Assembly: GCA_045593905.1 (NCBI GenBank)
Contig: JAZNXL010000069.1
Coordinates: 13,355-77,354 of the forward strand
Source of the DNA: Eubacteriales bacterium
GTDB lineage: Bacteria > Bacillota > Clostridia > Oscillospirales > QAKW01
Reading direction: 5' to 3'
Length of the DNA stretch: 64,000 nucleotides
Shown here: positions 1 to 64,000 of the stretch, piece after piece
How positions within the stretch are numbered: the first letter of the stretch is position 1
Layout of the letters: each line of letters opens with the position of its first letter
The notes under the pieces: generated by a model
The model's database searches: none
What the model was told of the DNA's origin: nothing
The model's input: the letters and a program-made list of their open reading frames with translations, nothing else
Made by a program: the position numbers and the translations under genes

Positions 1-12
1 AACAAAATAAGT

Positions 13-1437
13 ATGCATAAACGGATATTTTTTAAATATTACACAATATGCGTGTTTATTGTTTTTTTAACAGTTTCGGTGCTCGGCTTTGCAACAAGTA
101 CGGTAATTGGCGTTCAATCTTTTAACACCCAGAGTCAGAGTATGGAGCGCGCCGCAAACAAGGTTGCAAGCACTATTGCCGACCTGCCAAAAAACTATGC
201 CGTTTTTGCAGGCAACATATTCGACGCCTCAATAAGCACCGTTAAAGAAACAATAAAAAGCGAAATTTTTGTGTTTAACCAAAAAGGTGAGATTGCGCTG
301 ACTACCCTCTCGCCCTACGACACAAGCACAAAAAACTTTTTTTCAACTGCCGATATAAACTCGGTGCTTGGCGGCGAGGTTTGTAAACGCGCGCGTTCGT
401 ACGGCAAGCGCAACACAACGCTTGGCTACACAGTCGGCGTGCCGATTGTGTCAGGCGACAATAACATAAGCGGCGCGGTGTTTGTAACAACATCGGAGAT
501 TAATATGCGAAGCATTTTTGCAAGCACCTTTGTAACCTTTGCATGCTGCGGTTTTATTGTACTTATAATCGCGTTTATTGTGCTTATATTTGTAACGCGG
601 CGTATGACAAAGCCAATTAACGATATGTACGTTGCAGCAAACAAGTTTAAAGGCGGCGATTTTTCAACAAGGCTTAACGTTTCGAGTTCAAACGAATACG
701 CTCCGCTTGTAAACGCCTTTAACTCAATGGCTGACGGTATTGAAAATTTAGAAGGGATGCGCCGCGGCTTTATTGCCGACGTATCGCACGAGCTAAGAAC
801 ACCAATGACCGCAATCACAGGGTTTGTTGACGGCGTGCTCGACGGCACTATCCCGCCCGAGCTACACCAAAAATACTTAAAAACAGTATCAGAAGAAGCG
901 CACCGTATGTCGCGGCTTGTTGACAGCTTTTTAGATATTGCAAAAATACAGGCAGGGCAAATTTCATACGTGAAAAAACCGTTTGATATTGTTGCAACAA
1001 TAGGCAAGGTTTTGTTTGCCTTCGAAGAAAAAATTGCACAAAAGAATATAGACTTAAGCTTTAGTTACTGCGACGATTATGTTTTGGTGCTTGGCGACGA
1101 GGACGCAATTTACCGCGTTGTGTTCAACCTTGTCGACAACGCGCTCAAGTTTACTGAGGGCGGCGGTAAAATTGACATTGGCGTAAATGCCGTCAATGAC
1201 AAGGTACAAATTAGCATTTATAACACCGGCTGCGGTATTTCAAAAGAGGACGCGGCTAACATATTCGAAAGATTTTACAAGGCCGACAAAAGCCGTTCGC
1301 AAAATAAACGCGGAACGGGTATTGGTCTTTATCTTGTTAAAAATATTATTAAAGAGCACGGCGAGGATATAATACTCACCTCAAAAGAGGGCGAGTATGC
1401 AAGGTTTAGCTTTACCCTGCCCGCCTGCGAAGAATAA
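13..1437 (+). CDS. Sensor histidine kinase (TM-HAMP-HisKA-HATPase_c)
   Basis: H-box FIADVSHELRTPMT, N-box DNALKFT, G-box GTGIGLYL. Two hydrophobic segments flank an extracytoplasmic part. The partner response regulator is not in the window. Confidence 0.9.
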   Translation: MHKRIFFKYYTICVFIVFLTVSVLGFATSTVIGVQSFNTQSQSMERAANKVASTIADLPKNYAVFAGNIFDASISTVKETIKSEIFVFNQKGEIALTTLSPYDTSTKNFFSTADINSVLGGEVCKRARSYGKRNTTLGYTVGVPIVSGDNNISGAVFVTTSEINMRSIFASTFVTFACCGFIVLIIAFIVLIFVTRRMTKPINDMYVAANKFKGGDFSTRLNVSSSNEYAPLVNAFNSMADGIENLEGMRRGFIADVSHELRTPMTAITGFVDGVLDGTIPPELHQKYLKTVSEEAHRMSRLVDSFLDIAKIQAGQISYVKKPFDIVATIGKVLFAFEEKIAQKNIDLSFSYCDDYVLVLGDEDAIYRVVFNLVDNALKFTEGGGKIDIGVNAVNDKVQISIYNTGCGISKEDAANIFERFYKADKSRSQNKRGTGIGLYLVKNIIKEHGEDIILTSKEGEYARFSFTLPACEE

Positions 1438-1447
1438 GGAGAATTTT

Positions 1448-2698
1448 ATGAGCGAAAATAACAACGAGTACACCTGGCAAAACCCCGGCCCGTACAATTC
1501 AGATAACGAGGGGTATACAGGCTACACCGGTTACACTCCCCAAAAACCGCAAAAACCCAAAAAGCCAAAAAACGCAAGGCGCAAGCTTACAGGCGTTGAG
1601 ATTGCACTTATTGCAGTGGGCGGAATTTCGGTACTGCTTTTGGTTGCAGTTATAACACTTGTGTCAATGTTTGTTATAGACAGCAAGCAACCTGAAGCGC
1701 AAACAAACGAGCAAACACAAAGCGACTCGAATAAAAAGCCGAGCACTACACCGCCGTCGCTCGAAACACAACAGCCTACAGGCGATGCGCTTACAATTCC
1801 TCAGGTTTATGAAAAGGTTAAAGACTCGGTTGTTGGCGTTGTTGTTACAACCGCGGCAAATCAAAAGGTATCGCAAGGCTCGGGCACAGGCATTATTCTT
1901 ACCGAAGACGGATATATTTCGACAAACGCACACGTTGTTGAGGGCGCTACAAAAATAAAGGTAGTGCTTACCGACGAGAGCGAACACGAGGCAGAGCTTA
2001 TAGGAAGCGACTCGCGTACCGACCTTGCAGTTTTAAAAATAAATAAATCAGGGCTGACACCTGCCGAGATTGGCGACAGCGACCAGCTTGTTGTAGGTCA
2101 GACGGTTGTTGCAATCGGTAACCCTTACGGACTTGAGCTTGCAGGCACCGTTACATCGGGCATTGTTTCAGCACTCAACCGCCAGATTGTTATTGAAAGC
2201 TTTTATATGACACTTATTCAGACCGATGCGTCAATCAACCCCGGTAACTCGGGCGGACCGCTTGTTAACGACAACGGTCAGGTAGTTGGTATTACGTCGT
2301 CAAAAATTGTTTCGAGCGGCTACGAGGGCATTGGCTTTGCAATTCCCATTACAAGCGCTACCACAATTATTCAAGAGCTTATTCAGTACGGATATATCAA
2401 AGACCGCCCATTCATTGGTATTCAGGGCAGCGATATTGACAAAAACTACGCATCGCTCTATTCACTCCCCGAGGGTGTTTATGTTGAGTATGTTGACCCC
2501 GAAAGCGACGCCTACAAAAAAGGCTTAAAACGCGGCGATATTATTATTGAGGCTGACGGCGTTAAAATTTCGTCAATGGCTGAGCTTGATGCCGAGAAAA
2601 ACAAAAAATCACCCGGACAAACGCTCACACTCACAGTTTACAGAAACACTAAAAAAATTGAGATAGCGGTTGTACTTTCAGAGTCAACTGGCGATTAA
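1448..2698 (+). CDS. htrA: HtrA/DegP-family serine protease with PDZ domain, membrane anchored
   Basis: Trypsin-fold triad contexts TNAHVV, DLAVLK, GNSGGPL; PDZ-like C-terminus; one TM helix after a Pro/Lys-rich N-terminus. Start placed at ATG 1448, 6 nt after AAGGAGAA, instead of track ATG 1397, which overlaps the kinase. Confidence 0.9.
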   Translation: MSENNNEYTWQNPGPYNSDNEGYTGYTGYTPQKPQKPKKPKNARRKLTGVEIALIAVGGISVLLLVAVITLVSMFVIDSKQPEAQTNEQTQSDSNKKPSTTPPSLETQQPTGDALTIPQVYEKVKDSVVGVVVTTAANQKVSQGSGTGIILTEDGYISTNAHVVEGATKIKVVLTDESEHEAELIGSDSRTDLAVLKINKSGLTPAEIGDSDQLVVGQTVVAIGNPYGLELAGTVTSGIVSALNRQIVIESFYMTLIQTDASINPGNSGGPLVNDNGQVVGITSSKIVSSGYEGIGFAIPITSATTIIQELIQYGYIKDRPFIGIQGSDIDKNYASLYSLPEGVYVEYVDPESDAYKKGLKRGDIIIEADGVKISSMAELDAEKNKKSPGQTLTLTVYRNTKKIEIAVVLSESTGD

Positions 2699-2727
2699 AA
2701 AAAGACACCTTAAAGGTGTCTTTTTTA
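2697..2727. terminator. Bidirectional Rho-independent terminator between htrA and the MFS gene
   Basis: AGACACCT / AGGTGTCT stem with TAA-type loop, A-run upstream and T-run downstream. Confidence 0.8.
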
Positions 2728-4002
2728 TTGTTTTGTAAACCGTTTCCAAATGGGTGTTGCGATTGTACACATAACAAATGCAATAACTGCAAACACAATC
2801 CAAAATATAATAGTTGTGTTCCAACCGTAGTTTTGAGCAACATATCCAAACAGTATGTTGGCAACAACTGCACCGTAAGAGGCGATTGCATTAACGATTG
2901 ATGCAACAGAGCCGGAGTGTCCATACCTTGAAAAGTGAGCAGGAATTATAACGTCCATTAACTGATGAGCCGCGTACATAAGCGTTGTTATAACCGCTAA
3001 AAACAGCACTATAAACAACACCGAAATTTTACCGATAAGCAGTAGTAAAAGAGTAAACGGCACTGTTATTAAAAAGCAGAGTCCCGATGCAAAAAACGAA
3101 TTTTTTGTAACGCGAGGATACAAAATACCTGCAATAAATATGCCGCCCAGATTAACAAAAACAATCGCCGTTGTAAGCATATTTGCAAAGCTGGGTGAAA
3201 TACCCGAATAGCTCTCAATTATCATTGTAGGCACCCACGCTTTTAAGCCAACGTCAAGAGAGGTGCGTATAAACGACGGAACAAGCAACAATACAAGACC
3301 GCTTGCTAAAACAATTTTTAACAGGCTATGGCTTTGTTCGCTTTTGCCTGTTACGCCGGATGTGTCGTCATACAAATGTTTTTGATATTCATAATGCAGT
3401 GCAACACATGCGGTTTTTGTTTTTATAACAACAATACGCCAGCCAATAAACGTAACAGCCAAAATAACCGACATTAATATAAATAGTACCTTCCAGTGCG
3501 AAACTGCTAAAACAATTGATGCAAAAAGATAGTTTAACAGCATACCGGCACAGTAGCAAAACGAAATTGCGCTCATTGCCGAATATGTATGGTCGGGGTG
3601 CAAAAACTCGGTTATTATGCGAAGAATAGCAGGCCATATTGCAAACTGTATCAGTCCGCAAAGGCTCCAGAATACAAGCATTAAAACAAAACTGTTCGAA
3701 AACGCCATTCCGAGTGTTGCAATAGCAGTACCTATAAGCGTTATATTAACAAGTCGTGACGGCTGAATTTTGTCAACAAGCTTAACACCTACAAGCTGCG
3801 CGGTACCATAAAACAAATAAAAGCTTGCATTTATAACGCCTGCCTGTGATTTATTAAAAAGTCCTTCTTCAATAATTGATGCAATTGATGCTGAATAGGT
3901 GCTTTTTGTCATTGACACAACAGCATAAATTATCCAGCTTGCAATAAATAATACCCAGCTGGCACGTTTTGGACTTGTTATTTGCCTGAGTTTAATTTTC
4001 AT
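2725..4002 (-). CDS. MFS-type transporter
   Basis: 425 aa, about 12 hydrophobic helices, no soluble domain. Family-level call only. Confidence 0.75.
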   Translation of the reverse strand: MKIKLRQITSPKRASWVLFIASWIIYAVVSMTKSTYSASIASIIEEGLFNKSQAGVINASFYLFYGTAQLVGVKLVDKIQPSRLVNITLIGTAIATLGMAFSNSFVLMLVFWSLCGLIQFAIWPAILRIITEFLHPDHTYSAMSAISFCYCAGMLLNYLFASIVLAVSHWKVLFILMSVILAVTFIGWRIVVIKTKTACVALHYEYQKHLYDDTSGVTGKSEQSHSLLKIVLASGLVLLLVPSFIRTSLDVGLKAWVPTMIIESYSGISPSFANMLTTAIVFVNLGGIFIAGILYPRVTKNSFFASGLCFLITVPFTLLLLLIGKISVLFIVLFLAVITTLMYAAHQLMDVIIPAHFSRYGHSGSVASIVNAIASYGAVVANILFGYVAQNYGWNTTIIFWIVFAVIAFVMCTIATPIWKRFTKQ

Positions 4003-4040
4003 TGTATCTATACCTTCTTTTTAAAAGATATGTTAAATAA

Positions 4041-4068
4041 ATTATATAACCAATTTAAATGTTGTCAA
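4041..4068 (-). promoter_or_regulatory. Putative sigma-A promoter of the MFS gene
   Basis: Minus strand TTGACA (4063-4068), 16-nt spacer, TATAAT (4041-4046). Confidence 0.4.
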
Positions 4069-4095
4069 CAACAATTATTAAACTTTCGGAATATT

Positions 4096-4156
4096 AATGA
4101 ATTGCCTACGGCATTAATTGAGTCTTACGACTGATGAATTGCACCTTTGGCACATT
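4096..4156. repeat. Mini-hairpin array, ATGAATT-linker family (about 3 units)
   Basis: AATGAATT-GCC TAC GGC-ATTAATT-GAGTC TTAC GACT-GATGAATT-GCACCTTTGGCAC-ATT. Same linker plus short GC hairpin units as at 14329-14419, 14801-14886, 22267-22390 and 28266-28373. Confidence 0.55.
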
Positions 4157-4183
4157 AAAAAAGCACCCTTTCGGGTGCTTTTT
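4157..4183. terminator. Rho-independent terminator hairpin (GCACCC TTTC GGGTGC), copy 1 of a recurrent sequence
   Basis: AAAAAAGCACCCTTTCGGGTGCTTTTT, with A-run and T-run on both sides. Confidence 0.7.
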
Positions 4184-4213
4184 AGCTAAATAGTTGCTGA
4201 CGCAACAGCTTTA

Positions 4214-4351
4214 AAGTAAAAGGTAAAAAGTAATAGTGAAAAAGTAATGAAGGAACACAAGAAAAGCTTGTGTTCCTTTTAATTTAAAAAACTCGGCTAA
4301 AAGCCGAGTTTATCCTTAACTATTCACTATTCACTCTTACCTATCACCTAT
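4214..4351 (+). repeat. Composite palindromic intergenic element, copy A (purine heptad arm, hairpin H1, hairpin H2, pyrimidine heptad arm)
   Basis: AAGTAAAAGGTAAAAAGTAATAGTGAAAAAGTAA / GGAACACAAG-loop-CTTGTGTTCC / TTTTAATTTAAAAAA / CTCGGCT-AAA-AGCCGAG / TTTATCCTTAACTATTCACTATTCAC. Alignable with copies at 7847, 18243, 29667 and 40197. Confidence 0.85.
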
Positions 4352-4381
4352 AAAAAAAGCACCCTTTCGGGTGCATTTTTT
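4352..4381 (-). terminator. Rho-independent terminator of the DUF3810-like gene, copy 2 of the GCACCC TTTC GGGTGC hairpin
   Basis: AAAAAAAGCACCCTTTCGGGTGCATTTTTT directly abutting the stop codon at 4380-4382. Confidence 0.75.
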
Positions 4382-5870
4382 AATTAGGATGATATTCTTC
4401 GTAAAGTTCGTCTACTGCGTCTTGATAATCGTAATCAATTTTATAGAAGTTTGTAAGGTAGTTGCAGTATTTACCGTAGTCAACAGGCTCGCTGTCGTCT
4501 ATTCTTACCTTACCCTCATCAACGTTGTCGCGGTATTCAACAAGCAACAGCTTTGCGATGTCGCAAGCCTGTGCTTTTGAGATTGTTTCGTTTGATGCGA
4601 TAAAGCCGATGTCACTTGAAAGACCATACAATTTATCAAGCTCTTTTACAAGCGCTACGTACTCTTTTTTAGCGTCGCTTACAAGCGCGTTTGCAAGGTA
4701 GAGATGAAGGTCTTTACCGTTTGTTTTATAAAACTGTGAGCTGAGTGAAAGGTATGCGTTAAAGTAGCCCGAGTAGTTAAGGTAGTAGTCGTCTGAGTAC
4801 TGGGTGCATACGAGGAATGCGATAAAGTCGGCATCGCCGTCGTCGGTGTAGCCGCGTTGCATTGCCATTGTTTTTGCAACCTGCATAGGCACTACAATTT
4901 CGGGGTAGTAGTTGTTTACGCAAATTTCACCTGTAAAGGGTGAATATATACTCGAGATTTGGAAAGACGAGTAAACACCCGAGAACAAAAGCTCTTTTGA
5001 GTTTAATTTTTTACCCTTGAGTGTGGGGATATCTTTTGCGGCTTTTTTGAACGCTTCGTTTACGCGCTCGGTAATTTTATCGGTTGCTTTACCTTTGCCC
5101 TGATATCTTGAAAGGTTACTCTTTGTGAAAAAGATTTCGCCTGCGCCCTCGTAAAGAGAGTTATTGATGCCGTCGATAAGGTAGAGCATGGTTTCTGAAA
5201 ACTCCATATTTGTTACCTTAGCCGAGGTATATGGTGTTGATTTTGATAAAAAGTTACGGTATGAGAACACGCCGTAGCACATTGACGATAAAAGCGCAAA
5301 CACACCTGCAACAGCAAGCAATGTGTAGCCAAACTGTATCCACAGTCCGCCTTTGCGCACACCGCCTTTAACCTGAATTGTGCGAACTATTATGTACACA
5401 AGGTAAGCAAGTATGCCAAGAGCTGTAGCGCAGATAATAATTTCGAACATAGGGATTGGAATAAGGCTGAATACTTTAGCAATACCGCCCGAAACGCCCC
5501 TGAACGCTTTTGCAAACGACTCACCTGTTGAGCGTGAGCTTGTTGCAATAAAGTAAAGAACTGCGCCAACAATACCTAAAAATATGCACGACCATTTTAC
5601 AATTGACGACCAAAGCGGGTTCATAAGCAAAATTTTTGCTTTTTGACCTTTGGTGAGCGGTTGCTCCTCGTCAGGTGTGTCGATTTGCTCGAGTTCGATT
5701 TCGACCTCTTGCTCATCGGTAGGTGCATCTATATTTTCGAGTTCGTCTTGTTGCTCGATTACTGTATCTTGTGTTATTTCTTCAGTTGCAACTGGTGCTT
5801 CTGACTGAGCCTCTATAACCTCTTGCTCGCCTTCGAGCTCGGGTGTTATATTTTCATAGTTTTCGCTCAT
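4380..5870 (-). CDS. DUF3810-like membrane protein with acidic N-terminal extension; metallopeptidase-like motif degenerate
   Basis: The segment YSPFTGEICVNN...VAKTMAMQRGYTDDGDADFIAFLVC...YSGYF aligns, from memory, to the DUF3810 core, where HExxH normally sits (here KTMAM). Three to four TM helices. The first ~75 aa are Glu/Asp/Gln-rich. Confidence 0.6.
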   Translation of the reverse strand: MSENYENITPELEGEQEVIEAQSEAPVATEEITQDTVIEQQDELENIDAPTDEQEVEIELEQIDTPDEEQPLTKGQKAKILLMNPLWSSIVKWSCIFLGIVGAVLYFIATSSRSTGESFAKAFRGVSGGIAKVFSLIPIPMFEIIICATALGILAYLVYIIVRTIQVKGGVRKGGLWIQFGYTLLAVAGVFALLSSMCYGVFSYRNFLSKSTPYTSAKVTNMEFSETMLYLIDGINNSLYEGAGEIFFTKSNLSRYQGKGKATDKITERVNEAFKKAAKDIPTLKGKKLNSKELLFSGVYSSFQISSIYSPFTGEICVNNYYPEIVVPMQVAKTMAMQRGYTDDGDADFIAFLVCTQYSDDYYLNYSGYFNAYLSLSSQFYKTNGKDLHLYLANALVSDAKKEYVALVKELDKLYGLSSDIGFIASNETISKAQACDIAKLLLVEYRDNVDEGKVRIDDSEPVDYGKYCNYLTNFYKIDYDYQDAVDELYEEYHPN

Positions 5871-5888
5871 GAAATATCCTCCTCGAAT

Positions 5889-5930
5889 ACTATATAAGTA
5901 TATAGTATACTATATTAACTAAAAGTTCAA
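5889..5930 (-). promoter_or_regulatory. Putative promoter with overlapping dyad symmetries upstream of the DUF3810-like gene
   Basis: Minus strand TTGAAC (5925-5930), 17 nt, TACTAT (5902-5907). ACTATATA-AG-TATATAGT (5889-5906) and the perfect 14-bp palindrome TATAGTATACTATA (5901-5914) overlap the -10. Confidence 0.4.
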
Positions 5931-5947
5931 TAGTAATTTACTATTTT

Positions 5948-6796
5948 TTATGCGTTTACCTCAAATAAAACGCCGAGTGTGTTAGGACCGCAGTGGCTTG
6001 TAATAACACAGCCTGCCTCGTTTTCGTAAACCTCGTCAAAGCTTAATTTTGATTTAACCGTCTCAACAACCGAGTTTACGATTTGCTCGTCGCATTTTGT
6101 ATGTGTTATAAACACGCGTTTTGTATTAATATTGGGGGTTGACATTACCTTGTCAACGTATTTTAAAAGCACAGCTGCATAGCTGCCCCTGAACTTGTCA
6201 GCCATTGCCATTTTGCCGTTTTCACCAACGTCGATTTCGGGCTTTATTTTTAAAAGATTGGCGCCGAGCATTGCAACTGCCGAGCATCTTCCGCCCATTT
6301 TTAAATACTCAAGCTGGTCAATAACAAAGCTTGCGCGAACAAGCTTGGTGCGTGCCTGGAGCTCACTATAAATTTCGCTGCCCGACTTACCGCTCTCTGC
6401 CATATCGCAAGCATCAAGCACTAAAAGAGCAGAGCCTGTTGAAAGGTTTAAAGAGTCAACAACGTACACGCCCCCTACCTCGCTTGCGGCGATTTTTGCG
6501 TTTTGGTGGCTTGAAGACATTTCAGAAGAAAGGCTTATATGCACAACCTCTTTGCCCTCGCTAACGTGTTTTTTAAAGAGTGTTATATAGTCGTCAACCG
6601 AGCCTGCCGAGGTTTTGGGGAGTGTGCCGTTTTTGTCTACAAACTCGTAAATATCGGTAGGTGTTACCTCAACACCGTCGCGAAGCGATTTGTCGCCGAG
6701 CACGGTATAAAGCGGCATAACCTCGACATTATGCTTTTGCACAAGCTCCTTTGGTAAATCACAAGTGCTGTCGGCAGTTATTTTTATATTAGACAT
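5948..6796 (-). CDS. DegV-family fatty-acid-binding protein
   Basis: N-terminal IKITADSTCDLP and overall DegV-like sequence, 282 aa. Confidence 0.85.
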   Translation of the reverse strand: MSNIKITADSTCDLPKELVQKHNVEVMPLYTVLGDKSLRDGVEVTPTDIYEFVDKNGTLPKTSAGSVDDYITLFKKHVSEGKEVVHISLSSEMSSSHQNAKIAASEVGGVYVVDSLNLSTGSALLVLDACDMAESGKSGSEIYSELQARTKLVRASFVIDQLEYLKMGGRCSAVAMLGANLLKIKPEIDVGENGKMAMADKFRGSYAAVLLKYVDKVMSTPNINTKRVFITHTKCDEQIVNSVVETVKSKLSFDEVYENEAGCVITSHCGPNTLGVLFEVNA

Positions 6797-6930
6797 TGTA
6801 ATTCTCCTAAATATTATTATTCATTATAATTTTATACAAATTTTAATAATATGTCAAGTAAACATTGACTTTTTTATACCGCAAGGGGTATAATGTTATG
6901 GTAATAATTTTGTTAACGGAGGAAATTTTT

Positions 6931-7794
6931 ATGTTAGTTTCGGCAAAAGAAATGATGCAAAAAGCTTACGAGGGCCACTACGCAGTTGGTCAGTTCAACA
7001 TCAACAACCTTGAGTGGACAAAAGCTATCCTTTTAACTGCACAAGAATGTAACTCACCTGTTATTCTTGGCGTTTCAGAGGGTGCAGGTAAGTATATGTG
7101 CGGCTACAAAACAGTTGTTGGTATGGTTAACGGTATGCTCGAAGAATTAAACATTACTGTTCCTGTTGCTCTTCACCTTGACCACGGCTCATACGAAGCT
7201 GCTAAAACCGTTATCCGCGATGGTTTTTCATCTGTTATGTTTGACGGTTCACACTACGACATCGAAGAAAACATAGAAAAAACAAAAGAGATTATTGCTC
7301 TTGCAAACGAAAAAGGCCTTTCAGTTGAGGCTGAAGTTGGTGCAATCGGCGGCGAAGAAGACGGCGTAACAGGCAGAGGCGAGGTTGCTGATGCTGACGA
7401 GTGCAAGCTCATTGCTGACCTTGGCGTGTCAATGCTTGCTGCAGGTATTGGTAACATTCACGGCAAATACCCTGCAAACTGGGCAGGTCTCGACTTTGAC
7501 GCTTTACAAAAAATCTCTGAAAAAACAAGCGGTATGCCCCTCGTTCTTCACGGCGGTACAGGTATTCCTGCTGATATGGTTAAAAAAGCAATCGCTCTTG
7601 GCGTTTCAAAGGTAAACGTTAACACCGAGTGCCAAATCGCTTTCACCGAAGCTACAAGAAAATACTTTGAAGCAGGTAAAGACCTTGTTGGTAAAGGCTT
7701 TGACCCCAGAAAAGTTTTAGCTGACGGCGTTGAGGCTATTAAAGCTACTGTTAAAGAAAAGATGGAACTTTTCGGCTCAGTAAATAAGGCATAA
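6931..7794 (+). CDS. fba: Class II fructose-1,6-bisphosphate aldolase
   Basis: VILGVSEGA, HLDHG and VLHGGTGIP motifs. Start at ATG 6931 preceded by GGAGG (6918-6922); the track start at 6865 adds an implausible leader. Confidence 0.93.
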   Translation: MLVSAKEMMQKAYEGHYAVGQFNINNLEWTKAILLTAQECNSPVILGVSEGAGKYMCGYKTVVGMVNGMLEELNITVPVALHLDHGSYEAAKTVIRDGFSSVMFDGSHYDIEENIEKTKEIIALANEKGLSVEAEVGAIGGEEDGVTGRGEVADADECKLIADLGVSMLAAGIGNIHGKYPANWAGLDFDALQKISEKTSGMPLVLHGGTGIPADMVKKAIALGVSKVNVNTECQIAFTEATRKYFEAGKDLVGKGFDPRKVLADGVEAIKATVKEKMELFGSVNKA

Positions 7795-7813
7795 GCCTGT
7801 AAAAATTATATGC

Positions 7814-7844
7814 AAAAATGGCGGTTTTAAACCGCCATTTTTTA
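7814..7844 (+). terminator. Rho-independent terminator of fba
   Basis: AATGGCGGTTT / AAACCGCCATT stem followed by a T-run. Confidence 0.8.
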
Positions 7845-7846
7845 TT

Positions 7847-7983
7847 TAGGTAATAGGTAAGAGTGAATAGTGAATAGATTAGGACAAAACTCGGCTTAAA
7901 GCCGAGTTTTATAAATTAAAAGGAACACAACCAAAGTTGTGTTCCCTCGTTACCTTTTCACTATTACTTTTTACTTATTACCT
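7847..7983 (-). repeat. Composite palindromic intergenic element, copy B (inverted orientation)
   Basis: Reverse complement aligns with copies A, C and E. H2 is CTCGGCT-TAA-AGCCGAG; H1 is GGAACACAAC-CAAA-GTTGTGTTCC. Heptad arms on both sides. Confidence 0.85.
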
Positions 7984-7987
7984 AAAT

Positions 7988-8018
7988 AAAAAAAGCAGTC
8001 TTTCGACTGCTTATTTTT
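7988..8018 (-). terminator. Rho-independent terminator of rplS
   Basis: GCAGTC TTTC GACTGC hairpin with a T-run on the minus strand, 2 nt after the rplS stop. Confidence 0.75.
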
Positions 8019-8019
8019 A

Positions 8020-8361
8020 TTAAACCTTTTGTTTAACTTTAGCTGATTTGCCGACTCTGTCACGAATGTAGAAGAGTTTTGCACGTCTAACTTTACCTTG
8101 GCGTACAACTTCGACTTTTTCAACCTTGGGTGAATTAACGAGAAATGTTCTTTCAACACCAACGCCGTAAGCAACACGTCTAACTTTGAAAGTTTCTGAG
8201 ATGCCGCCGCCGTGTTTAGCGATGATTGTGCCTTCAAATACCTGAGTTCTTTCTCTGTTACCCTCTTTAACTTTTACGCTAACACGAACTGTATCACCGA
8301 TGTTAAGAGTGTATTTGTCAGCTTTGATTTGCTCGTCAGTTACAGCCTTTAAATAATCCAT
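8020..8361 (-). CDS. rplS: 50S ribosomal protein L19
   Basis: 113 aa with typical L19 sequence ([27 protein letters not shown]...[11 protein letters not shown]). Confidence 0.95.
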
Positions 8362-8495
8362 AGTAACCGTTCCTCCTTAAAAAATTTAGGGACTTTACAG
8401 ACATTCATGCGAGCAATAGCAGAGGACTGTCCGTTATAAGTTTATCTCAATCTTGAATATGATAACACATATATTTTTAAAATGCAACTGTTTTT

Positions 8496-10184
8496 TTACA
8501 TTTTTTCGGGCGCGTCGATGTTCATAAGTGTGAGCGCATTTTTAATAACTGTTTTTGAAGCTACAACAAGCGCAAGTCTGCCGTTTGCAACGTCTTCGGC
8601 CTCGCCCTTGATTCTGCAGGCGTCATAAAACTTATGGAACGCCGATGCAACGTCGATTACGTACTTTGTAATACGCGACGGCTCAAAGTTATCAGCCGCA
8701 AACAATACTTCGCTGGGGAAAGACGAAAGCGCGCGGATAAGCTCTTTTTCTGCCTCGGTATTAAAGCCATAGCCGTTACAGCTTTTAAGCGCGGTCGCAT
8801 CAACCTCGAGGTTACGAAGTATTGAGCAAATTCTTGCGTGCGCGTACTGAACATAGTACATGGGGTTTTCGCTGTCTTGCTTAACTGCGAGCGATAGGTC
8901 AAAGTCCATAACCGACTCGCAGCGGTTCATATTAAAGAAAAATCTTGCCGCATCTGTAGGAATTTCGTCTAAAAGGTCTGAAAGCGTAATGCTTTTGCCT
9001 GTACGCTTTGACATTCTTACAACCTCGCCGTCACGCATAAGGCGAACAAGCTGCATAAGTACAACCTGCAGGCGTTCAGGCTCAATGCCGAGCGCTTTCA
9101 TACCCGCTTTGTAGCGGATGGTGTGGCCGTGATGGTCGGCGCCGAGTACGTTTATGCAACGCTCAAACTTACGCTCTTCGAACTTGTTGCGGTGGTAAGC
9201 AAGGTCAACTGCGTAGTAGGTATAAAAGCCGTTAGCTTTAACCATAACCTCGTCTTTTTCACAGCCGTAGTCGGTTGCCTTAAACCATTTTGCGCCCTCG
9301 TTTTCGTAGATTGCGCCTGCTTTTTCTAAAAGCTCGATTGTTTCTTTTACATACCCGCTCTTGTGCAGTGTTGACTCTCTGAACCATTTATCGTAAACGA
9401 TTTTATACTTGTTAAGGTCGCTTTGCATACGCGCAATATTCTTTTCAAGGCCAAACTCAACAAGTTTTTGAGTAAGCTCGTCTTTTGAGAGCGACATTAC
9501 AGCTTGTCCGTTTTGCTCGTAAAACTCTTTTGCGAGTATTTTAATATCGTCACCGTGATAGCCGTCGTCGGGGAACTCGTAACTGTCTTCACCGTTTACA
9601 AGCTGATAAAGTCTTGCATAAAGCGACTGACCAAAGAGCGATACCTGATTGCCCGCGTCGTTTACATAAAACTCTTTTTTAACGTTTGCGCCTGCCCACG
9701 AAAGCACAGCCGAAAGGCAGTCGCCAATAATACCGCCGCGCGCGTTACCCATATGCATAGGTCCTGTCGGGTTTGCCGATACGAACTCAACAAGCACCGT
9801 CTGACCGCCAAGACTGTCGGTTTTACCAAAGTCAGACGAAAGAGTCAAGATGTTATCAACAAGCTCACTATAGTATTTTTGCGACATTTTAAAGTTGATA
9901 AAGCCGGGGCCTGCAACCTCTACCGTCTCAATATACTCACCGCAGTCGATGTGCGATGCAATCTGCTGACCGATTATTGCAGGTGCCACCTTTAAAACGC
10001 GAACGTTTTTAAGGGCGAAGTTTGCCGAAAACTCACCGTTTTGACTATCCTTTGGTACCTCAACGTCAAAGTCCAAAAGTTCGGCAGCATTAAGTGCGCC
10101 GTCTTTAACGCAAGCGTTATAGGAATCTAAAACCTTTGTTTTTATAAGTGTTTTATAAAACTCAGAAGGGTTTTTTGCAATCAT
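8496..10184 (-). CDS. argS: Arginine--tRNA ligase
   Basis: Class I aaRS: HIGH-type PMHMGNARGG and KMSKS-type RMSKRTG, 562 aa. Confidence 0.95.
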   Translation of the reverse strand: MIAKNPSEFYKTLIKTKVLDSYNACVKDGALNAAELLDFDVEVPKDSQNGEFSANFALKNVRVLKVAPAIIGQQIASHIDCGEYIETVEVAGPGFINFKMSQKYYSELVDNILTLSSDFGKTDSLGGQTVLVEFVSANPTGPMHMGNARGGIIGDCLSAVLSWAGANVKKEFYVNDAGNQVSLFGQSLYARLYQLVNGEDSYEFPDDGYHGDDIKILAKEFYEQNGQAVMSLSKDELTQKLVEFGLEKNIARMQSDLNKYKIVYDKWFRESTLHKSGYVKETIELLEKAGAIYENEGAKWFKATDYGCEKDEVMVKANGFYTYYAVDLAYHRNKFEERKFERCINVLGADHHGHTIRYKAGMKALGIEPERLQVVLMQLVRLMRDGEVVRMSKRTGKSITLSDLLDEIPTDAARFFFNMNRCESVMDFDLSLAVKQDSENPMYYVQYAHARICSILRNLEVDATALKSCNGYGFNTEAEKELIRALSSFPSEVLFAADNFEPSRITKYVIDVASAFHKFYDACRIKGEAEDVANGRLALVVASKTVIKNALTLMNIDAPEKM

Positions 10185-10185
10185 T

Positions 10186-10578
10186 TTATTTCTCCTCTAT
10201 TTTAATGGTTATATCGTTATTTGTAGTTACAGTTTCGTTAAAGGTAAGCGCATACTTTATAAACAGGCGGCGGCTTGACTCAAACTCGTTTAAAAGCTTG
10301 TTTGTAAACACGCTGACCGCCATGCGCCCCGCAGGTGTTGCGAAGCTAGACACCATCTCGCAGTTTTGTTTAAAGGTTAAAACCGACTGCGAACGCGGTT
10401 TGGATATTTTAACGGTATCGTCTTTTATTATTATAATGTTAGGCTCGGTGTCGGTATAGGTTATGTAATACCCGCCGTTTTTTTGGTTAAGTGTGCCGCA
10501 AAATTCGCTGTCGAACTTTTCTACACTGTCCGAGCGCGTTACCGTATGAATTTTTACAACAACATCAGTAGTTTTCAA
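10186..10578 (-). CDS. DUF1934-family small beta-barrel protein
   Basis: 130 aa. It occupies the conserved Firmicutes position immediately upstream of argS. Sequence pattern resembles DUF1934 from memory. Confidence 0.65.
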   Translation of the reverse strand: MKTTDVVVKIHTVTRSDSVEKFDSEFCGTLNQKNGGYYITYTDTEPNIIIIKDDTVKISKPRSQSVLTFKQNCEMVSSFATPAGRMAVSVFTNKLLNEFESSRRLFIKYALTFNETVTTNNDITIKIEEK

Positions 10579-11374
10579 TGTTTACCTTTTTAACCTCGCC
10601 GTTTAGTGTTTTGCCCAAAAACAGACCCGCGTAGTTTTCAAAGCTCTCGGTAGAGTCACTTACAAAAAAGCGGTGGCTGCCGCCGTCGGTATTGAGCATA
10701 TTTTCGCGCTCAAGCAGGCTCTTTATTGTTTTTGCCGCCTCTTTGCCCGAGCTTATGAGCGTTACCTTTTCGCCCAAAAACTCGCCTATTGCACCTGCAA
10801 TTAACGGGTAGTGGGTGCAGCCGAGTATTACGGTATCGGCGCCAAAATCTTTTACCGCCGAAAGATAAAGCTTTACAGCGCCGCGTGTAAGCTCGTCGTT
10901 TTTGCTTGTGTGTCCGTTTTCAACAAGCGGCACAAAAAGCGGACAGGCAATGCTTAACGTTTCAATAGTTTGGTCAATGCTTTTTATAGCATCGCCATAA
11001 GCGTTTGATTTTATTGTAGCCGCCGTGCCGAGTATTGCAATTTTTTTGTTTTTGGTAGCGTAAGTGGCGGCGTTTACCGCGCTTTCAATAACGCCAACCA
11101 CACTGAACGGGTAGTTGTTTTTAAGGGCGGGCAGTGCGACCGCCGAAACGGTACCGCACGCAACAAGCGCAATTTTAACGTTATGCGTTGCCAAAAAGTT
11201 AAGGTCTTGCGCCGCGTAGTCGGTTATTGTTTTAAAACTGCGTGTGCCGTAGGGTACGCGCGAGGTATCGCCAAAATAAACAATATCCTCGTTTGGCAAA
11301 AGCCCAAGCAGTTCTTTTACTGCAGTAAGCCCACCAAGACCGCTGTCAAAAACACCTATAGCGTTTTTATTCAT
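10565..11374 (-). CDS. murI: Glutamate racemase
   Basis: GVFDSGLGGLT; catalytic Cys contexts VACGT and LGCTHYP. Confidence 0.93.
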   Translation of the reverse strand: MNKNAIGVFDSGLGGLTAVKELLGLLPNEDIVYFGDTSRVPYGTRSFKTITDYAAQDLNFLATHNVKIALVACGTVSAVALPALKNNYPFSVVGVIESAVNAATYATKNKKIAILGTAATIKSNAYGDAIKSIDQTIETLSIACPLFVPLVENGHTSKNDELTRGAVKLYLSAVKDFGADTVILGCTHYPLIAGAIGEFLGEKVTLISSGKEAAKTIKSLLERENMLNTDGGSHRFFVSDSTESFENYAGLFLGKTLNGEVKKVNIENY

Positions 11375-12429
11375 ATTCTATCCTCCGCCATGGCAAGTTC
11401 AATAAGCCTGTCGGCAAGGGTATAGCCCTCAAGACCGCCGTACGCCATCATTTTGGGGTACATACTAATATCGGTAAAACCTGGGATAGTGTTAAGCTCG
11501 TTAAGTATAATCTGCTCGTCGTCGGTTACAAAAAAGTCAACGCGCGACATACCCTGACACTCCATTGCGCGATAAACCTGTTTTGCGGCTTGTACCACAC
11601 GCTTTTGACAGTCCTCGCTTATTTTTGCAGGGATAAACAAAAGCGACTCGGGGTTATTGTATTTTGCGTCAAAGCTGTAAAAATCGTCAGCCGATGCAAT
11701 CTGACCGCAAACAGGACAGTAAAGCTCGCTGTTGCCAAGCACTGCCGCCTCAACCTCATAGCCTACAACGCACTCCTCAACCAAAATTTTAAAGTCGTGC
11801 TTTGCCGCCTCTAAAAGTCCGCTAACGAGCGACTCTCTATTACTGCACTTTGTAACGCCAACACTTGAGCCGGCACTTGACGGCTTTACAAACACAGGGT
11901 AGTCAAAGCGTTTTTCAACAAGCTCAACTGCGGGCGCGGTGTCTTTTAAAATATCGTAATTATAGAAAAACTCAAAGTCGGCGGTTTTAATGCCTGCACG
12001 CTCGCAAATTATTTTGGTAATAACCTTATCCATACTGCAAGCGCCGCTTGTCATTGTGGTGGTAACCTGCGGTATGCCTGCAAGCTTAAGCAGGGCCGCG
12101 ATTGCGCCGTCCTCACCATTTTTGCCGTGAAGAATAGGAAACGCCACGTCAACATAAATGCTCTTACCGTTTTCAAGCAGTATGCCGTGGGTTTTTGTAT
12201 CGGGCGAGATTATGGCAGGGATACTTCCCTCTTGCCAGTCGTCGTTTGCAATAGCTTTTGTGTCGGCATCAGTTAAAAACCACTCGCCGTTTTGGGTTAT
12301 TGCAACCTTTACAACGTTGTATTTTTGTGTATCTAAAATATTTATAACATTGGCTGCCGATTTGCACGAAATTTTATGTTCACTTGATGCGCCGCCAAAA
12401 AGCACAGCGACTGTAAGTTTTTTCGACAT
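11371..12429 (-). CDS. ddl: D-alanine--D-alanine ligase
   Basis: VLFGGASSEHKIS, HGKNGEDG and NTIPGFT motifs. Start at ATG 12429 after GGAG; the track start at 12453 adds 8 aa. Confidence 0.93.
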   Translation of the reverse strand: MSKKLTVAVLFGGASSEHKISCKSAANVINILDTQKYNVVKVAITQNGEWFLTDADTKAIANDDWQEGSIPAIISPDTKTHGILLENGKSIYVDVAFPILHGKNGEDGAIAALLKLAGIPQVTTTMTSGACSMDKVITKIICERAGIKTADFEFFYNYDILKDTAPAVELVEKRFDYPVFVKPSSAGSSVGVTKCSNRESLVSGLLEAAKHDFKILVEECVVGYEVEAAVLGNSELYCPVCGQIASADDFYSFDAKYNNPESLLFIPAKISEDCQKRVVQAAKQVYRAMECQGMSRVDFFVTDDEQIILNELNTIPGFTDISMYPKMMAYGGLEGYTLADRLIELAMAEDRI

Positions 12430-12473
12430 ACTACCACTCCTAATTATAATCATTATATTACATTATAATATCA

Positions 12474-13664
12474 TTATTTATTTGATATGTAAAGACCAAT
12501 TTTATTATTAAGGCGGATAAATATAAACAGCGACGGCACAAGCATTAAAAGATTTATGCCATCAGCTATGCCCCACAAAACACCGCCCGGCAAAAGCGCG
12601 CCGAAAAACACCGCCGCTGTGTACAGGCTGTCGTAGATTTTGGGTGAAAGCCTTGTAAATTCAAGCGCGCGCACCGCGATATAGTACCAGCCTATTATTG
12701 TAGCGAACGAAAACATACTCATACACACCGCAACAATGGTATTTGAGAATGGCACCGAGTAAAACGCGGCTGATACAATCGACTTTGCATCGCTGCCGCC
12801 GCCCATAACAAACACAACACCCGAGAGCGCACACATTATAACGGTATCCCACAAAACTGTGGTCATAGCACCAAGCGCGCTCATTACAATGTTTTTGTCA
12901 CCGCTTTCGGCGGCAAGTATACCGCCGCTGCCAAGACCGCTCTCGTTTGAGTAAAGTCCGCGGGTAATACCGCTTTTTATTGCCGCACCCAAGCCGCCGC
13001 CTACCGCCGCGCCCCAGCTAAACGCCGAGCGCAGTATCGTTTTTATACCGCTCACAAAAAGCACGGGGTTTAAAAATATTTGCGCAAGGCACAATAATAT
13101 AAACGCGCCCGACATTACAGGCACAAGGTATGAGCATACCTTTGAAATACCGCTTACACCAAAAGAAACGGTAATAATAACCAAAAGCGCAAGGCAAAGC
13201 GAGGTCAGCTGTCGCGGTGCGCTCACTACATCGGCAAGCGCATACGACGGCACTGCCGCGCCCATAAAAAGACCTGCCATAATACAAAGGTACGACCAGA
13301 TTTTTGATAGCTTTTTATACCCAAAGCGGTTTAAAAGCACCATCGGTCCGCCAACGCCGTTTTGCCTGTATTTTAAAGACAGATAGCCCTCGGCGTACTT
13401 GGTCGGCATTGCAAGTATACCCGAAAGCCACATCCAGAATACTGCACCCGCGCCGCCTGTCGATATTGCAACCGCAACTCCTGTTATGTTACCGGGGCCT
13501 ATTGTTGTGCCGAGCGCCGATGCAAACGCGGCATAGGTGCCCCCGTTTTTAGAGGGGCTGAAGGTATATTTTATTCCCTTTAGCGCGTGGCGCTGAACAA
13601 ATTTTGTTTTAAAGCAAAAAAACAAATGACACGCAAGCAGTATATAAACCAAAACCATCACCAA
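12474..13664 (-). CDS. Alanine/glycine:cation symporter (AGCS) family transporter
   Basis: GPGNITGVAVAISTGGAGAVFWMW signature and a multi-TM profile. At 396 aa it is somewhat shorter than typical family members. Confidence 0.8.
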   Translation of the reverse strand: MVMVLVYILLACHLFFCFKTKFVQRHALKGIKYTFSPSKNGGTYAAFASALGTTIGPGNITGVAVAISTGGAGAVFWMWLSGILAMPTKYAEGYLSLKYRQNGVGGPMVLLNRFGYKKLSKIWSYLCIMAGLFMGAAVPSYALADVVSAPRQLTSLCLALLVIITVSFGVSGISKVCSYLVPVMSGAFILLCLAQIFLNPVLFVSGIKTILRSAFSWGAAVGGGLGAAIKSGITRGLYSNESGLGSGGILAAESGDKNIVMSALGAMTTVLWDTVIMCALSGVVFVMGGGSDAKSIVSAAFYSVPFSNTIVAVCMSMFSFATIIGWYYIAVRALEFTRLSPKIYDSLYTAAVFFGALLPGGVLWGIADGINLLMLVPSLFIFIRLNNKIGLYISNK

Positions 13665-13674
13665 TAATAATATA

Positions 13675-13703
13675 TTGACTGAAAAGGTAAATTAGCATAT
13701 AAT
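13675..13703 (+). promoter_or_regulatory. Putative sigma-A promoter of tadA, possibly giving a leaderless mRNA
   Basis: TTGACT (13675-13680), 17-nt spacer, TATAAT (13698-13703). The tadA ATG at 13711 lies 7 nt after the -10 and there is no Shine-Dalgarno sequence. Confidence 0.5.
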
Positions 13704-13710
13704 AATTGTT

Positions 13711-14187
13711 ATGAACGATGTTTATTTTATGAAAAAAGCACTCGCGCAGGCAAGGGTGGCAAAAAGTCACGACGAGGTGCCTGTCGGCGCGGTAATAGTA
13801 AAAGACGGCAAGGTTATTGCGCGCGGATATAATAAGCGCGAAAAATCGCAGTCGGCAACCGCCCACGCCGAGCATATCGCGATTGAAAAGGCGTGCAAAA
13901 AGCTAAAAAGCTGGCGGCTTTCGGGCTGCACGCTGTATGTAACGCTCGAGCCGTGTATTATGTGCGCGGGCGCTATTGTAAACTCGCGTGTTGACCGCGT
14001 TGTAATTGGCACACACGATAAAAAAGCAGGTGCTATGGGCTCGGTTACTAATGTAAACGAGTTGCCGCTTAACCACAAGCCTGTTGTTGAGTTCGGGGTG
14101 CTAAAAGACGAGTGCGCAAATATTTTAAAAGAGTTTTTTAAAGACTTGCGCCAAAAGCCCGCTTTTAACAAAAATTTAAAAGTTTGA
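13711..14187 (+). CDS. tadA: tRNA adenosine(34) deaminase
   Basis: Zinc-binding motifs HAEHIAI and LEPCIMCAGA, 158 aa. Confidence 0.93.
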   Translation: MNDVYFMKKALAQARVAKSHDEVPVGAVIVKDGKVIARGYNKREKSQSATAHAEHIAIEKACKKLKSWRLSGCTLYVTLEPCIMCAGAIVNSRVDRVVIGTHDKKAGAMGSVTNVNELPLNHKPVVEFGVLKDECANILKEFFKDLRQKPAFNKNLKV

Positions 14188-14275
14188 TAACAAAATTTAC
14201 AGTTCCGTTTGGTATACTTTATACAGGATAAGGTTAAACTTATCTTAATCCCCCTCCTATTTTAATGCAAAACAA

Positions 14276-14315
14276 GTAAAACGGCACTGCAGGTTTGTGG
14301 TGTCGTTTTACTTTT
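14276..14315 (+). terminator. Rho-independent terminator downstream of tadA
   Basis: GTAAAACGGCAC / GTGTCGTTTTAC stem (one mismatch) followed by TTTT. Confidence 0.6.
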
Positions 14316-14328
14316 ATACACTTCGTGT

Positions 14329-14419
14329 AATGAATTGCACCTTGCAATTCAATTCATTGAGCGAAAAGCGAAAATTCATGGCGACAGCCAATTCATTGAG
14401 CGCTAAGCGAAAATTCATT
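14329..14419. repeat. Mini-hairpin array upstream of the four-helix-bundle gene (AATTCATT orientation, 4-5 units)
   Basis: AATGAATTGCACCTTGC then AATTCATT-GAGCGAAAAGCGAA, AATTCAT-GGCGACAGCC, AATTCATT-GAGCGCTAAGCGAA, AATTCATT. The linker is the reverse complement of the one in the 14801-14886 array. Confidence 0.7.
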
Positions 14420-14445
14420 TTATTATAGTTTAAAGGTTTAACAAA

Positions 14446-14805
14446 ATGAAAGAAAACAAACTTATAGATTTATCAAAGCAGTTTGCTATTGACGTTATAA
14501 CCCTTTGCAACAAAACAAAAGAGGCTAAAAAAGGCAGTGTTCTCATAAACCAGTTACTGCGATGCGGTACAAGTGTTGGTGCAAATATACATGAAGCCAA
14601 CTATGCATCAAGCAAATCTGACTTTATAAACAAACTGCAAATCGCATTAAAAGAGTGCTACGAAACTGATTATTGGTTGGAAATTTTTAACGAAACAAAA
14701 ATTATTTCCGAGCAGGAATTTACATCCCTATATAACAACTGTAGCAGAATAAGAAAAATACTTATCGCATCAATAACGACTGCGAAAAATAATAATTCAC
14801 AATGA
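14446..14805 (+). CDS. Four-helix-bundle protein (23S rRNA intervening-sequence protein / Avd-like family)
   Basis: 119 aa, all-helical, with the family pattern LLRCGTSVGANIHEANYASSKSDFINKLQIALKECYETDYWLEI. Confidence 0.8.
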   Translation: MKENKLIDLSKQFAIDVITLCNKTKEAKKGSVLINQLLRCGTSVGANIHEANYASSKSDFINKLQIALKECYETDYWLEIFNETKIISEQEFTSLYNNCSRIRKILIASITTAKNNNSQ

Positions 14806-14886
14806 ATTGCACCTTGCGGTGCATGAATTGTACCTTGCGACACAATGAATTGCACCTTGCGGCGCATGAATTGTGCTTCGCACATT
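14801..14886. repeat. Mini-hairpin array downstream of the four-helix-bundle gene (AATGAATT orientation, 4 units of ~22 nt)
   Basis: AATGAATT-GCACC TTGC GGTGC / ATGAATT-GTACCTTGCGACAC / AATGAATT-GCACC TTGC GGCGC / ATGAATT-GTGC TTC GCAC-ATT. The CDS stop TGA (14803-14805) lies inside the first linker. Confidence 0.75.
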
Positions 14887-14907
14887 ATACTTTAAGGAGA
14901 ATTATAT

Positions 14908-15258
14908 ATGGCATTTATTGACGACGTAATTGACAATGTTCAAAAGGCAGGTAAAATTGTTGCCGACAAAGCAACCGACGTTAAAGACTTTACCGTGCTT
15001 GAGTATAAGGTGCTCTCGCTTAAGAGCACAATCAACGACAAGTATAAAGAGCTTGGAAAACACGTTTACACAAAAAGCCAGTCGGGCGGCGAGCCTACAG
15101 GCAAAACGGCCGAGCTTTTAAACGAGCTTTCAACCCTTAACGGCGAGCTAAACGAGCTTTTAGAACAAGTAAAAAAATATAAAAAAACCTGTTCTGCTTG
15201 CGGCGCGCACGCTTCGGGCTCGGCGGCGTTTTGTAAAAAATGCGGAACAAAGTTGTAA
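14908..15258 (+). CDS. Coiled-coil protein with C-terminal zinc ribbon
   Basis: C-terminal CSACG...CKKCG pair of CxxC motifs. The N-terminal part is helical. Confidence 0.7.
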   Translation: MAFIDDVIDNVQKAGKIVADKATDVKDFTVLEYKVLSLKSTINDKYKELGKHVYTKSQSGGEPTGKTAELLNELSTLNGELNELLEQVKKYKKTCSACGAHASGSAAFCKKCGTKL

Positions 15259-15269
15259 AAGGAAATATT

Positions 15270-16880
15270 ATGTCACAAAAAGCAAAAAAGAATTTTTTAG
15301 GCGGTGCGGCTATTCTTACAGTCGCACTCGCGCTTGTTAAGGTTATAGGGTTTATTTATAAAATCCCGCTCACATCAATTCTTGAGGGCGACGGCTTTGG
15401 CTACTATAACGACGCCTATCAGGTGTATTCGCTTTTGTTTGTAATTTCAACAGGCGGTATCCCCGTTGCTATCGCAAAAATGATAAGTGAGTCAAACGCG
15501 GTAGGCAGAATAAACGAGCCTAAAAAGATTTTGTCGATTGCGCTCAAGGCGTTTTCGGTAATAGGTATTTTTGGCACACTTGTTTTAATACTCGGCGCTA
15601 AATGGTTTGCCGAGGCGGTTGTTAAAACTCCGCAGTCGGCAATATCAATTATCGCGGTAGCACCCGCTATATTTTTTGTATCTCTCGGCGCCGCCTTTAA
15701 AGGTTATTTTCAGGGCTACAAAAATATGGCGCCAACCGCGGTGTTCCAAATTATTGAGGCACTTACAAAGCTGCTCGGCTTTGTGGTTGTGTTTGTACTT
15801 ATGGCTGTGGGCTACTCGGACAGGCCCGACGTACTCGCCTGCGGTGCTATACTCGGTGTAACGCTCGGCTCGTTTACATCAACGGTGTATATGTTTATCC
15901 GCTTTTATTTTGGCAAAGAAGAAATTGACGTAACGGTTGAAAACCCTATCGAAAACCGCTCTAACGGCGTGCTTTTTCGAGCGATGGTTAAAATTGCGGT
16001 GCCTGTTACAATAAGCGCGTCGGTTATGAGCATAACCTCGCTGCTTGATATGATTTTTGTTAAAAACTCGCTTATTGCATCGGGGCTTTCAGCCGCTAAT
16101 GCCAACTTTGTTTACGGCTCATACTCCGGCTGCTGTTACTCGCTTTTTAACCTGCCGCCTACCATTACACAAACAATCGGTATTTCGGTACTCCCCTTTA
16201 TTTCGGCGCTCTTTTCACAAGGCAAAATTAAAGAGTCACACAAAAATATGGACTCGTCAATGCGTATGGTGTCAATAATCGCGGCGCCCTGTGCTATAGG
16301 GCTTTCGTTTTTTGCAAAACCCATTTTATCGCTTGTTTATTCGGGTATTCCAAAAGAGGTAGCAGTTGCCGCGCCCGCGTTTACAATACTCGCGCTGGGT
16401 ATTTACCTTGTTGCAGTTGTTTACCCAACCAACCTGTTTTTACAGGCGTGCGGCAAAGCGTCAATACCTATGATTTCAATGTTTGTTGGCGCGGTGCTTA
16501 AAATTATTATTAATGTTGTACTCGTTTCAAACCCAAGCATAAGAATTAACGGCGCACCCTACGGCACACTCGCCTGCTACGGTTCTATACTTATAATCAA
16601 CCTTATAATGCTATATAAGCACCAAAAATACAGGCCCCAGCTTTTAAGCGTGTTTGTAAAACCGCTTACCGCCGCAGTTATTTCGGTAGGCGCTGCAAGG
16701 CTTGTTTACAACCTGCTCGGCGGCGGAAAGCTGTTAACACTTGCCGCAATCGGTGTTGCAGGCGTTATTTACTTTGTGCTTATACTACTGTTTAAAACAC
16801 TTAACACCTTTGACGTTTTACTGCTGCCAAAGGGCGAAAAAATTGCAAACCTGTTAACAAGAAAAGGACTTATAAAATGA
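15270..16880 (+). CDS. MOP-superfamily flippase (MurJ/SpoVB/YabM-like polysaccharide biosynthesis protein)
   Basis: About 14 TM helices, and it sits upstream of mazG as yabM does in Bacillus. Start at ATG 15270 after AAGGAAA. Confidence 0.8.
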   Translation: MSQKAKKNFLGGAAILTVALALVKVIGFIYKIPLTSILEGDGFGYYNDAYQVYSLLFVISTGGIPVAIAKMISESNAVGRINEPKKILSIALKAFSVIGIFGTLVLILGAKWFAEAVVKTPQSAISIIAVAPAIFFVSLGAAFKGYFQGYKNMAPTAVFQIIEALTKLLGFVVVFVLMAVGYSDRPDVLACGAILGVTLGSFTSTVYMFIRFYFGKEEIDVTVENPIENRSNGVLFRAMVKIAVPVTISASVMSITSLLDMIFVKNSLIASGLSAANANFVYGSYSGCCYSLFNLPPTITQTIGISVLPFISALFSQGKIKESHKNMDSSMRMVSIIAAPCAIGLSFFAKPILSLVYSGIPKEVAVAAPAFTILALGIYLVAVVYPTNLFLQACGKASIPMISMFVGAVLKIIINVVLVSNPSIRINGAPYGTLACYGSILIINLIMLYKHQKYRPQLLSVFVKPLTAAVISVGAARLVYNLLGGGKLLTLAAIGVAGVIYFVLILLFKTLNTFDVLLLPKGEKIANLLTRKGLIK

Positions 16881-17560
16881 GCAAAACCGAACTTTTAAAT
16901 AAATCAAGCTATAATTTTGACGACCTTATAGAAATTACCGAAATTTTGCGTGCTCCCGGTGGCTGCCCGTGGGATATGGAGCAAACCCACCAGTCTATTC
17001 GCAAAGGCCTTATTGAAGAAACCTACGAGGTTATTGAAGGCATTGACAAAAACGATATGGATATTTTAAAAGAGGAGCTTGGCGACCTTATTTTACAGGT
17101 GGTGTTCCACGCAAGCATTGCAAACTCTAATGGCAAGTTTAACATAAACGATGTTTGCGACGGCGTTTGCAAAAAGCTTATTTACAGGCACCCGCACGTC
17201 TTCTCTACCACAGTTGCAAACACCTCTGAAGAGGTGCTTAAAAACTGGGAAGCTTTAAAGCAAAAAGAAAAAGGTCAAAAGAGCAAAAAAGAGGTTATGG
17301 AGTCGGTATCGAAGGCTTTACCATCGCTTATGCGCGCGCAAAAGCTTATTAAAAAATCGGGCGAGAGCGTTGACAACACAAAAGCAACCGTTAACATTGA
17401 AAGGTACTTAAACGATTTTAAAGAGTCGGGCGACTCTTCATATATTACCAAAATTGTTTTTGAGTGTTCACGGCTCGCGAACAGCTATAATATTGACCTT
17501 GAACAGCAATTATTTGTGCAAAATGACGAATTTTGCGAACAAAGTTTAAATAAAAGATAG
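16877..17560 (+). CDS. mazG: MazG-family nucleoside triphosphate pyrophosphohydrolase
   Basis: EETYEVIEGI and ELGDLILQVVFHA motifs. Confidence 0.88.
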   Translation: MSKTELLNKSSYNFDDLIEITEILRAPGGCPWDMEQTHQSIRKGLIEETYEVIEGIDKNDMDILKEELGDLILQVVFHASIANSNGKFNINDVCDGVCKKLIYRHPHVFSTTVANTSEEVLKNWEALKQKEKGQKSKKEVMESVSKALPSLMRAQKLIKKSGESVDNTKATVNIERYLNDFKESGDSSYITKIVFECSRLANSYNIDLEQQLFVQNDEFCEQSLNKR

Positions 17561-17671
17561 ATTTTGTTAGTTTTTTTACTAAAAACTATTGCAAAATGGT
17601 TTTTTATTTGCGATAATATAATCATACAAATGTTCCTTTGTAGGAAAAACAAAAATTGGAGGAAAAATTAA

Positions 17672-17944
17672 ATGAACAAAGCAGAACTTATTGCAGCAGT
17701 TGCAGCATCAGCAGAGGTTTCACAAAAAGAAGCAGCCAAAGTTGTTGGCGCAGTTATGGACGAAATCAAAGAAGCTCTTAAAAAAGGCGACAAAGTTCAA
17801 CTCGTTGGCTTCGGTTCTTTCGAAGTTAAAAACAAACCCGAAAGAAAAGGTAAAAACCCCAGAACCGGCGAAGAAATCACAATCAAAGCTTCAAAAGCTC
17901 CTGTATTCAAAGCTGGTAAAGCATTTAAAGAATACATCGGTTAA
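17672..17944 (+). CDS. hup: HU-family DNA-binding protein
   Basis: 90 aa, MNKAELI...GFGSFEV...RKGKNPRTGEEI, typical of HU. Strong GGAGG ribosome-binding site. Confidence 0.95.
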   Translation: MNKAELIAAVAASAEVSQKEAAKVVGAVMDEIKEALKKGDKVQLVGFGSFEVKNKPERKGKNPRTGEEITIKASKAPVFKAGKAFKEYIG

Positions 17945-17956
17945 TAAAACAAAAAC

Positions 17957-17987
17957 ACTGCAGGTTTTAAAACCTGCAGTATTTTTT
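17957..17987 (+). terminator. Rho-independent terminator of hup
   Basis: ACTGCAGGTTTT / AAAACCTGCAGT perfect hairpin followed by a T-run. Confidence 0.85.
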
Positions 17988-17999
17988 ATAGGTGAATAT

Positions 18000-18242
18000 A
18001 TGAGAATTGATAAATACTTAAAAGTATCACGACTTATAAAAAGGCGCACCGTTGCGCAGGAGGCTTGCGACGGCGGCAGAGTAAGTGTTGGCGGCAAGGT
18101 TGTAAAGCCTTCGTACGACGTTAAAGAGGGCGATATTATTGAGCTTTCTTTCGGCGCTAAAAAAACAAAGGTAAAGGTTACAAAGGTATGCGACTTTATT
18201 AAGGCTAACGAAGCCGATACCATGTACGAACTGCTAAATTAG
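18000..18242 (+). CDS. yabO: S4-domain RNA-binding protein (YabO/RqcP, Hsp15-like)
   Basis: 80 aa starting MRIDKYLKVSRLIKRRTVA, with conserved position after mazG-hup. The longer track ORF from 17691 is an out-of-frame run through hup. Confidence 0.8.
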   Translation: MRIDKYLKVSRLIKRRTVAQEACDGGRVSVGGKVVKPSYDVKEGDIIELSFGAKKTKVKVTKVCDFIKANEADTMYELLN

Positions 18243-18379
18243 TAAGTAATAAGTAAAAAGTAATAGTGAAAAAGTAACGTGGGAACGCAACTTTGGTTGC
18301 GTTCCTTTTAATTAAAAAAACTCGGCTTTTAGCCGAGTTTTCTCCTTACCTATTCACTATTACCTATTACCTATTACTT
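18243..18379 (+). repeat. Composite palindromic intergenic element, copy C
   Basis: Begins immediately after the yabO stop. Arms are in 7-nt register (AGTAAGT AATAAGT AAAAAGT AATAGTG ... TATTCAC TATTACC TATTACC TATTACT). H1 is GGAACGCAAC-TTTG-GTTGCGTTCC; H2 is CTCGGCT-TTT-AGCCGAG. Confidence 0.88.
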
Positions 18380-18380
18380 T

Positions 18381-18409
18381 AAAAAAGCACCCTTTCGGGT
18401 GCTTTTTTT
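18381..18409. terminator. Rho-independent terminator, copy 3 of the GCACCC TTTC GGGTGC hairpin
   Basis: AAAAAAGCACCCTTTCGGGTGCTTTTTTT abutting the stop of the minus-strand gene at 18408. Confidence 0.75.
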
Positions 18410-19439
18410 ATTCTTCTACAATGAACGCGTTGGGTATAAACCTCATACCGTCGGCATCCGAGCCGGAGGGTCGGTTTACAATCTCGTCGTTATACGACAT
18501 AACAGTTGACGAGCCGCCGTCGAGGTTGGCTGCGTTATAGCATTTTTGCTCAATCATAATCTCTTGAAGCTGTTTCATATTAACACCCATTGAGTAACCG
18601 GGCTGTCTGCCATCAACAACAACAAACACAACGGTGCCGTCTTTACGCTGGCCAATAGCAGTACGGGGTGCCACACCCCAGCCGCCGTTGCCTTTGATTT
18701 TTGCAGGCTCGCCGTTAATAATTAAAAACGGAGTAAACTCAACCGCATCGCGAAGCTTAAGGTCTTTAAGCTCGTACGCTTTATAGTTACCAAGAACGAG
18801 TACGTCGTCCTCGTTAAAGCCGATTATATTGTAATATTCTTCTTTGGGGTAGTTAAGTACGTCGCCGTCGCAAACGCAATAGCCCATAACAATACCGCCG
18901 TTACCCCAGCCTGCCGCGTCACCAAAGCCGCCTGCGTTAATGCCCGCTATTGCTTTAGGATAGTTTTGCAAAAGATACGGCATTTTTTGACCCTTTACGC
19001 CAAAGTACTTTGAAATACCAAGCTTTACTTTTGACGGGTCAGATACCTCGAGCATCCACGCCTTGTAACCGTCTTTGCTAATTTCGGTAAGCTTTGTATA
19101 CGCCTCTTCTTTTTGGTCTTTGTCGGTTTTTACAGCCTCGGTATCGGTTACCGATTCAAGCTCTTCAACCACGTTGCTTTCCATAACCGCTTTTATAGTT
19201 TCTTCGCTATAAAATATACGTGATATGTACTTGTGGCTGATGGTAGTTTCGGTTGAGGTTATCATAAACACCCTGAAGGTGTCGATAGGACCGTAGAGCA
19301 GTGCAAGGCTGACAATACCGAGCGTAAGCCAGGTCGCAAGCATTGACAAAACAAACTTACCAAGCGGGTCTTTTACAAACTTTTTAAATACCCATAAAAA
19401 GCCGTTTGTATTCTTTTTTGTGGTGCGGGGGTTGTTCAT
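18408..19439 (-). CDS. Phosphodiester glycosidase family protein (NAGPA/DUF2233-like), N-terminal membrane anchor
   Basis: NAGGFGD and ANLDGGSSTVM motifs; one TM helix near the N-terminus. Confidence 0.7.
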   Translation of the reverse strand: MNNPRTTKKNTNGFLWVFKKFVKDPLGKFVLSMLATWLTLGIVSLALLYGPIDTFRVFMITSTETTISHKYISRIFYSEETIKAVMESNVVEELESVTDTEAVKTDKDQKEEAYTKLTEISKDGYKAWMLEVSDPSKVKLGISKYFGVKGQKMPYLLQNYPKAIAGINAGGFGDAAGWGNGGIVMGYCVCDGDVLNYPKEEYYNIIGFNEDDVLVLGNYKAYELKDLKLRDAVEFTPFLIINGEPAKIKGNGGWGVAPRTAIGQRKDGTVVFVVVDGRQPGYSMGVNMKQLQEIMIEQKCYNAANLDGGSSTVMSYNDEIVNRPSGSDADGMRFIPNAFIVEE

Positions 19440-19465
19440 TAAATCATATCACCTAAAATAATAAA

Positions 19466-20530
19466 TTAGTCTTCTTTAATTTGTTTGTGTACCTTGTGTT
19501 TGTATGCAATAATTGAAACAAGCATAATAACAATAAACACAATAAGCACAAGTATTGCGGCACGAATAAAGCCCTCACCTGCAATAAGCACGGCAGTAAG
19601 GCTTAAAACAGCAGCAACACCATACATTATAAGCACAGTCTTTTTTTGTGAAAAACCAAGGTCAATAAGCCTGTGGTGAAGGTGGGTTTTGTCGGCACTC
19701 ATTGGCGATTTACCGCTGAGTATTCGTCTTATTGATACAAACACCATATCGAATATGGGAAGACCGAAAATTAAAAACGGAATTGCAAACGCAATAATGG
19801 CATACGCCTTAAAAAGACCCATAATCGACATTACCGCAAGGGTGTAGCCAATAAACATTGAGCCGGTATCGCCCATAAACATTTTTGCAGGGTTAAAGTT
19901 ATAAGGTACAAAGCCAAGGCAGGCGCCTGCAAGTGCCGCAGCCAAAATCGCAACCGCGGGCGACTGTAAAAGTATTACAATAATCATAACGCAGGTTGCC
20001 ATAATTCCCGAAACGCCAACCGCAAGACCGTCAAGGCCGTCAATTAAGTTAACCGAGTTGAGTATTGCAAGCATCCAGAACACAGTCACAATATACTGAG
20101 CCCATACGGGAAGTATAAAGCTTGCGCCGTTTGGGTCGAAAAAGTTGGGAATGTGAGTAATACGCACACCGCAGATGGTGGGAATTAGCGTTGCAACTAT
20201 TTGTATTAAAAACTTTTTCTTTGCAGCAAGCGCCAACACGTCGTCAAACATACCAAGCGCAATTATTACGATTGCACCAATAAGCATACCGCGGATTTCA
20301 CGCGTCATATACCCTGTATCAAAAATGATTGACGAGATATAAAAGCCGGCGAATATTGCGATACCGCCAAGACGCGGTATAGGTTTTTTGTGCATACGGC
20401 GTGTGTCTTTGGGAACGTCTATTGCGCCGATTTTATACGCTATTGTTTTTGCAACAGGTGTGCCAAGAAACGATACGATTAATGCAGTTATAAAAGCACA
20501 CACTATAAGAACATAGTCAGTAAATTTCAT
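19466..20530 (-). CDS. Glycosyltransferase family 4 polyprenyl-phosphate HexNAc-1-phosphate transferase (WecA/TagO-like)
   Basis: MraY/WecA motifs NLIDGLDGLA and MGDTGSMFIGY; about 10 TM helices. Confidence 0.85.
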   Translation of the reverse strand: MKFTDYVLIVCAFITALIVSFLGTPVAKTIAYKIGAIDVPKDTRRMHKKPIPRLGGIAIFAGFYISSIIFDTGYMTREIRGMLIGAIVIIALGMFDDVLALAAKKKFLIQIVATLIPTICGVRITHIPNFFDPNGASFILPVWAQYIVTVFWMLAILNSVNLIDGLDGLAVGVSGIMATCVMIIVILLQSPAVAILAAALAGACLGFVPYNFNPAKMFMGDTGSMFIGYTLAVMSIMGLFKAYAIIAFAIPFLIFGLPIFDMVFVSIRRILSGKSPMSADKTHLHHRLIDLGFSQKKTVLIMYGVAAVLSLTAVLIAGEGFIRAAILVLIVFIVIMLVSIIAYKHKVHKQIKED

Positions 20531-20543
20531 AAGCTAAAATCCT

Positions 20544-21542
20544 TTATTTTTTTACAAAACCTATTTTTTTGTATACCTTTGAAAGCATTTTGTTTGAAAG
20601 ATAGTTAGCAGTTTGGGCGCTCTGGGTATAAACCTTTTCAAGATACGCTTTATCTTTAATAAGTGCGTCGTATTTTTGTTTTAACGGCGCGAGTGCGTCG
20701 GCAACAGTTTCGCCTACTGCAAGCTTAAAGTCACCGTAGCCAAAGCCCTCAAACTCTTTTACTGCGTCATCAATTGAACAGCCCTTGATTGCACTGTATA
20801 TTGATAAAAGGTTTGAAATGCCTGCTTTTTCGGGTGAGTAGCAAATTTTATTATCGCTGTCGGTAACAGCGCTTTTAAACTTTTTAATAATAACGTCGCG
20901 CTCGTCGATAATGCTGACGTACGATTTGGGGTTGGGGTCTGACTTGCTCATTTTTTTGTCAGGCTGTGTAAGTGACATTACACGCGCGCCAACCGACGGG
21001 ATATAGCCCTCGGGTACCTTGAACACGTCACCGTAAATGCCGTTAAAACGAATTGCAATGTCGCGGGCAAGCTCTAAATGCTGTTTTTGGTCAACGCCCA
21101 CAGGCACAAGGTCGGTATTATACAAAAGAATATCTGCCGCCATAAGTGTAGGGTAGGTAAAAAGACCTGCGTTAATATTATCTGCGTGCTGCGCCGACTT
21201 ATCCTTAAACTGTGTCATACGCGAAAGCTCACCATACATTGTGTAGCAGTTAAGCACCCACGCAAGCTCGGCATGATGCGGTACGTGGCTTTGAATAAAC
21301 ACAAGACTTTTTTCGGGGTCAACGCCTGCGGCAAGCACAATTGCAAGTGTTGAAAGTGTGCGCGCTCTTAAATCGGCAGGTGTGTTGCGCACGGTGATTG
21401 CGTGCATATCAACAACCGAGAATATGCCGTAGCCAAGCTCGGCGGTTTTTGGCCAGTTACGAACTGCGCCGATATAGTTACCAAGCGTGATTGTTCCGCT
21501 GGGTTGTATTCCACTAAATATTATTTTTTGATTTTGTTCCAT
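20544..21542 (-). CDS. trpS: Tryptophan--tRNA ligase
   Basis: FSGIQPSGTITLGNYIG (HIGH region) and KMSKSDP. Start at ATG 21542 (MEQNQKIIFSG), not track start 21614. Confidence 0.93.
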   Translation of the reverse strand: MEQNQKIIFSGIQPSGTITLGNYIGAVRNWPKTAELGYGIFSVVDMHAITVRNTPADLRARTLSTLAIVLAAGVDPEKSLVFIQSHVPHHAELAWVLNCYTMYGELSRMTQFKDKSAQHADNINAGLFTYPTLMAADILLYNTDLVPVGVDQKQHLELARDIAIRFNGIYGDVFKVPEGYIPSVGARVMSLTQPDKKMSKSDPNPKSYVSIIDERDVIIKKFKSAVTDSDNKICYSPEKAGISNLLSIYSAIKGCSIDDAVKEFEGFGYGDFKLAVGETVADALAPLKQKYDALIKDKAYLEKVYTQSAQTANYLSNKMLSKVYKKIGFVKK

Positions 21543-21614
21543 AATAACACCATTGTACATAATAATATAAATTATCATAACATATTTAAAATAATAAAAC
21601 AACACTTTTTGCAA

Positions 21615-21646
21615 AATAAAAAGCAGGAGAAATTCTCCTGCTTTTA
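21615..21646. terminator. Bidirectional terminator after the HAD gene
   Basis: AGCAGGAGAA / TTCTCCTGCT hairpin flanked by an A-run and a T-run. Confidence 0.75.
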
Positions 21647-22249
21647 TTAAAGCTCAAAATTACAAAGGTCGGCTTTAAAGTTATTTGCCGTTGTAAAATG
21701 GTGAGTATTAAAACCGAGGCTTTTTGCCATCTCAATGTTTTTAAGTGTATCGTCAACAAAAAGGCAGTTTTCGGCTTTAAGGTTGTACTCATTTAAAACG
21801 TATTCAAAAATCTGTTTATCAGGCTTTGCCATTTTTAGCTTGTATGACACGACAAGTCCGTCAAAAAAGTCGAGCGCTCTGTTTGGCTCTGCCACCGTTT
21901 GAAACACGCCCTCGGGGAAGTTTGACAAAAGATAGATTTTTTTACCGCGCTCTTTTAATTCCTTTACAACCTCATACATATCGGTATACGGGGTGCAGGC
22001 GCGGTGGATATTTGTTATAAACTGCAAAAGCGCCGTATGCATTGACGGGTCAAGCTCGGCTTTTAAAAGCGAGATAAGCTGCTCTTTTGTGTTAATGCCT
22101 GCATCGTAAAGTCGCCAATGCTCAGTCATTACCGCGCTGTCAAACAGCTTTTTTGCACTATCCCTGTCGCCTGTGTACCTGGCGGCAAGGCTGATGTAAT
22201 CTATTTTTTCGAGCACATCGCCAAAATCAAAAATTATTGTATCAATCAT
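21647..22249 (-). CDS. HAD-superfamily hydrolase
   Basis: Motif I IIFDFGDVL; C-terminal FVDD motif. Start at ATG 22249. Confidence 0.75.
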   Translation of the reverse strand: MIDTIIFDFGDVLEKIDYISLAARYTGDRDSAKKLFDSAVMTEHWRLYDAGINTKEQLISLLKAELDPSMHTALLQFITNIHRACTPYTDMYEVVKELKERGKKIYLLSNFPEGVFQTVAEPNRALDFFDGLVVSYKLKMAKPDKQIFEYVLNEYNLKAENCLFVDDTLKNIEMAKSLGFNTHHFTTANNFKADLCNFEL

Positions 22250-22266
22250 ACTAAGCCTTTCGTAAC

Positions 22267-22390
22267 GTGCATCAGCACATTTCATGCATCCTAGATGCAT
22301 TTAATGAGTCAACAGCTCATTTCATGCCGTAGGCATTTCATTAAATTAAATGATGCCATGCATCATGAAATGACAACGCGTTGTCATTTT
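22267..22390. repeat. Mini-hairpin array, ATTTCAT/ATGAAAT-linker family (6 units)
   Basis: GTGC ATCA GCAC-ATTTCAT-GCATC CTA GATGC-ATTTAAT-GAG TCAACAG CTC-ATTTCAT-GCC GTA GGC-ATTTCATTAAATTAAAT-GATGC CAT GCATC-ATGAAAT-GACAAC GC GTTGTC-ATTTT. The last hairpin overlaps the stop of the upstream gene. Confidence 0.75.
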
Positions 22391-24408
22391 AAAAACTTAA
22401 GTGCGCCGGTGGGACAAACGTCAACACACATATGGCAGTCTTTACAACCGTCTATAATGTTATCGTTAAACTCGGGTTTAATAACTGTTTTAAAGCCGCG
22501 GTCTACAAGCCCTAAAATACCTTTTTTGGCATTTTCTTTACAGGTGCGAACGCAAAGGTTACACAAAATACATTTACCCTGGTCGCGCTCAATACAAACG
22601 AGTTTTTTCTCGGTAAACGACTGATGCATTTCGCCCTCGAGTCGTTTAACGTCAAGCTCTTGCATATTCGCATAGCGGATAAGCTTACAGTCGTTATAGT
22701 CGTGACAACCGCACTCAAGACAGCGTGCCGCCTCTTTGCGTGCATCAGCCTCGTCAAAGCCAAGATTTATCTCTAAAAAGTCATTTTTGCGCTCGTTTGC
22801 ATCGCGTACAGGCATTTTTATGCGTGCGCATTTTTCAAACTTTTCAAAAAATTCGGGCTTTGGTGTTTTTTGTGATACAAACGGAGCCTTATATTCAATC
22901 GGCATACCGTTTAAGTAGCCGTCGATTACTAAAGCCGCTTTGTTTGCCTCGCCTATTGCGGCAATGGCGATTGATGCGCCCCTATTAGTAGCATCACCCA
23001 CTGCAAACACGCCTTCAACGTTTGTTGCAAAGGTGCGCTCGTTTGCAGCAATAATACCGCGTGCGTTGAGCTCAAGCGCCTCGAAGCCTTTAACGTTTAC
23101 CTTTTGACCGATAGCGGTTATAACAGTATCGACGTCTAATATTTCAAACTTTCCTTCTACTGCAACAGGTGAACGTCTGCCGCTTTCGTCAGGCTCGCCA
23201 AGCTCCATAACCTGAAGCTTAATTTTTTCTACTTTTCCGTCTTTTCCAATAATTTCGGCGGGGTTTGTAAGGAATTTGAACTGTACGCCCTCTTCCATTG
23301 CCTCTTCAATTTCAATATCTTCAGCAGGCATTTCGTTGCGTGTTCTTCTATAAATTACATACACGTTTTTTGCGCCTTTGCGAACTGCAGTTCTGCAGGC
23401 ATCCATTGCGGTGTTACCGCCGCCTACAACTGCAACGCTTTGGCCAATATCAAAATCTTCGCCTTTTGCAACGCGGCGTAAAAACTCAATACCGCCCATA
23501 ACGCCGTTTAAGTTTTCGCCCTCGCATCTAAGTCCCATATTGTTCCAGGCACCTATTGCAACAACTACCGCGTCAAAGTCAGCCTTTAAGCTTTCAAAGG
23601 TGATAGCCTCGCCTATTTTAACGTTGTTTACAAGCTTAACGCCAAGCGACTCGATTTCGGCAATCTCTTTATCAAGCACTGCTTTGGGGAGTCGGTATTC
23701 GGGGATACCATAGCGGAGCATACCGCCCATTTTATCCATAGCATCGTAAATTGTAACTGCGTGGCCTTTTTGCGCAAGGTAGTAAGCGGCTGTAAGACCT
23801 GCAGGACCGCCGCCCACTATCGCAACAGTTTTGCCTGTCGGCTTTTCGGGTGTTGGGATATACGGTTTTGTTTTTAGCACGTTATCAGCGGCAAACGATT
23901 TTAAATATGCAATCGAGATAGGCTGCTCAACGTTTTTTCTGCGGCAAGCGGTTTCGCAAGGATGCGGACACACTCTGCCGATTGATGCAGGAAGCGGAAC
24001 CTTATCTTTAATAATTTTAACCGCCTCGTAGTCGTTGCCGTTTGCAATTTGTTTTAAATAGCCCTGACAGTCGGTACCTGCGGGGCAGTTGAGTGAGCAG
24101 GGACCTTTGCAGTCGCCCTCGTGGTCACTCATTAAAAGCTCAAGCGCGATTTTTCTAACCTTTTTAACACGCTTGGAGTTTGTAAAAATATTCATCCCGT
24201 CGTTTGCAACGGTAGAGCAAGCGCGCATAAGCTTGGGCGCGCCCTCGCATTCAACAATACACACACCGCAAGCGCCGTAAAGCTTTACGTTTTTGTGGTG
24301 GCAGAGTGTGGGTATTTCGATGCCGTTAGCGGTTGCTATTTCAAGGATAGTAGCGCCTTTTTCAGCCTTGCATACAACCGAGTCGATTGTTATAGTTATA
24401 TATTCCAT
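22384..24408 (-). CDS. Fe-S flavoprotein: N-terminal 2Fe-2S/NuoG-like clusters fused to a GltD/NfnB-like NAD(P)H oxidoreductase and C-terminal 4Fe-4S ferredoxin domains
   Basis: CHHKNVKLYGACGVC...MRAC (2Fe-2S); RVCPHPCETACRR (GltD Fe-S); two Rossmann motifs VAIVGGGPAGL and VAVVGGGNTAMD; C-terminal CILCNLCVRTC and CKDCHMCVDVCP. Confidence 0.8.
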   Translation of the reverse strand: MEYITITIDSVVCKAEKGATILEIATANGIEIPTLCHHKNVKLYGACGVCIVECEGAPKLMRACSTVANDGMNIFTNSKRVKKVRKIALELLMSDHEGDCKGPCSLNCPAGTDCQGYLKQIANGNDYEAVKIIKDKVPLPASIGRVCPHPCETACRRKNVEQPISIAYLKSFAADNVLKTKPYIPTPEKPTGKTVAIVGGGPAGLTAAYYLAQKGHAVTIYDAMDKMGGMLRYGIPEYRLPKAVLDKEIAEIESLGVKLVNNVKIGEAITFESLKADFDAVVVAIGAWNNMGLRCEGENLNGVMGGIEFLRRVAKGEDFDIGQSVAVVGGGNTAMDACRTAVRKGAKNVYVIYRRTRNEMPAEDIEIEEAMEEGVQFKFLTNPAEIIGKDGKVEKIKLQVMELGEPDESGRRSPVAVEGKFEILDVDTVITAIGQKVNVKGFEALELNARGIIAANERTFATNVEGVFAVGDATNRGASIAIAAIGEANKAALVIDGYLNGMPIEYKAPFVSQKTPKPEFFEKFEKCARIKMPVRDANERKNDFLEINLGFDEADARKEAARCLECGCHDYNDCKLIRYANMQELDVKRLEGEMHQSFTEKKLVCIERDQGKCILCNLCVRTCKENAKKGILGLVDRGFKTVIKPEFNDNIIDGCKDCHMCVDVCPTGALKFLK

Positions 24409-24412
24409 TTTA

Positions 24413-26146
24413 CTACTTCCTTTCTATAGCGTTAAATTTACAGGTTGCGATACACTGACCGCACTTGATACATTTTTGTGTGTCGATTGTGTGAGCACTC
24501 TTAAGCTCGCCCGAGATTGCGCCTACAGGGCACTTTTTAGCACAAAGCGTACAGCCCTTACAGTTATCTTTATTTATGTAATAGGTAACAAGGTCAGCGC
24601 ACTCGAGTGTGGGACAGCGCTTATCGTAAATATGCGCCTCGTACTCGTTTTTAAAGTAACGGATGGTTGATAAAACGGGGTTGGGCGCAGTTTGACCGAG
24701 ACCGCAAAGCGCGCCGTCTTTAACGCCAAGACAAAGCTCTTCTAAAAGCTCAATATCGCCGTCTTTGCCCTCGCCTTTTGTAATGCGTGTAAGTATTTCT
24801 AAAAGGCGCTTTGTACCGATACGGCAGTGAACACATTTACCGCACGATTCTTTTGCGGTAAAGTCTAAAAAGAATTTTGCCATATTAACCATACAGGTGG
24901 TATCGTCCATAACAACCATACCGCCCGAGCCCATAATAGCGCCTGTTTTTGCAAGCTCTTTATAGTCGATAACGGTATTAAACTTATCAGCAGGGATACA
25001 GCCGCCCGAAGGACCGCCAAGCTGAACTGCCTTGCAGTCGCGTCCGCCGCGGATCCCGCCGCCGATATCGTAAATAATATCGTTTATTGTCATACCCATA
25101 GGCACCTCAACAAGACCGCCGCGGTTGATTTTGCCTGTGAGCGCAAACACCTTTGTGCCCTTTGAGTCGGCAGTGCCCATTTTTGCAAACGCCTCGCCGC
25201 CGTTTAGCATTATCCAGGCAACGTTTGCAAAGGTTTCAACGTTATTTATATTAGATGGCTCGTCGTTGTAGCCCTTTTGTGCAGGGAACGGCGGTTTTAA
25301 GCGCGGCATACCGCGTTTGCCCTCGAGTGACTCGATAAGCGCGGTTTCTTCACCGCACACAAACGCGCCTGCGCCCGCTTTAATGCGCATTTTACAGCTA
25401 AAGCCCGAACCAAGTATGTTATCACCTAAATAGCCTGCTTTTTCAGCCTCGGCAATTGCATCCTGAAGGCGTGTGATTGCAAGCGGATACTCGGCACGAA
25501 CGTAAACTACCGCCTCGCTTGCGCCGATTGCGTAAGCGCCAATGAGCATACCCTCAATAAGCGAGTGCGGGTCAGACTCAATAACCGCTCTATCCATAAA
25601 CGCACCGGGGTCGCCCTCGTCGGCGTTACATATTAAATACTTGGTATCGCTTACCGAATTTTTAGCAGCGTTCCACTTAAACCAGGTAGGAAAGCCTGCG
25701 CCGCCGCGGCCTGCAAGGCCTGATACCTTAATCTCGTCAATAACCTCGTCGGCGGTCATTTTAAGCACCTTTTCAAGCGCTTTATAGCCGTCGTGGTTTA
25801 CATAATCTTTTATGTCAGTCGGGTCAATAACACCGCAGTTTCTAAGCGCAATACGTGTTTGCTTTTGTAAAAAGCCGTTATCGTCGTCGGTGATTGTAAT
25901 ATCGTTAAGAGTTGAAAGGTCACCCGATTTTATTGCGGTTGCGATTAAGCCTGCGTGGTCGGGGGTTACCTTTACAAGACGGCGTACAAGAGTATCATCG
26001 TCGTAAATATCAACAATAGGCTCTAAAAAGCACATACCGATACAGCCTGTGATTGTGGGGGCGATACCGTTTTGTGTGAGAGCTAAAAATACTTTATGAG
26101 CGCCTGCGGCGATACCGCAGCTGCCCTCGCCTACTACTACTCGCAT
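24413..26146 (-). CDS. NuoF/HydB-like NADH-binding FMN Fe-S subunit
   Basis: LAGRGGAGFPT (FMN/NADH site), ESCGKCVHCR cluster motif, and C-terminal 2x[4Fe-4S] CxxCxxCxxxCP motifs. Confidence 0.88.
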   Translation of the reverse strand: MRVVVGEGSCGIAAGAHKVFLALTQNGIAPTITGCIGMCFLEPIVDIYDDDTLVRRLVKVTPDHAGLIATAIKSGDLSTLNDITITDDDNGFLQKQTRIALRNCGVIDPTDIKDYVNHDGYKALEKVLKMTADEVIDEIKVSGLAGRGGAGFPTWFKWNAAKNSVSDTKYLICNADEGDPGAFMDRAVIESDPHSLIEGMLIGAYAIGASEAVVYVRAEYPLAITRLQDAIAEAEKAGYLGDNILGSGFSCKMRIKAGAGAFVCGEETALIESLEGKRGMPRLKPPFPAQKGYNDEPSNINNVETFANVAWIMLNGGEAFAKMGTADSKGTKVFALTGKINRGGLVEVPMGMTINDIIYDIGGGIRGGRDCKAVQLGGPSGGCIPADKFNTVIDYKELAKTGAIMGSGGMVVMDDTTCMVNMAKFFLDFTAKESCGKCVHCRIGTKRLLEILTRITKGEGKDGDIELLEELCLGVKDGALCGLGQTAPNPVLSTIRYFKNEYEAHIYDKRCPTLECADLVTYYINKDNCKGCTLCAKKCPVGAISGELKSAHTIDTQKCIKCGQCIATCKFNAIERK

Positions 26147-26634
26147 TTTGCCGCCTCCTTTAAAGATTCAATAATTGAAATTGCCTTTTGCGGAGTTAAG
26201 CTGCCGTATGTTTCGCCGTTTATCATCATAACGGGCGAAAGTGAGCAACAGCCAAGGCAGGCAACGTCTTTTAAAGTAAAGAGTCCGTCGTCGGTTGTTT
26301 CGCCGTCGGCAATTCCAAGATGCTCGCAGATTGCGCTTTCAATACGCTCTGAGCCGTTTACGTGACAGGCTGTGCCCTGGCAAAGCATTATAAGGTACTT
26401 GCCAACAGGTTTTAGCCTGAACTGTGTATAAAAGGTTGCAACGCCCATAACCTCGGCGGGTGTAGAGCCTGTTTTATGCGCAATGTGATATATTACATCA
26501 GTAGGAAGATAGCCGTAAATATCTTGCGCTTTTTGTAAAATTGTAATAAGACTTCCCTTTACCGATGCGTACTCGTTTAAAACGCCGTCAAGCAAAGTAA
26601 GGTCGCTGTTATTTGAGCAACAACAATTTGACAT
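26137..26634 (-). CDS. NuoE/HydC-like 2Fe-2S thioredoxin-fold subunit
   Basis: CQGTACHVNG ... CLGCCSLSPV cysteine pattern, 165 aa. Overlaps the NuoF-like start by 10 nt. Confidence 0.88.
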   Translation of the reverse strand: MSNCCCSNNSDLTLLDGVLNEYASVKGSLITILQKAQDIYGYLPTDVIYHIAHKTGSTPAEVMGVATFYTQFRLKPVGKYLIMLCQGTACHVNGSERIESAICEHLGIADGETTDDGLFTLKDVACLGCCSLSPVMMINGETYGSLTPQKAISIIESLKEAAKCE

Positions 26635-26912
26635 AATATCCTTCTCCTCTTTGATTTGTCTATATAATTTTACATTATTGTATAACCTGTGTCAATTGTG
26701 GTTTTATGACATTTTGTAAAAACCCCTGTCCTTGCTTTCGTTAAATTAAATAAATCGCGAATAATTTTTTAGTGATTTTTAACCAATGTTAACACATTTT
26801 ATTTTTTTTGATTTTTTTATTGATTTTTGTATATTATAGTGCTAAAATAAACTCATAATTTCACAAACGGCGGACACTTGTCCACCGCTTGAGCACAAGG
26901 AGAAAGAGAATT

Positions 26913-28265
26913 ATGAGTTTTAAGAACGAGTATTTACAGGGCGTAATGGACAAAGTAATCGCCCGCAACCCCGGTGAGCCGGAGTTTCATCAGGCAGTAG
27001 AAGAGGTTTTAGTTTCACTTGAGCCTGTTGTTGAAATGCACCCCGAGTACATTGAGCAGGGCGTTATTGACAGAATTGTTGAGCCCGAAAGACAAATCTT
27101 TTTCAGAGTACCGTGGGTTGACGACAACGGCAAGGTACAGGTAAACCGCGGCTTTAGAATTCAGTTTAACTCGGCAATCGGTCCTTACAAGGGCGGTCTT
27201 AGATTCCACCCGTCAGTAAACCCCTCAATTATGAAGTTTTTGGGCTTTGAGCAAACATTCAAAAACAGCCTTACAGGTCTTCCTATCGGCGGCGGTAAGG
27301 GTGGTTCTGACTTTGACCCCAGAGGCCGTTCAAACGGCGAGATTATGAGATTTTGCCAAAGCTTTATGACCGAGCTTTACCGTCACATCGGCTCACACGT
27401 TGACGTGCCCGCAGGTGACATTGGCGTTGGTGCAAGAGAAATCGGCTACCTCTTTGGTCAGTACAAAAGAATTTGCAATAACTACGAAAACGCAGTTTTA
27501 ACAGGCAAAGGCCTTTCATACGGCGGCAGCCTTATCCGTCCCGAAGCTACAGGCTTTGGCGCTACATATTTCTGTAACGAAGTGCTTAAAAAATGGGGCG
27601 AAGACTTTAGGGGCAAAACCTTTGCAGTATCGGGCTTTGGTAACGTTGCCTGGGGCGCTGTGCTCAAAATCAACGAGCTTGGCGGTAAGGTACTTACAAT
27701 TTCAGGTCCCGACGGCTACATATACGACGAAAACGGCGTAACCGCTGACAAAGCAGCGTATATGCTCGAAATGCGTGCATCAGGTCGCGACAAGGTTCAA
27801 GACTACGCTGACAAGTTCGGTGTTAAGTTTGTTGCAGGCAAAAAGCCTTGGGAAGTTAAGGTTGATGTTGCTATGCCTTGCGCAACACAAAACGAGGTTG
27901 GTCTTGAAGACGCTAAAAACATTGTTGCAAACGGCACAAAATTCTACATTGAGGTTGCTAACATGCCTACCACAAAAGAGGCTGTTGACTACTTTGTTGC
28001 AAACGGCGTTGTTGTTGCTCCTTCAAAGGCAGTTAACGCAGGCGGCGTTGCAGTTTCAGCTCTTGAAATGTCACAAAACAGTATGCGTCTTTCGTGGACT
28101 GCAGAAGAAGTTGACCAAAAGCTTAAAGCTATTATGGTTAACATCTTTAACGCAGCATACGACACCGCTGAAAAATACGGTCAAAAGGGCAATCTTATTA
28201 TGGGCGCTAACATTGCAGGCTTTGAAAAGGTTGCAGAGGCAACTCTCGCTCACGGCATTGTTTAA
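26913..28265 (+). CDS. gdhA: NADP-type glutamate dehydrogenase
   Basis: KGGLRFHPSV and GGGKGGSDFDP motifs. Start at ATG 26913 after AAGGAGAAAG. Confidence 0.93.
   Translation: MSFKNEYLQGVMDKVIARNPGEPEFHQAVEEVLVSLEPVVEMHPEYIEQGVIDRIVEPERQIFFRVPWVDDNGKVQVNRGFRIQFNSAIGPYKGGLRFHPSVNPSIMKFLGFEQTFKNSLTGLPIGGGKGGSDFDPRGRSNGEIMRFCQSFMTELYRHIGSHVDVPAGDIGVGAREIGYLFGQYKRICNNYENAVLTGKGLSYGGSLIRPEATGFGATYFCNEVLKKWGEDFRGKTFAVSGFGNVAWGAVLKINELGGKVLTISGPDGYIYDENGVTADKAAYMLEMRASGRDKVQDYADKFGVKFVAGKKPWEVKVDVAMPCATQNEVGLEDAKNIVANGTKFYIEVANMPTTKEAVDYFVANGVVVAPSKAVNAGGVAVSALEMSQNSMRLSWTAEEVDQKLKAIMVNIFNAAYDTAEKYGQKGNLIMGANIAGFEKVAEATLAHGIV
28192..28265 (+). repeat. Direct repeat copy 1 (functional 3' end of gdhA)
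   Basis: 74 nt, 72/74 identical to 29589-29662. Confidence 0.95.
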
Positions 28266-28373
28266 TGAAATGCCTTACGGCGTTTCATTTAATGGCAAAA
28301 GCCATTTCATTTTGCAAAGCATCATTTCATTTAATCTATACGCCCTACGGCATGAAATGTGCTAACACACATT
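28266..28373. repeat. Mini-hairpin array, ATGAAAT-linker family (about 5 units)
   Basis: ATGAAATGCC TTAC GGCGTTTCAT-TTAATGGC AAAA GCCATT-TCATTTTGC AAA GCA-TCATTTCATTTAATCTATAC-GCC CTAC GGC-ATGAAATGTG CTAACA CACATT, starting at the nucleotide after the gdhA stop. Confidence 0.7.
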
Positions 28374-28404
28374 AAAAAAACGCACCCTTCGGGGTGCTTT
28401 TTTT
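28374..28404 (+). terminator. Rho-independent terminator, variant copy 4 of the GCACCC hairpin
   Basis: AAAAAAACGCACCCTTCGGGGTGCTTTTTTT. Confidence 0.75.
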
Positions 28405-28462
28405 ATTGCAAAAATTATTTATTTATAATATAATTATATTGTAAAACAGAGCATACGGTAAC

Positions 28463-28705
28463 ATGGTTGACATAGCCTTGTCAAAAGGTGCATACTGCGC
28501 TGTAGGATGGTGTAACGAAGCATTTGATGATGTAATGAATTGCTGGGTAGGTGATTTTTTTGACAAATGCACGGAGGGTGCAACGGTCGAAAATGCTATA
28601 GATTTTGCTGACAGCGCAATTAGTAATAGTTCAAAATATTCTGCCTATTATTCTTCGGTAATAAACAGATATTACGGCAGTAGTCCTTATTCCAGCTTGT
28701 ACTAG
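28463..28705 (+). CDS. Hypothetical 80-aa Cys/Trp/Tyr-rich protein, possibly a C-terminal gene remnant
   Basis: The ORF lies in the AT-rich insert. The frame is closed by a stop only 18 nt upstream of the ATG, no clear ribosome-binding site was seen, and no family was recognised. Confidence 0.3.
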   Translation: MVDIALSKGAYCAVGWCNEAFDDVMNCWVGDFFDKCTEGATVENAIDFADSAISNSSKYSAYYSSVINRYYGSSPYSSLY

Positions 28706-28735
28706 GCGGAACCAATTAGAAAGGAGTACTCTGAT

Positions 28736-29581
28736 ATGAATAAAAAGAAAAGTTTAATTATAATAATTTTTATTTTAGTTATTGCTTTAATATTTAGCAT
28801 ATCCTCATTAGCTATCGTTAACTCAGACATATTTGAAGCAAATATTTTTAACAATAAAATTCAGCGTACTAATGCAGAAAAAACCAAGGTGTTTTCAATT
28901 GATAACGGAGTTGAAAAGCAATTAACTTATAAAGAAACTCAAAATTACAGCGCAAGCAATTATGTAGATATTTATGAAGACTCAGAGAAAAATCAATATC
29001 GTTATGATAATCAAGAAAATCTTATAGGCTATATAAACAATAACATTGATGATAAGCTCGAATCTCAGATAATTGACGACAAAGCTCTTGACAGCAGAAT
29101 TTCTCAGGACGAAGCTATCAGCATTGCAACTGCCTATGCTCAAAAAATGTACCAAAACACTTTTGATGATTTTAACTATTCAAGCTCATTATATGCCGAG
29201 CACTCAAATCTTTATAATATACACTTCAACGTCACTGCAGGAAAAGATAAACAAATATCCGTAGCTACATGTTATGTCGGTGTGTATTTAAGCGGAAAAG
29301 TAGCATCATGCAATATGCCGACGTGGTATGAAAAAAGTAAAATTGATTTCAATAAACTTAACAGAATCTCAAAAAGCGACTTAGAAAAATTTGCAGATAA
29401 TGAAGCAAAAGAAATATATGGAAATGATTTTGTAAATTGTTACGTATATGAAGAAGTAGGCGCTTTTTTAACCGCGAAAGACAACAGTTTTGTTGTTGCT
29501 GTACCAATAATTGTAACATTAAAAAATATCAACGGTGACAATTATGATATGGTAAAAGAACTGTATTATGAATTCACATAA
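28736..29581 (+). CDS. Hypothetical secreted or membrane-anchored protein (281 aa), AT-rich foreign composition
   Basis: AGGAG ribosome-binding site (28721-28725), and an N-terminal Lys-rich plus hydrophobic signal/anchor. Two internal segments (SQDEAISIATAYAQKMY, SKSDLEKFADNEAKEIYG) recall PepSY-type domain starts; this assignment is weak. Confidence 0.6.
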   Translation: MNKKKSLIIIIFILVIALIFSISSLAIVNSDIFEANIFNNKIQRTNAEKTKVFSIDNGVEKQLTYKETQNYSASNYVDIYEDSEKNQYRYDNQENLIGYINNNIDDKLESQIIDDKALDSRISQDEAISIATAYAQKMYQNTFDDFNYSSSLYAEHSNLYNIHFNVTAGKDKQISVATCYVGVYLSGKVASCNMPTWYEKSKIDFNKLNRISKSDLEKFADNEAKEIYGNDFVNCYVYEEVGAFLTAKDNSFVVAVPIIVTLKNINGDNYDMVKELYYEFT

Positions 29582-29588
29582 CAACAGT

Positions 29589-29662
29589 ATCTTATTATGG
29601 GCGCTAACATTGCAGGCTTTGAAAAGGTTGCAGAGGCAACTCTCGCTCACGGAATAGTTTAA
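29589..29662 (+). pseudogene. Orphan duplicate of the gdhA 3' end (direct repeat copy 2)
   Basis: Encodes LIMGANIAGFEKVAEATLAHGIV-stop in the gdhA frame. The two differences from copy 1 are synonymous (GGC/GGA, ATT/ATA). No upstream coding continuation. Confidence 0.9.
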
Positions 29663-29666
29663 AAAT

Positions 29667-29746
29667 TAGTAAGTAATATCTAAGAAGTAATAGTGAAAAA
29701 GTAATGATGAAACACGGCTTTTGCCGTGTTTCTTTTTATTTTTTAT
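29667..29746 (+). repeat. Composite palindromic intergenic element, copy D (truncated: left arm plus H1 only)
   Basis: TAGTAAGTAATATCTAAGAAGTAATAGTGAAAAAGTAATGAT then H1 GAAACACGGC-TTTT-GCCGTGTTTC and a T-run. H2 and the right arm are absent. Confidence 0.75.
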
Positions 29747-29806
29747 TGAAAAATCTATTAATATATACTATAATTTAATTTTCAAAATAATTATAGAGGT
29801 AAAAAT

Positions 29807-30505
29807 ATGACTAACGAGTTATTACTTATATTAAGCATAGTTGTAATATACGGCTCGGTGCTATTGTTTTATAAGCTGTTTAAAACGGCAGGGCTTTATT
29901 GCTGGATGGCGTTTGCCACCGTTGTTGCCAACATTGAGGTGGTAATTCTGGTAAACGCGTTTGGCATTGAGCAAACACTCGGCAACGTGCTTTTTGCATC
30001 TACCTTTGTTGTAACCGACATACTGTCGGAGACCGAGGGTAAAAAACAATCGACAAAGGCGGTATGGCTTGGCTTTTCAATATCGGCGGTGTTTATTGTG
30101 CTTTCGCAGATGTGGACTTGGTTTATCCCCTCACAAAACGACTTTGCGCACGGCGCTATTGTTACAATATTTAAAAACACACCTCGGCTTATGGCGTCGT
30201 CGCTTTTGGTGTTTGCAATATCGCAGCTTTTCGACGTGTTTTTATACCACGCGATATGGAAAAAAACCACCGAGGCAACGGGCGACAGCAAAAAGCTTTT
30301 ATGGGTAAGAAACAACGTTGCCACAATGCTGTCGCAGCTTTTAAACGCGGTTTGCTACAACCTTTTGGCGTTTGGCGGCATTTATAGCAGTAAAACGCTG
30401 TTTAGCATAATTTTAGCAAGCTTTTTAATATCAATTGTAACAAGCATTTGCGACACACCTGTAGTATACATTGCAAGAAGGATACATCAAAATGAAAATA
30501 AATAA
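29807..30505 (+). CDS. VUT/YhhQ-family (DUF165) queuosine-precursor transporter-like membrane protein
   Basis: 232 aa, 6 TM helices, with family-typical N-terminal region (AFATVVANIEVVILVNAFG...FASTFVVTDILSE). Confidence 0.7.
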   Translation: MTNELLLILSIVVIYGSVLLFYKLFKTAGLYCWMAFATVVANIEVVILVNAFGIEQTLGNVLFASTFVVTDILSETEGKKQSTKAVWLGFSISAVFIVLSQMWTWFIPSQNDFAHGAIVTIFKNTPRLMASSLLVFAISQLFDVFLYHAIWKKTTEATGDSKKLLWVRNNVATMLSQLLNAVCYNLLAFGGIYSSKTLFSIILASFLISIVTSICDTPVVYIARRIHQNENK

Positions 30506-31139
30506 CGTTTTATTTGACCTTGACGGTACGCTGACCGACCCAAAGGTAGGAATTACAAAATCGGCGGCATACGCGCTTTCAAGGTTCGGGATACAAAAAG
30601 ACCCCGACGAGCTTTTGCATTTTATCGGTCCGCCGCTTGCGGTATCGTTTAAAAACTGCTACGGCTTTAACGATGCCGAGTGCGACGAGGCTATAAAATA
30701 TTACCGCGAGTATTTTAGTGTTACAGGCAAGTTTGAAAACCAGCTTTACCCCTACACCTTTAAAATGCTTGACCACCTTAAAGCGAGCGGTAAAAAGCTA
30801 TACATTGCTACCTCAAAGCCGGAGCTTTTTGCAATAGAAATTGCAAAGCATTTTGGCTTTTTTGACTACTTTGAAAAAATACACGGCATAGCAATGGGCG
30901 AAGAGCGTATTGAAAAAGACGTTGTTATAAAACGGCTTTTAAACGAGCATAAAATCGCGCCCTGCGATGCGATTATGGTGGGCGACAGGTGCTTTGATAT
31001 TTACGGCGCACACAAATGCGGTGTAAAGGCGGTCGGCGTGTTGTTCGGCTACGGCGACAGGAGGGAGCATACCGATGCAGATGCCGACTTTATTGTTAAT
31101 ACCAACCGCGACCTGTTTGAGTTTATGAAAGGAATATAA
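30492..31139 (+). CDS. HAD-superfamily phosphatase (phosphoglycolate phosphatase-like)
   Basis: Motif I VLFDLDGTLTD; motif III/IV K...GDRCFDI. Start at ATG 30492, overlapping the end of the previous gene. Confidence 0.8.
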   Translation: MKINNVLFDLDGTLTDPKVGITKSAAYALSRFGIQKDPDELLHFIGPPLAVSFKNCYGFNDAECDEAIKYYREYFSVTGKFENQLYPYTFKMLDHLKASGKKLYIATSKPELFAIEIAKHFGFFDYFEKIHGIAMGEERIEKDVVIKRLLNEHKIAPCDAIMVGDRCFDIYGAHKCGVKAVGVLFGYGDRREHTDADADFIVNTNRDLFEFMKGI

Positions 31140-31141
31140 AA

Positions 31142-33304
31142 ATGGATATTTTAGCACAGCTTACAAAAGAATTCGGTTTAAAACCAACCCACCTTGAAAA
31201 CACTATAAAGCTTATTGACGAGGGTAACACTATCCCGTTTATTGCGCGATACCGCAAAGAGCTTACAGGCGCGCTCGACGACCAGGTGCTTCGCGCCCTT
31301 AACGAAAGGCTCGAGTATCTTCGCAACCTCGAGGCACAGCGCGAAAAGGTGTTTAACACAATCACCGAGCAGGGCGCAATGACCGACGAAATTGCAAAGG
31401 CACTTGAGGGCGCCATGACCCTTACCGAGATTGACGATATTTACCGTCCCTTCAGACCAAAGCGCAAAACCCGTGCTTCTGTTGCAAAAGAAAAGGGACT
31501 TTTACCGCTTGCAAACTTAATTTACGAGCAAGCTAACAATGCAGATGTTGCCGAGCTTGCAAAGGAGTACATTGATGCCGAAAAAGGCGTTGAAACAGTT
31601 GAGGACGCGCTCGCAGGTGCGCAGGATATTATTGCCGAGCTTATTTCTGACGATGCGGCAGTGCGCAAAGGGCTTCGTGTTGTTTGCACAGCTCACGGAA
31701 CACTCAAAACCGAGGCAAACGCCGACGAGCTTGGTGTTTACGAAATGTACGGCGAGTACGCCGAGCCTATAAAGACTGTACCCGGTCACCGCACCCTTGC
31801 AATCAACCGCGGCGAAAACGAAAAGGTGCTTAAAGTCAGCATTGATTTTGAGCGCGACAGGGCTATGGATATTGTATGCCGTAACCACGTAAAAGGCGAG
31901 GGCGAAATGACAAACATTGTCCGCGCCGCCGCCGAGGACGCATACGACAGACTTATATTCCCCTCAATCGAGCGCGAAATACGTAACGAGCTTACCGAAA
32001 GGGCCGAGGTTGGCGCGATTAAGCTGTTTTCTGATAACCTGCGCCAGCTTTTAATGCAGCCGCCTGTTAAGGGGAACGTAACGCTCGGTCTTGACCCGGG
32101 CTATAGAACAGGCTGCAAGGTTGCGGTTATTGACGGCACAGGCAAGGTGCTTGACACAGGCGTTATTTACCCTGTTCCGCCCCACAGTAAAATTGACGAG
32201 GCAAAGCAAATTGTTAAAAAGCTTGTTATTAAGCACGGCGTTAAAATGTTCGCAATCGGCAACGGCACCGCCTCGCACGAGACAGAGGTTTTTGCCGCTG
32301 ATGTAATACGCGAGCTAAATATGGGCATAACATATATGGTAGTAAGTGAAGCGGGTGCTTCGGTTTACTCGGCATCAAAGCTTGGCGCCGAGGAGTTTCC
32401 GCAGTTTGACGTTTCACTCCGTTCGGCAGTATCAATAGCAAGACGGCTTCAGGACCCGCTCTCTGAGCTTGTTAAAATTGACCCCAAGGCTATCGGCGTT
32501 GGTCAGTATCAGCACGATATGCCCGAAAAACAGTTATCGACAGCGCTTGGCGGTGTTGTAGAGGGTTGTGTAAACTCGGTCGGTGTTGACCTTAACACCG
32601 CGTCGGTATCACTTTTATCGCACGTTGCGGGTATTGGCCCTGCGCTTGCAAAAAATATTGTTGATTACCGCGCCGAAAACGGCATATTCACATCGCGCGC
32701 ACAGCTTAAAAAGGTTGCAAAGCTGGGACCCAAGGCTTTTGAGCAATGCGCAGGCTTTTTGCGTGTGCCCGAGAGCAAAAATATGCTCGATAACACCGCA
32801 GTCCACCCCGAAAGCTACGACGTTGCAAAGGCTATACTCGACAAGTTCGGCTACAAAAAAGGCGACTCGCTTTTAGACCTTAACCAAAAGGTTGACGAGG
32901 TTGGCATAACCGCGCTTGCAACCGAGCTCGGCATTGGCGAGGTCACCTTAAAGGACATTGTTACAGAGCTTGTAAAACCAAACCGCGACCCGCGTGACGA
33001 GTTACCAAAACCCCTGCTTCGTACCGACGTTATGAGTATGGAAGATTTAAAGGCGGGTATGGAGCTTACAGGCACTGTACGAAACGTTATTGACTTTGGT
33101 GCGTTTATTGACGTTGGTGTGCATCAGGACGGACTTGTTCATATTTCAAAAATAACCAAAAAATACATTAAACACCCTGCCGAAGTATTAAAAGTAGGCG
33201 ATATTGTAAAGGTATGGGTGGTTGACGTTAACGTAGACAAAAAACGAATATCGCTTACAATGATTGACCCTAGGTTAAAAGGCCAAAGCCAAACCAGCCT
33301 CTAA
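31142..33304 (+). CDS. tex: Tex-like transcription accessory protein with C-terminal S1 domain
   Basis: N-terminal IPFIARYRKELTG, a YqgF/RuvC-like middle region, HhH, and C-terminal S1 (GTVRNVIDFGAFIDVGVHQDGLVHISK), 720 aa. Confidence 0.92.
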   Translation: MDILAQLTKEFGLKPTHLENTIKLIDEGNTIPFIARYRKELTGALDDQVLRALNERLEYLRNLEAQREKVFNTITEQGAMTDEIAKALEGAMTLTEIDDIYRPFRPKRKTRASVAKEKGLLPLANLIYEQANNADVAELAKEYIDAEKGVETVEDALAGAQDIIAELISDDAAVRKGLRVVCTAHGTLKTEANADELGVYEMYGEYAEPIKTVPGHRTLAINRGENEKVLKVSIDFERDRAMDIVCRNHVKGEGEMTNIVRAAAEDAYDRLIFPSIEREIRNELTERAEVGAIKLFSDNLRQLLMQPPVKGNVTLGLDPGYRTGCKVAVIDGTGKVLDTGVIYPVPPHSKIDEAKQIVKKLVIKHGVKMFAIGNGTASHETEVFAADVIRELNMGITYMVVSEAGASVYSASKLGAEEFPQFDVSLRSAVSIARRLQDPLSELVKIDPKAIGVGQYQHDMPEKQLSTALGGVVEGCVNSVGVDLNTASVSLLSHVAGIGPALAKNIVDYRAENGIFTSRAQLKKVAKLGPKAFEQCAGFLRVPESKNMLDNTAVHPESYDVAKAILDKFGYKKGDSLLDLNQKVDEVGITALATELGIGEVTLKDIVTELVKPNRDPRDELPKPLLRTDVMSMEDLKAGMELTGTVRNVIDFGAFIDVGVHQDGLVHISKITKKYIKHPAEVLKVGDIVKVWVVDVNVDKKRISLTMIDPRLKGQSQTSL

Positions 33305-33407
33305 CCTAGCATATTTCGGCGCTTTTTAACCTATTCATTCTTGGAAGGCGACAGCCTGCCTGCGCCTGAATAAATCAAAAATCCCTCGAAATCTGCTAGG
33401 TTAGAGG
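33298..33407 (+). repeat. Long inverted repeat 1 in the tex-pyk spacer
   Basis: CCTCTAACCTAGCATATTTCG (33298-33318, overlapping the tex stop) pairs with CGAAATCTGCTAGGTTAGAGG (33387-33407), 20/21 complementary. Inner GGCGC/GCGCC pairing. Confidence 0.7.
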
Positions 33408-33413
33408 TCAAAG

Positions 33414-33522
33414 ATTTTAAAAAGTGCGGATTTTTGATTTTACAAGGCACAAAGCGCAGCCAATACTTTGTGTATTGGCGAGTATTTTAACAAAGTAAAA
33501 GTGAAAATCCGCCTTTTTAAAA
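33414..33522 (+). repeat. Long inverted repeat 2 in the tex-pyk spacer (possible large terminator)
   Basis: TTTTAAAAAGTGCGGATTTTTGATTTTAC ... GTAAAAGTGAAAATCCGCCTTTTTAAAA. Inner hairpin GCCAATAC TTTGT GTATTGGC, with alternative CACAAAG/CTTTGTG pairing. Confidence 0.65.
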
Positions 33523-33562
33523 CAGGTTCGGATTTGTCCTTTTAACCTAAAAAGGATAGAAA

Positions 33563-34975
33563 ATGAGAAAAACTAAAATAATTTGCACAATGGGACCTGC
33601 CTGTCAGACCGAAGATACGCTTACTAATATGGCAAAAAACGGTATGAACGTGGCGCGGCTCAACTTTTCGCACGGCGACTACGCCGAGCATCAATCTAAC
33701 ATAAACCTTATAAAGTCGGTTAGAAAAAAACTCTCAATGCCTATTGCGATTATGCTCGATACCAAAGGCCCCGAGTACCGTATAAAAACCTTTAAAGACG
33801 GCAGCGCTTTACTAAATACAGGCGACAGCTTTACCTTTACCACCCGCGACACCGAGGGCGATAGCACCATCGTGTCGGTAAACTACAAGGGTCTTCCAAA
33901 AGACCTTGATATTGGTGACAGGGTGCTTGTAAACAACGGGCTTTTAGAGTTTGAGGTTGAGCGCCTTACCGACACCGACGCGATATGCAAGATTTTAACA
34001 GGCGGTGTTATTTCAAACCGCAAGAGTATGAGCTTTCCCGGTAAGGTTTTAAAGCAAAAGTATTTGAGCGACACCGACAAGAGCGATATTGAGTTTGGCA
34101 TAAAAAACGATATTGATTTTATTGCCTGCTCGTTTGTATCGTCAAGGCAAGACCTTTTAGATGTTAAAGAGTATTTAAAAACGCTCGGCAGCCCCGAGGT
34201 TGACATTATTGCAAAAATCGAAAACCGCTCGGGCGTTGACAACATTGAAGAAATTTGCAAAGAGTGTGACGGAATAATGGTAGCGCGCGGCGACCTCGGT
34301 GTAGAGATACCGTTTGAAGAGGTACCTGTTATTCAAAAAAAGCTTATAACAAAGTGCAGACTGCTTGGAAAACGCGTTATTACCGCAACCGAAATGCTCG
34401 AGTCAATGATACAAAACCCGCGCCCCACCCGTGCCGAGATTTCTGACGTTGCAAACGCGGTTTACGACGGCACCAGCGCGCTTATGCTATCGGGCGAGAC
34501 GGCGGCGGGCAAGCACCCTGCCGAGTCGGTTGAAACAATGGCAAAGATTGCGCTTATGACCGAGAGCAATATTAACTACCGCAAGCGGTTTTTAAGCTCT
34601 GAGTTTAAAATAAAAAACACGCTCGATGCAATATCTCACGCAACCTGCGGTATGGCTATTGACATTGGCGCAAAAGCTATTGCGGTATGCACTCTTTCGG
34701 GCAAGACGGCGCGTATGGTTTCGCGCTTCAGGTCGCCTGTAAACATTATAGGTCTTACCACAAACAAAAAAACCTGGCGCAAGCTTTCGCTTTCGTGGGG
34801 CGTTACCCCAAGGCTTTGCGACAGGGTTGACTCTACCGACGTACTGTTTTACAACGCACGCGCTATTGCAAAGTCAACCTTCAACCTGCAAAAAGACGAC
34901 AAAATCGTAATAACAGGCGGTGTTACCAACGGTAATACGGGTAATACAAATTTAATTAAAATAGATAGTATTTAA
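33563..34975 (+). CDS. pyk: Pyruvate kinase
   Basis: MRKTKIICTMGP, NFSHG and MVARGDLGVEIP motifs, 470 aa. Confidence 0.95.
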   Translation: MRKTKIICTMGPACQTEDTLTNMAKNGMNVARLNFSHGDYAEHQSNINLIKSVRKKLSMPIAIMLDTKGPEYRIKTFKDGSALLNTGDSFTFTTRDTEGDSTIVSVNYKGLPKDLDIGDRVLVNNGLLEFEVERLTDTDAICKILTGGVISNRKSMSFPGKVLKQKYLSDTDKSDIEFGIKNDIDFIACSFVSSRQDLLDVKEYLKTLGSPEVDIIAKIENRSGVDNIEEICKECDGIMVARGDLGVEIPFEEVPVIQKKLITKCRLLGKRVITATEMLESMIQNPRPTRAEISDVANAVYDGTSALMLSGETAAGKHPAESVETMAKIALMTESNINYRKRFLSSEFKIKNTLDAISHATCGMAIDIGAKAIAVCTLSGKTARMVSRFRSPVNIIGLTTNKKTWRKLSLSWGVTPRLCDRVDSTDVLFYNARAIAKSTFNLQKDDKIVITGGVTNGNTGNTNLIKIDSI

Positions 34976-34978
34976 CTA

Positions 34979-35007
34979 TTGACATATTAATATAAGAGAT
35001 GTATAAT
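34979..35007 (+). promoter_or_regulatory. Consensus sigma-A promoter of argCJBDF
   Basis: TTGACA (34979-34984), 17-nt spacer, TATAAT (35002-35007). Confidence 0.75.
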
Positions 35008-35036
35008 ATTCATATTGTTTTGAATATTATACATCT
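34997..35036. promoter_or_regulatory. ARG-box-like operator (tandem boxes forming a 16+8+16 palindrome)
   Basis: AGATGTATAATATTCA-tattgttt-TGAATATTATACATCT. Each arm resembles TGAAT-wwww-ATTCA, the box centres are 21 bp apart, and the operator overlaps the -10. Confidence 0.65.
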
Positions 35037-35058
35037 TTTTTAAGGAGAAAATGAATAT

Positions 35059-35973
35059 ATGAACAAGGTGTTCATAGACGGTTCGGCGGGAACCACAGGG
35101 CTTAAAATTGCCGAGCGTTTATCGGGCAGAACCGACATTGAGCTTATAAAACTGCCTGACAACTTACGAAAAAATACCGATGCAAAAAAAGAGGCGTTAA
35201 ACAGTGCCGATATTGTATTTTTATGCTTACCCGACGATGCGGCAAAAGAGTCGGTATCGCTTATAACAAACCCCGACACAGTTGTAATTGACACATCGAC
35301 GGCGCACAGAACGGCTGAGGGCTGGGTATACGGCTTTGCCGAGCTTGTAGGGTACGACAGCGTTAAAAACGCAAAGCGAATTGCAAACCCCGGTTGCCAC
35401 GCAAGCGGATACATAGCACTTATAAGACCGCTTGTTGAAGCGGGTATTTTAAAGCAGGGCGCGAGTCTTTGTTGCACATCAATTACAGGCTACTCAGGGG
35501 GAGGCAAAAAAATGATTGCCGACTACCAAGATGCCGATGCTCTGCTCGGCGCGCCAAGGCTTTACGCGCTTTCGCAGCAACACAAGCATTTAAAAGAAAT
35601 GGTAAAGCTTTCTTGCCTTGATACCACCCCTGCGTTTATGCCAATAGTGAGCAACTTTTACAGCGGTATGCAGGTGATTGTGCCTGTGTTTAAAAGCGAT
35701 TTAAACGGCGGTATTGACGATATAAAAGCGGTATATAAACAAAAGTACACAGGCGACGTTGTTGTATACAGTGAAAACGCCGACGAAAGCGGGTTTATGT
35801 CGAGTGCAAAGCTTTCAACACTTGATAAAATGGAAATAAGCGTACAGGGTAACGACGAGCGAATTTTGCTTGTTGCAAGGTACGATAATCTGGGTAAGGG
35901 CGCATCGGGTGCCGCTATTCAGAATATGAACATTGTACTCGGCGCAAACGAGTGCGAGGGTTTAATACTGTAG
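35059..35973 (+). CDS. argC: N-acetyl-gamma-glutamyl-phosphate reductase (short form)
   Basis: 304 aa with active-site context NPGCHASG, and first position in the arg operon. Confidence 0.88.
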   Translation: MNKVFIDGSAGTTGLKIAERLSGRTDIELIKLPDNLRKNTDAKKEALNSADIVFLCLPDDAAKESVSLITNPDTVVIDTSTAHRTAEGWVYGFAELVGYDSVKNAKRIANPGCHASGYIALIRPLVEAGILKQGASLCCTSITGYSGGGKKMIADYQDADALLGAPRLYALSQQHKHLKEMVKLSCLDTTPAFMPIVSNFYSGMQVIVPVFKSDLNGGIDDIKAVYKQKYTGDVVVYSENADESGFMSSAKLSTLDKMEISVQGNDERILLVARYDNLGKGASGAAIQNMNIVLGANECEGLIL

Positions 35974-35985
35974 GAGAAAAAGAAA

Positions 35986-37200
35986 ATGAAGATTATAAAC
36001 GGCGGCGTTACTGCCGCAAAAGGATTTGTAGCAAACGGTATGCATTGCGGTATGCGTAAAAACCGCACAAAGCGCGACGTTGCGTTAATTTACAGTAACA
36101 CTTTGTGCGACGCGGCGGCGGTTTACACCTCTAACCTTGTAAAAGGCGCGCCCATTGCCGTAACAAAGCAAAACATATCAAACGGCAAGGCAAAGGCTAT
36201 TGTTTGCAACAGCGGTAACGCTAACACCTGTAATGCAAACGGCGTTGAGGTTGCAACCAAAATGTGCGAGCTTGTAGGCGATAAGCTGGGCATTGACGCA
36301 AGTGACGTTATCGTGGCATCAACAGGCGTTATAGGTCAGCCGCTTAATATTGAGCCGTTTAAAAACGGACTTGACGCGCTGGCAGACGGTTTATCGGCTG
36401 ACGGCGGCAAGTATGCAGCCGAGGCAATAATGACAACCGACACCAAGGCAAAAGAGATTGCAGTCGAGTTTATGCTGGGCGGTAAGGTATGTAAAATGGG
36501 CGGTATTGCAAAGGGCAGCGGTATGATTCACCCCAACCTTGCAACAATGCTCGTGTTTATTACAACCGACGCGGCAATATCGAGCGATATGCTTGAAAAA
36601 GCGTTAAAGACCGATGTTCAGAACACCTTTAACATGGTATCAATCGACGGCGACACGTCAACAAACGATATGGTAACAGTTATTGCAAACGGCGAGGCGG
36701 GCAACGACAAAATCACCGAGGAAACCGCCGATTTTTGCAGCTTTGCAAAGGCGCTTAACACAGTAACCGTTGCGCTTTGTCAAATGATTGCCGCCGACGG
36801 CGAGGGCGCAACAAAGCTACTTGAGTGTAACGTTACAGGCGCAAAGTGTGAGGCTTGCGCTAAAGCGGTTGCAAAAAGCGTTATTTGTTCAAGCCTTTTA
36901 AAATCGGCAATGTTTGGCGCCGATGCTAACTGGGGGCGTGTGCTTTGTGCTATCGGCTACAGCGGTGCGGCGGTTGACGTAAACGCGGTTGACGTTAGCT
37001 TTAAATCACAAAAAGGCGAAATACTTGTATGCAAAAACGGTGCAGGTGTTGAGTTTTCGGAAGAATACGCAAAAGAGATTTTGCTGCAGGATAAAATTTA
37101 CATAAACGTAAACTTAAACTCGGGTGATAAATCGGCTACCGCTTGGGGCTGTGACCTTACCTATGACTATGTAAAAATTAACGGAGATTACAGAACATAA
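35986..37200 (+). CDS. argJ: Bifunctional ornithine acetyltransferase / N-acetylglutamate synthase
   Basis: Autoprocessing site context HPNLATMLVFITTDA, 404 aa. Confidence 0.93.
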   Translation: MKIINGGVTAAKGFVANGMHCGMRKNRTKRDVALIYSNTLCDAAAVYTSNLVKGAPIAVTKQNISNGKAKAIVCNSGNANTCNANGVEVATKMCELVGDKLGIDASDVIVASTGVIGQPLNIEPFKNGLDALADGLSADGGKYAAEAIMTTDTKAKEIAVEFMLGGKVCKMGGIAKGSGMIHPNLATMLVFITTDAAISSDMLEKALKTDVQNTFNMVSIDGDTSTNDMVTVIANGEAGNDKITEETADFCSFAKALNTVTVALCQMIAADGEGATKLLECNVTGAKCEACAKAVAKSVICSSLLKSAMFGADANWGRVLCAIGYSGAAVDVNAVDVSFKSQKGEILVCKNGAGVEFSEEYAKEILLQDKIYINVNLNSGDKSATAWGCDLTYDYVKINGDYRT

Positions 37201-38069
37201 TGGAAAATACATTTTCAAATGCCCAGCGCGCCGAGGTTTTAACACAGGCGCTCCCCTACATAAAGCACTACACAGGCAAGGTGCTTGTTATCAAATACGG
37301 CGGCAACGCTATGATTAACGAACACTTAAAGCAACAGGTTATGGAAGACATTGTTCTTTTGTGGCTTATAGGCGTTAAGGTTGTGCTTGTTCACGGCGGC
37401 GGACCCGAAATATCAGAGCTTATGGCGCGTCTTGGCAAAAAAGCCGAGTTTGTAGACGGTCTTCGCGTTACCGACAAAGAGACGGTTGATATTGTACAAA
37501 TGGTGCTTGCAGGCAAGGTAAACAAAACGCTCGTTAACCTTTTAGAGATGAAGGGCGGCAAGGCTATGGGCATATCGGGTATGGACGGTATGCTTATTGA
37601 GTCAAAAATTAAAGATACGCGCCTTGGCTACGTTGGCGAAATTACAAAAATTCATATAAACCCTGTAAACGACCTGCTCGAAAAAGGCTATATCCCTGTT
37701 ATTTCAACACTCGGCTGCGACCGCGAGGGCAACGCCTATAACATAAACGGCGACACCGCGGCGGCGTACATTGCAGGCGCTTTAAATGCCGAGCGCCTTA
37801 TTATGATGACCGATATTGCAGGTATTTTAAAAGATAAAGACGACCCCAACACACTTATACCCGAAATTACTGTTTCACAGGCTCTTACGCTTTATGACGA
37901 AGGCATTATTTCGGGCGGTATGATACCAAAGGTTAACTGCTGTATCGAGGCAATTAACAAGGGCGTTAAAAACGTAACAATAATGGACGGACGCGTACCG
38001 CACTCAATTCTTATGGAAATTTTAACCGACGAGGGCGCAGGTACACAGGTAATTGGTGATAAAAAATGA
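37200..38069 (+). CDS. argB: Acetylglutamate kinase
   Basis: VIKYGGNAM and VLVHGGGP motifs. Confidence 0.93.
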   Translation: MENTFSNAQRAEVLTQALPYIKHYTGKVLVIKYGGNAMINEHLKQQVMEDIVLLWLIGVKVVLVHGGGPEISELMARLGKKAEFVDGLRVTDKETVDIVQMVLAGKVNKTLVNLLEMKGGKAMGISGMDGMLIESKIKDTRLGYVGEITKIHINPVNDLLEKGYIPVISTLGCDREGNAYNINGDTAAAYIAGALNAERLIMMTDIAGILKDKDDPNTLIPEITVSQALTLYDEGIISGGMIPKVNCCIEAINKGVKNVTIMDGRVPHSILMEILTDEGAGTQVIGDKK

Positions 38070-39229
38070 GTATTACGGCAATAGACAAACAATACGTTGC
38101 AAACACGTATAACCGCTTTGGCATTGAGCTTACACACGGCAAAGGCTCAATAGTTTGCGACACAAATAACAAAGAATATATTGATATGGGCACAGGCATT
38201 GGCGTTACCGCCTTTGGCTACTGCGACAAGGTATGGTGCGATGCTATAACAAAGCAGTTAACAAAGCTTCAGCACACCTCTAACCTTTACTATACCGAGC
38301 CGTGCGCTCACCTTGCCCAGCTTTTGTGTAACAAAACAGGCTTTAAAAAGGTGTTTTTTGCAAACTCGGGCGCCGAGGCTAACGAGTGCGCCATTAAGGC
38401 GGCGCGTAAGTACGGTATGGCGAGCGACCGCTACAAAATTTTAACACTCGAGGGCAGTTTTCACGGCAGAACCCTTACAACGCTCGCAGCCACAGGTCAA
38501 GAGCATTATCACGAGTTGTTCACACCATTAACCGACGGCTTTGTACACACACCTGTTAACGATTTTGAAAAGTTAAAGGATACCGCGCTTTCAAACAACG
38601 TTTGCGCCGTTATGGTTGAGTGTATTCAGGGCGAGGGCGGTGTAATAACGCTTGATGCCGAGTTTTTAAAGAGCACCTACGAATTTTGTAAGGCAAACGA
38701 TATTTTGCTTATTGTTGACGAGGTGCAAACAGGCAACGGCAGAACAGGCAAGCTTTATGCGTATATGAACTACGGCATCACCCCCGACATTGTGACCACC
38801 GCAAAAGGTCTTGGCGGCGGACTGCCGATTGGCGCGTGTATGTTAAACAACAAGGTCGAAAATATATTCGCCTACGGCGACCACGGCTCAACCTACGGCG
38901 GTAACCCCGTTTGCTCGGCAGGCGCAATAAGCGTAATCGAGCGCCTTGACGACAAGTTTTTAAAAGAGGTTACAAAAAAGAGCGAGTACATATTTGGCGA
39001 GCTGAACGGTGCCGACGGCATTGAGGCTTTAAGCGGTATGGGGCTTATGGTCGGCATTAAAACAACCGCGCCCGCAGGCGACGTTGTTAAAGAGTGCATA
39101 AACCGAGGGGTTTTGTGCCTTACCGCAAAAGACAAGGTAAGGCTGTTGCCCGCGCTTAACATTGACTGTGACACGCTCAAAAAAGCAATAACTATTATTA
39201 AAGAGGTATGCTATGAACTTAAAAAATAA
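38066..39229 (+). CDS. argD: Acetylornithine aminotransferase
   Basis: Class III aminotransferase: [21 protein letters not shown], and PLP lysine context TTAKGLGGG. Confidence 0.92.
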
Positions 39230-40196
39230 AAGCTTTTTAAAGCTACTTGATTTTACACCCCAAGAGATTAATTACCTGCTCGATTTATCAGCCGAGCTCA
39301 AGGCTAAAAAGAAACAGGGTATCCCCCACCGCTTATGCGAGGGCAAGTCTATTGCCTTGGTGTTTGAAAAAACAAGCACCCGTACACGCTGTGCGTTTGA
39401 GGTGGCTGCTGCCGACCTTGGTATGCACCCCACCTACCTTGACCCGTCAGGCTCACAGATTGGTAAAAAAGAGAGCATTGCCGACACCGCGCGAGTGCTC
39501 GGACGTATGTTTGACGGCATTGAGTACCGCGGCTTTGGTCAGGAGATTGTTGAAGAGCTTGCCGCATACGCAGGCGTGCCGGTTTGGAACGGACTTACCA
39601 ACGAGTTCCACCCCACCCAGATTCTTGCCGACTTTTTAACAATTAAAGAGCACACAGGCAAGCTTGAGGGCTCAAAGCTTGTGTATATGGGCGATGCAAG
39701 ATATAATATGGGCAACTCGTATATGGTGGGCTGCGCTAAAATGGGTATGCACTTTGTTGCCTGCGCGCCAAAGGAGTTTTTCCCCGACCAAAAGCTTATT
39801 GACGAGTGCCAAAAAATTGCTAAAGAAACAGGCGCAACACTCGAGTTTTGCGAGGACGTTGACTTAGCCGTTAAGGGCGCTGATATTATTTGCACTGACG
39901 TGTGGGTATCAATGGGCGAGCCGGATAGCGTTTGGCAAGAGCGAATCGAAAAGCTTTCGCCCTACCGCGTTACAATGGAGGTTATGAAAAAAGCAGGCGA
40001 CAACACCAAGTTTATGCACTGCCTGCCTGCCTTCCACGATGTTAAAACCACCATCGGCAAAGAGATTTATAATAAGTTCGGTATCGACTGTATGGAGGTT
40101 ACCGACGAGGTTTTTGAGAGCGAGCGCTCAATAGTATTTGACGAAGCCGAAAACCGTATGCACACTATTAAGGCAGTAATGTGCGCTACGCTTTGA
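39213..40196 (+). CDS. argF: Ornithine carbamoyltransferase
   Basis: STRTR, HPTQ and HCLP motifs. Confidence 0.93.
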
Positions 40197-40330
40197 GGTA
40201 AAAAGTAATAGTGAAAAGTGAAAAAGTAACGAAAGAACACAACCTTGGTTGTGTTCTTTTTAATTAAAAAACTCGGCTTTCAGCCGAGTTTTATCCTTAC
40301 CTATTCACTATTACCTATTACTTATTCACT
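40197..40330 (+). repeat. Composite palindromic intergenic element, copy E
   Basis: Starts at the nucleotide after the argF stop. H1 is AGAACACAAC-CTTG-GTTGTGTTCT; H2 is CTCGGCT-TTC-AGCCGAG. Heptad arms on both sides. Confidence 0.88.
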
Positions 40331-40334
40331 AAAT

Positions 40335-40364
40335 AAAAAAGCAGCCTCTAAAGGCTGTTTTTTA
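40335..40364 (-). terminator. Rho-independent terminator of argH (hairpin overlaps the argH stop)
   Basis: AACAGCCT TTAG AGGCTGCTT followed by a T-run on the minus strand. Confidence 0.7.
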
Positions 40365-41718
40365 TTTCTTCTATCTGCATATCAATTGACTGTTGCGAGG
40401 TGCCGCCGTACGAGATGCGTTTTTCAACGCAGGTAAACAGGTCAATCTCGTTATAAAGGTCATTTTCAAAAAGGTCGCTATGCTTTTTGTAATCTTCAAG
40501 CGGCAGGCTTTCAAGGTCGCAGCCTTTTTGTATGCACTCGGCAACGATTGTACCCGAAATTTTGTATGCGCTTCTAAACGGCATACCCTTTTTAACAAGG
40601 TAGTCGGCAAGGTCGGTAGCGTTTATAAACCCGCCCGATGCCGCTTTTTTCATATTACCTTCAAGCACGCTCATACCCTCAAGCATCGGTACAAACACCT
40701 TAAGGCACATAATAACTGTGTCAACCGCGTCAAACACGCTCTCTTTGTCCTCTTGCATATCTTTATTATACGCAAGCGGAAGGCCTTTGAGTACGGTGAG
40801 CAGCGCCATAAGGTCGCCGTATACCCTGCCCGTTTTACCGCGGACAAGCTCTGCCATATCGGGATTTTTCTTTTGCGGCATTATTGACGAGCCTGTAGTG
40901 TAGGCATCAGAAAGCTCAATAAACTTAAACTCCCAGCTCGACCACAGTATAATCTCTTCTGAAAAGCGCGAAAGGTGCATCATAAGTATTGCAATATCGC
41001 TTAACAGTTCAACTGCAAAGTCGCGGTCTGAAACACCGTCGATACTGTTAATTGTAACACCGTCAAAGCCAAGCTTTTTCGCCTCGAACATACGGTCGGT
41101 GTTGTAGGTAGTGCCTGCAAGCGCACAGCTGCCGATAGGGCTTATATTCATACGCTTTTTGCAGTCACAAAGCCTGTCAATATCGCGCACAAACATACTC
41201 GCATAGGCAAGCAGGTGGTGCGAAAAGGTTATAGGTTGTGCGCGTTGCAAGTGTGTATACCCCGGCATAATTGCAAGGCGGTGCTTGTCGGCTTTATCGA
41301 GTAAAACCGCTACAAGCGATTTTGTAAGCGACACAATCTCATCGGTTTGCTCTTTTAAATACATACGAAGGTCGAGTGCGACCTGGTCGTTACGGCTACG
41401 CGCGGTATGAAGCTTTTTACCAACGTCGCCAAGGCGTTTTGTTAGCTCTGCTTCAACAAACATATGTATATCTTCACAGGACATATCAATTTGTAAAGCA
41501 CCGCTTTCAATATCCTTTAAAATGCCTTCAAGGCCGACGATTAACTCGTCAGCCTCGGTGTCGGTTATTATTTTTTGTGCTCCGAGCATAGCGGCGTGCG
41601 CCATACTTCCTGTAATATCCTGCCGATACATACGGCAGTCAAAATGAATTGATGAGTTAAAGTCGTCAGCGATACTGTCGGTAACACCTGCTGTTCGACC
41701 TGCCCACATTTTAGCCAT
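40348..41718 (-). CDS. argH: Argininosuccinate lyase
   Basis: GSSIMPQKKNPD signature, 456 aa. Confidence 0.95.
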   Translation of the reverse strand: MAKMWAGRTAGVTDSIADDFNSSIHFDCRMYRQDITGSMAHAAMLGAQKIITDTEADELIVGLEGILKDIESGALQIDMSCEDIHMFVEAELTKRLGDVGKKLHTARSRNDQVALDLRMYLKEQTDEIVSLTKSLVAVLLDKADKHRLAIMPGYTHLQRAQPITFSHHLLAYASMFVRDIDRLCDCKKRMNISPIGSCALAGTTYNTDRMFEAKKLGFDGVTINSIDGVSDRDFAVELLSDIAILMMHLSRFSEEIILWSSWEFKFIELSDAYTTGSSIMPQKKNPDMAELVRGKTGRVYGDLMALLTVLKGLPLAYNKDMQEDKESVFDAVDTVIMCLKVFVPMLEGMSVLEGNMKKAASGGFINATDLADYLVKKGMPFRSAYKISGTIVAECIQKGCDLESLPLEDYKKHSDLFENDLYNEIDLFTCVEKRISYGGTSQQSIDMQIEEIKNSL

Positions 41719-42947
41719 TATTTTTTACCCTCGTTTTGTTTGTTTACCATTGCCTGAACCTTAATGGGAAGACCAAAAAGGTTAATAAAGCCTGTAGCGT
41801 CGGTCTGGTCATAGTCGCTCTCGCCAAAGGTTGCAATCTCTTCGCTGTAGAGTGAGTAGTCACTCCAAACGCCAGCCTTTATAATGTTGCCCTTGTAGAG
41901 TTTGAGCTTAACCTTACCTGTAACTGTTTCTTGTGTTTTATCAACGAATGCCGAAAGAGCCTCGCGAAGCGGTGTAAACCATTGACCGTTGTAAACAAGC
42001 TCGGCAAAGGTGATTGAAAGCTTTTGTTTTTCGTGCATTGTCATTTTGTCAAGGCAGATGCTCTCGAGTGTTTCGTGAGCCTTATAAAGAATTGTACCGC
42101 CGGGTGTCTCGTAAACGCCGCGGCACTTCATACCGACAAGACGGTTTTCGACAATGTCGATAATACCGATACCGTGCTTACCGCCAAGCTCGTTAAGCTT
42201 TAAAATAATTTCTTTAGCGGTCATTTTTACGCCGTTTAAAGCGGTAGGAACGCCTTTTACAAAATCAAGCTCGATGTACTCGGGGGTATCGGGTGCCATA
42301 AGGGGCGAAACGCCCATCTCTAAAAAGCCCTCTTTTTCATACATAGGCTCGTTGCCTGTATCTTCAAGGTCCATACCCTCGTGTGATAAGTGCCAGAGGT
42401 TTTTGTCTTTTGAGTAGTTGGTCTCGCGGTTGATTTTTAACGGGATATTGTGTGCCTCGGCATACTCAATCTCTTCTTCACGCGATTTTATATCCCACTC
42501 ACGCCAGGGCGCAATAATGGGAAGGTCGGGGCAAAATGCCTTGAGTGCGAGTTCAAAACGCACCTGGTCGTTACCCTTACCTGTACAGCCGTGGCAGATT
42601 GCATCGGCATTTTCTTTAATAGCAATTTCGGCAAGACCTTTTGCAATACAAGGACGCGCATGGCTTGTACCTAAAAGGTACTCTTCGTAAACTGCGCCCG
42701 CTTTCATTGTAGGTATAATAAAGTCGTTTACATACTCTTCGGTCTGGTCTAAAACATAAAGCTTTGACGCGCCTGTTTTGAGCGCCTTTTCTTCAAGACC
42801 CTCAAGCTCGTCAGCCTGACCAACGTTGCCCGATACCGCAACAACCTCGCAGTTGTTGTAGTTTTCTTTAAGCCACGGAATTATAATTGATGTGTCAAGT
42901 CCGCCTGAATATGCAAGTACTACCTTTTTAATGTTCTCTTTATTCAT
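41718..42947 (-). CDS. argG: Argininosuccinate synthase
   Basis: [12 protein letters not shown]-binding motif, 409 aa. Confidence 0.95.
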
Positions 42948-42964
42948 TTTTATTCCCTCTTTTT

Positions 42965-42978
42965 TGAATTTTTATTCA
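42965..42978. promoter_or_regulatory. ARG box in the argGH leader
   Basis: TGAATTTTTATTCA fits the core TGAAT-wwww-ATTCA exactly. It lies between the -10 and the ribosome-binding site. Confidence 0.6.
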
Positions 42979-43000
42979 TTTTTCTCTTTAAGATGTGCAT

Positions 43001-43029
43001 ATTATACGCCCTAAAAAATAATATGTCAA
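43001..43029 (-). promoter_or_regulatory. Consensus sigma-A promoter of argGH
   Basis: Minus strand TTGACA (43024-43029), 17-nt spacer, TATAAT (43001-43006). The -10 region GTATAATATGCA resembles the argC operator arm GTATAATATTCA. Confidence 0.7.
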
Positions 43030-43108
43030 GGGTTTATGCAAAAAAATTATATAATTTTATGTTACAATAAAAATAATGTAGAAATTGCTTAAAAAAGGGT
43101 GTAAATTA

Positions 43109-43138
43109 TTGACACGCGCCCTATTAATATGATAATAT
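43109..43138 (+). promoter_or_regulatory. Putative promoter of the pur operon
   Basis: TTGACA (43109-43114), then TGATAATAT (extended -10-like) after a 16-18-nt spacer. Confidence 0.55.
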
Positions 43139-43161
43139 ATTTATGTATTTTAATAATGTTT

Positions 43162-43252
43162 TTTGTAACTGACGGAACAGGGTAAGTTTTACCCTTGCAG
43201 AGCACTGCAAAGAAGCAAAAAGCATAGTTTTATTAAGCCGACCGTCTGGGCA
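43162..43252 (+). ncRNA. ZTP (pfl-motif) riboswitch aptamer
   Basis: ACTGACGGAAC...GGGTAAGTTTTACCC hairpin, variable linker, then GCCGACCGTCTGGGCA. GACGG (43171-43175) is complementary to CCGTC (43242-43246), as in the conserved pseudoknot GGCGG/CCGCCUGGGCA. Located upstream of purine genes. Confidence 0.7.
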
Positions 43253-43289
43253 CATTTACTCGTCATACGGGGTAAGTGTGCTTATTTTT
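43250..43289 (+). terminator. Riboswitch expression-platform terminator
   Basis: GCACATTTAC (43250-43259) / GTAAGTGTGC (43272-43281) followed by TTATTTTT. The 5' arm abuts or overlaps the conserved CUGGGCA of the aptamer. Confidence 0.7.
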
Positions 43290-43308
43290 ATTTAAAGGAG
43301 ATTTAAAA

Positions 43309-43800
43309 ATGAAAAAAGTTGGTATTGTAATGGGTAGCGACAGCGACCTTCCCATCATTAAAAAAGCAACCGATATGCTCGACACACTCGAGGTACCTTA
43401 CGAGGTACATATTTACTCGGCACACAGAACGCCTGTTGAAGCGCGTGACTTTTCAATTAATGCGCGTAAAAACGGCTTTGGTGTAATTATTGCAGCAGCA
43501 GGTATGGCGGCGCACCTTGCGGGCGCAATTGCGGCAAACACAACACTGCCTGTAATCGGTATCCCTTGCAAGTCGAGTTGCTTTGACGGAATGGACGCGC
43601 TTTTATCAACAGTACAAATGCCAACAGGTATACCGGTTGCAACGGTTGCGGTAAACGGCGCAGGCAACGCAGCACTTCTTGCGGCGCAAATTATTGCGGT
43701 TGAAGATAAAGAGCTTGCTAAAAAGCTTGACGACAAAAGAGTAAAAGACGCCAAGGTCGTGCTCGAAAAAGACGCAAAAGTACTTGAAATGTTAAAATAA
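43309..43800 (+). CDS. purE: N5-carboxyaminoimidazole ribonucleotide mutase (class I-like PurE)
   Basis: GSDSDLP and YSAHRTP motifs. Start at ATG 43309 after AAAGGAG. Confidence 0.9.
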   Translation: MKKVGIVMGSDSDLPIIKKATDMLDTLEVPYEVHIYSAHRTPVEARDFSINARKNGFGVIIAAAGMAAHLAGAIAANTTLPVIGIPCKSSCFDGMDALLSTVQMPTGIPVATVAVNGAGNAALLAAQIIAVEDKELAKKLDDKRVKDAKVVLEKDAKVLEMLK

Positions 43801-43833
43801 AAAAATTTTATATAATTAAAGGAGATAACTACA

Positions 43834-44523
43834 ATGGCTAAAGAACTTATTTACAGAGGAAAAACAAAAGACGTATTCGCGCTTGAAAACGGTAACTACC
43901 TTCTCAAGTTTAAAGACGACTGCACAGGTAAAGACGGCGTGTTTGACCCCGGCGAAAACTCAGTTGGTCTTACAATTGACGGTGTGGGTGATGTTAACCT
44001 CAGAATGTCAATTTACTTTTTCGAAAAGGTAAACGCTGCCGGCATTAAAACACACTACGTTAGCGCCAACCTTGACGACACAACAATGGAAGTTTTACCT
44101 GCAAAGCCTTTTGGTAAAGGCCTTGAAGTTATCTGCCGTTACAAAGCAGTAGGCAGCTTTTTAAGACGCTACGGTGAATACTGTAACGAAGGTGACGACC
44201 TTCCCGCTTACGTTGAAACAACATTTAAAAACGACGAAAAGGGCGACCCGCTCGTAACAAAAGACGGTCTTGTTGTTCTTGGCGTTATGACCGAAAAGCA
44301 ATACGACGACGTTAAGACTATGACACAGCAAATTACAAAAATCGTTGCTGACGACCTTAAAGAAAAAGGCCTTGATATGTACGACATCAAGTTTGAGTTC
44401 GGTTACGACGAGAACGGCGAGGTTATGCTCATTGACGAAATCGCATCAGGTAATATGCGTGTTTACAAAAACGGCGAATACATTGACCCGATGACACTTT
44501 CAAAGCTCTTCTTTGCTAAATAG
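43834..44523 (+). CDS. purC: SAICAR synthase
   Basis: [10 protein letters not shown]-terminus, 229 aa. Confidence 0.9.
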
Positions 44524-44534
44524 GGAGATTTGAT

Positions 44535-45956
44535 ATGGGAGGTTTTTTTGGCGTGGTTTCAAAAGAAGACGCAATATCTGACGTTTTCTTTGGAACCGAC
44601 TACCACTCGCACCTTGGCACACGCCGCGGCGGTATGGCAGCATACAACAGCGAGATTGGTTTACAAAGAGAAATACACAATATTCAAAACTCACCCTTTA
44701 GAACAAAGTTTGAGAATATTTTTGACGAGATGCACGGCACCTCTGCAATTGGCGTTATAAGCGACTTTGACCCGCAGCCGCTGTTAATACGCGGTCGGCT
44801 CGGCAAGTACGCAATATGCGTTACAGGTGTTATTAACAATTCTGAAGCACTTATTGAAAAGTACTTGGCATCGGGCGGTCAGTTTAATGCAATGACAAGC
44901 GGTAACGTAAACTCAACCGAGCTTATTGCCGCGCTCATTAACCAAAAAGACAGCTTTGCCGAGGGCATTAAGTTTGCACAAGACAACATTGAAGGCACTG
45001 CATCAATACTAATTTTAAAAGAGGGCGGAAACCTTATTGCAGCTCGCGACAAGCTCGGAAGACTGCCCGTTGCCATTGGCAAGAGCGAAAACAAATACGC
45101 TGTTGCGTTTGAATCGTTTGCCTACAAAAAACTCGGCTACGACGACGTAAAAGAACTTGGACCGGGCGAGGTTGTTGAGCTTACACCCGATAGTATGACA
45201 CAGCTTGTTGCTCCCGGTGAAAAAATGCGTATGTGCGCGTTTTTATGGACATATTACGGCTTTCCCACCTCTACCTACGAGGGCGTTAACGTTGAAATGA
45301 TGCGTTACAACAACGGCAAAATTTTAGCAAGAAGCGACGCTGAACGCGGGCTTGCACAAGACGTTGACTATGTCGGCGGTGTGCCTGACTCGGGTACCCC
45401 GCACGCAATCGGCTACTCAAACGCATGCCACAAGCCGTACGCACGTGCATTTATAAAATACACACCAACCTGGGCTCGAAGCTTTACACCTTCAAACCAA
45501 AACCAGCGCCAACGTGTTGCAAAAATGAAGCAAATACCTGTTCACGAAATTATAAACGACAACAAACTGCTTTTTGTTGACGACTCAATCGTGCGCGGCA
45601 CACAGCTTAAAGGCACCGTTGACTTTTTATACGACCACGGCGCAAAAGAGGTGCATATGCGCTCTGCCTGTCCGCCCATTATGTATAACTGCAAGTTTTT
45701 AAACTTTTCACGCTCAAACAACGAAATGGAGCTTATTGCAAGACGCACCATTATGGAGCTTGAGGGTGAGGAGGGCTTTAACCACCTCGAAGAATACAGC
45801 GACGGCACAACCAAACGCGGCAAGCGCCTTAGAAAATCAATTTGCGACCAGCTCGGCTTTACTACTCTCGACTTTCAGTCGCTTGAGGGTATTATTGAAG
45901 CAATAGGCATTGACGAGTGCAAGCTCTGCACTTATTGCTGGAACGGAAAGGAATAA
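44535..45956 (+). CDS. purF: Amidophosphoribosyltransferase homologue lacking the N-terminal Cys nucleophile
   Basis: PRPP-binding loop [14 protein letters not shown], Ntn-amidotransferase-like N-domain, and purF position in the operon. The N-terminus reads MGGFFGVV (no Cys), and an in-frame TAA 6 codons upstream (44517-44519) excludes a longer form. Confidence 0.8.
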
Positions 45957-45961
45957 AAACT

Positions 45962-47005
45962 ATGATTACACAATCTAAATCAGACAGCTACGCTGCTGCA
46001 GGCGTTGATATTACTGCAGGCTACAAAGCAGTTGAACTTATGAAAAAGCATATTAAAACCACACTTACATCGGGTGTTGTATCTGATGTTGGCGGTTTTG
46101 GCGGTCTTTTTGAGCTTGACCTTACAGGCATTACCCGCCCTGTACTCGTAAGCGGTACCGACGGCGTTGGCACAAAGCTTAAGCTCGCTTTCTTAATGGA
46201 CAAGCACGACACAGTCGGTATTGACTGCGTTGCTATGTGCGTAAACGACATTATCTGCTGCGGCGCAAAACCGCTCTTCTTTTTAGACTATATTGCCTGC
46301 GGCAAAAACGTGCCCGAAAAAATTGCTGACATTGTAAAAGGCGTTGCAGACGGCTGCGTGCAGTCGGGCGCGGCTTTAATCGGCGGCGAAACTGCTGAGA
46401 TGCCCGGCTTTTACCCGGTAGACGAATACGACCTTGCAGGCTACTGCACAGGCGTTGTTGACAAAGCAAAAATTATCGACAACAACTCAATGCGCGAGGG
46501 CGACGTTATTATTGCGCTCCCCTCAAGCGGTGTTCACTCAAACGGCTTTTCGCTCGTTAGAAAAGTGTTCGACGTTGAAAACGCAAACATTAAAGAGCCT
46601 GTTGCCGAGCTTGGCGGCAAGTCAATTGGCGAAACTCTTTTAACACCTACCAAAATTTATGTAAAGCCCGTACTTAAACTCATTGACGAGGTTAAGGTAA
46701 AAGGTATTTCGCACATTACAGGCGGCGGCTTTTACGAGAACATCCCAAGAAGCATCCCCGAAGGCTTTGGCGCAGTAATCAACAAGGCTGACGTTCGCGT
46801 GCTCCCTATCTTTAAGCTTTTGGCAAAAACAGGTAACATCAGCGAGCACGATATGTTCAACACCTTCAATATGGGCGTTGGTATGAGCATTGTTGTTGCA
46901 AAACAAGATGCAAACAAAGCACTTTCAGTTTTAAAAGACGCAGGCGAAGACGCTTACGTTATCGGCGAAATCGTAAAATCAGACGAAAAGGTAATACTTA
47001 AATGA
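45962..47005 (+). CDS. purM: AIR synthase
   Basis: [12 protein letters not shown] motif. Start at ATG 45962. Confidence 0.93.
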
Positions 47006-47598
47006 TAAACATTGCAGTTTTAGTGTCGGGCGGCGGCACAAACCTACAGGCGCTTATTGATGCCGAAAACTCACGCCTTATAACAAGCGGTAAAATTTCG
47101 CTTGTTATCTCAAACAACAAAAACGCATACGCGCTCGAGCGCGCAAAAAACGCGCGTATTAAAACCGAGGTGGTTTTAAAATCGGAGTGCGGTAGCAGCG
47201 CAGAGTTTGAGCAAAAAATAAAAGACCTGCTTTATGAAAACGACATTGACGTTATTGTTCTTGCAGGGTTTATGTCAATTCTTTCAGAGGACTTTACTTT
47301 AAGCTTCCCCGAGCGCATAATCAACGTTCACCCCTCGCTTATACCGTCCTTTTGCGGTAAAGGCTATTACGGACTAAAGGTACACGAGGAGGCGCTTAAA
47401 AAAGGCGTTAAGGTAACAGGCGCTACCGTGCATTTTGTAAACGAAATTCCCGACGGCGGAAAAATCATTATGCAAAAGGCGGTTGAGGTGCAAGATACCG
47501 ACACACCCGAAATACTGCAAAAGCGCGTTATGGAGCAGGCGGAGTGGATAATACTCCCCCGCGCCGTAGAGCAAGTTTGTAAAAATTTAAAGGATTAG
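47002..47598 (+). CDS. purN: GAR formyltransferase
   Basis: [12 protein letters not shown] motif, 198 aa. Confidence 0.92.
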
Positions 47599-47609
47599 GT
47601 ACAAAGACT

Positions 47610-48329
47610 ATGGATATTTATAAAATCAACGACATTGCAAAGCTTATTGAGGGCAACTCATACGTTGGCCGCGGTATTGTAATAGGCAAACCCGCCGACG
47701 GCAAAAAAGCCTGCTCTGCTTACTTTATAATGGGCAGAAGCGCAAACAGCCGTAACCGCGTATTTACCGAGCGTGATAATGCTGTATTTACCGAGCCGTT
47801 TGATGCCACAAAGGTAGAGGACCCCAGCCTTATCATTTACGCCGCTATCCGCGAGCACGAAAACAAGCTTATTGTTACAAACGGCGACCAGACCGATACA
47901 ATATGGAACGGTCTTAAAAGCGGTATCGCGTTTGAAAACGCACTAAAAACCCGCGAGTTTGAGCCCGATGCTCCCAACCTTACCCCAAGAATTAGCGGTA
48001 TGCTCACCTTTGACCAAAACGACTTTACCTATAAAATGAGCATTTTAAAAAGCGCTGATGCCAAAGGCACCGCTTGTAACCGCTACACCTTTAGTTACCC
48101 CGCGCTTGCAGGTCTTGGTCATTTTATTCATACCTATGTTTGCGACGGCAACCCCATTCCTACATTTCAGGGTGAGCCTGAGCGCGTAGCGATTGGTAAC
48201 GATATTGATGAGTTTACAAACTCGCTTTGGAACGCACTCGATAAAGATAACAAAATCTCGCTCTACGTTCGCTACACCGACCTTGAAACAGGAAAAATAG
48301 AAAAACGACTTATAAACAAAAACAAATAA
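47610..48329 (+). CDS. PurO-type (archaeal-like) IMP cyclohydrolase family protein
   Basis: 239 aa with family-typical N-terminus (YVGRGIVIG...YFIMGRSANSRNR). Placed directly before the AICARFT-only gene. Confidence 0.7.
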   Translation: MDIYKINDIAKLIEGNSYVGRGIVIGKPADGKKACSAYFIMGRSANSRNRVFTERDNAVFTEPFDATKVEDPSLIIYAAIREHENKLIVTNGDQTDTIWNGLKSGIAFENALKTREFEPDAPNLTPRISGMLTFDQNDFTYKMSILKSADAKGTACNRYTFSYPALAGLGHFIHTYVCDGNPIPTFQGEPERVAIGNDIDEFTNSLWNALDKDNKISLYVRYTDLETGKIEKRLINKNK

Positions 48330-48339
48330 GGAGCAGGCT

Positions 48340-49524
48340 ATGAAAGAATTTGAACTTAAATACGGCTGTAACCCCAACCAGAAGCCGTCAAAAATATATA
48401 TGAAAGACGGCAGCGAGCTTCCTATTGAAATTTTATGCGGAAGACCGGGTTACATTAACTTTTTAGACGCGTTTAACAGCTGGCAGCTTGTAAAAGAAAT
48501 TAAAGAGGCAACAGGTATGGTTGCAGTAACCTCTTTTAAGCACGTAAGCCCCACCTCAGCCGCAGTTGGCAAAAAGCTTTCAGATACACTTAAAAAAGCT
48601 TGCTTTGTTGACGATATTGACGGTCTTGACGAATCACCCCTTGCCTGCGCTTATGCAAGAGCAAGAGGCACCGACAGAATGTGCTCGTTTGGTGACTGGG
48701 TAGCGCTCTCTGACGTTTGCGATGAAGTAACAGCGCTTTTAATCAAGCGCGAGGTATCTGACGGCGTTATCGCTCCCGGCTACACACCCGAAGCACTCGA
48801 AATTTTAAAATCAAAGCGCAAAGGCAACTACAACATTGTTAAAATTGATGCCGATTACGTACCCGAGGTACAAGAAACAAAATACGTTTTTGGCATTACC
48901 TTTGAGCAAGGCAGAAACAACTTTAAAATTAACAAAGAGCTTTTATCAAACGTTGTTACCAAAAACAAGGTGCTTTCAGACGATGCAATCACCGACCTTA
49001 TAATTGCGCTTATTACACTTAAATATACACAGTCAAACTCGGTTTGCTACGCAATCGACGGTCAGGCTATCGGCGTTGGCGCAGGTCAGCAATCGCGTAT
49101 TCACTGCACACGCCTTGCAGGTACAAAGGCTGACACCTGGTTTTTACGTCAGCACGAAAAAGTTTTAAACCTTCCGTTTAAAGACACACTCGGCAGACCC
49201 GACCGCGACAACGTAATCGACGGCTACATTAACAAAAACGAAGAAGACGTTTGCGCCGACGGTATCTGGCAAAAATACTTTACAAAACAGCCCGAGCCTT
49301 TAACCGATGCCGAGATTAGAGCATACCTCGACTCAATCGACGGTGTTTCATGTGCATCGGATGCGTTCTTCCCGTTCTCTGACAACATTGAGCGTGCAAA
49401 GCGCAGCGGCGTTAAGTACGTTGCACAGCCCGGCGGTTGTATCCGTGACGACCTTGTTATTGAGTGCTGCGATAAATACGATATGGCTATGGCATTTACA
49501 GGTATGCGCCTGTTCCACCATTAA
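48340..49524 (+). CDS. purH: AICAR formyltransferase (PurH C-terminal domain only, no MGS-like IMP cyclohydrolase domain)
   Basis: 394 aa. C-terminal region FFPFSDNIERA...VAQPGGCIRD is typical of the AICARFT domain. Confidence 0.85.
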   Translation: MKEFELKYGCNPNQKPSKIYMKDGSELPIEILCGRPGYINFLDAFNSWQLVKEIKEATGMVAVTSFKHVSPTSAAVGKKLSDTLKKACFVDDIDGLDESPLACAYARARGTDRMCSFGDWVALSDVCDEVTALLIKREVSDGVIAPGYTPEALEILKSKRKGNYNIVKIDADYVPEVQETKYVFGITFEQGRNNFKINKELLSNVVTKNKVLSDDAITDLIIALITLKYTQSNSVCYAIDGQAIGVGAGQQSRIHCTRLAGTKADTWFLRQHEKVLNLPFKDTLGRPDRDNVIDGYINKNEEDVCADGIWQKYFTKQPEPLTDAEIRAYLDSIDGVSCASDAFFPFSDNIERAKRSGVKYVAQPGGCIRDDLVIECCDKYDMAMAFTGMRLFHH

Positions 49525-49539
49525 TGAGAGGTTAGTTTA

Positions 49540-50808
49540 ATGAGAATACTTGTTGTTGGCGGCGGCGGACGCGAGCACGCCATTATCAAAAAAATTAAAG
49601 AAAACAAACAGGTAACCGAAATATTTGCACTGCCCGGCAACGGCGGTATGGCAAACGATGCAACGCTTGTTAACATTTCGGCAACCGACATTGAAAAAAT
49701 TGTAGATTTTGCAAAAACCAACCAAATCGACTACGCGGTTGTAGCACCCGACGACCCGCTAGTGCTGGGTTGTGTAGACCAGCTTGAAAAAATAGGTATC
49801 CCCTGCTTTGGTCCAAAGGCTAACGCCGCAATTATTGAAGGCTCAAAGGTTTTTTCAAAAAACCTTATGAAAAAGTACGGTATCCCCACCGCGCGCTACG
49901 AGGTGTTTGATAACGAGCAAAAGGCTCTTGAATATCTTGAAAGCGCGCCTATTCCTACAGTTATTAAGGCTGACGGACTTGCGCTTGGCAAGGGCGTTAT
50001 AATTGCAACCACACGCGACGAGGCTAAACAAGCGGTAATTTCGATTATTCGCGACAAAATGTTTGGAAAAAGCGGTGACAACATTGTAATTGAAGAGTTT
50101 TTAGAGGGCCCCGAGGTATCAGTACTCGCCTTTACCGACGGCAAAACCTTAAAGCCGATGGTATCGTCAATGGACCACAAGCGCGCAGGCGATAACGACA
50201 CAGGCCTTAACACAGGCGGTATGGGCACAATAGCACCCAACCCCTACTACACAAGCGATGTAGCAAAAGAGTGTATGGATAAAATTTTTATCCCCACAAT
50301 CAACGCTATGAACGCCGAGGGCAGAACCTTTAAGGGCTGTTTATACTTTGGTCTTATGATTACAAAGGACGGCCCCAAGGTAATTGAGTATAACTGCCGT
50401 TTCGGTGACCCCGAAACTCAGGTTGTGCTTCCGCTTTTAAAAAGCGACCTTTTAACTATAATGATGGCTACCACAAACGGCACACTCGACAAAACCGAGG
50501 TTGAGTTTAAAGACGAGTGCGCATGCTGTGTTGTAATGGCATCAAAGGGCTACCCTGTAAGCTACCAAAAAGGCTTTAAAATGGATATTCCCCAAGCGAT
50601 AGCAGATAACGTTTACGTTGCAGGCGCAAAGCTCGAGGGCGAAAGCCTTGTAACAAACGGCGGACGTGTGCTTGGCGCAACCGCTACCGCGCCCACACTC
50701 AAAGCGGCTATTGACGGCGCTTACAAACTTGTAAAACAAATAAGCTTTGACGGTGCTTTTTACCGCTCGGACATCGGCGCAAAAGCATTAAAGGCCAAGG
50801 AGGACTAA
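49540..50808 (+). CDS. purD: GAR synthetase
   Basis: MRILVVGGGGREHA N-terminus, ATP-grasp, 422 aa. Confidence 0.95.
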   Translation: MRILVVGGGGREHAIIKKIKENKQVTEIFALPGNGGMANDATLVNISATDIEKIVDFAKTNQIDYAVVAPDDPLVLGCVDQLEKIGIPCFGPKANAAIIEGSKVFSKNLMKKYGIPTARYEVFDNEQKALEYLESAPIPTVIKADGLALGKGVIIATTRDEAKQAVISIIRDKMFGKSGDNIVIEEFLEGPEVSVLAFTDGKTLKPMVSSMDHKRAGDNDTGLNTGGMGTIAPNPYYTSDVAKECMDKIFIPTINAMNAEGRTFKGCLYFGLMITKDGPKVIEYNCRFGDPETQVVLPLLKSDLLTIMMATTNGTLDKTEVEFKDECACCVVMASKGYPVSYQKGFKMDIPQAIADNVYVAGAKLEGESLVTNGGRVLGATATAPTLKAAIDGAYKLVKQISFDGAFYRSDIGAKALKAKED

Positions 50809-53800
50809 ATGGTATTTAGAGTTTATGTAGAAAAGAAAAAAGAACTTGCAAACGAGGCGGCTTCGCTTTTATCTGATGCTCGTTCACTCATTGGCATTAA
50901 AGGGCTTACCGACGTTAGAATCGTAAACCGCTACGATGCCGAGAACATTACAAAAGAATTGTTTGAGCACTCAAAGGCTACTGTTTTTTCAGAGCCGCAA
51001 ACCGACCTTGTAAGCGAAGATATTAACACAGACGGCGCGGCAGTAGTGTTCGCGGTTGAGTATTTGCCCGGTCAGTTTGACCAGCGCGCTGACTCGGCTG
51101 CACAGTGTATACAAATTATTTCACAAACCGAGCGCCCTGTTATACGTACCGCAAAGGTATACGTGCTTTACGGAAATTTAACCCAAAGCGACATTGCCGA
51201 GATTAAAAAATACGTAATCAACCCTGTCGAAGCAAGAGAGGCGGCGCTCGAGCTACCCGCAACACTCAAAGCCGAGTACCAAATACCTACAACAGTTAAA
51301 ACACTCGACGGCTTTATCGACCTTGACAAAAAAGGTCTTGAATATTTTGTTGGTGAGTACGGTCTTGCAATGGACACCGACGATATTGCTTTTTGTCAGG
51401 ACTACTTTAAAAAAGAAGGCAGAAACCCCACCATTACCGAAATCAGAATGATTGATACATACTGGTCGGACCATTGCCGTCACACCACTTTCTTAACAGT
51501 TATCGACAACGTAAGCTTTGAAGACGAGCTTTTACAGTCAACCTACAACGAGTACCTTGCAACACGCGAAGGTCTGGGTGTTAAAAAGCCGATTTGCCTT
51601 ATGGACATTGCAACGGTTGCTGTTAAGTACTTAAAGAAAAACGGTTGCCTCGACAAGCTCGACGAGAGCGAAGAGATTAACGCGTGTACCGTTAAAATTG
51701 AGGTTGAGGTAGACGGCAAAAAAGAGCCGTGGCTGCTTCTTTTCAAAAACGAAACACATAACCACCCCACCGAGATTGAGCCGTTCGGCGGCGCGGCAAC
51801 CTGTATCGGCGGCGCTATCCGCGACCCGCTCTCAGGCCGTGCTTACGTTTACGGCGCAATGCGTGTAACAGGCGCTGCTGACCCGTTAAAGCCTGTAAAC
51901 GAAACTATCCCCGGCAAGCTTCCGCAGCGTAAAATTGTTACAGGTGCGGCAGCAGGTTATTCGTCATACGGCAACCAGATTGGTCTTGCAACAGGCATTG
52001 TTGACGAGATTTACCACGACGGCTATGCCGCAAAGCGTATGGAGATTGGCGCAGTTATTGCGGCAGCTCCGCAAAAGAACGTTCGCCGTGAGCGTCCCGA
52101 CCCCAGCGACGTTGTAATACTCCTTGGCGGTTCAACAGGCCGTGACGGTTGCGGCGGTGCAACAGGCTCGTCAAAATCGCACACCTCAAAATCACTCGAA
52201 AGCTGTGGCGCCGAGGTACAAAAAGGTCACGCTCCCGAAGAGCGCAAGCTCCTGCGCCTTTTCAGAAACGCCGAGGCTACAACACTTATTAAAAGATGTA
52301 ACGACTTTGGCGCAGGCGGTGTATCGGTTGCTATAGGCGAGCTTGCCGACGGTCTTGAAATTGACTTAAACGCAGTACCCAAAAAGTACGAGGGTCTTGA
52401 CGGCACCGAGCTTGCTATAAGCGAGTCGCAAGAGCGTATGGCGGTTGTTGTTGAAGCAAAAGACGTTGACAAGTTTTTAGCGCTTGCAAAAGAAGAAAAC
52501 CTTCAGGCTTGCCCCGTTGCAGTAGTAACTGCCGAGCCAAGACTTGTAATGCACTGGAACGGCAACAAGATTGTTGATATTTCGCGTGAGTTTTTAAATT
52601 CGAACGGTGCTGCAAAGCACATTTCAATCGAAACCGCAAAACCCGAAATTGCCACAAAAGAAATTAAAGGCAGCTTTGCTGATAATATGAGCGCGCTTGC
52701 AGGCGACCTTAACGTTTGTTCAAAGCGCGGTCTTTCAGAGCGTTTTGACTCGACCATCAGCGCAGGCACCGTGCTTATGCCGTTTGGCGGTAAAAATCAG
52801 TTAACACCTATTCAGGCAATGGTACAAAAAATCTCGGTTGAAAAAGAACACACCGATGATGTATCGTTTATGTCGTTTGGCTACAACCCGTTTATAACCG
52901 AAAAGAGCCCCTACCACGGTGCTTACCTTGCGGTTGTAGAGTCGGTTTGCAAGCTTATTGCAACAGGCGCCGACTTTAACGACGTGTACCTTACATTCCA
53001 GGAATACTTTGAGCGCCCCGGCAAAGACGCTAAACGTTGGGGTAAACCGCTTGCCGCTCTCCTTGGTGCGTTTAAGGCGCAAATGAACTTAAAAATCGGT
53101 TCAATCGGCGGTAAAGACTCAATGAGCGGCAGCTTTGAAAACATCGACGTTCCGCCTACACTCGTTTCTTTCGCGGTAACAACAGGCAAGGTTGCCGACG
53201 TTATCTCAAACGACTTTAAAAAGTCGGGCAGCAGGGTTGTGCTTTTAAAGGCTGATACTGACAAAAACGGTCTTCCCGAAACCGAGTCACTTATTAAAAT
53301 ATTCAATACTGTTACAAAGCTTATGCGCGAGGGCAAAGTTCTTTCGTGCTACACCCCGGGTATCGGCGGTATCGGTGAGGCTATACTTAAAATGTGCATC
53401 GGCAACGGTGTTGGCTTTAAGTTTGATAACAGCGTTTCAATGGATGACATTTTTGGCTACAACTACGCATCATTTATTTTAGAGTGCGAGGGCGATGTAA
53501 ACGAGGGCACACTCCTCGGCTACACAACCGACAAGGGCTGTATCGGTTACAAAGACGAGTGCGTTTGCCTTGACGGTCTTTTAAAAACCTACGAAGACAA
53601 GCTCGAAAGCGTATATAGCTGTAATATTGAGCAAACTAAACAAAAGGCACCCAACTTTAGCTTTGAGGCAACCGAAAGAAAAGCACCCGCTATCAAGGTT
53701 GCAAAGCCAAAGGTTATTATCCCTGCATTCCCCGGCACCAACTGCGAGTTTGACTCGGCAAAAGCGGTACGCGATGCAGGTGCAGAGCCCGAAATTATTG

Positions 53801-54501
53801 TAATTAACAATTTAACTGCAGACGGTCTTAAAGCAAGCACCGAAAAGTTTGCAACCGCTTTAAAAAGCGCGCAAATGATATTTATCCCCGGTGGTTTTTC
53901 GGGCGGTGACGAGCCTGACGGCAGCGGTAAGTTTATAACCGCGTTCTTTAGAAACGAGGCTATTAAAGAGGGCACACACGAGTTACTTAACAACCGCGAC
54001 GGTCTTATGTGCGGTATCTGTAACGGCTTCCAGGCACTTATAAAGCTCGGTCTTGTACCGTACGGCAAAATTATTGATGCCGACGAAAACTGCCCCACAC
54101 TTACATTTAACACAATCGCGCGCCACCAGTCACGAATTGTACGCACACGTATTGCATCAAACAAATCGCCCTGGCTTGCGCTTACCAACGTTGGCGATAT
54201 TTACAACGTACCGATTTCGCACGGCGAGGGTAGATTCTTGGCATCTGACGAGCTTGTAAAACAGCTTGCAGCAAACGGCCAGATTGCAACACAGTACGTT
54301 GACTTTGACGGCAATGCCACCTACGATGTACGCTTTAACCCCAACGATTCAGTTTGCGCTATCGAGGGTATCACATCGCCCGACGGCAGAGTTTTCGGTA
54401 AAATGGGCCACAGCGAAAGAATCGGCGCAGGTCTTTACAAAAACGTTGTCGGCGAGTACGATATCCGTATGTTTGAATCGGCAGTAAAATATTTTAAATA
54501 A
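50809..54501 (+). CDS. purL: Single-chain FGAM synthase (large PurL with fused glutaminase)
   Basis: 1230 aa. C-terminal triad glutaminase with Cys in GICNGFQAL and HGEGR. Confidence 0.95.
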   Translation: MVFRVYVEKKKELANEAASLLSDARSLIGIKGLTDVRIVNRYDAENITKELFEHSKATVFSEPQTDLVSEDINTDGAAVVFAVEYLPGQFDQRADSAAQCIQIISQTERPVIRTAKVYVLYGNLTQSDIAEIKKYVINPVEAREAALELPATLKAEYQIPTTVKTLDGFIDLDKKGLEYFVGEYGLAMDTDDIAFCQDYFKKEGRNPTITEIRMIDTYWSDHCRHTTFLTVIDNVSFEDELLQSTYNEYLATREGLGVKKPICLMDIATVAVKYLKKNGCLDKLDESEEINACTVKIEVEVDGKKEPWLLLFKNETHNHPTEIEPFGGAATCIGGAIRDPLSGRAYVYGAMRVTGAADPLKPVNETIPGKLPQRKIVTGAAAGYSSYGNQIGLATGIVDEIYHDGYAAKRMEIGAVIAAAPQKNVRRERPDPSDVVILLGGSTGRDGCGGATGSSKSHTSKSLESCGAEVQKGHAPEERKLLRLFRNAEATTLIKRCNDFGAGGVSVAIGELADGLEIDLNAVPKKYEGLDGTELAISESQERMAVVVEAKDVDKFLALAKEENLQACPVAVVTAEPRLVMHWNGNKIVDISREFLNSNGAAKHISIETAKPEIATKEIKGSFADNMSALAGDLNVCSKRGLSERFDSTISAGTVLMPFGGKNQLTPIQAMVQKISVEKEHTDDVSFMSFGYNPFITEKSPYHGAYLAVVESVCKLIATGADFNDVYLTFQEYFERPGKDAKRWGKPLAALLGAFKAQMNLKIGSIGGKDSMSGSFENIDVPPTLVSFAVTTGKVADVISNDFKKSGSRVVLLKADTDKNGLPETESLIKIFNTVTKLMREGKVLSCYTPGIGGIGEAILKMCIGNGVGFKFDNSVSMDDIFGYNYASFILECEGDVNEGTLLGYTTDKGCIGYKDECVCLDGLLKTYEDKLESVYSCNIEQTKQKAPNFSFEATERKAPAIKVAKPKVIIPAFPGTNCEFDSAKAVRDAGAEPEIIVINNLTADGLKASTEKFATALKSAQMIFIPGGFSGGDEPDGSGKFITAFFRNEAIKEGTHELLNNRDGLMCGICNGFQALIKLGLVPYGKIIDADENCPTLTFNTIARHQSRIVRTRIASNKSPWLALTNVGDIYNVPISHGEGRFLASDELVKQLAANGQIATQYVDFDGNATYDVRFNPNDSVCAIEGITSPDGRVFGKMGHSERIGAGLYKNVVGEYDIRMFESAVKYFK

Positions 54502-54513
54502 GAGGAAAGAAAA

Positions 54514-55749
54514 ATGAACTTTTTTGAAAATTTAAACAAGTTTGATAAAGAGGTTGCTGTTGCGTGTGACAAAGAGCTCACACGTCAGCGCCACAATATT
54601 GAGCTTATTGCATCAGAAAACATTGTTTCAGAAGCAGTGCTTTTAGCCGCAGGCGGCGTTTTAACAAACAAATACGCCGAGGGCTACCCCTCAAAGCGTT
54701 ACTACGGCGGTTGCCAATGCGTTGACATTGTAGAAGAAATTGCAAGAGAACGCGCTAAAAAACTTTTTGGTGCAGAGCATGCAAACGTACAGCCGCACTG
54801 CGGCGCGAGTGCAAACCTTGCTGTTTTCTTTGCGCTTTTAAACCCCGGCGACACCGTTATGGGTATGAATCTTTCAGAGGGCGGACACCTGTCACACGGC
54901 TCGCCTGTTAACATCTCGGGTAAATACTTTAACATAGTTCCTTACGGTGTTAACCCCGAGACCGAAATGATTGACTACGACGAGATGGAAAGAATCGCGC
55001 TTGAGTGCAAGCCCAAACTCCTCGTTGTAGGAGCTAGCGCATACTCGCGTATAATCGACTTTGCGCGTTGCCGTGAGATTGCCGACAAGGTTGGCGCTTA
55101 CCTTATGGTTGATATGGCGCACATTGCAGGCCTCGTTGCCGCAGGCGTTCATCCCTCACCTGTTCCGCACGCACACGTTGTAACAACCACAACCCACAAA
55201 ACATTAAGAGGCCCCAGAGGCGGCATGATTCTTTGCACCGAGGACCTTGCAAAGCAAATTGACAAAGCTATCTTCCCCGGTACACAGGGCGGTCCGCTTA
55301 TGCACATTATCGCCGCAAAAGCCGTTGCCTTTGGCGAAGCGTTAACACCCGAGTTCAAGGCTTACGGTGAGCAGGTTGTTAAAAACGCCAAGGTTCTTTG
55401 CGACGAGCTTATCGCTCGCGGTATCGACGTTGTTTCGGGCGGTACCGATAACCACCTTATGCTTTTAAAACTTGTTAACAAGGGCATTACAGGTAAAGAG
55501 CTTGAGCACAGACTCGACGAGGTTCACATTACCGCTAACAAAAACACAATTCCGCAGGAACCCTTAAGCCCGTTTGTTACAAGCGGTCTTAGAATCGGTA
55601 CACCTGCTGTTACAACCCGCGGCTTTAAAGAGCCCGAAATGAAACTTATCGCAGGCTGGATAGCCGACATCATCGACGATTTCGAGGGCAACAAAGACCG
55701 CGTAACAAAAGAGGTTATGGCACTCTGCGAAAAGTTCCCGATTTATTAA
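54514..55749 (+). CDS. glyA: Serine hydroxymethyltransferase
   Basis: PLP-lysine context [14 protein letters not shown], 411 aa. Confidence 0.96.
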
Positions 55750-55780
55750 AAAAAGAGAAGTCTAACGGCTTCTCTTTTTT
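55748..55780. terminator. Bidirectional terminator between glyA and the ClC gene
   Basis: AGAGAAG / CTTCTCT hairpin flanked by an A-run and a T-run. Overlaps the last codons of the ClC gene. Confidence 0.7.
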
Positions 55781-56910
55781 ATATTATATATAAGGTAAGA
55801 AATTATCATAGCACCCGCCACATACGGCACGGCTTTTAATCCAAACAATTCTGCGCACATTACAACCGCCGATATAGGCGCCGATGTAAACAGTCCAAAG
55901 GTTGTAAGCATACCAACGCACGCGCCAAGCGGAACGCTAAAACCAATCACAGCCGAAAGCGTTGCGCCAAACGTTGCGCCAACAAAAAAGGTGGGTACAA
56001 TCTCGCCGCCCTTAAAACCGCAGCCAAGAGTAATAGCGGTAAACACAATCTTAAATAAAAAGTCAAAGTAGTCAAACTCGCCCTCGGCAAATATATGCTC
56101 AACCACATTCATACCGCCGCCGTTATAACGCATATCCCCAACAAGCGCGGTCAACAATATCACAACCGCCGCGCCAACTACTATTCGTATATACGGGTTG
56201 GCTATTTTTGAAAATATCGCCCTGCCGCCCTTTAAACAACGCTTAAAAACAAAACAAATAACCGCGCAGCCTATTGCAACCGCCATTACCTTTAAAAGCA
56301 TTGTCCACTCAAACTCGGGCATTGTAAATTTAAGGTGTTCGGGTGACGAGCCAAGTAGCAAAGATACAAAATACGCGCAAATTCCCGATAAAACTACAGG
56401 AATAAGTAAAAAATACTCGCACGACCTTGCCGCCTCAAAAACAAACACAGATGCAGCCAAAGGTGTGCAAAACAGTGCCGAAAACATACCGCCCATACCG
56501 CAAAGCGACAATGTTTTACTGTCGTTTTGGTCAAGCTTAAATACCTTTGCAAAAAAGGCAGAAATACCGCTGCCTATTTGCAGCGCCGCCCCCTCTTTAC
56601 CTGCCGAGCCGCCAAAAAGGTGGGTAAGTACGGTCGATATAAACATCGACGGCACGATAGCAGGCGGAGTGTCGTTTTTAAGCGCCAAAACTCCGCTCGT
56701 TGTCACTTTGTTTGTCTTTAGGCGGTTGTTTATAAACACGCTCAAAAGACCCGCAAGCGGTAAAATCAGCAGTAAATAGCGGTACTCGGTTCTAAAGCTT
56801 GTTGCAAAGCTGAGCACCTTTAAAAACGCCGCGCCAATAACGCCCGATAGTATTGAAACCACCGCAAAGGGCGGTAGCAGTTTTAAAATTTTAACAATGC
56901 TTTTTTTCAT
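55762..56910 (-). CDS. ClC-family anion channel/antiporter (short form, no CBS domains)
   Basis: GKEGAALQIGSGI and GGEIVPTFFVGA motifs; about 10 TM helices. Confidence 0.8.
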   Translation of the reverse strand: MKKSIVKILKLLPPFAVVSILSGVIGAAFLKVLSFATSFRTEYRYLLLILPLAGLLSVFINNRLKTNKVTTSGVLALKNDTPPAIVPSMFISTVLTHLFGGSAGKEGAALQIGSGISAFFAKVFKLDQNDSKTLSLCGMGGMFSALFCTPLAASVFVFEAARSCEYFLLIPVVLSGICAYFVSLLLGSSPEHLKFTMPEFEWTMLLKVMAVAIGCAVICFVFKRCLKGGRAIFSKIANPYIRIVVGAAVVILLTALVGDMRYNGGGMNVVEHIFAEGEFDYFDFLFKIVFTAITLGCGFKGGEIVPTFFVGATFGATLSAVIGFSVPLGACVGMLTTFGLFTSAPISAVVMCAELFGLKAVPYVAGAMIISYLIYNIKKRSR

Positions 56911-57686
56911 TATTTGTAAAGTTCCTCAAAAAGCGGTTTGCTGTCAGCCAAAAGCTCTTTGCCGCCGCTTTTATTATAAATATCTTCAATAACGCTAAAA
57001 ATATCACGCGCGGCGAGTAGCTGGGTTTTTGCGCCGCCAATTTGCGAGTCGGTAACAATGCCGTGATGGTAAAACGCAGGCTCAAACTTAAAAAAGTTAG
57101 CCGATACATCGTCGCACACGCTATCGTCAAACCAATACAGATGCTTTTTAACAACTGTTCCGTCCTGCAAAATAACAGTGCGCTCAACCTTGTAGTCGGT
57201 CAGCCTGTTTTTAACCTTTAGCTTTTCTTCGACAAAGTGGATAAAGGTGTTTTTATTGTTGTTTACGCCAAGCAAAAGCACGTATCCGCCCATATCGTAA
57301 AGCTTGCCAAGGCAACCGTTCGGACTTGCGGGGGTATCGGTATCGCCGTCACCGTTTGCAAACTCTTTTGCGCGCTCGCCAAAAACCGCCATTGAGTGAG
57401 TGGGGTGGTCGGTGCGCACAGCATCGGGATGCGCCGCGGCGGTGCAAGGCAAAAGACCGAGGTTACTGTAATGCTCGCGCATATCGTAAACGTCGCTTGC
57501 CCAGGTGTGAGTAGGCACGCACAAAAGCCCGCCGTTTTTTGTAAAAAACTCTATTAAAATATCAAGCAGCCACTCTGCGCTCTCTACCCTGCCGATAGCC
57601 TTAATTGAGCTATGCACAATAACCGGCTTGCCCACCGCAAATTTATATGGCTCAAGGCCTTTTAAAACATCGGCTTTTGTCAGCAT
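56910..57686 (-). CDS. AAC(3)-family aminoglycoside N3-acetyltransferase-like protein
   Basis: 258 aa with N-terminal pattern VIVHSSIKAIG...LLCVPTHTW, typical of Antibiotic_NAT. The stop overlaps the ClC start by 1 nt. Confidence 0.75.
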   Translation of the reverse strand: MLTKADVLKGLEPYKFAVGKPVIVHSSIKAIGRVESAEWLLDILIEFFTKNGGLLCVPTHTWASDVYDMREHYSNLGLLPCTAAAHPDAVRTDHPTHSMAVFGERAKEFANGDGDTDTPASPNGCLGKLYDMGGYVLLLGVNNNKNTFIHFVEEKLKVKNRLTDYKVERTVILQDGTVVKKHLYWFDDSVCDDVSANFFKFEPAFYHHGIVTDSQIGGAKTQLLAARDIFSVIEDIYNKSGGKELLADSKPLFEELYK

Positions 57687-57745
57687 TTTTACTCCTTAAA
57701 ATTTTACTGTTATGCTTGTAATTATGCTACACGCCACCACAAAAG

Positions 57746-58459
57746 TCAAGAGTTTATAATAAGGTCGGCTGTGTAGTCGTCGGCGGCGTTCAAAATTGCG
57801 CTTATAAGGTATGCGCGCGGGTTTTTGGCGGTTTTGCCTTTTAGCGCGTCGACCATGCGAATAAGCGCGTCAGCACTTAGCCCTACAAGCTTTGAACGGA
57901 TATACGCGGTATCAAACCGCACACCGTGAACGTAAACAAATGGTAAGTAGTAAAGCTCGGTTATTATACTGCGTAGCATATCGCCTGTGCCATCAGACCA
58001 TATTTCAAGCTCACAGTTTTGTAAAATTTTAAAGAGCAGCTCGTCAGTCTTCGACTGACTTATATCAGTATTATTTATATCAGTATTAGTTGTAGGGAAA
58101 TTTTCCGTATCCCTATCGGGAATTTTTCCGTGTATTACAGGGAAATTTTCCGTATTTGAAAACGGATTAATTATATAAATTATATTTGCTTTTAAAAAAG
58201 TATTTTTTTCATAAATCAATCCAACTTTCTTTAGTTGCTTAAAATATTTAGTTATACTTTTTAAATCGGCTTTTAATATTTTTGATGCTTCTTGCCTTGT
58301 AAAATAAATAAACACCCTGCCGTTATCGTCAATAAGATTGTTTTTTTGCGATAATGAATACCTATCAAGCAAAAAAGCATAAAGCACCTTCGCGCTTATG
58401 CTTAAATCTTTATACTTATCATCAAAAAACAAATCTTTGGGTAGTTTTAAAAAGTTCAT
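57746..58459 (-). CDS. RepA_N-family replication initiator
   Basis: MNFLKLPKDLFFDDKYKDLSISAKVLYAFLLDRYSLSQKNNLIDDNGRVFIYFT matches the RepA_N N-terminal domain pattern. Start at ATG 58459 after AGGAGGG. Confidence 0.8.
   Translation of the reverse strand: MNFLKLPKDLFFDDKYKDLSISAKVLYAFLLDRYSLSQKNNLIDDNGRVFIYFTRQEASKILKADLKSITKYFKQLKKVGLIYEKNTFLKANIIYIINPFSNTENFPVIHGKIPDRDTENFPTTNTDINNTDISQSKTDELLFKILQNCELEIWSDGTGDMLRSIITELYYLPFVYVHGVRFDTAYIRSKLVGLSADALIRMVDALKGKTAKNPRAYLISAILNAADDYTADLIINS
58061..58155. repeat. Iteron-like direct repeats inside the rep coding sequence
   Basis: TATATCAGTATTA twice (58061, 58076; 15-bp register), then GGGAAATTTTCCGTAT / GGGAATTTTTCCGTGTAT / GGGAAATTTTCCGTAT at 58095, 58118 and 58140 (22-23-bp register). 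An AT-rich tract follows. Confidence 0.7.
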
Positions 58460-58595
58460 CGCACCCTCCTTTACATATAATTGTAAAGGCAACAACCGAA
58501 CATAACGAACAAAAGCACCAACCAAAAGGTCGGTTTTGTTTTGTATAAAAATGCCGTTATCGGCAATAATATAAGCAAACACCATTCTAATTACA

Positions 58596-58624
58596 TTGAC
58601 ATCTTGCCGATATTATGGTATACT
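58596..58624 (+). promoter_or_regulatory. Promoter of the HTH-Fic gene
   Basis: TTGACA (58596-58601), 17-nt spacer, TGG-TATACT (58616-58624). The 9-bp inverted repeat TATCGGCAA (58558-58566) / TTGCCGATA (58604-58612) places one half-site in the spacer. Confidence 0.65.
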
Positions 58625-58651
58625 AATAACAGTAAATTTGGAGGTGGGAAT

Positions 58652-59551
58652 ATGAAATATCTATCCGTTAAAGAGGTCGCTTTAATATGGAATACATCTC
58701 AGCGTAGTGTTCGTAATTATTGTGCTACAGGTCGTGTCCCCGGCGCTTTCCTTACAGGCAAAACTTGGAACATTCCCGAAAATGCCGAGAAGCCCGAAAG
58801 AAGCAATAAAAGCAAACCTGCTCCGCAGACATTGCTCGATGTTTTGAAAGAGGAAAAGCGCAGTCAGGTACACGGCGGAATTTATCATAAAATACAGATT
58901 GAACTGACCTACAACTCCAATCACATCGAAGGCAGTCGCCTCACCCACGATCAGACACGCTATATCTTTGAAACCAATACCATTGGTTTGACCGAGGAAG
59001 GCGTTCGTGTTGACGATATTATCGAAACCGCTACCCACTTCCGTTGCATAGATGAAATTATTGAGAGTGCAAAATCACAGCTCAGCGAAAAGTTTATAAA
59101 ACACTTGCATTTTATCCTCAAAACCGGAACAAGCGATTCAAAAAAAGGTTGGTTTGCTGTCGGTGATTATAAAAAGTTGCCTAACGAGGTCGGCGGTATG
59201 GAAACAACTCTCCCCGAAGATGTATCGCGTAATATGAAAAAGCTCCTTGCCGATTATAACAGCAAAGAAAATGTAACTCTTGAAGATATAATTGAGTTCC
59301 ACGTAAAGTTTGAGCGCATCCACCCGTTTCAAGACGGTAATGGTCGTGTCGGCAGACTCATTATGTTCAAGGAATGCTTAAAACACGGAATTGTTCCATT
59401 TATTATTGAAGATAAAATAAAAATGTTCTACTACCGCGGACTGAAAGAATGGAATCAAGAAAAAGGCTATCTCACCGACACCTGCCTTTCCGCACAGGAC
59501 ACGTTTAAAAATTATTTAGATTATTTCCGTATAATCTACGACAAGAATTAA
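58652..59551 (+). CDS. Fic-domain protein with N-terminal helix-turn-helix
   Basis: Intact Fic motif HPFQDGNGRVGR; upstream inhibitory-helix-type motif S-N-H-I-E-G; N-terminal MerR/excisionase-like HTH (LSVKEVALIWNTSQRSVRNYC). Start at ATG 58652 after GGAGGTGG. Confidence 0.88.
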   Translation: MKYLSVKEVALIWNTSQRSVRNYCATGRVPGAFLTGKTWNIPENAEKPERSNKSKPAPQTLLDVLKEEKRSQVHGGIYHKIQIELTYNSNHIEGSRLTHDQTRYIFETNTIGLTEEGVRVDDIIETATHFRCIDEIIESAKSQLSEKFIKHLHFILKTGTSDSKKGWFAVGDYKKLPNEVGGMETTLPEDVSRNMKKLLADYNSKENVTLEDIIEFHVKFERIHPFQDGNGRVGRLIMFKECLKHGIVPFIIEDKIKMFYYRGLKEWNQEKGYLTDTCLSAQDTFKNYLDYFRIIYDKN

Positions 59552-59574
59552 CTCAAATATAAGGATAGTTATCA

Positions 59575-60312
59575 ATGAAAAAATCATTAATTGCAATTTT
59601 ATCGTTATTTTTCTTGGCATTGCCTTTTATAGCATTAAGTACAGTTTATTTAATTTTTAAAATTAATATTTTTGACAATCCGGAGTTTTGGTATGGCTAT
59701 ATGGCATACTTTGGAACCGTTGCTTTAGCTGCTGTTGCCGTCTGGCAAAATAGAATTATTAAGGAAGAAAATGATAAGTCTCAAGAAAGGCTTGAAAGAT
59801 TGACAATTCAAGCAAATGAATTGACTGTTATTAGCAAGATTATCGAGAATGAATCACAGAACCTTTTAAGACTTAAAATAGCATTTGATGAATTTTCATA
59901 CGCATGTGATCCACAAGTATTATCAACGATATATGCCAATTCTACAACCGCTGCTGTACCGACTATAGCAATACAATCTGGAATGGCAACCGCAGAAAAG
60001 CGTATGGATGATAGTTTTTTTGCTTTATCTCGTGAATTAAGAATAGACCCCCAATTTATTATTAAAGATGAAAGCCCTTTTAAACTTGCTATTGCAAAAT
60101 ACTATTCTGCCGCAAAAAATTTGGTCGAAAAGGGAAGAACGAATCCGACACAAAGCTACAAAGAGGATATTGATATACTAACACAGGCGAGAAATGACTT
60201 CGTTGCTGTTAGGGAAAAATATTTGATAGAAAAAGAAAATAAGCTCAATAGAGTCATCTATGGTAAAATGACTCTTGATGAAATTAAAAATTTATACAAC
60301 CATAGTAATTGA
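59575..60312 (+). CDS. Hypothetical protein with two N-terminal TM helices and a helical cytoplasmic domain
   Basis: 245 aa, AT-rich. Hydrophobic segments at about residues 5-27 and 40-57. No motif recognised. AAGGATAG ribosome-binding site. Confidence 0.7.
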   Translation: MKKSLIAILSLFFLALPFIALSTVYLIFKINIFDNPEFWYGYMAYFGTVALAAVAVWQNRIIKEENDKSQERLERLTIQANELTVISKIIENESQNLLRLKIAFDEFSYACDPQVLSTIYANSTTAAVPTIAIQSGMATAEKRMDDSFFALSRELRIDPQFIIKDESPFKLAIAKYYSAAKNLVEKGRTNPTQSYKEDIDILTQARNDFVAVREKYLIEKENKLNRVIYGKMTLDEIKNLYNHSN

Positions 60313-60329
60313 AGTGTGAGGATTAAACT

Positions 60330-63116
60330 ATGAAAGATACTGAACGTCGTTCAGCGGCGAAAGCTTTTAGCGAATATTGGAAAGATAGAGGATATGAAAA
60401 GGGCGAAAGCCAACCGTTTTGGCTCTCGCTTCTTCGTGATGTCTTGGGTGTAGAAGCACCTGAAAAATTTATCACATTTGAGGAACAGGTGCGCCTTGAC
60501 CACACAAGCTTTATTGACGGTGTTATTCCGTCAACACATATACTTATTGAGCAGAAAGGTCGTAACAAAGACCTTCGCAAACCAATCAAACAATCAGACG
60601 GCACGTTACTTACACCGTTCCAACAGGCACAGCGTTATTCGGCAGTTCTTCCCTATTCACAGCGTCCTCGCTGGATAATTACTTGTAACTTTGAAGAATT
60701 CCTTGTTTATGATATGGAAAAGCCAAACGGCGAGCCTGAGCAGATTTTTGTAAAAGACTTGGCTCGTGAATATTACCGCCTTATGTTCATTGTAGATACC
60801 GGCGATGATAATATCCGTCGCGAAATGGAGGTTTCAATTCAAGCAGGTAATTTGGTCGGCATACTGTATGATGAGATTTTAAAACAGTATCACAACCCCG
60901 AAAACGAAGAATCTCTTAAAAGCCTTAACAAACTTATAGTTCGCCTTGTTTTCTGCCTTTATGCAGAAGATGCGGGCATATTCGGTGGACATTCCAAATT
61001 CCATAATTATATTAAGTCTTTCTCCGCACGTGATATGCGAAAGGCTCTTATTGAACTGTTCAAAATTCTTGACACAAAGCCCCAAGACCGCGACCCGTAT
61101 GAAGATGAGCAGCTTGCTGCCTTTCCGTATGTAAACGGTGGCTTATTTGCAGATGAAAATATTGAAATTCCGCAAATGAACGACCAAATTCGTGAACTGC
61201 TTCTACGTAATGCAAGCGAAGACTTTGACTGGAGTGCCATAAGCCCCACTATCTTTGGTGCGGTATTTGAAAGCACCCTAAACCCCGAAACTCGTCGTAG
61301 CGGTGGTATGCACTATACCTCTATTGAAAACATACATAAAGTTATTGACCCGTTGTTCCTTGACGAACTGCGCGATGAATTAGAAGAAATCAAATCTATT
61401 AAGGTTGCCAAGACAAGAGAAACAAAAATCAACGACTTCCGCGAAAAACTCGGCTCCCTTACCTTTTTCGACCCCGCTTGTGGTTCGGGCAACTTTTTAA
61501 CCGAAACCTATATTTCACTGCGCCGTTTAGAAAACGAAGCACTCGAAGAAATAACAAAAGGTCAAATTCTTTTTGATTTTGGCGATGTAATAAAGGTATC
61601 TATTAACCAGTTTTACGGAATCGAAATCAACGATTTTGCCGTAACTGTTGCTAAAACTGCGCTTTGGATAGCCGAGAGCCAAATGATGAAGGAAACGGAA
61701 GATATTATACATCAAGATCTCGAATTTTTACCGCTCAAAACCAATGCGCATATTGTCGAAGGTAACGCCCTTCGCATTGATTGGGAAACTGTTGTACCCA
61801 AGGACAAGCTCAATTGCATAATGGGCAACCCACCTTTTGTGGGTCAAGCTAAAAGAACAAAAGAACAATCTAAAGATATGTCTATGATTTTTGGTTCTGG
61901 AGCTTCTGAAACAAAATTGGATTATGTTATTTGTTGGTATAAGAAATCATTAGAGTTTATAAACAGTGTAACAAGCCGTAATATATTTGTAGCTTTTGTT
62001 TCAACCAATTCTATTTGCCAAGGTGAGACAGTTCCAACCTTTTGGCAAAATATGATTTCTAGCGGTGCAGAAATAATCTTTGCACACAGGTCTTTTAAAT
62101 GGAGTAGCGAATCATCAAATTCAGCAGCAGTAGTATGTGTTATTGTGGGATTTACAAATAAAGGTTATACAAAAGAAAAATTCATATTTGACAATTCTAA
62201 AGTAATTAAAGTATCGTATATTAATGCATATTTGCAAAATGCACCAGATGTGTGGATAACAAGTAGAAGTGCTGCATCCTTGCTAAAAGATTTCCCTAAA
62301 ATGATAAAAGGTAGCGAACCAACTGATGGTGGTAATCTGTTCTTGAATGCGCATGAAAAAGAGAATTTAGAAAGCCAATATCCTGTACTGAAAAAATATA
62401 TTCGCCCATTCGTTGGCGGTGATGAATTCTTAAGTAATGCTCAAGGTCAGTATTCCAGATACTGTCTTTGGTTTCTGAACGGTTCACCTCATGACTTTGC
62501 AAATATACAAGAAATAAAAGAACGACTTAAAAATGTTGCCGAAAAACGGCAACAAAGTTCAGCAGACAGAATACAAAAAAGAGCGATGTATCCATATTTA
62601 TTCTGTCAGATTCGGCAGCCAGAAAAAAATTATTTGTTATTTCCTAGACACACTACAAGTAGCAGAAGATATATCCCTTTAGGGTTTATGGATAGCAATA
62701 CTATAGTTGGTGATGCTTGTTACATAATTCCCGATGCCTCGTTATATCTATTTGGCATTATGATGTCGAATGTGCATATGTCATGGATGCGTGCTGTTTG
62801 CGGAAGATTAGGAAATGGTTATAGATACTCTCCCGCTATATACAACAACTTCCCTTGGCCAACCCCCACCGACGAGCAGAAAGCGGCTATTGAGAAAACG
62901 GCTCAAGCAATTCTTGATGCAAGAGCAAAGTATCCCGATTGTTCCCTTGCCGACCTCTATGACGAGGTTGCTATGCCGCCTGAACTGCGCAAAGCACATC
63001 AAGAAAACGATAAAGCTGTAATGCGTGCCTATGGTTTTTGGGGCAAAATCAACACCGAGTCCGAATGCGTCGCCGAACTTATGAAAATGTATCAGGAACT
63101 TACAAAGTATAAATAA
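60330..63116 (+). CDS. MmeI-like type IIL restriction-modification enzyme (nuclease + N6-adenine methyltransferase + target recognition domain in one chain)
   Basis: N-terminal PD-(D/E)xK-like D-x10-EQK (IDGVIPSTHILIEQK); helical domain RLVFCLYAEDAGIF and FPYVNGGLFAD; SPTIFGAVFES...HYTS; motif I FFDPACGSGNFL; motif IV GNPPFVG; 928 aa. Confidence 0.8.
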   Translation: MKDTERRSAAKAFSEYWKDRGYEKGESQPFWLSLLRDVLGVEAPEKFITFEEQVRLDHTSFIDGVIPSTHILIEQKGRNKDLRKPIKQSDGTLLTPFQQAQRYSAVLPYSQRPRWIITCNFEEFLVYDMEKPNGEPEQIFVKDLAREYYRLMFIVDTGDDNIRREMEVSIQAGNLVGILYDEILKQYHNPENEESLKSLNKLIVRLVFCLYAEDAGIFGGHSKFHNYIKSFSARDMRKALIELFKILDTKPQDRDPYEDEQLAAFPYVNGGLFADENIEIPQMNDQIRELLLRNASEDFDWSAISPTIFGAVFESTLNPETRRSGGMHYTSIENIHKVIDPLFLDELRDELEEIKSIKVAKTRETKINDFREKLGSLTFFDPACGSGNFLTETYISLRRLENEALEEITKGQILFDFGDVIKVSINQFYGIEINDFAVTVAKTALWIAESQMMKETEDIIHQDLEFLPLKTNAHIVEGNALRIDWETVVPKDKLNCIMGNPPFVGQAKRTKEQSKDMSMIFGSGASETKLDYVICWYKKSLEFINSVTSRNIFVAFVSTNSICQGETVPTFWQNMISSGAEIIFAHRSFKWSSESSNSAAVVCVIVGFTNKGYTKEKFIFDNSKVIKVSYINAYLQNAPDVWITSRSAASLLKDFPKMIKGSEPTDGGNLFLNAHEKENLESQYPVLKKYIRPFVGGDEFLSNAQGQYSRYCLWFLNGSPHDFANIQEIKERLKNVAEKRQQSSADRIQKRAMYPYLFCQIRQPEKNYLLFPRHTTSSRRYIPLGFMDSNTIVGDACYIIPDASLYLFGIMMSNVHMSWMRAVCGRLGNGYRYSPAIYNNFPWPTPTDEQKAAIEKTAQAILDARAKYPDCSLADLYDEVAMPPELRKAHQENDKAVMRAYGFWGKINTESECVAELMKMYQELTKYK

Positions 63117-63124
63117 TTTATAAT

Positions 63125-63151
63125 AAAAAAGCACCCGTTTGGGTGCTTTTT
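63125..63151. terminator. Bidirectional terminator, variant copy 5 of the GCACCC hairpin
   Basis: AAAAAAGCACCCGTTTGGGTGCTTTTT between convergent genes. Confidence 0.75.
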
Positions 63152-63545
63152 ATTTGAATCGGGATATTAAAATTAAGATTACGGCTATTATGAAAATAGC
63201 AATCAGCCATGCGCGGGCGGCGCGCTTTTTAGTGCGCCTGTTCGCTTTGCGATAGAGCGCAAGCGGGTCGGTTTTATTTAGCATTCGCTTATAAAAGCGT
63301 TTTACAAACAGCTCGTCTTCGGGCTTGCACATATTCTTTTCGGTGCAGTCGGGCTCGTGAACAATTTTATTGCGCAGATAGCGGCAATGCTTTAGCATTT
63401 TAAGGTCGGCATCCCAGCTGCTAACGTAGTACCCGCCGTTTGATATGCTTTGCATAGCATCAATATATGCCGATACGCGCCTGTCGTCGCCCATCACCTC
63501 ACCGCACAGCTTTTCAAGCCGCTTGTAACTATCAATAAACCCCAT
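63150..63545 (-). CDS. Hypothetical C-terminally tail-anchored protein
   Basis: 131 aa from ATG 63545 (ribosome-binding site GGAGGGG). Basic stretch RRTKKRAARA followed by a single C-terminal TM helix. No family recognised. Confidence 0.6.
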   Translation of the reverse strand: MGFIDSYKRLEKLCGEVMGDDRRVSAYIDAMQSISNGGYYVSSWDADLKMLKHCRYLRNKIVHEPDCTEKNMCKPEDELFVKRFYKRMLNKTDPLALYRKANRRTKKRAARAWLIAIFIIAVILILISRFK

Positions 63546-63670
63546 TTGCCCCTCCACTTTTTTACTAAAAGCATTATACCACAAATAAAAAACAAACGCA
63601 AAGCTCTTGCTTATCGGCTTCTACTGTTGTTACGGCCATACCATAACAAACATATCCGACAAACACATCA

Positions 63671-63701
63671 GACAAAACGGCGGCAAGTAACCCTTGCCGC
63701 C
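63671..63701 (-). terminator. Rho-independent terminator of the NifX/NifB-like gene
   Basis: GGCGGCAAG / CTTGCCGCC hairpin followed by TTTTG on the minus strand. Confidence 0.65.
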
Positions 63702-63708
63702 ATTCTAT

Positions 63709-64000
63709 TTAGTGACAGTTATGTCCGCAACCGTGGTCGCCGCAGGTGTGACCTTCGCCGTGGTGGTCGTGATGGTCGCATTTTACGTTTGGATTGAACC
63801 CAAGCCTACCGCCAAGCAATGCTTCGACTGCGGCATCGCAAGCTCCACTAACACCGCCGTAAAGTTTAATGCCGGCCTCAGCAAGCGCCATCTGTGCACC
63901 ACCGCCGATGCCGCCGCAAATAAGAGCATCTACACCGAGTGACGAAAGTAGTCCTGCAAGCGCTCCGTGTCCGCTGCCGCTTGCATCAACCACTTCGCTG
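63709..64000 (-). CDS. NifX/NifB-C-terminal-like (dinitrogenase FeMo-cofactor-binding fold) protein, 5' end outside the window
   Basis: GVDALICGGIGGGAQMALAEAGIKLYGG pattern, with a His/Cys-rich tail CDHHDHHGEGHTCGDHGCGHNCH. The frame stays open to the window edge. Confidence 0.65.
   Translation of the reverse strand, partial: SEVVDASGSGHGALAGLLSSLGVDALICGGIGGGAQMALAEAGIKLYGGVSGACDAAVEALLGGRLGFNPNVKCDHHDHHGEGHTCGDHGCGHNCH

Follow-up and report, generated by a model that had tools for sequence, protein, structure and literature searches.

Small palindromic repeats have been well described in Proteobacteria, Neisseria and streptococci, and hardly at all in the uncultured Clostridia, which are dominant in animal guts. 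The Correia (NEMIS) elements of Neisseria, of about 100-155 bp, are short, non-coding, multi-copy sequences that are located between genes at gene ends and are bounded by long-stem terminal inverted repeats (TIRs); the TIRs are a defined 26 bp in length, the elements are associated with a TA duplication, and they are conserved as whole units. Correia elements also carry transcription signals. REP sequences are conserved palindromes of 20-40 nt accompanied by a GTAG-type head, and in REP, BIME and REPIN arrangements extragenic palindromic units are found at gene 3' ends, in inverted pairs, within mosaic spacers that vary between strains. Among the roles proposed for REP and BIME sequences are termination and the protection of mRNA 3' ends (PMC3116915, PMC3337134). 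Stop codons in all frames have been noted for the 155-bp Correia form, CIR and RUP (PMC2229807). BOX and RUP are intergenic repeats of the Firmicutes, and the BOX element of Streptococcus pneumoniae is modular (boxA-boxB(n)-boxC), with end modules that pair with each other. Tandem intergenic units of 7 nt are represented by the cyanobacterial STRR sequences and by the TAACTGA heptamers of Beggiatoaceae, Cyanobacteria and Bacteroidetes, which in the forward orientation close three reading frames and in some cases overlap the stop of the preceding ORF (PMC4679880). The TAACTGA repeats are exact; most of them lie a short distance ahead of a start codon, and inverted ones hardly ever occur (PMC4679880).

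The repeat family described here was found in an uncultured Oscillospiraceae (Clostridiales) gut bacterium, as four full copies of ~137 nt and one half copy within a 64-kb window, by which we mean the whole 64,000-nt stretch of DNA that was analyzed. The family is undescribed as far as was checked, and is of a kind already known in other bacteria. In its repeat unit, a purine-rich arm of heptads leads into a GC-rich hairpin with a T-run, and two such units face each other in a full copy, with arm A belonging to hairpin H1 and arm B to hairpin H2. On balance, we favor the reading that the element, modular and non-coding, belongs with the palindromic intergenic repeats of the MITE, REP/BIME or Correia kind and is a terminator cassette that has been moved or exchanged between spacers. 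Short length, lack of coding capacity, multiple copies, an intergenic position at gene ends and long-stem terminal inverted repeats, together with putative transcription signals, are features that this family has in common with Correia elements; it differs from them in its degenerate heptad arms and exchangeable center, in that no duplication was seen, and in having no sequence similarity to them. The extragenic palindromic 3'-end units, inverted pairs and mosaic, strain-variable spacers of REP, BIME and REPIN sequences are likewise shared; however, what is conserved in the present family is the non-palindromic heptad arm, its hairpins vary, and no RAYT was found in the ORFs scanned. BOX offers a parallel in its modular construction and pairing end modules, but neither BOX nor RUP is related to the family in sequence, and unlike either of them the present element has a terminator-hairpin center and arms whose stop codons are essentially one-stranded (of the nine arms in the window, six have no stop codon on the complementary strand and three have one or two). 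TAACTGA is the closest heptamer analogue, from which the present heptads are distinguished by being degenerate, located at 3' ends, arranged in inverted pairs and tied to terminator hairpins. Ordinary bidirectional terminators, in which a GC-rich hairpin is flanked by an A-run and a T-run, are identical in design to H2 and to the outer terminators described below, but they lack conserved heptad arms and do not show 78-85% identity over 137 nt at unrelated loci.

Copies, anatomy and flanking genes

The full copies are located at positions 4214-4351 (+), 7847-7983 (-), 18243-18379 (+) and 40197-40330 (+) of the window and the half copy at 29667-29746 (+); direct inspection and alignment confirmed the five coordinates and strands given in a first-pass annotation of this DNA. 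The four full copies align over ~150 columns, with the fifth aligning across the left arm and H1 only, and the pairwise identity among full copies is only 78-85%, which indicates that they are old. A profile of the four full copies (nhmmer) matched exactly these five places in the window and no others. Within the window, the arm 18-mer GTAATAGTGAAAAAGTAA has 11 matches at ≤3 mismatches, compared to 0.18 expected by chance, and the H2 core AACTCGGCT-NNN-AGCCGAGTT has four exact matches, compared to 0.01 expected. The copy at 18243 is independently contained in a contig of run X3 (18248-18370, with one difference) and is therefore not an assembly artefact.

In element order, a full copy consists of arm A (~37 nt, purine-rich), a short CG-containing linker, H1 and TTTT, followed by AATT and an A-run, H2, TTT(T) and arm B, which is pyrimidine-rich in the orientation of the element and corresponds to a purine arm on the opposite strand. 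In the copy at 18243, arm A (18243-18279, + strand) begins directly after the TAG (18240-18242) of an S4-domain gene and contains nine stop codons over all three frames, with none on the opposite strand. H1 of this copy, GGAACGCAAC-TTTG-GTTGCGTTCC followed by TTTT (18282-18309, + strand), is the top-ranked terminator-like site and a predicted terminator for + strand transcription. H2, AACTCGGCT-TTT-AGCCGAGTT (18319-18339), has a stem that is invariant in all copies; it is flanked by an A-run and a T-run and is therefore bidirectional in design. Arm B (18340-18379) forms the purine heptad arm of the - strand, and beyond it an outer bidirectional terminator, AAAAGCACCCTTTCGGGTGCTTTT (18383-18406), abuts the stop (18408) of a convergent NAGPA-domain gene.

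The copy at 4214 is built of arm A (4214-4250), H1 (4252-4276) with its T-run, H2 (4290-4310) and arm B (4313-4351), all in + orientation, and its outer terminator (4355-4378) precedes the stop of a DUF3810 gene. The copy at 7847 is inverted (- strand), with arm A at 7947-7983, H1 at 7922-7945, H2 at 7888-7908 and arm B at 7847-7884; the terminators of rplS (7993-8012) and fba lie on either side of it, and its inverted-repeat arms reach TTATTTAGGTAATA at both ends. In the copy at 40197 (+), arm A (40197-40231) directly follows the TGA of argF (40194-40196), and H1 (40234-40257), H2 (40270-40290), arm B (40291-40330) and an outer terminator (40336-40363) that precedes the argH stop complete the arrangement. 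The half copy at 29667 is a single unit, in which an arm (29667-29707) is joined to an H1 of sequence GAAACACGGC-TTTT-GCCGTGTTTC (29709-29732) and a T-run, with nothing beyond. The composite of ~140 nt had initially been taken as the repeat unit; this boundary was drawn too wide, as the half copy is one unit and the arms recur with other hairpins (see below), and the unit is accordingly the smaller arm, hairpin and T-run.

Each of the four full copies is followed by its further bidirectional terminator 3-5 nt past arm B. These outer terminators touch the stop codon of the convergent gene, and three of the four are near-identical copies of AAAAGCACCCTTTCGGGTGCTTTT. The genes flanking the elements are ordinary housekeeping genes: an MFS transporter gene and the DUF3810 protein gene at 4214, fba and rplS at 7847, the S4-domain and NAGPA-domain protein genes at 18243, argF and argH at 40197, and, at the half copy, a glutamate dehydrogenase (GDH) 3'-end remnant and a queuosine-precursor transporter gene. 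Every copy lies between or after gene ends, which bears out the original description of palindromic, non-coding repeats at gene 3' ends. That description also placed three copies within 0-5 nt of a stop codon. The positions are correct, with a TAG and a TGA abutting the copies at 18243 and 40197 and a TAA (29660-29662) located 5 nt upstream of the half copy, but this TAA belongs to a duplicated 72-nt GDH 3'-end remnant and not to an intact gene.

Contrasting constraints on arms and hairpins

Clustered heptads anchored by GT[AG]A form nine arms in the window, and all nine are within the five elements. The nine arms are composed of 50% A, 26% G, 23% T and 1% C, and hold four to six heptad-like repeats each (GTAATAG, GTGAAWA, GTAAAAA), the commonest heptads being GTAATAG (11 occurrences), GTGAATA (7), GTGAAAA (6) and GTAAAAA (4). 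With 12 heptad types the units are degenerate and do not form exact head-to-tail 7-nt repeats. The anchors are spaced by 7 nt in 15 cases, 6 nt in nine and 8 nt in eight, from which the true period is deduced to be a 14-nt GTAATAGTGAAAAA unit; the heptad-like repeats that had been recognized from the outset are thus present, but their 7-nt register is only approximate. Stop codons number 7-9 per arm, compared to ~4.4 in shuffles, and all three frames are covered in 9/9 arms. Because the purine strand is closed in every frame, the element contains no ORF.

As a pair, the arms of a copy are imperfect inverted repeats of ~35-40 nt and form the terminal inverted repeats of the element. No copy-specific co-variation was observed between arms, as left arms pair equally well or better with the right arms of other copies. 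Their complementarity arises because both arms are built of the same heptads in opposite orientation, and the outer stem is therefore an inverted repeat and not a co-varying RNA helix; the complementarity reported earlier stands in the first sense, without copy-specific compensation. A selected, long arm-arm RNA helix was considered as a candidate structure and rejected on the same absence of co-variation between arms.

H1 is a 10-bp stem with a loop of 4-5 nt, followed by TTTT. Its bases are paired in 50 of 50 cells, and changes have occurred on both sides in six of the ten pairs. Counting aligned pairs, 9/9 are fully paired and five are changed on both sides, a result that 0 of 500 shuffles reached; the tenth pair, a C-G to G-C flip in the copy at 4214, was read by hand. 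Slid controls for this pairing drop to 34-58% paired. The stem-preserving paired substitutions of the first-pass annotation, with their sequences as quoted there, therefore hold up, and H1 is constrained in structure and not in sequence; it has presumably been retained as a terminator. The opposite form of constraint is found in H2, where 17 of the 18 aligned stem columns are invariant (an alignment gap accounts for the other) and the loop differs among copies (AAA, TTA, TTT, TTC). Other columns are invariant in 63% of cases, giving P ~3e-4 for 18 invariant H2 columns, and the invariant stem is also kept in the related locus L128. H2 is thus constrained in sequence with its loop free, as had been noticed in the four full copies; a stem held in sequence makes it a candidate recognition site, for example for an enzyme that moves or copies the element. 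These family statistics are thin, because they are based on five subfamily copies and one in L128. In DNA palindromes, templated (quasi-palindrome) correction can also give rise to paired changes like those in H1, in the absence of selection.

A consensus scan called H1 as a terminator in the copies at 18243, 7847 and 29667, and called H2 as a terminator on the opposite strand in the copy at 4214; the remaining copies share the same design of a GC-rich stem-loop and T-run. These terminator scores agree with the back-to-back pair of putative terminators proposed from the outset, formed by H1 and the complement of H2, each with its T-run. No promoter-like sites were called by the consensus scan inside the copies or directly upstream of them. 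Among RNA data, the organism was found in the assembled contigs of one metatranscriptome; the runs available as raw RNA reads are single-cell and miRNA libraries under the same coded organism label and probably derive from the host animal. The whole element folds far better than shuffles, with z-scores of -9.6 (RNA, + strand), -13.1 (RNA, - strand) and -9.3 (DNA). In three of the four full copies the better-folding strand is the complement of the one that reads arm A-H1-H2-arm B (the - strand at 18243). The complement is more stable because A.C mismatches turn into G.T/U, and the asymmetry is a weak hint, too weak to build on.

Related spacers and arms beyond the window

The relatives recovered by ArgH are Oscillospiraceae or Clostridiales MAGs. 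Among contigs with identical L19 protein, the rplS-fba spacer exists in three states. The first is the element of the window; in the second (L128), the element is inverted and lacks H1, and lies behind the same rplS terminator; in the third (L125-127), there is no heptad element and the spacer contains an AATTCAT and mini-hairpin array, with a different rplS terminator and a conserved fba terminator and flank. At the argF-argH spacer, an AATTCAT-type composite array is found in L131 (94% ArgH identity), and relatives with 81-82% ArgH identity have a bare 29-nt bidirectional terminator (L133) or TCGATAT and hairpin arrays (L139). The 3' end of the S4-domain gene runs into an AATTCAT-type unit in runs X1 and X2, where the protein terminates in ...MYELL* as compared to ...MYELLN* in the window; the extra codon and TAG of the window gene derive from the diverging sequence, and this TAG joins arm A directly. 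A comparable exchange is visible within the window at the GDH spacer, where a 1.2-kb insert has on each side a copy of 72 nt from the GDH 3' end together with the promoter-like region downstream. One duplicate (28266-28404) has a CATTTCAT-type array and a GCACCC/GGGTGC terminator between stop and T-run, and the other has the half copy at 29667 in the exactly corresponding place.

The relatives thus show presence, absence and inversion of the element at the same spacers, the polymorphism that the first-pass annotation had named as a check. In the strains compared, the alternative alleles carry another repeat and the whole spacer differs, often including the terminator; no clean empty site was found in the relatives compared, and no direct repeat recurs consistently at the borders of the four full copies as a target-site duplication would. 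The pattern is one of whole-cassette replacement between the stop codon and the T-run, and the whole-spacer differences are explained equally well by recombinational replacement or rapid turnover of spacers and by transposition. No transposase, RAYT or Y1 gene was found among 30 scanned ORFs of the window, which include the flanking genes of all five elements; the remaining ORFs (about half of the genes) are named only by synteny with the Pfam-annotated loci of relatives. The original idea of a mobile MITE-like cassette is retained as far as multiple copies and inverted repeats are concerned, but a MITE in the strict sense, with a target-site duplication, a clean empty site and a transposase, is not supported.

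Metagenome runs cover the window at low depth and their contigs break at the repeats, although loose-end sequences were informative. Exact matches to the proteins of neighboring genes were either absent or on contigs that stop at the repeat. In runs containing the organism, depth is 50-110 at arm B, 4-17 at H2 and 0-7 at H1, the arms being 5-20 times more abundant than H1 or H2 and joined to many different neighbors. A variant that skips H1, with a joint from 18277 to 18315, is present in runs X1 and X2. A metagenome scan with the arm 18-mer returned at least 120 stretches, mostly chance matches inside ORFs, and ~25 loci with true arms, at none of which was H1 or H2 found. These loci fall into two arrangements. 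In the convergent arrangement of purine arm, hairpin and pyrimidine arm, seen between acpP and fabF (L051), after a gene stop (L053) and at L101, the hairpin at the center bears no relation to H1 or H2. The divergent arrangement, in which a terminator, a pyrimidine arm, a short spacer, a purine arm and a second hairpin follow one another, is found directly after tRNA-Tyr (L003, L015, L036 and L083). Single units of arm and terminator adjoin tRNA-Gln (L029) and tRNA-Ala (L044). At the divergent loci a direct repeat, made of the terminator A-run and 5' stem and varying in length from 8 to 15 nt, is present on both sides of the purine arm; repeats of such variable length at tRNA-linked units do not amount to a target duplication of fixed size. 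Beside tRNA-Tyr, the arms are retained in different organisms and species with differing terminator stems, and they could for this reason have a function of their own and not be selfish DNA. Scans of viral contigs found no composite copy, and one contig (L003) with arms adjoining tRNA-Tyr.

Identity, spread and role of the repeat

Rfam searches of the window at gathering thresholds returned only a ZTP riboswitch and no match at the element, where the best sub-threshold matches are to unrelated sRNAs that carry terminators. BLAST searches of phage and plasmid records detected no element and only generic matches to the outer terminator, a pattern of arm A plus H2 had one chance match (a Methylococcaceae MAG) in 185,579 GTDB representative genomes, and literature searches yielded no description of the family; the initial impression that it belongs to no named repeat family is in keeping with all four. 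By class, the element has the short length (<~500 bp), non-coding nature, multiple copies and terminal inverted repeats of MITEs, without a fixed-length target-site duplication. It has the extragenic 3'-end location and inverted pairs of units seen in REP, BIME and REPIN sequences, with an H2 palindrome that lacks a conserved head, a variable H1 and arms that are not self-palindromic. As it lacks both the fixed target duplication of a strict MITE and the GTAG-headed conserved palindrome of a strict REP, it is filed as a new family of this general kind and not under any named family.

The anatomy suggests how such a cassette might be accommodated. When transcription and translation read in from either flanking gene, the three-frame stops of the arm would release ribosomes, and RNA polymerase would then be expected to meet an intrinsic terminator ahead of the second arm. 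The cassette may in this way adjoin, or even supply, a stop codon without harm to its neighbors, and may be of use as a backup terminator and 3'-end hairpin. A stop-then-terminate design of this type would be harmless and therefore tolerated in a place where a stop codon is followed by a terminator that the convergent gene also uses. Its spread could be due to a transposase acting in trans on the arms, to an HUH Y1 enzyme acting on single-stranded DNA hairpins as in REP/RAYT or IS200/IS605 systems, or to recombination or template switching for which A-run/T-run terminators served as sites. Of these candidates, the last accords best with the direct repeats of varying length beside tRNA genes and with the exchange of whole cassettes.

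The persistence of the arms at tRNA-Tyr in several organisms and their recurrence with unrelated hairpins would also be expected if the arms themselves were the functional part, a conserved cis-acting array beside terminators that is kept by selection rather than by mobility. Arms on this account might be bound by a protein with affinity for single-stranded nucleic acid, for example an OB-fold protein of the cold-shock or S1 type, with each protomer covering about 7 nt, or might serve on read-through RNA as a G-free, rut-like landing pad for Rho, the hairpins being merely local terminators. The far greater abundance of arms than of H1 or H2 in metagenomes points in the same direction, as does their extreme composition, since with 1% C on the purine strand the other strand is essentially G-free. 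Heptamer direct repeats have been proposed elsewhere as protein-binding sites, and CspB binds one protein per heptamer (PMC4679880). We nevertheless consider this account unlikely: close relatives have the same spacers without the arms and with other repeats, their flanking genes unchanged, so that the arms are dispensable at a given site, and with respect to terminators and transcription the arms are found in either order, a disposition for which no single RNA-level logic accounts. More specifically, the arms may represent a conserved terminator-flanking signal, undescribed in Oscillospiraceae and their relatives, and not the passengers of selfish elements, a proposal to which we attach low confidence. 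If it is true, a factor that binds single strands, either of RNA or of displaced DNA, would read the array in steps of 7 nt, and the array would determine how efficient termination is, how much read-through occurs or how stable 3' ends are. Arrays of a 7-mer plus mini-hairpin of the AATTCAT, CATTTCAT and TCATAT types (TCGATAT in a related locus) would be interchangeable alternatives within one system, with the invariant stem of H2 providing a second site, at which a protein would bind in a sequence-specific manner.

Movement as single-stranded DNA is a further way in which a terminator cassette could have reached these spacers. A REP/BIME- or REPIN-type element would be mobilized by a single-copy HUH Y1 transposase (RAYT or an IS200/IS605-like TnpA), with H2 as the recognized hairpin and the TTAC/TCAC-rich arm as the cleavage or target motif. 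The family shares with BIMEs its extragenic location at 3' ends between convergent genes, its inverted units and its strain-polymorphic spacer content. The sequence-invariant H2 stem with a free loop, the strong folding of the whole element as single-stranded DNA (z = -9.3) and the better folding of the complementary strand in 3/4 copies are also consistent with such an enzyme, and TTAC, the target tetranucleotide of IS608, recurs every 7 nt in the pyrimidine arm. This origin is nonetheless improbable in our estimation, as the 30 scanned ORFs of the window include no Y1 transposase gene, the conserved palindrome has no conserved GTAG-type head beside it, unlike classical REPs, and relatives lacking H1 or H2 (L128, L051, L053) demonstrate that no single hairpin is universal. 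Very improbable is a discrete small RNA or cis-regulatory RNA folded as a long arm-arm stem around a two-hairpin junction, a possibility raised by the first-pass annotation in suggesting a structured RNA. Both strands do fold very strongly (z = -9.6 and -13.1) and H1 shows compensatory changes, but the arms are devoid of copy-specific co-variation, no promoter-like site lies within or immediately upstream of the copies, H1 is dispensable, and the sub-threshold Rfam matches are to generic terminator-bearing sRNAs. Moreover, each strand is predicted to meet a terminator within the element and should terminate before its second arm is transcribed, which makes a discrete structured sRNA unlikely. 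The candidates dropped also included an sRNA gene, a function as promoter and attC-like R'/R'' motifs, with no consistent motifs and no nearby promoter-like sites having been found.

The family has consequences for work on these organisms. Together with the AATTCAT-type arrays of the same niche, it breaks short-read assemblies at gene ends, and such repeats are also able to provide a stop codon or to displace one; for both reasons they are relevant to the assembly of MAGs and to gene calling. Strains with identical flanking proteins differ in these spacers, which as such are strain markers. A single element also combines three constraints, with only structure held in H1, sequence held in H2 and periodic sequence held in the arms, and constitutes a natural experiment in which the contrast of constraints separates terminator function from recognition by a mobilizing or binding protein. 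If the stop-then-terminate logic holds, the cassette would be a natural version of the insulator cassettes of synthetic biology.

Arrays of 7-mer-plus-hairpin units

Besides the heptad element, the ~137-nt palindromic intergenic repeat, a second intergenic repeat family is present, consisting of AATTCAT-type arrays. Each unit of ~21 nt comprises the 7-mer AATTCAT (or ATGAATT) and a short, variable hairpin that frequently carries a GNRA loop. The units form direct arrays, the orientation of which flips mid-array. Such arrays lie in the window at 4090-4160, 14325-14420 and 14800-14890, in the rplS-fba spacer of three contigs that encode an L19 identical to that of the window (L125-127), and at 3700-3880 and 9830-10090 of L131, a relative whose ArgH identity is 94%. 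In related strains, AATTCAT-type arrays occupy the very spacers in which the window carries the heptad element.

The window ORF at 14446-14805 matches PF05635 (E = 1.5e-26), the four-helix-bundle family of the 23S rRNA intervening-sequence protein. AATTCAT arrays in opposite orientation flank this ORF on both sides, and the whole looks like a small cassette.

Further arrays share this design with different 7-mers: CATTTCAT/ATGAAATG with hairpins at window 28266-28375, 3' of the glutamate dehydrogenase gene, and TCGATAT/ATATCGA with hairpins at 11400-11600 of L139 (a relative with 81% ArgH identity), 3' of argH.

Duplication and gene order in the window

A 72-nt segment of the glutamate dehydrogenase 3' end is duplicated (28193-28265 vs 29589-29662), as is a promoter-like region (28406-28434 vs 29746-29774). 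Both duplicates enclose a 1.2-kb insert, absent from L131, which contains two ORFs: one at 28463-28705 and a second at 28736-29581 that matches DUF4901 weakly.

Between pyruvate kinase and argF, window positions 35059-39229 encode argC-like, argJ, argB and argD; in L131 pyruvate kinase is followed directly by argF, and in more distant relatives the argF-argH distance is ~7 kb. Upstream of the purine operon (purE-purC-purF and following genes) there is a ZMP/ZTP riboswitch at 43155-43258, scoring 52.5 bits vs a gathering score of 39. The ORF at 17691-18242 contains a strong, bidirectional terminator-like palindrome of 16 pairs (17951-17986); its S4 domain begins only at residue 104, and the true start of the gene is therefore probably near 18000.

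Terminators and bracketed purine arms

The terminator AAAAGCACCCTTTCGGGTGCTTTT recurs at unrelated window loci (4159-4182, 4355-4378 and 18383-18406), with variants at 28378-28401 and 63127-63150. Both in the window and in L131, AATTCAT-type arrays have this terminator as their outer end. Elsewhere, 3' of tRNA-Tyr and in other places, a purine arm of the heptad type is bracketed by a direct repeat consisting of the A-run and 5' stem of the adjacent terminator (L003 1185-1310, L083 450-560 and 790-910, L091 250-375, and L010 790-900, all loci outside the window). This repeat measures 8-15 nt, its length not being fixed, and the arrangement is a hint that terminators are sites of insertion or template switching.

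What the first reader, a model, noticed from the sequence alone, without database searches (positions are those of the whole stretch)
28192..29662. A 74-bp direct repeat of the gdhA 3' end brackets a 1.4-kb AT-rich insertion
Positions 28192-28265 (the last 23 codons plus stop of gdhA) recur at 29589-29662 with 72/74 identity. Both differences are synonymous in the gdhA frame (GGC/GGA Gly, ATT/ATA Ile), so the orphan copy still encodes LIMGANIAGFEKVAEATLAHGIV-stop. Between the copies lie a mini-hairpin array, a terminator and two ORFs of clearly lower GC than the flanks. The offset between copies is 1397 bp.

This is the signature of an element that integrated into the 3' end of a gene and brought a replacement 3' end (att-like duplication). 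No recombinase is present, however, and the segment is much smaller than typical integrative islands. The orphan copy is followed by a truncated composite element (29667-29746), which probably served as the original gdhA terminator.
Basis: seen in the sequence. Interest (0 to 1): 0.65.

Follow-up and report, generated by a model that had tools for sequence, protein, structure and literature searches.

The report
Recombination scar duplicating the gdhA end
A gut Clostridia strain carries a 1.1-kb piece of foreign DNA between its glutamate dehydrogenase gene and the next gene, flanked by two copies of the last 74 bases of that gene; it looks like an ordinary recombination scar, not a new mobile element.

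Summary
The 74-bp repeat is real: 28192-28265 and 29589-29662 match at 72/74, and both differences are synonymous. The insertion is also real. Two sister-species contigs (L082, L083) and one same-species contig (run X19) run from gdhA straight into the yhhQ (Vut_1) region with no cargo and a single gdhA end.

Only 28452-29584 is foreign. It is AT-rich and 84% identical to one ENA contig (L001), where the first ORF is the tail of a longer gene. The cargo is therefore a 5'-truncated gene stub plus one intact 281-aa membrane-anchored ORF.

The hairpin array, terminator and promoter at 28266-28451 are native-type DNA, found at the empty sites of relatives. What is duplicated is a module: gdhA 3' end, terminator and yhhQ promoter. 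The two copies look like different alleles.

I found no recombinase, no terminal inverted repeats and no gdhA repeat at the only other copy of the cassette. The best reading is insertion-duplication, or orphan 3'-end displacement, by general recombination. The cargo is now decaying.

The left junction is confirmed in four independent metagenomes. The right junction and the orphan copy rest on this contig alone. Interest is low to moderate.

The parts
26913..28265 (+). gdhA (NADP-type glutamate dehydrogenase), intact
   Evidence: Pfam ELFV_dehydrog_N and ELFV_dehydrog, E 1e-53 to 1e-84. 97% aa identity to P0004 and P0005.
28192..28265 (+). Copy A of the 74-bp repeat: the working 3' end of gdhA (GGC ATT GTT TAA)
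   Evidence: Logan contigs of X1, X7, X8, X9, X13 and X25 run from gdhA through this copy into the A-type tail.
28266..28376 (+). A-type tail, part 1: mini-hairpin array (28266-28359, bounded by TGAAATG at both ends) plus a small hairpin (28356-28373). This is native-type DNA, not cargo.
   Evidence: Near-identical array directly after the gdhA stop at the empty site of L082. The 87-bp array is absent in X1 and X7 (joint 28272>28377). RNA fold z = -8.4.
28382..28404 (+). Terminator A (GCACCCTTCGGGGTGC plus T-run), a member of a dispersed terminator family
   Evidence: The same hairpin precedes the yhhQ promoter in L083. Family copies near 4163, 4359, 18387 and 63131.
28406..28434 (+). Promoter A (TTGCAA-17-TATAAT), a second copy of the yhhQ promoter, now facing the cargo
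   Evidence: Its best local matches in all DNA held are the yhhQ promoters of L083 (score 54), window copy B (49) and L082 (45), against a background of 39 or less.
28452..29588 (+). Foreign core (cargo). Left junction J1 = 28451|28452. Homology to L001 ends at 29584. Right junction J2 = 29588|29589.
   Evidence: blastn: window 28452-29584 = L001 458-1591, 84.2% identity, 1 gap. GC 0.32 and GC3 0.26 versus 0.46-0.51 in neighbouring genes. J1 is crossed by contigs of X1, X6 and X8; X7 shows the same array-less A-type tail only as far as 28417. J2 is seen only in this contig.
28463..28705 (+). ORF80': 5'-truncated, prematurely stopped remnant of a longer gene (L001 ORF of at least 179 aa); no convincing RBS
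   Evidence: 73% aa identity to the C-terminal 80 aa of L001:187-726. Strain SNPs: 7 nonsynonymous (one a stop) and 0 synonymous within the coding codons, plus one stop-codon change TAG>TAA.
28736..29581 (+). ORF281: intact, N-terminal TM helix, weak DUF4901/PepSY-like; own RBS (AAAGGAG)
   Evidence: One close homologue (P0002, 79%). A profile search finds 136 distant relatives of about 280 aa, of which 7/38 weakly match DUF4901. omega 0.22 versus L001, but 13 nonsynonymous to 4 synonymous SNPs among strains.
29589..29662 (+). Copy B of the 74-bp repeat: orphan gdhA 3' end (GGA ATA GTT TAA) with no start codon
   Evidence: The ATA variant is linked to the same downstream sequence in the X19 empty allele.
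29663..29732 (+). B-type tail: truncated 'composite element' (AAGTAAT-repeat arm, 29663-29708) plus terminator B (29709-29732)
   Evidence: Family copies at 4206-4386, 7838-7990 (-), 18236-18411 and 40188-40340. Terminator. The same hairpin is at the L082 empty site. It follows gdhA directly in X19. Fold z = -4.2.
29746..29774 (+). Promoter B (TTGAAA-17-TATAAT), the working yhhQ promoter
29807..30505 (+). yhhQ/Vut_1, queuosine-precursor transporter; the first gene downstream, overlapped at its 3' end by a HAD phosphatase gene
   Evidence: Pfam Vut_1 3.6e-37. TIGR00697 6.5e-41.

Best explanation
This is an insertion-duplication scar made by general recombination, not by a dedicated integrase. 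DNA from a related lineage carried three things in a row: a gdhA 3' end; an 'A-type' downstream region (hairpin array, GCACCC terminator, yhhQ-type promoter); and a 1.13-kb AT-rich fragment of a foreign two-gene cassette already fused to that promoter.

This DNA recombined with a chromosome that had a 'B-type' gdhA downstream region. The simplest route is a single crossover, inside the last 74 bp of gdhA, between the chromosome and a small circularised fragment (Campbell-type). An equivalent route is a homology-anchored event whose other end joined illegitimately 74 bp upstream of the gdhA stop.

Either way, the incoming 3' end now completes gdhA. The resident 3' end, with its own terminator and the yhhQ promoter, was pushed 1.4 kb downstream as an orphan. 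Because terminator and promoter exist on both sides, gdhA and yhhQ-HAD keep their signals, and promoter A can drive ORF281.

Shown: the repeat, the empty alleles, the foreign origin and truncation of the cargo, the native origin of the 28266-28451 segment, the left junction in other samples, and relaxed selection on the cargo. Inferred: the circular or linear intermediate, the order of the two illegitimate joints (J1, J2), and the direction of transfer.
For: 1. Empty alleles, colinear on both sides, exist in sister species at 85-88% nt identity (L082, L083) and in the same species (X19).
2. The cargo is a gene fragment, not an element. ORF80' is the C-terminal 80 aa of an ORF of at least 179 aa in L001.
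3. The cargo is compositionally foreign in both hosts (GC3 0.26-0.32 versus 0.46-0.54). It is also far more similar between hosts than the adjacent HAD gene (dS 0.49 versus 1.4).
4. Segment 28266-28451 is orthologous to empty-site DNA of L082 and L083.
5. The two module copies behave like alleles from different lineages. The coding 74 bp is 97% identical with only synonymous differences. The promoters are only 76% identical and are no closer to each other than to L083 (82-84%). The ATA variant plus the B-type tail occurs as an intact gdhA end in X19. The A-type tail occurs as an intact gdhA end in X9, X13, X25 and L082.
6. The locus is a recombination hot spot. HAD has dS 0.83 between L082 and L083, against 0.06-0.12 for its neighbours. 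yhhQ is absent in L084.
7. No recombinase gene lies in the insert or in the flanks, which are colinear with the relatives for about 8 kb on the left and about 7 kb on the right.
8. Precedent: recircularised fragments integrating by a single crossover gave 109-950-bp duplications of the homologous locus far more often than HFIR proper (PMC3240628). Orphan 3' gene ends that keep a piece of the conserved upstream coding sequence are explained this way in T6SS and rhs loci (PMC5361080, PMC3967940).
Against: - The right junction J2 and the orphan copy were not seen in any public run.
- Several Logan contigs run from gdhA through the 74 bp without a break. That is unexpected if a second copy were present at detectable depth, though tip clipping at 2-5x depth could explain it.
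- Two illegitimate joints (J1 and J2) are needed, so at least one earlier event in a donor must be assumed.
- Seventy-four bp is short for RecA-dependent crossover.
- Microhomology at the joints cannot be judged, because the true donor is unknown; L001 is only 84% identical.
- The hairpin and terminator modules turn over so fast between strains that are about 99% identical that their difference between copies A and B is weak evidence for separate origin. The promoter argument rests on only 50 nt.
- The X19 allele could be a secondary deletion by recombination between the two copies rather than the pre-insertion state.
Confidence: 0.45

Rival explanations
1. In-situ replicative rearrangement. 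During replication or break repair, the nascent strand left the yhhQ promoter region at 28451. It copied 1.13 kb from foreign DNA present in the cell, then switched back 260 bp upstream, at 28192. This made module-cargo-module in one step (template switching, or a tandem duplication with captured filler). The two module copies later diverged through the rapid turnover of hairpin and terminator modules and through allelic recombination on the right side.
For: - One event creates both junctions J1 and J2.
- The duplicated unit (gdhA 3' end to just past the -10 box) is contiguous native DNA.
- Array and terminator modules demonstrably change between near-identical strains: the array is absent in X1 and X7, another terminator precedes promoter B in X1, and the terminator loop is flipped in X6.
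- X6 contig 6 joins an array plus hairpin directly to terminator B and promoter B. If X6 holds one strain, this means copy B still carries the array there, as a fresh duplication would.
Against: - Promoters A and B are 76% identical, while the orphan 74 bp, which is free to drift, is 97% identical to copy A. Gene conversion limited to the 74 bp would be needed.
- The ATA variant is linked to the B-type tail in an independent empty allele (X19).
- No microhomology is evident at J1 or J2 using L001 as a proxy for the donor.
Confidence: 0.2
2. Decayed site-specific integrative element (CIME-like). An island with an integrase once integrated into the 3' end of gdhA, using the 74 bp as its attachment site and supplying a replacement 3' end. 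Internal deletions later removed the integrase and most genes, leaving the right-end 1.1 kb between attL and attR.
For: - Direct repeats that include a housekeeping gene's 3' end, an intact gene and a displaced orphan form the classic pattern.
- The same cassette lies immediately upstream of the orthologous HAD gene in a distant lineage. L001 HAD is 83% aa identical to L084 HAD, and L084 has gdhA directly followed by HAD. This hints at a preferred slot.
- The X19 allele equals the product of precise excision.
- CIMEs are defined as att-flanked elements that have lost their integration and transfer genes (PMC6323972).
Against: - DNA immediately right of 'attL' (array, terminator, yhhQ-type promoter) is native-type and is present at the empty sites of L082 and L083. 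It should be element DNA.
- L001 has no gdhA-like fragment between ORF281 and HAD.
- There is no integrase, excisionase or relaxase in the window flanks.
- Viral contigs gave no hit to the cargo or to an orphan gdhA end.
- ORF179 and ORF281 have almost no close relatives, so there is no sign of a spreading element.
Confidence: 0.12
3. Assembly mis-threading. The reads come from an empty chromosome (gdhA followed by the B-type tail) plus a separate molecule or strain in which the cargo is joined to a gdhA end followed by the A-type tail. That second form could be a 1.4-kb circle, a tandem array or a second strain. The assembler then threaded one pass of the cycle through the shared 64 bp.
For: - The right junction and the linkage from the cargo to copy B to the B-type tail are seen only in this contig.
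- The first 64 bp of the repeat are identical, so short k-mers cannot phase it.
Against: - Contigs of X1, X7, X8, X9 and X25 link gdhA upstream sequence through the 74 bp to the A-type tail. In X1 the same contig continues through promoter A into the cargo; in X7 it ends at 28417. This is the threading used in the window.
- The junction k-mers for J2 must exist in the source reads for any de Bruijn assembler to emit them.
- Related assemblies of this kind were built with k = 141, which spans 64 bp. That this applies to the window's own assembly is an inference.
Confidence: 0.08

Closest known systems
Insertion-duplication by single crossover of a circular or recircularised fragment (Campbell-type integration; experimental example in E. 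coli conjugation, PMC3240628)
   Same: The topology is homology-insert-homology. The duplicated segment equals the chromosomal homology carried by the insert (109-950 bp in the experiments). No dedicated recombinase is needed. The product can revert by recombination between the repeats.
   Different: The homology here is only 74 bp, or about 200-255 bp if the diverged terminator and promoter are counted. The event is natural, in an uncultured gut Clostridia lineage. The intermediate was not observed. The insert already carried an illegitimate joint (J1).
Homology-facilitated illegitimate recombination and displacement of orphan 3' gene ends in rhs, cdiA and T6SS effector loci (PMC5361080, PMC3967940, PMC3240628)
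   Same: A new 3' end plus downstream cargo arrives next to a conserved gene. The resident 3' end is pushed downstream and keeps a stretch of the conserved coding sequence but no start codon. The copies in one genome are not each other's closest relatives.
   Different: gdhA is a housekeeping gene with no polymorphic toxin tip, and the two 3' ends encode the same peptide. There is no immunity-gene logic or selective rationale. Only one orphan is present. Classical HFIR usually deletes recipient DNA rather than duplicating it.
Genomic islands, ICEs/IMEs and CIMEs integrated in the 3' end of a gene with att duplication (definition in PMC6323972)
   Same: Direct repeats include the 3' end of a conserved gene. 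The gene remains intact. The DNA between the repeats is AT-rich.
   Different: No integrase is present. Part of the DNA between the repeats is native. The cassette's other occurrence lacks the repeat. At 1.4 kb it is far smaller than known elements.

Membership tests
Site-specific integrative element or CIME | Direct repeats (attL/attR) bound the element and include the target gene's 3' end | tested here: met
   72/74 repeat at 28192-28265 and 29589-29662.
Site-specific integrative element or CIME | All DNA between the repeats belongs to the element and is absent from empty sites | tested here: not met
   Segment 28266-28359 is orthologous to L082 4896-5007, and 28381-28444 to L083 8525-8588, at empty sites.
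Site-specific integrative element or CIME | A tyrosine or serine recombinase in the element (ICE, IME, prophage), or a cognate integrase-bearing element using the same att site (CIME) | tested here: not met
   The insert holds only ORF80' and ORF281, with no recombinase family hit. The flanks are colinear with L082 and L083 core genes. Viral-contig scans gave 0 hits. A cognate element elsewhere cannot be excluded.
Site-specific integrative element or CIME | Other copies of the element are bounded by the same repeat | tested here: not met
   The only other copy (L001) has ORF281, a terminator, a promoter and HAD, with no gdhA fragment. Its left end is off the contig, and n = 1.
Site-specific integrative element or CIME | Precise excision giving a circle and an empty site | not testable with these tools
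   Only Logan contigs were available, not raw reads of this organism. The X19 allele is compatible with excision but equally with the ancestral state.
Insertion-duplication (single crossover, Campbell-type) | Homology-insert-homology topology, with an empty allele that lacks both the insert and the second copy | tested here: met
Insertion-duplication (single crossover, Campbell-type) | The two homology copies derive from two parental molecules | tested here: inconclusive
   The A-type and B-type tails each occur as intact gdhA ends in other samples, and the ATA variant is linked to the B-type tail. The promoters are 76% identical against 82-84% to the outgroup. Against this, only 50 nt are compared and the modules turn over fast.
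Insertion-duplication (single crossover, Campbell-type) | A circular intermediate | not testable with these tools
   No raw reads of this organism were available. The runs X41 and X42 held host DNA only.
HFIR / orphan 3'-end displacement | The orphan fragment keeps part of the conserved coding region and lacks a start | tested here: met
   Copy B encodes the last 23 codons plus the stop, preceded by the ORF281 stop and 7 nt.
HFIR / orphan 3'-end displacement | 3-10-bp microhomology at the illegitimate joint | tested here: inconclusive
   Homology to L001 ends at 28452 and about 29584, and homology to gdhA starts exactly at 29589. The true donor is unknown.
Transposon, IS or MITE with target-site duplication | Terminal inverted repeats, a transposase, and a short fixed-length target duplication | tested here: not met
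   There are no inverted repeats at the ends of 28266-29588 or 28452-29588, and no transposase. A 74-bp duplication is far longer than typical target-site duplications.

The most novel reading that the evidence does not exclude
The 74 bp at the end of gdhA, or the gdhA-HAD slot more broadly, is the attachment site of an as yet undescribed integrative element family of gut Oscillospirales. The ORF179-ORF281 cassette is that family's right end, and the window holds a CIME-like remnant that a resident element could still mobilise. A second, less likely variant is that the hypervariable mini-hairpin and terminator modules at this site belong to an active ssDNA-type (REP/RAYT- or IS200-like) system that captured the cargo.
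Probability: 0.1. Interest if true: 0.55.

Novelty: new member of a known kind. Interest (0 to 1): 0.3.

Why it matters
The finding gives a clean natural example, in an uncultured gut Clostridia lineage, of foreign DNA fixed next to a housekeeping gene without any mobile-element machinery. The resident gene end, terminator and downstream promoter were duplicated, so neither neighbour lost its expression signals. It shows that an 'att-like' repeat of a gene's 3' end is not enough to call an integrative element. The practical lesson for annotation is to check whether the DNA beside the repeat is present at empty sites. Biologically the cargo appears to be a decaying passenger, so the functional impact is probably small.

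Tried and rejected
- A genome-contig scan with gdhA found at best 79% aa identity and no shared neighbours, so it gave no usable empty site.
- Exact look-ups of the window's gdhA and ORF281 were not on record.
- A metagenome-contig scan with a degenerate 32-nt core of the repeat gave 0 hits.
- Viral contigs gave nothing for ORF281 or for a degenerate gdhA 3'-end pattern.
- Rfam gave no match above the gathering score in 26500-30200. There were only terminator-like sub-threshold hits and no preQ1 riboswitch before yhhQ.
- The raw-read runs X41 (Nanopore) and X42 (Hi-C) held host DNA only.
- I looked for the right junction in 16 runs and in the word index and found nothing.
- I tested whether promoter A derives from the promoter downstream of ORF281 in L001, which would suggest a circular permutation of the donor locus. 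The similarity is at background level (score 31 versus 45-54 for the yhhQ promoters), so I rejected the idea.
- ORF179 has only a CHAT/caspase-like hint at E = 0.14 and no homologues beyond itself. I do not name it.
- The AlphaFold model of ORF281 has pLDDT 44.7, too poor for a fold search. The profile found no solved relative.
- The RNA run X2 has contigs over the cargo that start at 28449, just downstream of promoter A. However, depth is flat across all genes, so this may be DNA. I do not count it as evidence of transcription.
Full report
**Observation**

The repeat is exactly as described. Positions 28192-28265 and 29589-29662 are 74 nt, identical at 72 positions and offset by 1397 bp. Copy A is the end of an intact glutamate dehydrogenase gene (26913-28265; Pfam ELFV_dehydrog). 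Both differences are synonymous: GGC/GGA and ATT/ATA. In a self-comparison of the whole window it is the only long direct repeat of coding DNA. GC falls to 0.25-0.36 between the copies.

**Empty sites exist**

The organism has no close relative among the GTDB species representatives. The best gdhA match there is 79% aa, with no shared neighbours. A protein search found two gdhA proteins at 97% identity. Their contigs are L082 (ENA ERZ27297753) and L083 (ENA ERZ27236872). Both carry the same gene order as the window: NuoF-NuoE on the minus strand, then gdhA, Vut_1, HAD, Tex and PK. Neither has the two ORFs or a second gdhA end.

blastn shows colinearity at 85-88% identity on both sides, with dS of 0.4-0.5. 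These are therefore sister species. Within the window's own species, a Logan contig from run X19 reads 79 nt of gdhA identical to the window, then the 74 bp (GGC ATA GTT TAA), then 29663-29744.

**What is foreign and what is not**

ORF281 has a single close homologue among 5.8 billion proteins (P0002, 79%). It lies on a 2.2-kb ENA contig, L001. The window matches L001 only over 28452-29584, at 84.2% identity with one gap. In L001 the window's 80-aa ORF is the C-terminal part of an ORF of at least 179 aa. The cargo is therefore a 5'-truncated gene stub, also prematurely stopped, plus one intact gene.

The stretch between copy A and 28451 is not cargo:
- The hairpin array at 28266-28359 is nearly identical to the array directly after the gdhA stop at the empty site of L082.
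- The terminator GCACCCTTCGGGGTGC, the T-run and the promoter (28381-28444) are 87.5% identical to the terminator and yhhQ promoter of L083.
- The best local matches of 28398-28451 anywhere in the DNA held are the three yhhQ promoters.

So the duplicated unit is a module of gdhA 3' end, variable hairpin part, terminator and yhhQ promoter. Copy A spans about 28192-28447 and copy B about 29589-29790. The foreign core sits between the end of copy A and the start of copy B.

**The cargo**

The cargo is AT-rich in both hosts: GC3 is 0.26-0.32, against 0.46-0.54 for the core genes. L001's HAD gene is 83% aa identical to the HAD that directly follows gdhA in L084 (NCBI GCA_054284405.1), a relative that lacks yhhQ. 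It is only 58% identical to the window's HAD. ORF281 has dS 0.49 between the window and L001, while HAD has dS 1.4. The cassette therefore moved between lineages after they split. Intriguingly, it sits just upstream of the orthologous HAD in both.

ORF281 has a TM helix and a weak DUF4901/PepSY-like signal. A profile search finds 136 distant relatives of about 280 aa. ORF179 has no relatives. Among Logan contigs of about 99%-identical strains, SNPs in ORF281 are 13 nonsynonymous to 4 synonymous. In the stub they are 7 nonsynonymous, one of them a stop, to 0 synonymous. Selection is therefore relaxed in this species, although omega is 0.22 over the longer window-L001 divergence.

**Independent support for the junctions**

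The left junction (28451|28452) is crossed by contigs of X1, X6 and X8. In X1 and X7 one contig links gdhA, the 74 bp and the A-type tail. Only the X1 contig continues into the cargo (to 28511). The X7 contig ends at 28417. Both lack the 87-bp array.

The right junction (29588|29589) and the orphan copy were not seen in any run. Cargo contigs stop at or before 29555. Low depth (2-5x), an AT-rich stretch and tip clipping at the repeat in k = 31 graphs are plausible reasons. Even so, this part rests on the window contig alone. A de Bruijn assembler cannot invent the junction k-mers. The realistic artefact is therefore mis-threading through the shared 64 bp, and the X1/X7/X8/X9/X25 contigs argue against that.

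**How it arose**

No recombinase, transposase or terminal inverted repeat is present. The flanks are core genes colinear with the relatives.

The two module copies look like different alleles rather than a fresh duplicate:
- The coding 74 bp is 97% identical, with only synonymous changes.
- The promoters are 76% identical and no closer to each other than to L083 (82-84%).
- The ATA variant with the B-type tail is an intact gdhA end in X19.
- The A-type tail is an intact gdhA end in X9, X13, X25 and L082.

The locus is recombination-prone. HAD has dS 0.83 between L082 and L083, whose neighbouring genes differ by 0.06-0.12.

I therefore favour insertion-duplication by general recombination. DNA from a related lineage, carrying a gdhA end, the A-type tail, promoter A and the cargo, recombined within the last 74 bp of gdhA of a B-type chromosome. 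Most simply this was a recircularised fragment integrating by a single crossover. That outcome dominated over classical HFIR in experiments and produced 109-950-bp duplications (PMC3240628). The result has the same form as the displaced orphan 3' ends of rhs and T6SS effector genes (PMC5361080, PMC3967940).

Weak points:
- Two illegitimate joints are needed.
- Seventy-four bp is a short substrate.
- The hairpin and terminator modules change so quickly between strains that their difference between the copies carries little weight. Examples are array loss in X1 and X7, a different terminator before promoter B in X1, and a flipped terminator loop in X6.
- X19 could be a secondary deletion between the repeats.

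**Rivals**

In-situ template switching followed by allelic exchange (0.2) makes both joints at once. It needs gene conversion confined to the 74 bp to explain 97% versus 76% identity. A decayed site-specific element (0.12) fits the repeat and the shared slot. It fails on the native DNA beside 'attL' and on L001, which has no gdhA fragment next to ORF281. Mis-threaded assembly (0.08) remains open only for the right side.

**Comparison and verdict**

The structure works like Campbell-type insertion-duplication or orphan-end displacement. It is not a member of the att-flanked integrative elements: two defining features were tested and not met. I rate it a new member of a known kind and of modest interest (0.3). 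The most novel reading not excluded is an unrecognised element family targeting the gdhA end or the gdhA-HAD slot (about 0.1).

The hypervariable mini-hairpin arrays and swappable terminator modules at this and other intergenic sites seem more unusual than the repeat itself. They are listed under things noticed in passing.

Noticed in passing
window 4094-4150, 14326-14418, 14797-14890, 22258-22385, 28266-28376; L082 4896-5010; L083 8350-8525: Dispersed intergenic arrays of mini-hairpins. The stems are GC-rich and variable with 3-4-nt loops, and are joined by a conserved 6-8-nt linker (TGAATTG/CAATTCA type or GAAATG/CATTTC type). At the gdhA site the array type differs between the close sister contigs L082 and L083. 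In run X6 the array carries extra sequence (about 21 nt in one contig, about 40 nt in another). An 87-bp array bounded by the 7-bp direct repeat TGAAATG is absent in X1 and X7. This is REP- or MITE-like behaviour; I did not look for a cognate transposase.
   Followed up: partly
window 4206-4386, 7838-8015 (-), 18236-18411, 40188-40340, truncated copy 29663-29741: A family of 'composite' palindromic elements about 180 bp long. Each has an AAGTAAT-repeat arm, two terminator-like hairpins, the reverse-complement ATTACTT-repeat arm, and usually a GCACCCTTTCGGGTGC terminator. Two start within a few bases of a gene's stop codon: right after the TAA at 29660-29662, and around a TAG at 18238-18240.
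   Followed up: partly
window 28382-28397 and 29709-29732; Logan contigs of X1, X6; L082 5012-5035; L083 8526-8541: The terminator hairpin just upstream of the yhhQ promoter is swapped like a cassette between close relatives. L082 has the GAAACACGG type and L083 the GCACCC type, although their promoters differ at only 2-3 positions. X1 has a third hairpin (GAACTGCCGCTTGGCAGTTC). X6 has the GAAACACGG stem with an inverted loop, AAAA instead of TTTT.
   Followed up: partly
window 14446-14805 (+): A 119-aa 'four helix bundle protein' gene (TIGR02436, E 7e-30; the family first seen in 23S rRNA intervening sequences) is flanked on both sides by mini-hairpin arrays.
   Followed up: partly
window 30492-31139; L082 5794-6441; L083 9295-9939: The HAD phosphatase gene downstream of yhhQ is strikingly mosaic. 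Between L082 and L083 it has dS 0.83 and dN 0.18, while gdhA, yhhQ and Tex on either side have dS 0.06-0.12. This indicates allele import at this locus.
   Followed up: no
L084 5357-5512 (NCBI GCA_054284405.1, JAZTCQ010000076.1): In a relative with 87% aa gdhA identity, gdhA is followed directly by HAD-Tex-PK with no yhhQ. The gdhA-HAD slot therefore holds different cargo in different lineages: nothing, yhhQ, ORF179-ORF281, or both a cassette fragment and yhhQ in the window.
   Followed up: partly
L085 1303-2997 (ENA ERZ28593851 scaffold_13382): A 564-aa gdhA-like protein (P0006), about 110 aa longer than normal, lies on a 4-kb contig next to an HTH gene. It may be a fusion or a mis-call.
   Followed up: no
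window 28449 onward; RNA-seq run X2: Contigs from an RNA-seq library begin at 28449, a few bases downstream of the -10 box of promoter A, and cover the cargo to 29180. Depth is as flat as over gdhA, so DNA carry-over cannot be excluded.
   Followed up: no

What the first reader, a model, noticed from the sequence alone, without database searches (positions are those of the whole stretch)
57687..63600. Accessory island without an integrase: RepA_N initiator, HTH-Fic, 2-TM protein and an MmeI-like enzyme
The preceding ~57 kb is mostly housekeeping. From 57.7 kb the gene content switches to a plasmid/ICE-type replication initiator, a Fic enzyme, an orphan membrane protein, a single-chain restriction-modification enzyme and a tail-anchored orphan. 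Long stretches are visibly more AT-rich than the surrounding genes. I found no integrase, recombinase, relaxase or transposase, and no flanking direct repeats, so how the island arrived and whether it can still move are unknown. It begins about 60 bp upstream of the AAC(3)-ClC operon start, so it may have displaced or now supplies that operon's promoter.
Basis: partly seen in the sequence, partly recalled or inferred. Interest (0 to 1): 0.65.

Follow-up and report, generated by a model that had tools for sequence, protein, structure and literature searches.

The report
Strain-variable defence gene insert beside chromosomal repA
A 4.6-kb block of three probable anti-phage genes (a Fic enzyme, a small membrane protein and an MmeI-type restriction enzyme) sits in a slot of a ruminant-gut bacterium's chromosome that is empty in sister strains. 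The "plasmid replication" gene next to it is not part of the insert but a long-conserved resident gene, so this is an ordinary variable defence locus with one curious neighbour.

Summary
The island is drawn wrongly, though.

**True boundaries.** A sister strain about 99% identical in the backbone (L004) and a second sample (X29) join window 58519 directly to 63127. The real insertion is therefore 58520-63126 (4607 bp) and carries HTH-Fic, the 2-TM protein and the MmeI-like enzyme. It lies in the 74-bp spacer between the DUF6548 terminator and the repA promoter. It is flanked by a 9-bp direct repeat, AAAAGCACC.

**Resident genes.** RepA_N and DUF6548 belong to the backbone. They are syntenic with AAC(3)-ClC in all four known lineages and are under purifying selection. 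The AAC(3) promoter is not touched by the insertion.

**A reused slot.** Other lineages and strains carry different cargo at the same nucleotide position. The three cargo genes also circulate separately elsewhere.

**Mobility.** I found no recombinase. The flanking repeat is the 5' arm of this genome's commonest terminator, so short-homology or flank-mediated recombination is more likely than self-mobility.

**Side observation.** The iteron and DNA-binding cassette of repA is swapped among near-identical strains.

**Verdict.** This is an ordinary variable defence locus: a new member of a known kind, of moderate to low interest.

The parts
58520..63126 (+). The strain-variable insertion (4607 bp): own promoter, HTH-Fic, 2-TM protein and MmeI-type enzyme, all co-directional.
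   Evidence: Absent from L004 (about 99% identical backbone), which joins 58519 to 63127. The same empty junction is seen in run X29 and the occupied junction in run X12. GC is 38.4% against 44.2% for the rest.
58511..58519 (+). Left copy of the 9-bp direct repeat AAAAGCACC.
   Evidence: Overlap of the two alignments to the empty site. The 9-mer is the 5' arm of a terminator stem that recurs in this genome: 13 copies against 1.5 expected.
63127..63150 (.). Right repeat copy (63127-63135) within the bidirectional terminator AAAAGCACCCGTTTGGGTGCTTTT. It is shared by MmeI (+) and DUF6548 (-).
   Evidence: Present intact in the empty site. Folds at -15.9 to -17 kcal/mol, z -3.8 to -6.0.
58517..58565 (-). 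Two terminator-like hairpins at the left end of the insert (58517-58534 and 58552-58565). They face repA.
   Evidence: Terminator scan. Fold -21.8 kcal/mol, z -4.4. The second hairpin and the 3' arm of the first are conserved in L010, an unrelated context.
58596..58624 (+). Promoter-like site TTGACA-17-TATACT, with TG before the second hexamer, upstream of Fic. It probably drives Fic, 2TM and MmeI as one operon.
   Evidence: Best match in the region, 11 of 12 positions. Conserved in L010 and in stand-alone Fic cassettes. Intergenic gaps are 23 and 17 bp.
58652..59551 (+). HTH_17-Fic protein (299 aa). Class II-type Fic with the active-site motif HPFQDGNGRVGR and the inhibitory motif SNHIEG.
   Evidence: Pfam Fic 2.7e-17 and HTH_17 2.5e-5. 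PADLOC PDC-S04 1e-114 and SoFic 6e-20. Closest solved structure is a Fic family protein, PDB 4X2E, at 3e-28. At least 594 relatives in gut metagenomes.
59575..60312 (+). 245-aa protein with an N-terminal TM hairpin and a helical-bundle domain inferred to be cytoplasmic. No known family.
   Evidence: No Pfam, PHROG, PADLOC or NCBIfam hit. 56 homologues. AlphaFold model pLDDT 86.7, all helical. No significant PDB fold match, best E 0.12. Homologues lie beside Fic genes or directly upstream of RM genes.
60330..63116 (+). MmeI-family single-chain Type IIG restriction-modification enzyme (928 aa), apparently intact.
   Evidence: All five MmeI Pfam domains. PADLOC REase_MTase_IIG, E 0. Matches the MmeI structure 5HR4 at 2e-186, with D..ExK, FDPACGSGNF and NPPF aligned. 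97% aa identity to the L002 enzyme at the same slot.
57746..58459 (-). repA (RepA_N family, 237 aa). Resident backbone gene, not part of the insertion. The listed ORF runs on to 58585, but the start conserved in all orthologues is at 58459.
   Evidence: Pfam 4e-23. Matches PDB RepA N-terminal domains 4PTA, 4PT7 and 5KBJ at 1e-17 to 1e-14. Orthologues in L001, L002/L003 and L004 all lie next to AAC(3)-ClC. dN/dS 0.26-0.30.
58094..58155 (.). Three 17-nt semi-palindromic repeats (AGGGAAATTTTCCGTAT) spaced 22-23 bp apart inside repA, next to a 25-29% GC stretch. Iteron-like.
   Evidence: The layout matches pSK41-type RepA_N replicons, whose ori lies centrally within rep (PMC5703833), and the description of RepA_N iterons in PMC7145576.
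58040..58380 (-). Exchangeable repA cassette covering the iterons and the C-terminal half of the DNA-binding domain. The core is 58095-58278.
   Evidence: 53-76% identity to L004 here against about 99% on both sides, and 83-85% to L001. dS 1.7 against 0.05-0.09 for the flanks. Further alleles in runs X23 and X25 break at 58094 and 58278.
58469..58488 (.). Palindrome CTTTACAtataatTGTAAAG just upstream of the repA ribosome-binding site. Possibly an operator or promoter element (inferred).
   Evidence: Read from the sequence. The arms are conserved in L001, L002 and L004, while the centre varies.
63150..63545 (-). DUF6548 tail-anchored protein (131 aa from the conserved start). Resident backbone gene.
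   Evidence: Pfam 4e-42. Present in L004 (96.9% nt) and L002. dN/dS 0.29.
55762..57686 (-). AAC(3)-family acetyltransferase (56910-57686) and ClC channel (55762-56910). Resident operon with its own promoter-like site at 57749-57721.
   Evidence: Pfam. Syntenic in all four lineages. Promoter scan. The AAC(3) scores 84 bits against NCBIfam's cut-off of 270, so it is not a recognised resistance allele.

Best explanation
Window 58520-63126 is a small, non-autonomous cluster of probable defence genes. It occupies a recombination-prone slot in the chromosome of an uncultured ruminant-gut Firmicute (taxon inferred).

**The slot.** It is the 74-bp spacer between the terminator of the DUF6548 gene and the promoter region of a resident repA (RepA_N) gene.

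**The cargo.** It is a mosaic of three units that circulate independently:
- an HTH-Fic cassette with its own promoter and upstream hairpins;
- a gene for a 2-TM helical-bundle protein;
- an MmeI-type single-chain restriction-modification gene.

Here they are packed into one probable operon.

**Arrival (inferred).** The cluster has no recombinase. It most likely arrived and is exchanged by host recombination, in one of two ways:
- homologous exchange through the conserved flanks;
- short-homology crossover within terminator sequences. The 9-bp flanking repeat AAAAGCACC is the 5' arm of this genome's commonest terminator stem.

**Function (inferred).**
- The MmeI-type enzyme methylates and cuts at its recognition site.
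- The Fic protein is an autoinhibited AMP-transferase of the PDC-S04 candidate-defence family.
- The membrane protein is a defence-island passenger of unknown action.

**Shown or inferred.** The boundaries, the presence/absence polymorphism, the modularity and the residency of repA and DUF6548 are shown. The recombination route and the defence roles are inferred.
For: **Empty site and boundaries**
- L004 is 98-100% identical across ClC-AAC(3)-repA. It joins 58519 to 63127 with a 9-bp overlap.
- Independent runs show the empty junction (X29), the occupied junction (X12) and a third state that breaks at 58518 (X24).

**Reuse of the slot**
- L002/L003 (backbone about 76% identical) carry MmeI plus an unrelated 169-aa TM protein.
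- L001 carries a 113-aa coiled-coil protein and a DUF1643 protein.
- All of them diverge directly after GAACATAACGAACAAAA.

**Modularity of the cargo**
- Fic occurs alone in 80 of 80 metagenome loci. In the closest of them, DNA homology is confined to about 58545-59540.
- The 2TM gene occurs alone at 59561-60323 in L005-L008.
- Fic plus 2TM occur together in L009.
- All three occur together in L010, in another context, at 86.6% nt identity starting at 58530.
- MmeI occurs without Fic or 2TM in L002.

**Recent horizontal exchange**
- The MmeI 3' half is 99-100% nt identical between the window and L002, although their backbones are only about 76% identical.

**Composition**
- 38.4% GC against 44.2%.

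**No mobility genes**
-.

**Nature of the repeat**
- AAAAGCACC occurs 13 times in the window against 1.5 expected. It is the stem arm of at least five terminators.

**Residency of repA and DUF6548**
- Synteny in four lineages.
- dN/dS 0.26-0.30, like AAC(3) at 0.21 and ClC at 0.24.

**Defence association**
- PADLOC PDC-S04 1e-114 and REase_MTase_IIG E 0.
- A 2TM homologue lies directly upstream of a Type II RM pair in L013, and another lies beside a SoFic-like gene in L006.

**Precedent**
- RM units without mobility genes, flanked by repeats, with empty sites in sister strains and allelic substitution (PMC2853133).
Against: - The direction of the event is not settled. Three of four lineages have something in the slot, so the empty state could be a deletion between the 9-bp repeats.
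- A 9-bp duplication is also what many transposases leave behind.
- No crossover point in the flanks could be demonstrated. The 140 bp between the repA cassette and the insert is 99% identical to the empty-site strain.
- PDC-S04 has never been shown to defend. One direct test was negative (bioRxiv 10.1101/2024.12.20.629700).
- The 2-TM protein has no demonstrated function.
- All comparison sequences are metagenome contigs, mostly under 10 kb.
- The contig continues beyond the window, and I could not see that part.
Confidence: 0.65

Rival explanations
1. The segment is a non-autonomous mobile element moved in trans. Either a transposase made the 9-bp target-site duplication, or a site-specific recombinase recognises AAAAGCACC or the terminator hairpin as an attachment core. 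The second case would resemble a cis-mobilisable element (CIME).
For: - Exact 9-bp direct repeat at the boundaries, with a clean empty site.
- The same few nucleotides are the breakpoint for different cargo in L001, L002 and X24.
- The left end of the Fic cassette is a conserved hairpin in unrelated contexts.
- Some 2TM or Fic homologues lie near a serine recombinase, a tyrosine integrase or a DDE transposase.
Against: - No terminal inverted repeats between the two ends (and by eye).
- No recombinase in the insert or elsewhere in the part of the window I examined.
- The repeat is part of a generic terminator stem that is over-represented in the genome, so it needs no transposase to explain it.
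- The cargo is a mosaic whose parts have different distributions, not one conserved unit.
- In L002 the possible repeat shrinks to an A-run.
Confidence: 0.12
2. The occupied state is ancestral. The empty sites in L004 and X29 arose by deletion between the two 9-bp repeats, so nothing arrived recently at this locus in the window's strain.
For: - The slot is occupied in three of four lineages.
- Deletion between short direct repeats is a known RecA-independent process (general knowledge).
- The left repeat copy is also present in the X24 strain, which carries different left-hand cargo.
Against: - In L001 and L002 the left junction lacks GCACC, so the left copy is not ancestral backbone.
- The empty site carries a perfectly intact terminator.
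- The cargo is compositionally foreign.
- Its MmeI 3' half is 99-100% identical to that of a lineage with a 76% identical backbone, which requires recent transfer whatever the direction.
Confidence: 0.15
3. The whole stretch from repA to DUF6548 and beyond is the edge of a still-mobile ICE or integrated plasmid, and its recombinase lies outside the window.
For: - Chromosomal RepA_N genes are reported to be linked to tyrosine or serine recombinases (Weaver et al. 2009, as cited in PMC7145576).
- A DUF6548 homologue lies near two serine-recombinase ORFs in L020.
- A RepA_N gene lies next to ParA/ParB and an HTH-Fic in L064.
- L002 has small HTH_17-like genes beyond DUF6548.
Against: - repA and DUF6548 keep the same position next to AAC(3)-ClC-GlyA-PurL in four lineages, with dS up to about 1 and purifying selection.
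- The 4.6-kb polymorphism is internal to that conserved pair.
- The right flank seen in the window is a Nitro_FeMo-Co-domain gene, not an element gene.
- An ancient relic origin for repA and DUF6548 remains plausible, but a currently mobile ICE edge does not.
Confidence: 0.06

Closest known systems
Restriction-modification gene units that behave as mobile or allelic units without mobility genes (Furuta, Abe and Kobayashi 2010, PMC2853133)
   Same: - An RM gene with no linked integrase or transposase.
- Flanked by a direct repeat that is single-copy in the empty site of a sister strain.
- Alternative cargo at the same locus in other lineages (allelic substitution).
- Diversity in the target-recognition domain.
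   Different: - The repeat here is only 9 bp. Their 'long target duplication' class has about 46 bp or more, and their short-duplication cases have long inverted repeats, which are absent here.
- The RM gene travels with two non-RM genes.
- The repeat is a generic terminator arm.
Defence islands and chromosomal defence hotspots between conserved core genes (general concept; from my own knowledge)
   Same: - Conserved flanking genes.
- Variable, AT-rich cargo made of RM and candidate defence genes.
- Different cargo in different strains, and an empty state.
- No dedicated recombinase in the cargo.
   Different: - Very small, only three genes.
- One flank is a RepA_N replication-initiator gene with iterons rather than a housekeeping gene.
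- Defence activity has not been tested for two of the three genes.
MmeI (Type IIG/IIL single-chain restriction-modification enzyme; structure 5HR4)
   Same: - Full-length alignment at E 2e-186.
- All five MmeI Pfam domains.
- Nuclease D..ExK motif, SAM motif FDPACGSGNF and catalytic NPPF conserved.
- No separate methyltransferase gene beside it.
   Different: - The target-recognition domain is divergent, so the recognition sequence is unknown.
- Activity not tested.
pSK41-type RepA_N plasmid replicons and the pPR9 chimeric initiator (Kwong et al. 2017, PMC5703833); PLE satellite RepA/ori (PMC7145576, PMC8263062)
   Same: - N-terminal winged-helix domain, a central linker that carries repeats inside the gene, and a separate C-terminal domain.
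- A block of about 200-350 bp (DNA-binding part plus repeats) is replaced while the C-terminal domain stays almost identical. pPR9 differs from pSK41 in the same way.
   Different: - The gene is chromosomal and vertically inherited, with no partition, transfer or recombinase genes beside it.
- The protein is shorter (237 aa against 319 aa).
- Replication activity has not been tested.
Fic family protein of PDB entry 4X2E (which I recall to be Clostridioides difficile CdFic) and the PADLOC candidate PDC-S04 / SoFic defence proteins
   Same: - Fic core with HPFxDGNGRxxR and the N-terminal inhibitory SxxxEG motif.
- E 3e-28 to 4X2E and 1e-114 to a PDC-S04 model.
   Different: - Carries an extra N-terminal HTH_17 domain.
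- PDC-S04 is only a candidate, and one native-host test found no defence.
- Far below the NCBIfam SoFic cut-off (27 against 550 bits).

Membership tests
Integrative conjugative or mobilisable element (ICE/IME) | Encodes an integrase or recombinase (tyrosine, serine or DDE) | tested here: not met
   No such Pfam domain in any ORF from 55.7 to 64 kb. Sampled ORFs elsewhere in the window are housekeeping.
Integrative conjugative or mobilisable element (ICE/IME) | Relaxase/oriT or conjugation genes | tested here: not met
   None among the insert's three genes or the flanking genes.
Integrative conjugative or mobilisable element (ICE/IME) | Attachment-site repeats at both ends, single-copy in the empty site | tested here: inconclusive
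   A 9-bp repeat, AAAAGCACC, is present. It is a generic terminator arm with 13 copies in the window.
DNA transposon or non-autonomous derivative | Terminal inverted repeats | tested here: not met
   No inverted repeat pairs the two ends (ends read).
DNA transposon or non-autonomous derivative | Target-site duplication of fixed length | tested here: inconclusive
   9 bp in the window. Only an A-run is shared in L002. The break is at 58518 in X24.
Genomic island (classical definition) | Present in some strains and absent from close relatives | tested here: met
   Empty in L004 and X29, occupied in the window and X12.
Genomic island (classical definition) | Deviant base composition | tested here: met
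   38.4% against 44.2% GC. 0 of 540 control windows is as low.
Genomic island (classical definition) | Insertion next to a tRNA gene, with an integrase | tested here: not met
   No tRNA in the window and no integrase.
RepA_N family theta-replicon initiator (applies to the neighbouring repA gene, not the insert) | N-terminal RepA_N winged-helix DNA-binding domain | tested here: met
   Pfam PF06970 4e-23 over the whole model. PDB 4PTA at 9e-17.
RepA_N family theta-replicon initiator (applies to the neighbouring repA gene, not the insert) | Cognate semi-palindromic repeats (iterons); in pSK41-type replicons these lie centrally within rep | tested here: met
   Three 17-nt repeats spaced 22-23 bp apart at 58094-58155, beside a 25-29% GC stretch. 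Binding not tested.
RepA_N family theta-replicon initiator (applies to the neighbouring repA gene, not the insert) | Supports autonomous replication of a plasmid or element | not testable with these tools
   The gene is chromosomal and syntenic in four lineages. Testing this needs a mini-replicon assay.
MmeI-family Type IIG restriction-modification enzyme | Single chain with the N-terminal nuclease, helical spacer, methyltransferase, TRD and C-terminal domains | tested here: met
   PF20464, PF20465, PF20473, PF20466 and PF20467 are all above their cut-offs.
MmeI-family Type IIG restriction-modification enzyme | Catalytic motifs: D..ExK nuclease, FxGxG SAM-binding and NPPF | tested here: met
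   Aligned to MmeI 5HR4: fiD...iliEqK, ffdpacGsGnf and gNPPFvg.
MmeI-family Type IIG restriction-modification enzyme | Cleaves at a fixed distance from an asymmetric site and methylates one strand | not testable with these tools
   Needs enzyme assays or methylome sequencing.
Fic AMP-transferase, class II; PADLOC PDC-S04 | Active-site motif HxFx(D/E)GNGRxxR | tested here: met
   HPFQDGNGRVGR, seen in the translation and aligned to 4X2E.
Fic AMP-transferase, class II; PADLOC PDC-S04 | Inhibitory helix motif (S/T)xxxE(G/N) N-terminal to the core in the same chain | tested here: met
   SNHIEG, aligned to SNKIEG of 4X2E.
Fic AMP-transferase, class II; PADLOC PDC-S04 | Protects against phage | not testable with these tools
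   The HMM match is 1e-114, but the family is an untested candidate and one test was negative.

The most novel reading that the evidence does not exclude
The resident chromosomal repA-iteron unit may still be an active replicon-like device, and its activity may be tied to the adjacent cargo slot. Strains that are otherwise 98-100% identical carry at least five different iteron and DNA-binding cassettes at the same place. That points to diversifying selection of the kind seen when plasmid incompatibility groups shift, or when PLE satellites escape a phage's origin-directed nuclease.

Two readings fit:
- the unit interferes with incoming plasmids or phages that use the same iterons;
- it fires in situ, for example on phage infection, amplifying the neighbouring defence genes and promoting their lateral transfer.

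The second reading would also explain how cargo without an integrase turns over at exactly this spot.
Probability: 0.1. Interest if true: 0.7.

Novelty: new member of a known kind. Interest (0 to 1): 0.35.

Why it matters
**The insert itself.**
- It is one more example of how restriction and candidate defence genes turn over at fixed chromosomal slots without any recombinase of their own.
- The boundaries are unusually clean. The insertion sits inside the A-tract and 5' arm of a terminator, and occupied, empty and alternative states are all found in wild samples.
- It shows that the HTH-Fic (PDC-S04), the 2-TM protein and the MmeI-type gene are separable modules. It gives the uncharacterised 2-TM family a defence-island association worth testing.

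**What it corrects.** A RepA_N hit next to accessory genes need not mark a mobile element.

**The more interesting lead.** The repA gene is conserved and under selection, yet its specificity cassette is shuffled among strains. If that replicon is active, it would link a domesticated plasmid origin to defence-gene turnover.

Tried and rejected
- **Close relatives in species-representative genomes (GTDB).** Two scans with AAC(3), once as a single protein and once as a four-sequence alignment, found nothing. The lineage is known only from ENA and Logan metagenome contigs.
- **Exact look-up of the window's AAC(3).** Not on record.
- **Plasmid database.** There is no DNA match to the island. RepA matches staphylococcal plasmid RepA only over the N-terminal domain, at about 48% identity.
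- **Viral contigs.** No relatives of the 2-TM or DUF6548 proteins.
- **Fic, 2TM and MmeI as one obligate three-gene system.** Rejected. 80 of 80 metagenome loci with 74-92% identical Fic lack both partners, and each gene occurs with other neighbours.
- **Integron-cassette reading.** Rejected. There are no attC-like hairpins at the internal junctions, which are 17-23 bp and hold only ribosome-binding sites, and no IntI.
- **The contig as a plasmid or chromid replicated by RepA.** Rejected. The core genes are typical of a Firmicute chromosome. The gene strand bias does not centre on repA, and the GC skew gives no signal.
- **Function of the 2-TM protein from structure.** The model is confident, but it matches only generic four-helix bundles (E at least 0.1).
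- **Deeper outgroups through AAC(3) homologues.** At 56-58% identity, synteny is already lost.
- **Excision joints in reads.** Contig-level runs show none in the window's own configuration. Contigs cannot show rare forms.
- **Similarity between the 2-TM protein and the 169-aa TM protein of L002.** None.
Full report
**1. What is at the coordinates**

- RepA_N initiator: 57746-58459, minus strand. The mechanical ORF runs on to 58585, but all orthologues start at the ATG at 58459.
- HTH_17-Fic protein: 58652-59551, plus strand.
- A 245-aa protein with two N-terminal TM helices and no family: 59575-60312, plus strand.
- A 928-aa enzyme with all five MmeI domains: 60330-63116, plus strand.
- A tail-anchored protein: 63150-63545, minus strand. 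It is a member of Pfam DUF6548 rather than an orphan.

To the left lie the AAC(3)-family gene (56910-57686) and the ClC gene (55762-56910). To the right lies a Nitro_FeMo-Co-domain gene.

PADLOC places the Fic protein in the candidate family PDC-S04 (1e-114) and the large enzyme in REase_MTase_IIG (E 0). No integrase, transposase or relaxase domain is present. The cargo genes are separated by only 23 and 17 bp.

The rest of the window that I sampled is chromosomal housekeeping: TadA, SpoVB, YabN/MazG, glutamate dehydrogenase, a Tex-like protein and pyruvate kinase, with PurL and GlyA next to the locus. There is no tRNA gene.

**2. The real boundaries**

RepA has only three close relatives among 5.8 billion clustered proteins, at 79, 74 and 63% identity. 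All three lie immediately next to AAC(3)-ClC in the same order and orientation. In L001 the synteny continues through GlyA and PurL.

One of these contigs, L004, is 98-100% identical to the window over ClC-AAC(3)-repA. It runs from window position 58519 straight into 63127. In that strain the DUF6548 terminator, AAAAGCACCCGTTTGGGTGCTTTTT, lies 60 bp upstream of the repA start codon.

The variable segment is therefore 58520-63126 (4607 bp). The two alignments overlap by 9 bp, so the insert is flanked by AAAAGCACC at 58511-58519 and 63127-63135.

Independent public runs confirm that this is a natural polymorphism and not an assembly artefact:
- a contig in X29 reads through the empty junction;
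- a contig in X12 reads through the occupied left junction;
- a contig in X24 breaks at 58518 into a third, unrelated sequence.

The runs that hold these sequences are labelled bovine, sheep, goat, wildlife or generic gut metagenomes.

**3. repA and DUF6548 are residents, not cargo**

Both genes are present and adjacent in the empty-site strain. Across the four lineages the backbone falls to about 76% nt identity.

| Gene | dN/dS | dS |
|---|---|---|
| repA | 0.26-0.30 | 0.77-0.97 |
| AAC(3) | 0.20-0.23 | 0.43-0.71 |
| ClC | 0.24-0.28 | 0.68-0.82 |
| DUF6548 | 0.29 | 1.05 |

These values compare the window with L001 and L002. repA is therefore a vertically inherited gene under selection in this clade.

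AAC(3) homologues at 56-58% identity no longer share the neighbourhood, so the age of the arrangement cannot be pushed further back.

A DUF6548 homologue lies near two serine-recombinase ORFs in L020, and a RepA_N gene lies beside ParA/ParB in L064. An ancient mobile-element origin for the pair is therefore plausible. That is a different claim from the one made in the finding.

The insertion lies 830 bp away on the other side of repA. The repA-AAC(3) spacer carries a promoter-like TTGACT-17-CATAAT and is part of the conserved backbone.

**4. The slot is reused and the cargo is modular**

All four lineages are colinear up to ...GAACATAACGAACAAAA and then diverge.
- L004 continues into the terminator.
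- The window continues into the Fic cassette.
- L002/L003 continue into an MmeI gene followed by an unrelated 169-aa TM protein.
- L001 continues into a 113-aa coiled-coil protein and a DUF1643 protein.

The three cargo genes have different distributions.
- **HTH-Fic.** It has at least 594 relatives in metagenome contigs. In the 80 best loci (74-92% aa identity), none has the 2-TM or MmeI gene nearby. In the closest of them, DNA homology spans about 58545-59540, which is the promoter, the gene and nothing else.
- **The 2-TM gene.** It occurs alone at 84% nt identity over 59561-60323 in L005-L008, and together with Fic in L009. A 40%-identical homologue lies directly upstream of a Type II methylase/endonuclease pair in L013. 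Another homologue lies beside a SoFic-like gene in L006.
- **All three together.** They occur in L010, in an unrelated context, at 86.6% nt identity from 58530 to 61843. Beyond that point the MmeI target-recognition region is only about 50% identical.

The window's MmeI 3' half (61490-63013) is 99-100% nt identical to that of L002, although the backbones are about 76% identical. The 5' half is a patchwork of 82-97% identity. The cargo has therefore moved between lineages recently, and it is itself recombinant.

**5. Internal anatomy of the insert**
- The left end carries two hairpins that read as terminators on the minus strand, at 58517-58534 and 58552-58565. The second hairpin and the 3' arm of the first are conserved in L010. 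An L010-type left arm precedes the Fic cassette in run X28.
- The best promoter-like site of the region follows at 58596-58624: TTGACA-17-TATACT, with TG before the second hexamer, matching 11 of 12 positions. It lies 28 bp before the Fic start codon and is conserved in L010. I infer that Fic, 2TM and MmeI form one operon.
- The right end is the MmeI stop codon, 10 bp of A/T, and then the resident bidirectional terminator.

Features of the three proteins:
- **Fic.** It has the active-site motif HPFQDGNGRVGR and the inhibitory motif SNHIEG. It is most similar to the Fic family protein of PDB entry 4X2E, at 3e-28, which I recall to be the Clostridioides difficile protein CdFic.
- **MmeI-like enzyme.** It aligns end to end with the MmeI structure 5HR4 at 2e-186. 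The D..ExK, FDPACGSGNF and NPPF motifs are in place.
- **2-TM protein.** It gives a confident all-helical model (pLDDT 86.7): a TM hairpin, a long helix and a helical bundle. It has no significant structural relative.

**6. How it got there**

The ends share no inverted repeat, and there is no recombinase. The 9-bp repeat is not a neutral sequence. AAAAGCACC occurs 13 times in the window against 1.5 expected. It forms the 5' arm of at least five terminators of the form AAAAAGCACCC-N4-GGGTGC followed by a T-run.

The left boundary of the Fic cassette also falls inside a terminator-type hairpin. In L002 the only repeat shared by the two junctions is an A-run.

I therefore favour host-mediated recombination. 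This could be exchange through the conserved flanks, or crossover at short terminator homology, possibly with a circular intermediate. I favour this over transposition or site-specific integration. Neither route is shown, and the direction of the event (insertion or deletion) is not settled.

Furuta et al. 2010 (PMC2853133) describe the same class of observation. They report RM units without mobility genes, flanked by repeats that are single-copy in a sister strain's empty site, and allelic substitution at one locus.

**7. The side observation: a shuffled specificity cassette in repA**

The window's repA has the three-part layout described for pSK41-type RepA_N initiators in PMC5703833.
- An N-terminal winged-helix domain, matching PDB 4PTA, 4PT7 and 5KBJ at 1e-17 to 1e-14.
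- A central linker whose DNA carries three 17-nt semi-palindromic repeats spaced 22-23 bp apart (58094-58155), next to a 25-29% GC stretch.
- A separate C-terminal domain.

Against L004 the gene is about 99% identical except for 58040-58380 (53-76% identical, dS 1.7). There the window resembles L001 instead, at 83-85%.

Each lineage has its own repeats at this place. Contigs from runs X23 and X25, otherwise about 98% identical to the window, switch to yet other sequence at 58094, and the X25 contig switches back at 58279. Both alternative sequences seen in X23 contain short inverted repeats. That makes at least five cassette alleles.

Two cases are comparable:
- the roughly 500-bp replacement of the RepA_N domain and origin that distinguishes pPR9 from pSK41 and makes the two compatible (PMC5703833);
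- the RepA_N replicon of the Vibrio PLE satellites (PMC7145576), and what I recall of PMC8263062 on PLE origin variation under attack by a phage nuclease. I saw only that paper's abstract here.

Such swaps are not known to me for a chromosomal, vertically inherited repA. This is the basis of the novel reading, to which I give a low probability.

An RNA-seq run (X24) holds contigs over ClC, AAC(3), the 5' part of repA and DUF6548. That is weak evidence of expression, because DNA carry-over cannot be excluded.

**8. Verdict**

- The accessory segment is real. It is smaller than proposed (58520-63126) and contains three genes, not five.
- It is flanked by a 9-bp repeat and sits in a reused slot between two resident genes.
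- It is best described as a small, modular, non-autonomous defence-gene cluster, a new member of a known kind.
- The defence role is well grounded for the MmeI-type enzyme. It is only associative for the Fic protein (PDC-S04 is untested, with one negative trial) and for the 2-TM protein.
- The most interesting thread for follow-up is the repA cassette polymorphism, not the island.

Noticed in passing
window 58040-58380 (core 58095-58278), inside repA: The iteron and DNA-binding cassette of the resident repA gene is replaced among strains that are otherwise 98-100% identical. At least five alleles are seen (window/L001, L004, L002 and two in X23; the X25 replacement sequence was not shown).
   Followed up: partly
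window 4159-4182, 4355-4378, 18383-18406, 28378-28401, 63127-63150: One terminator design, AAAAAGCACCC-N4-GGGTGC followed by a T-run, recurs at five or more sites. Its 9-mer AAAAGCACC occurs 13 times against 1.5 expected.
   Followed up: partly
window 61490-63013 compared with L002 and L010: The MmeI gene is a mosaic. Its 3' half, including the target-recognition domain, is 99-100% nt identical to that of a lineage with a 76% identical backbone. The L010 copy shares the 5' half (about 87-95%) but is only about 50% identical in the recognition region.
   Followed up: partly
window 43155-43258 (+): ZMP/ZTP riboswitch (Rfam RF01750, 52.5 bits). It lies just upstream of the plus-strand gene run at 43276-55749, which ends with PurL and GlyA.
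   Followed up: no
window 56910-57686 (-): The AAC(3)-family gene is a conserved chromosomal gene of this clade. It scores far below NCBIfam's AAC(3) cut-offs (84 against 270 bits), so it is not a recognised acquired resistance allele.
   Followed up: partly
window 14001-15000, 17001-18000 and 28001-30000: Other short low-GC patches (0.33-0.37). One contains a 281-aa ORF at 28736-29581 with no NCBIfam match.
   Followed up: no
L002 about 1300-2655: The L002 lineage has about 1.4 kb of extra small genes (119 aa, and 85 aa with a weak HTH_17 match) on the far side of DUF6548. The window has none there, which suggests a second variable slot.
   Followed up: no
L064 751-5907 and L020 84-11001: HTH-Fic homologues (76% and 85% identical) lie in element-like settings. 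In L064 the gene sits beside a ParA/ParB fusion and a RepA_N gene. In L020 it sits near a DUF6548 homologue and two serine-recombinase ORFs.
   Followed up: partly
L010 1227-1552: A non-coding stretch of about 330 bp upstream of the Fic cassette carries several similar short motifs (ACATCGTT, ACATCATT, AACGTCGTT, ATGATGTT).
   Followed up: no
window 55745-58518 and 63049-63903, run X24: An RNA-seq run labelled 'whole organism metagenome' holds contigs covering ClC, AAC(3), the 5' part of repA and DUF6548. This hints that the genes are transcribed, but DNA carry-over is not excluded.
   Followed up: no
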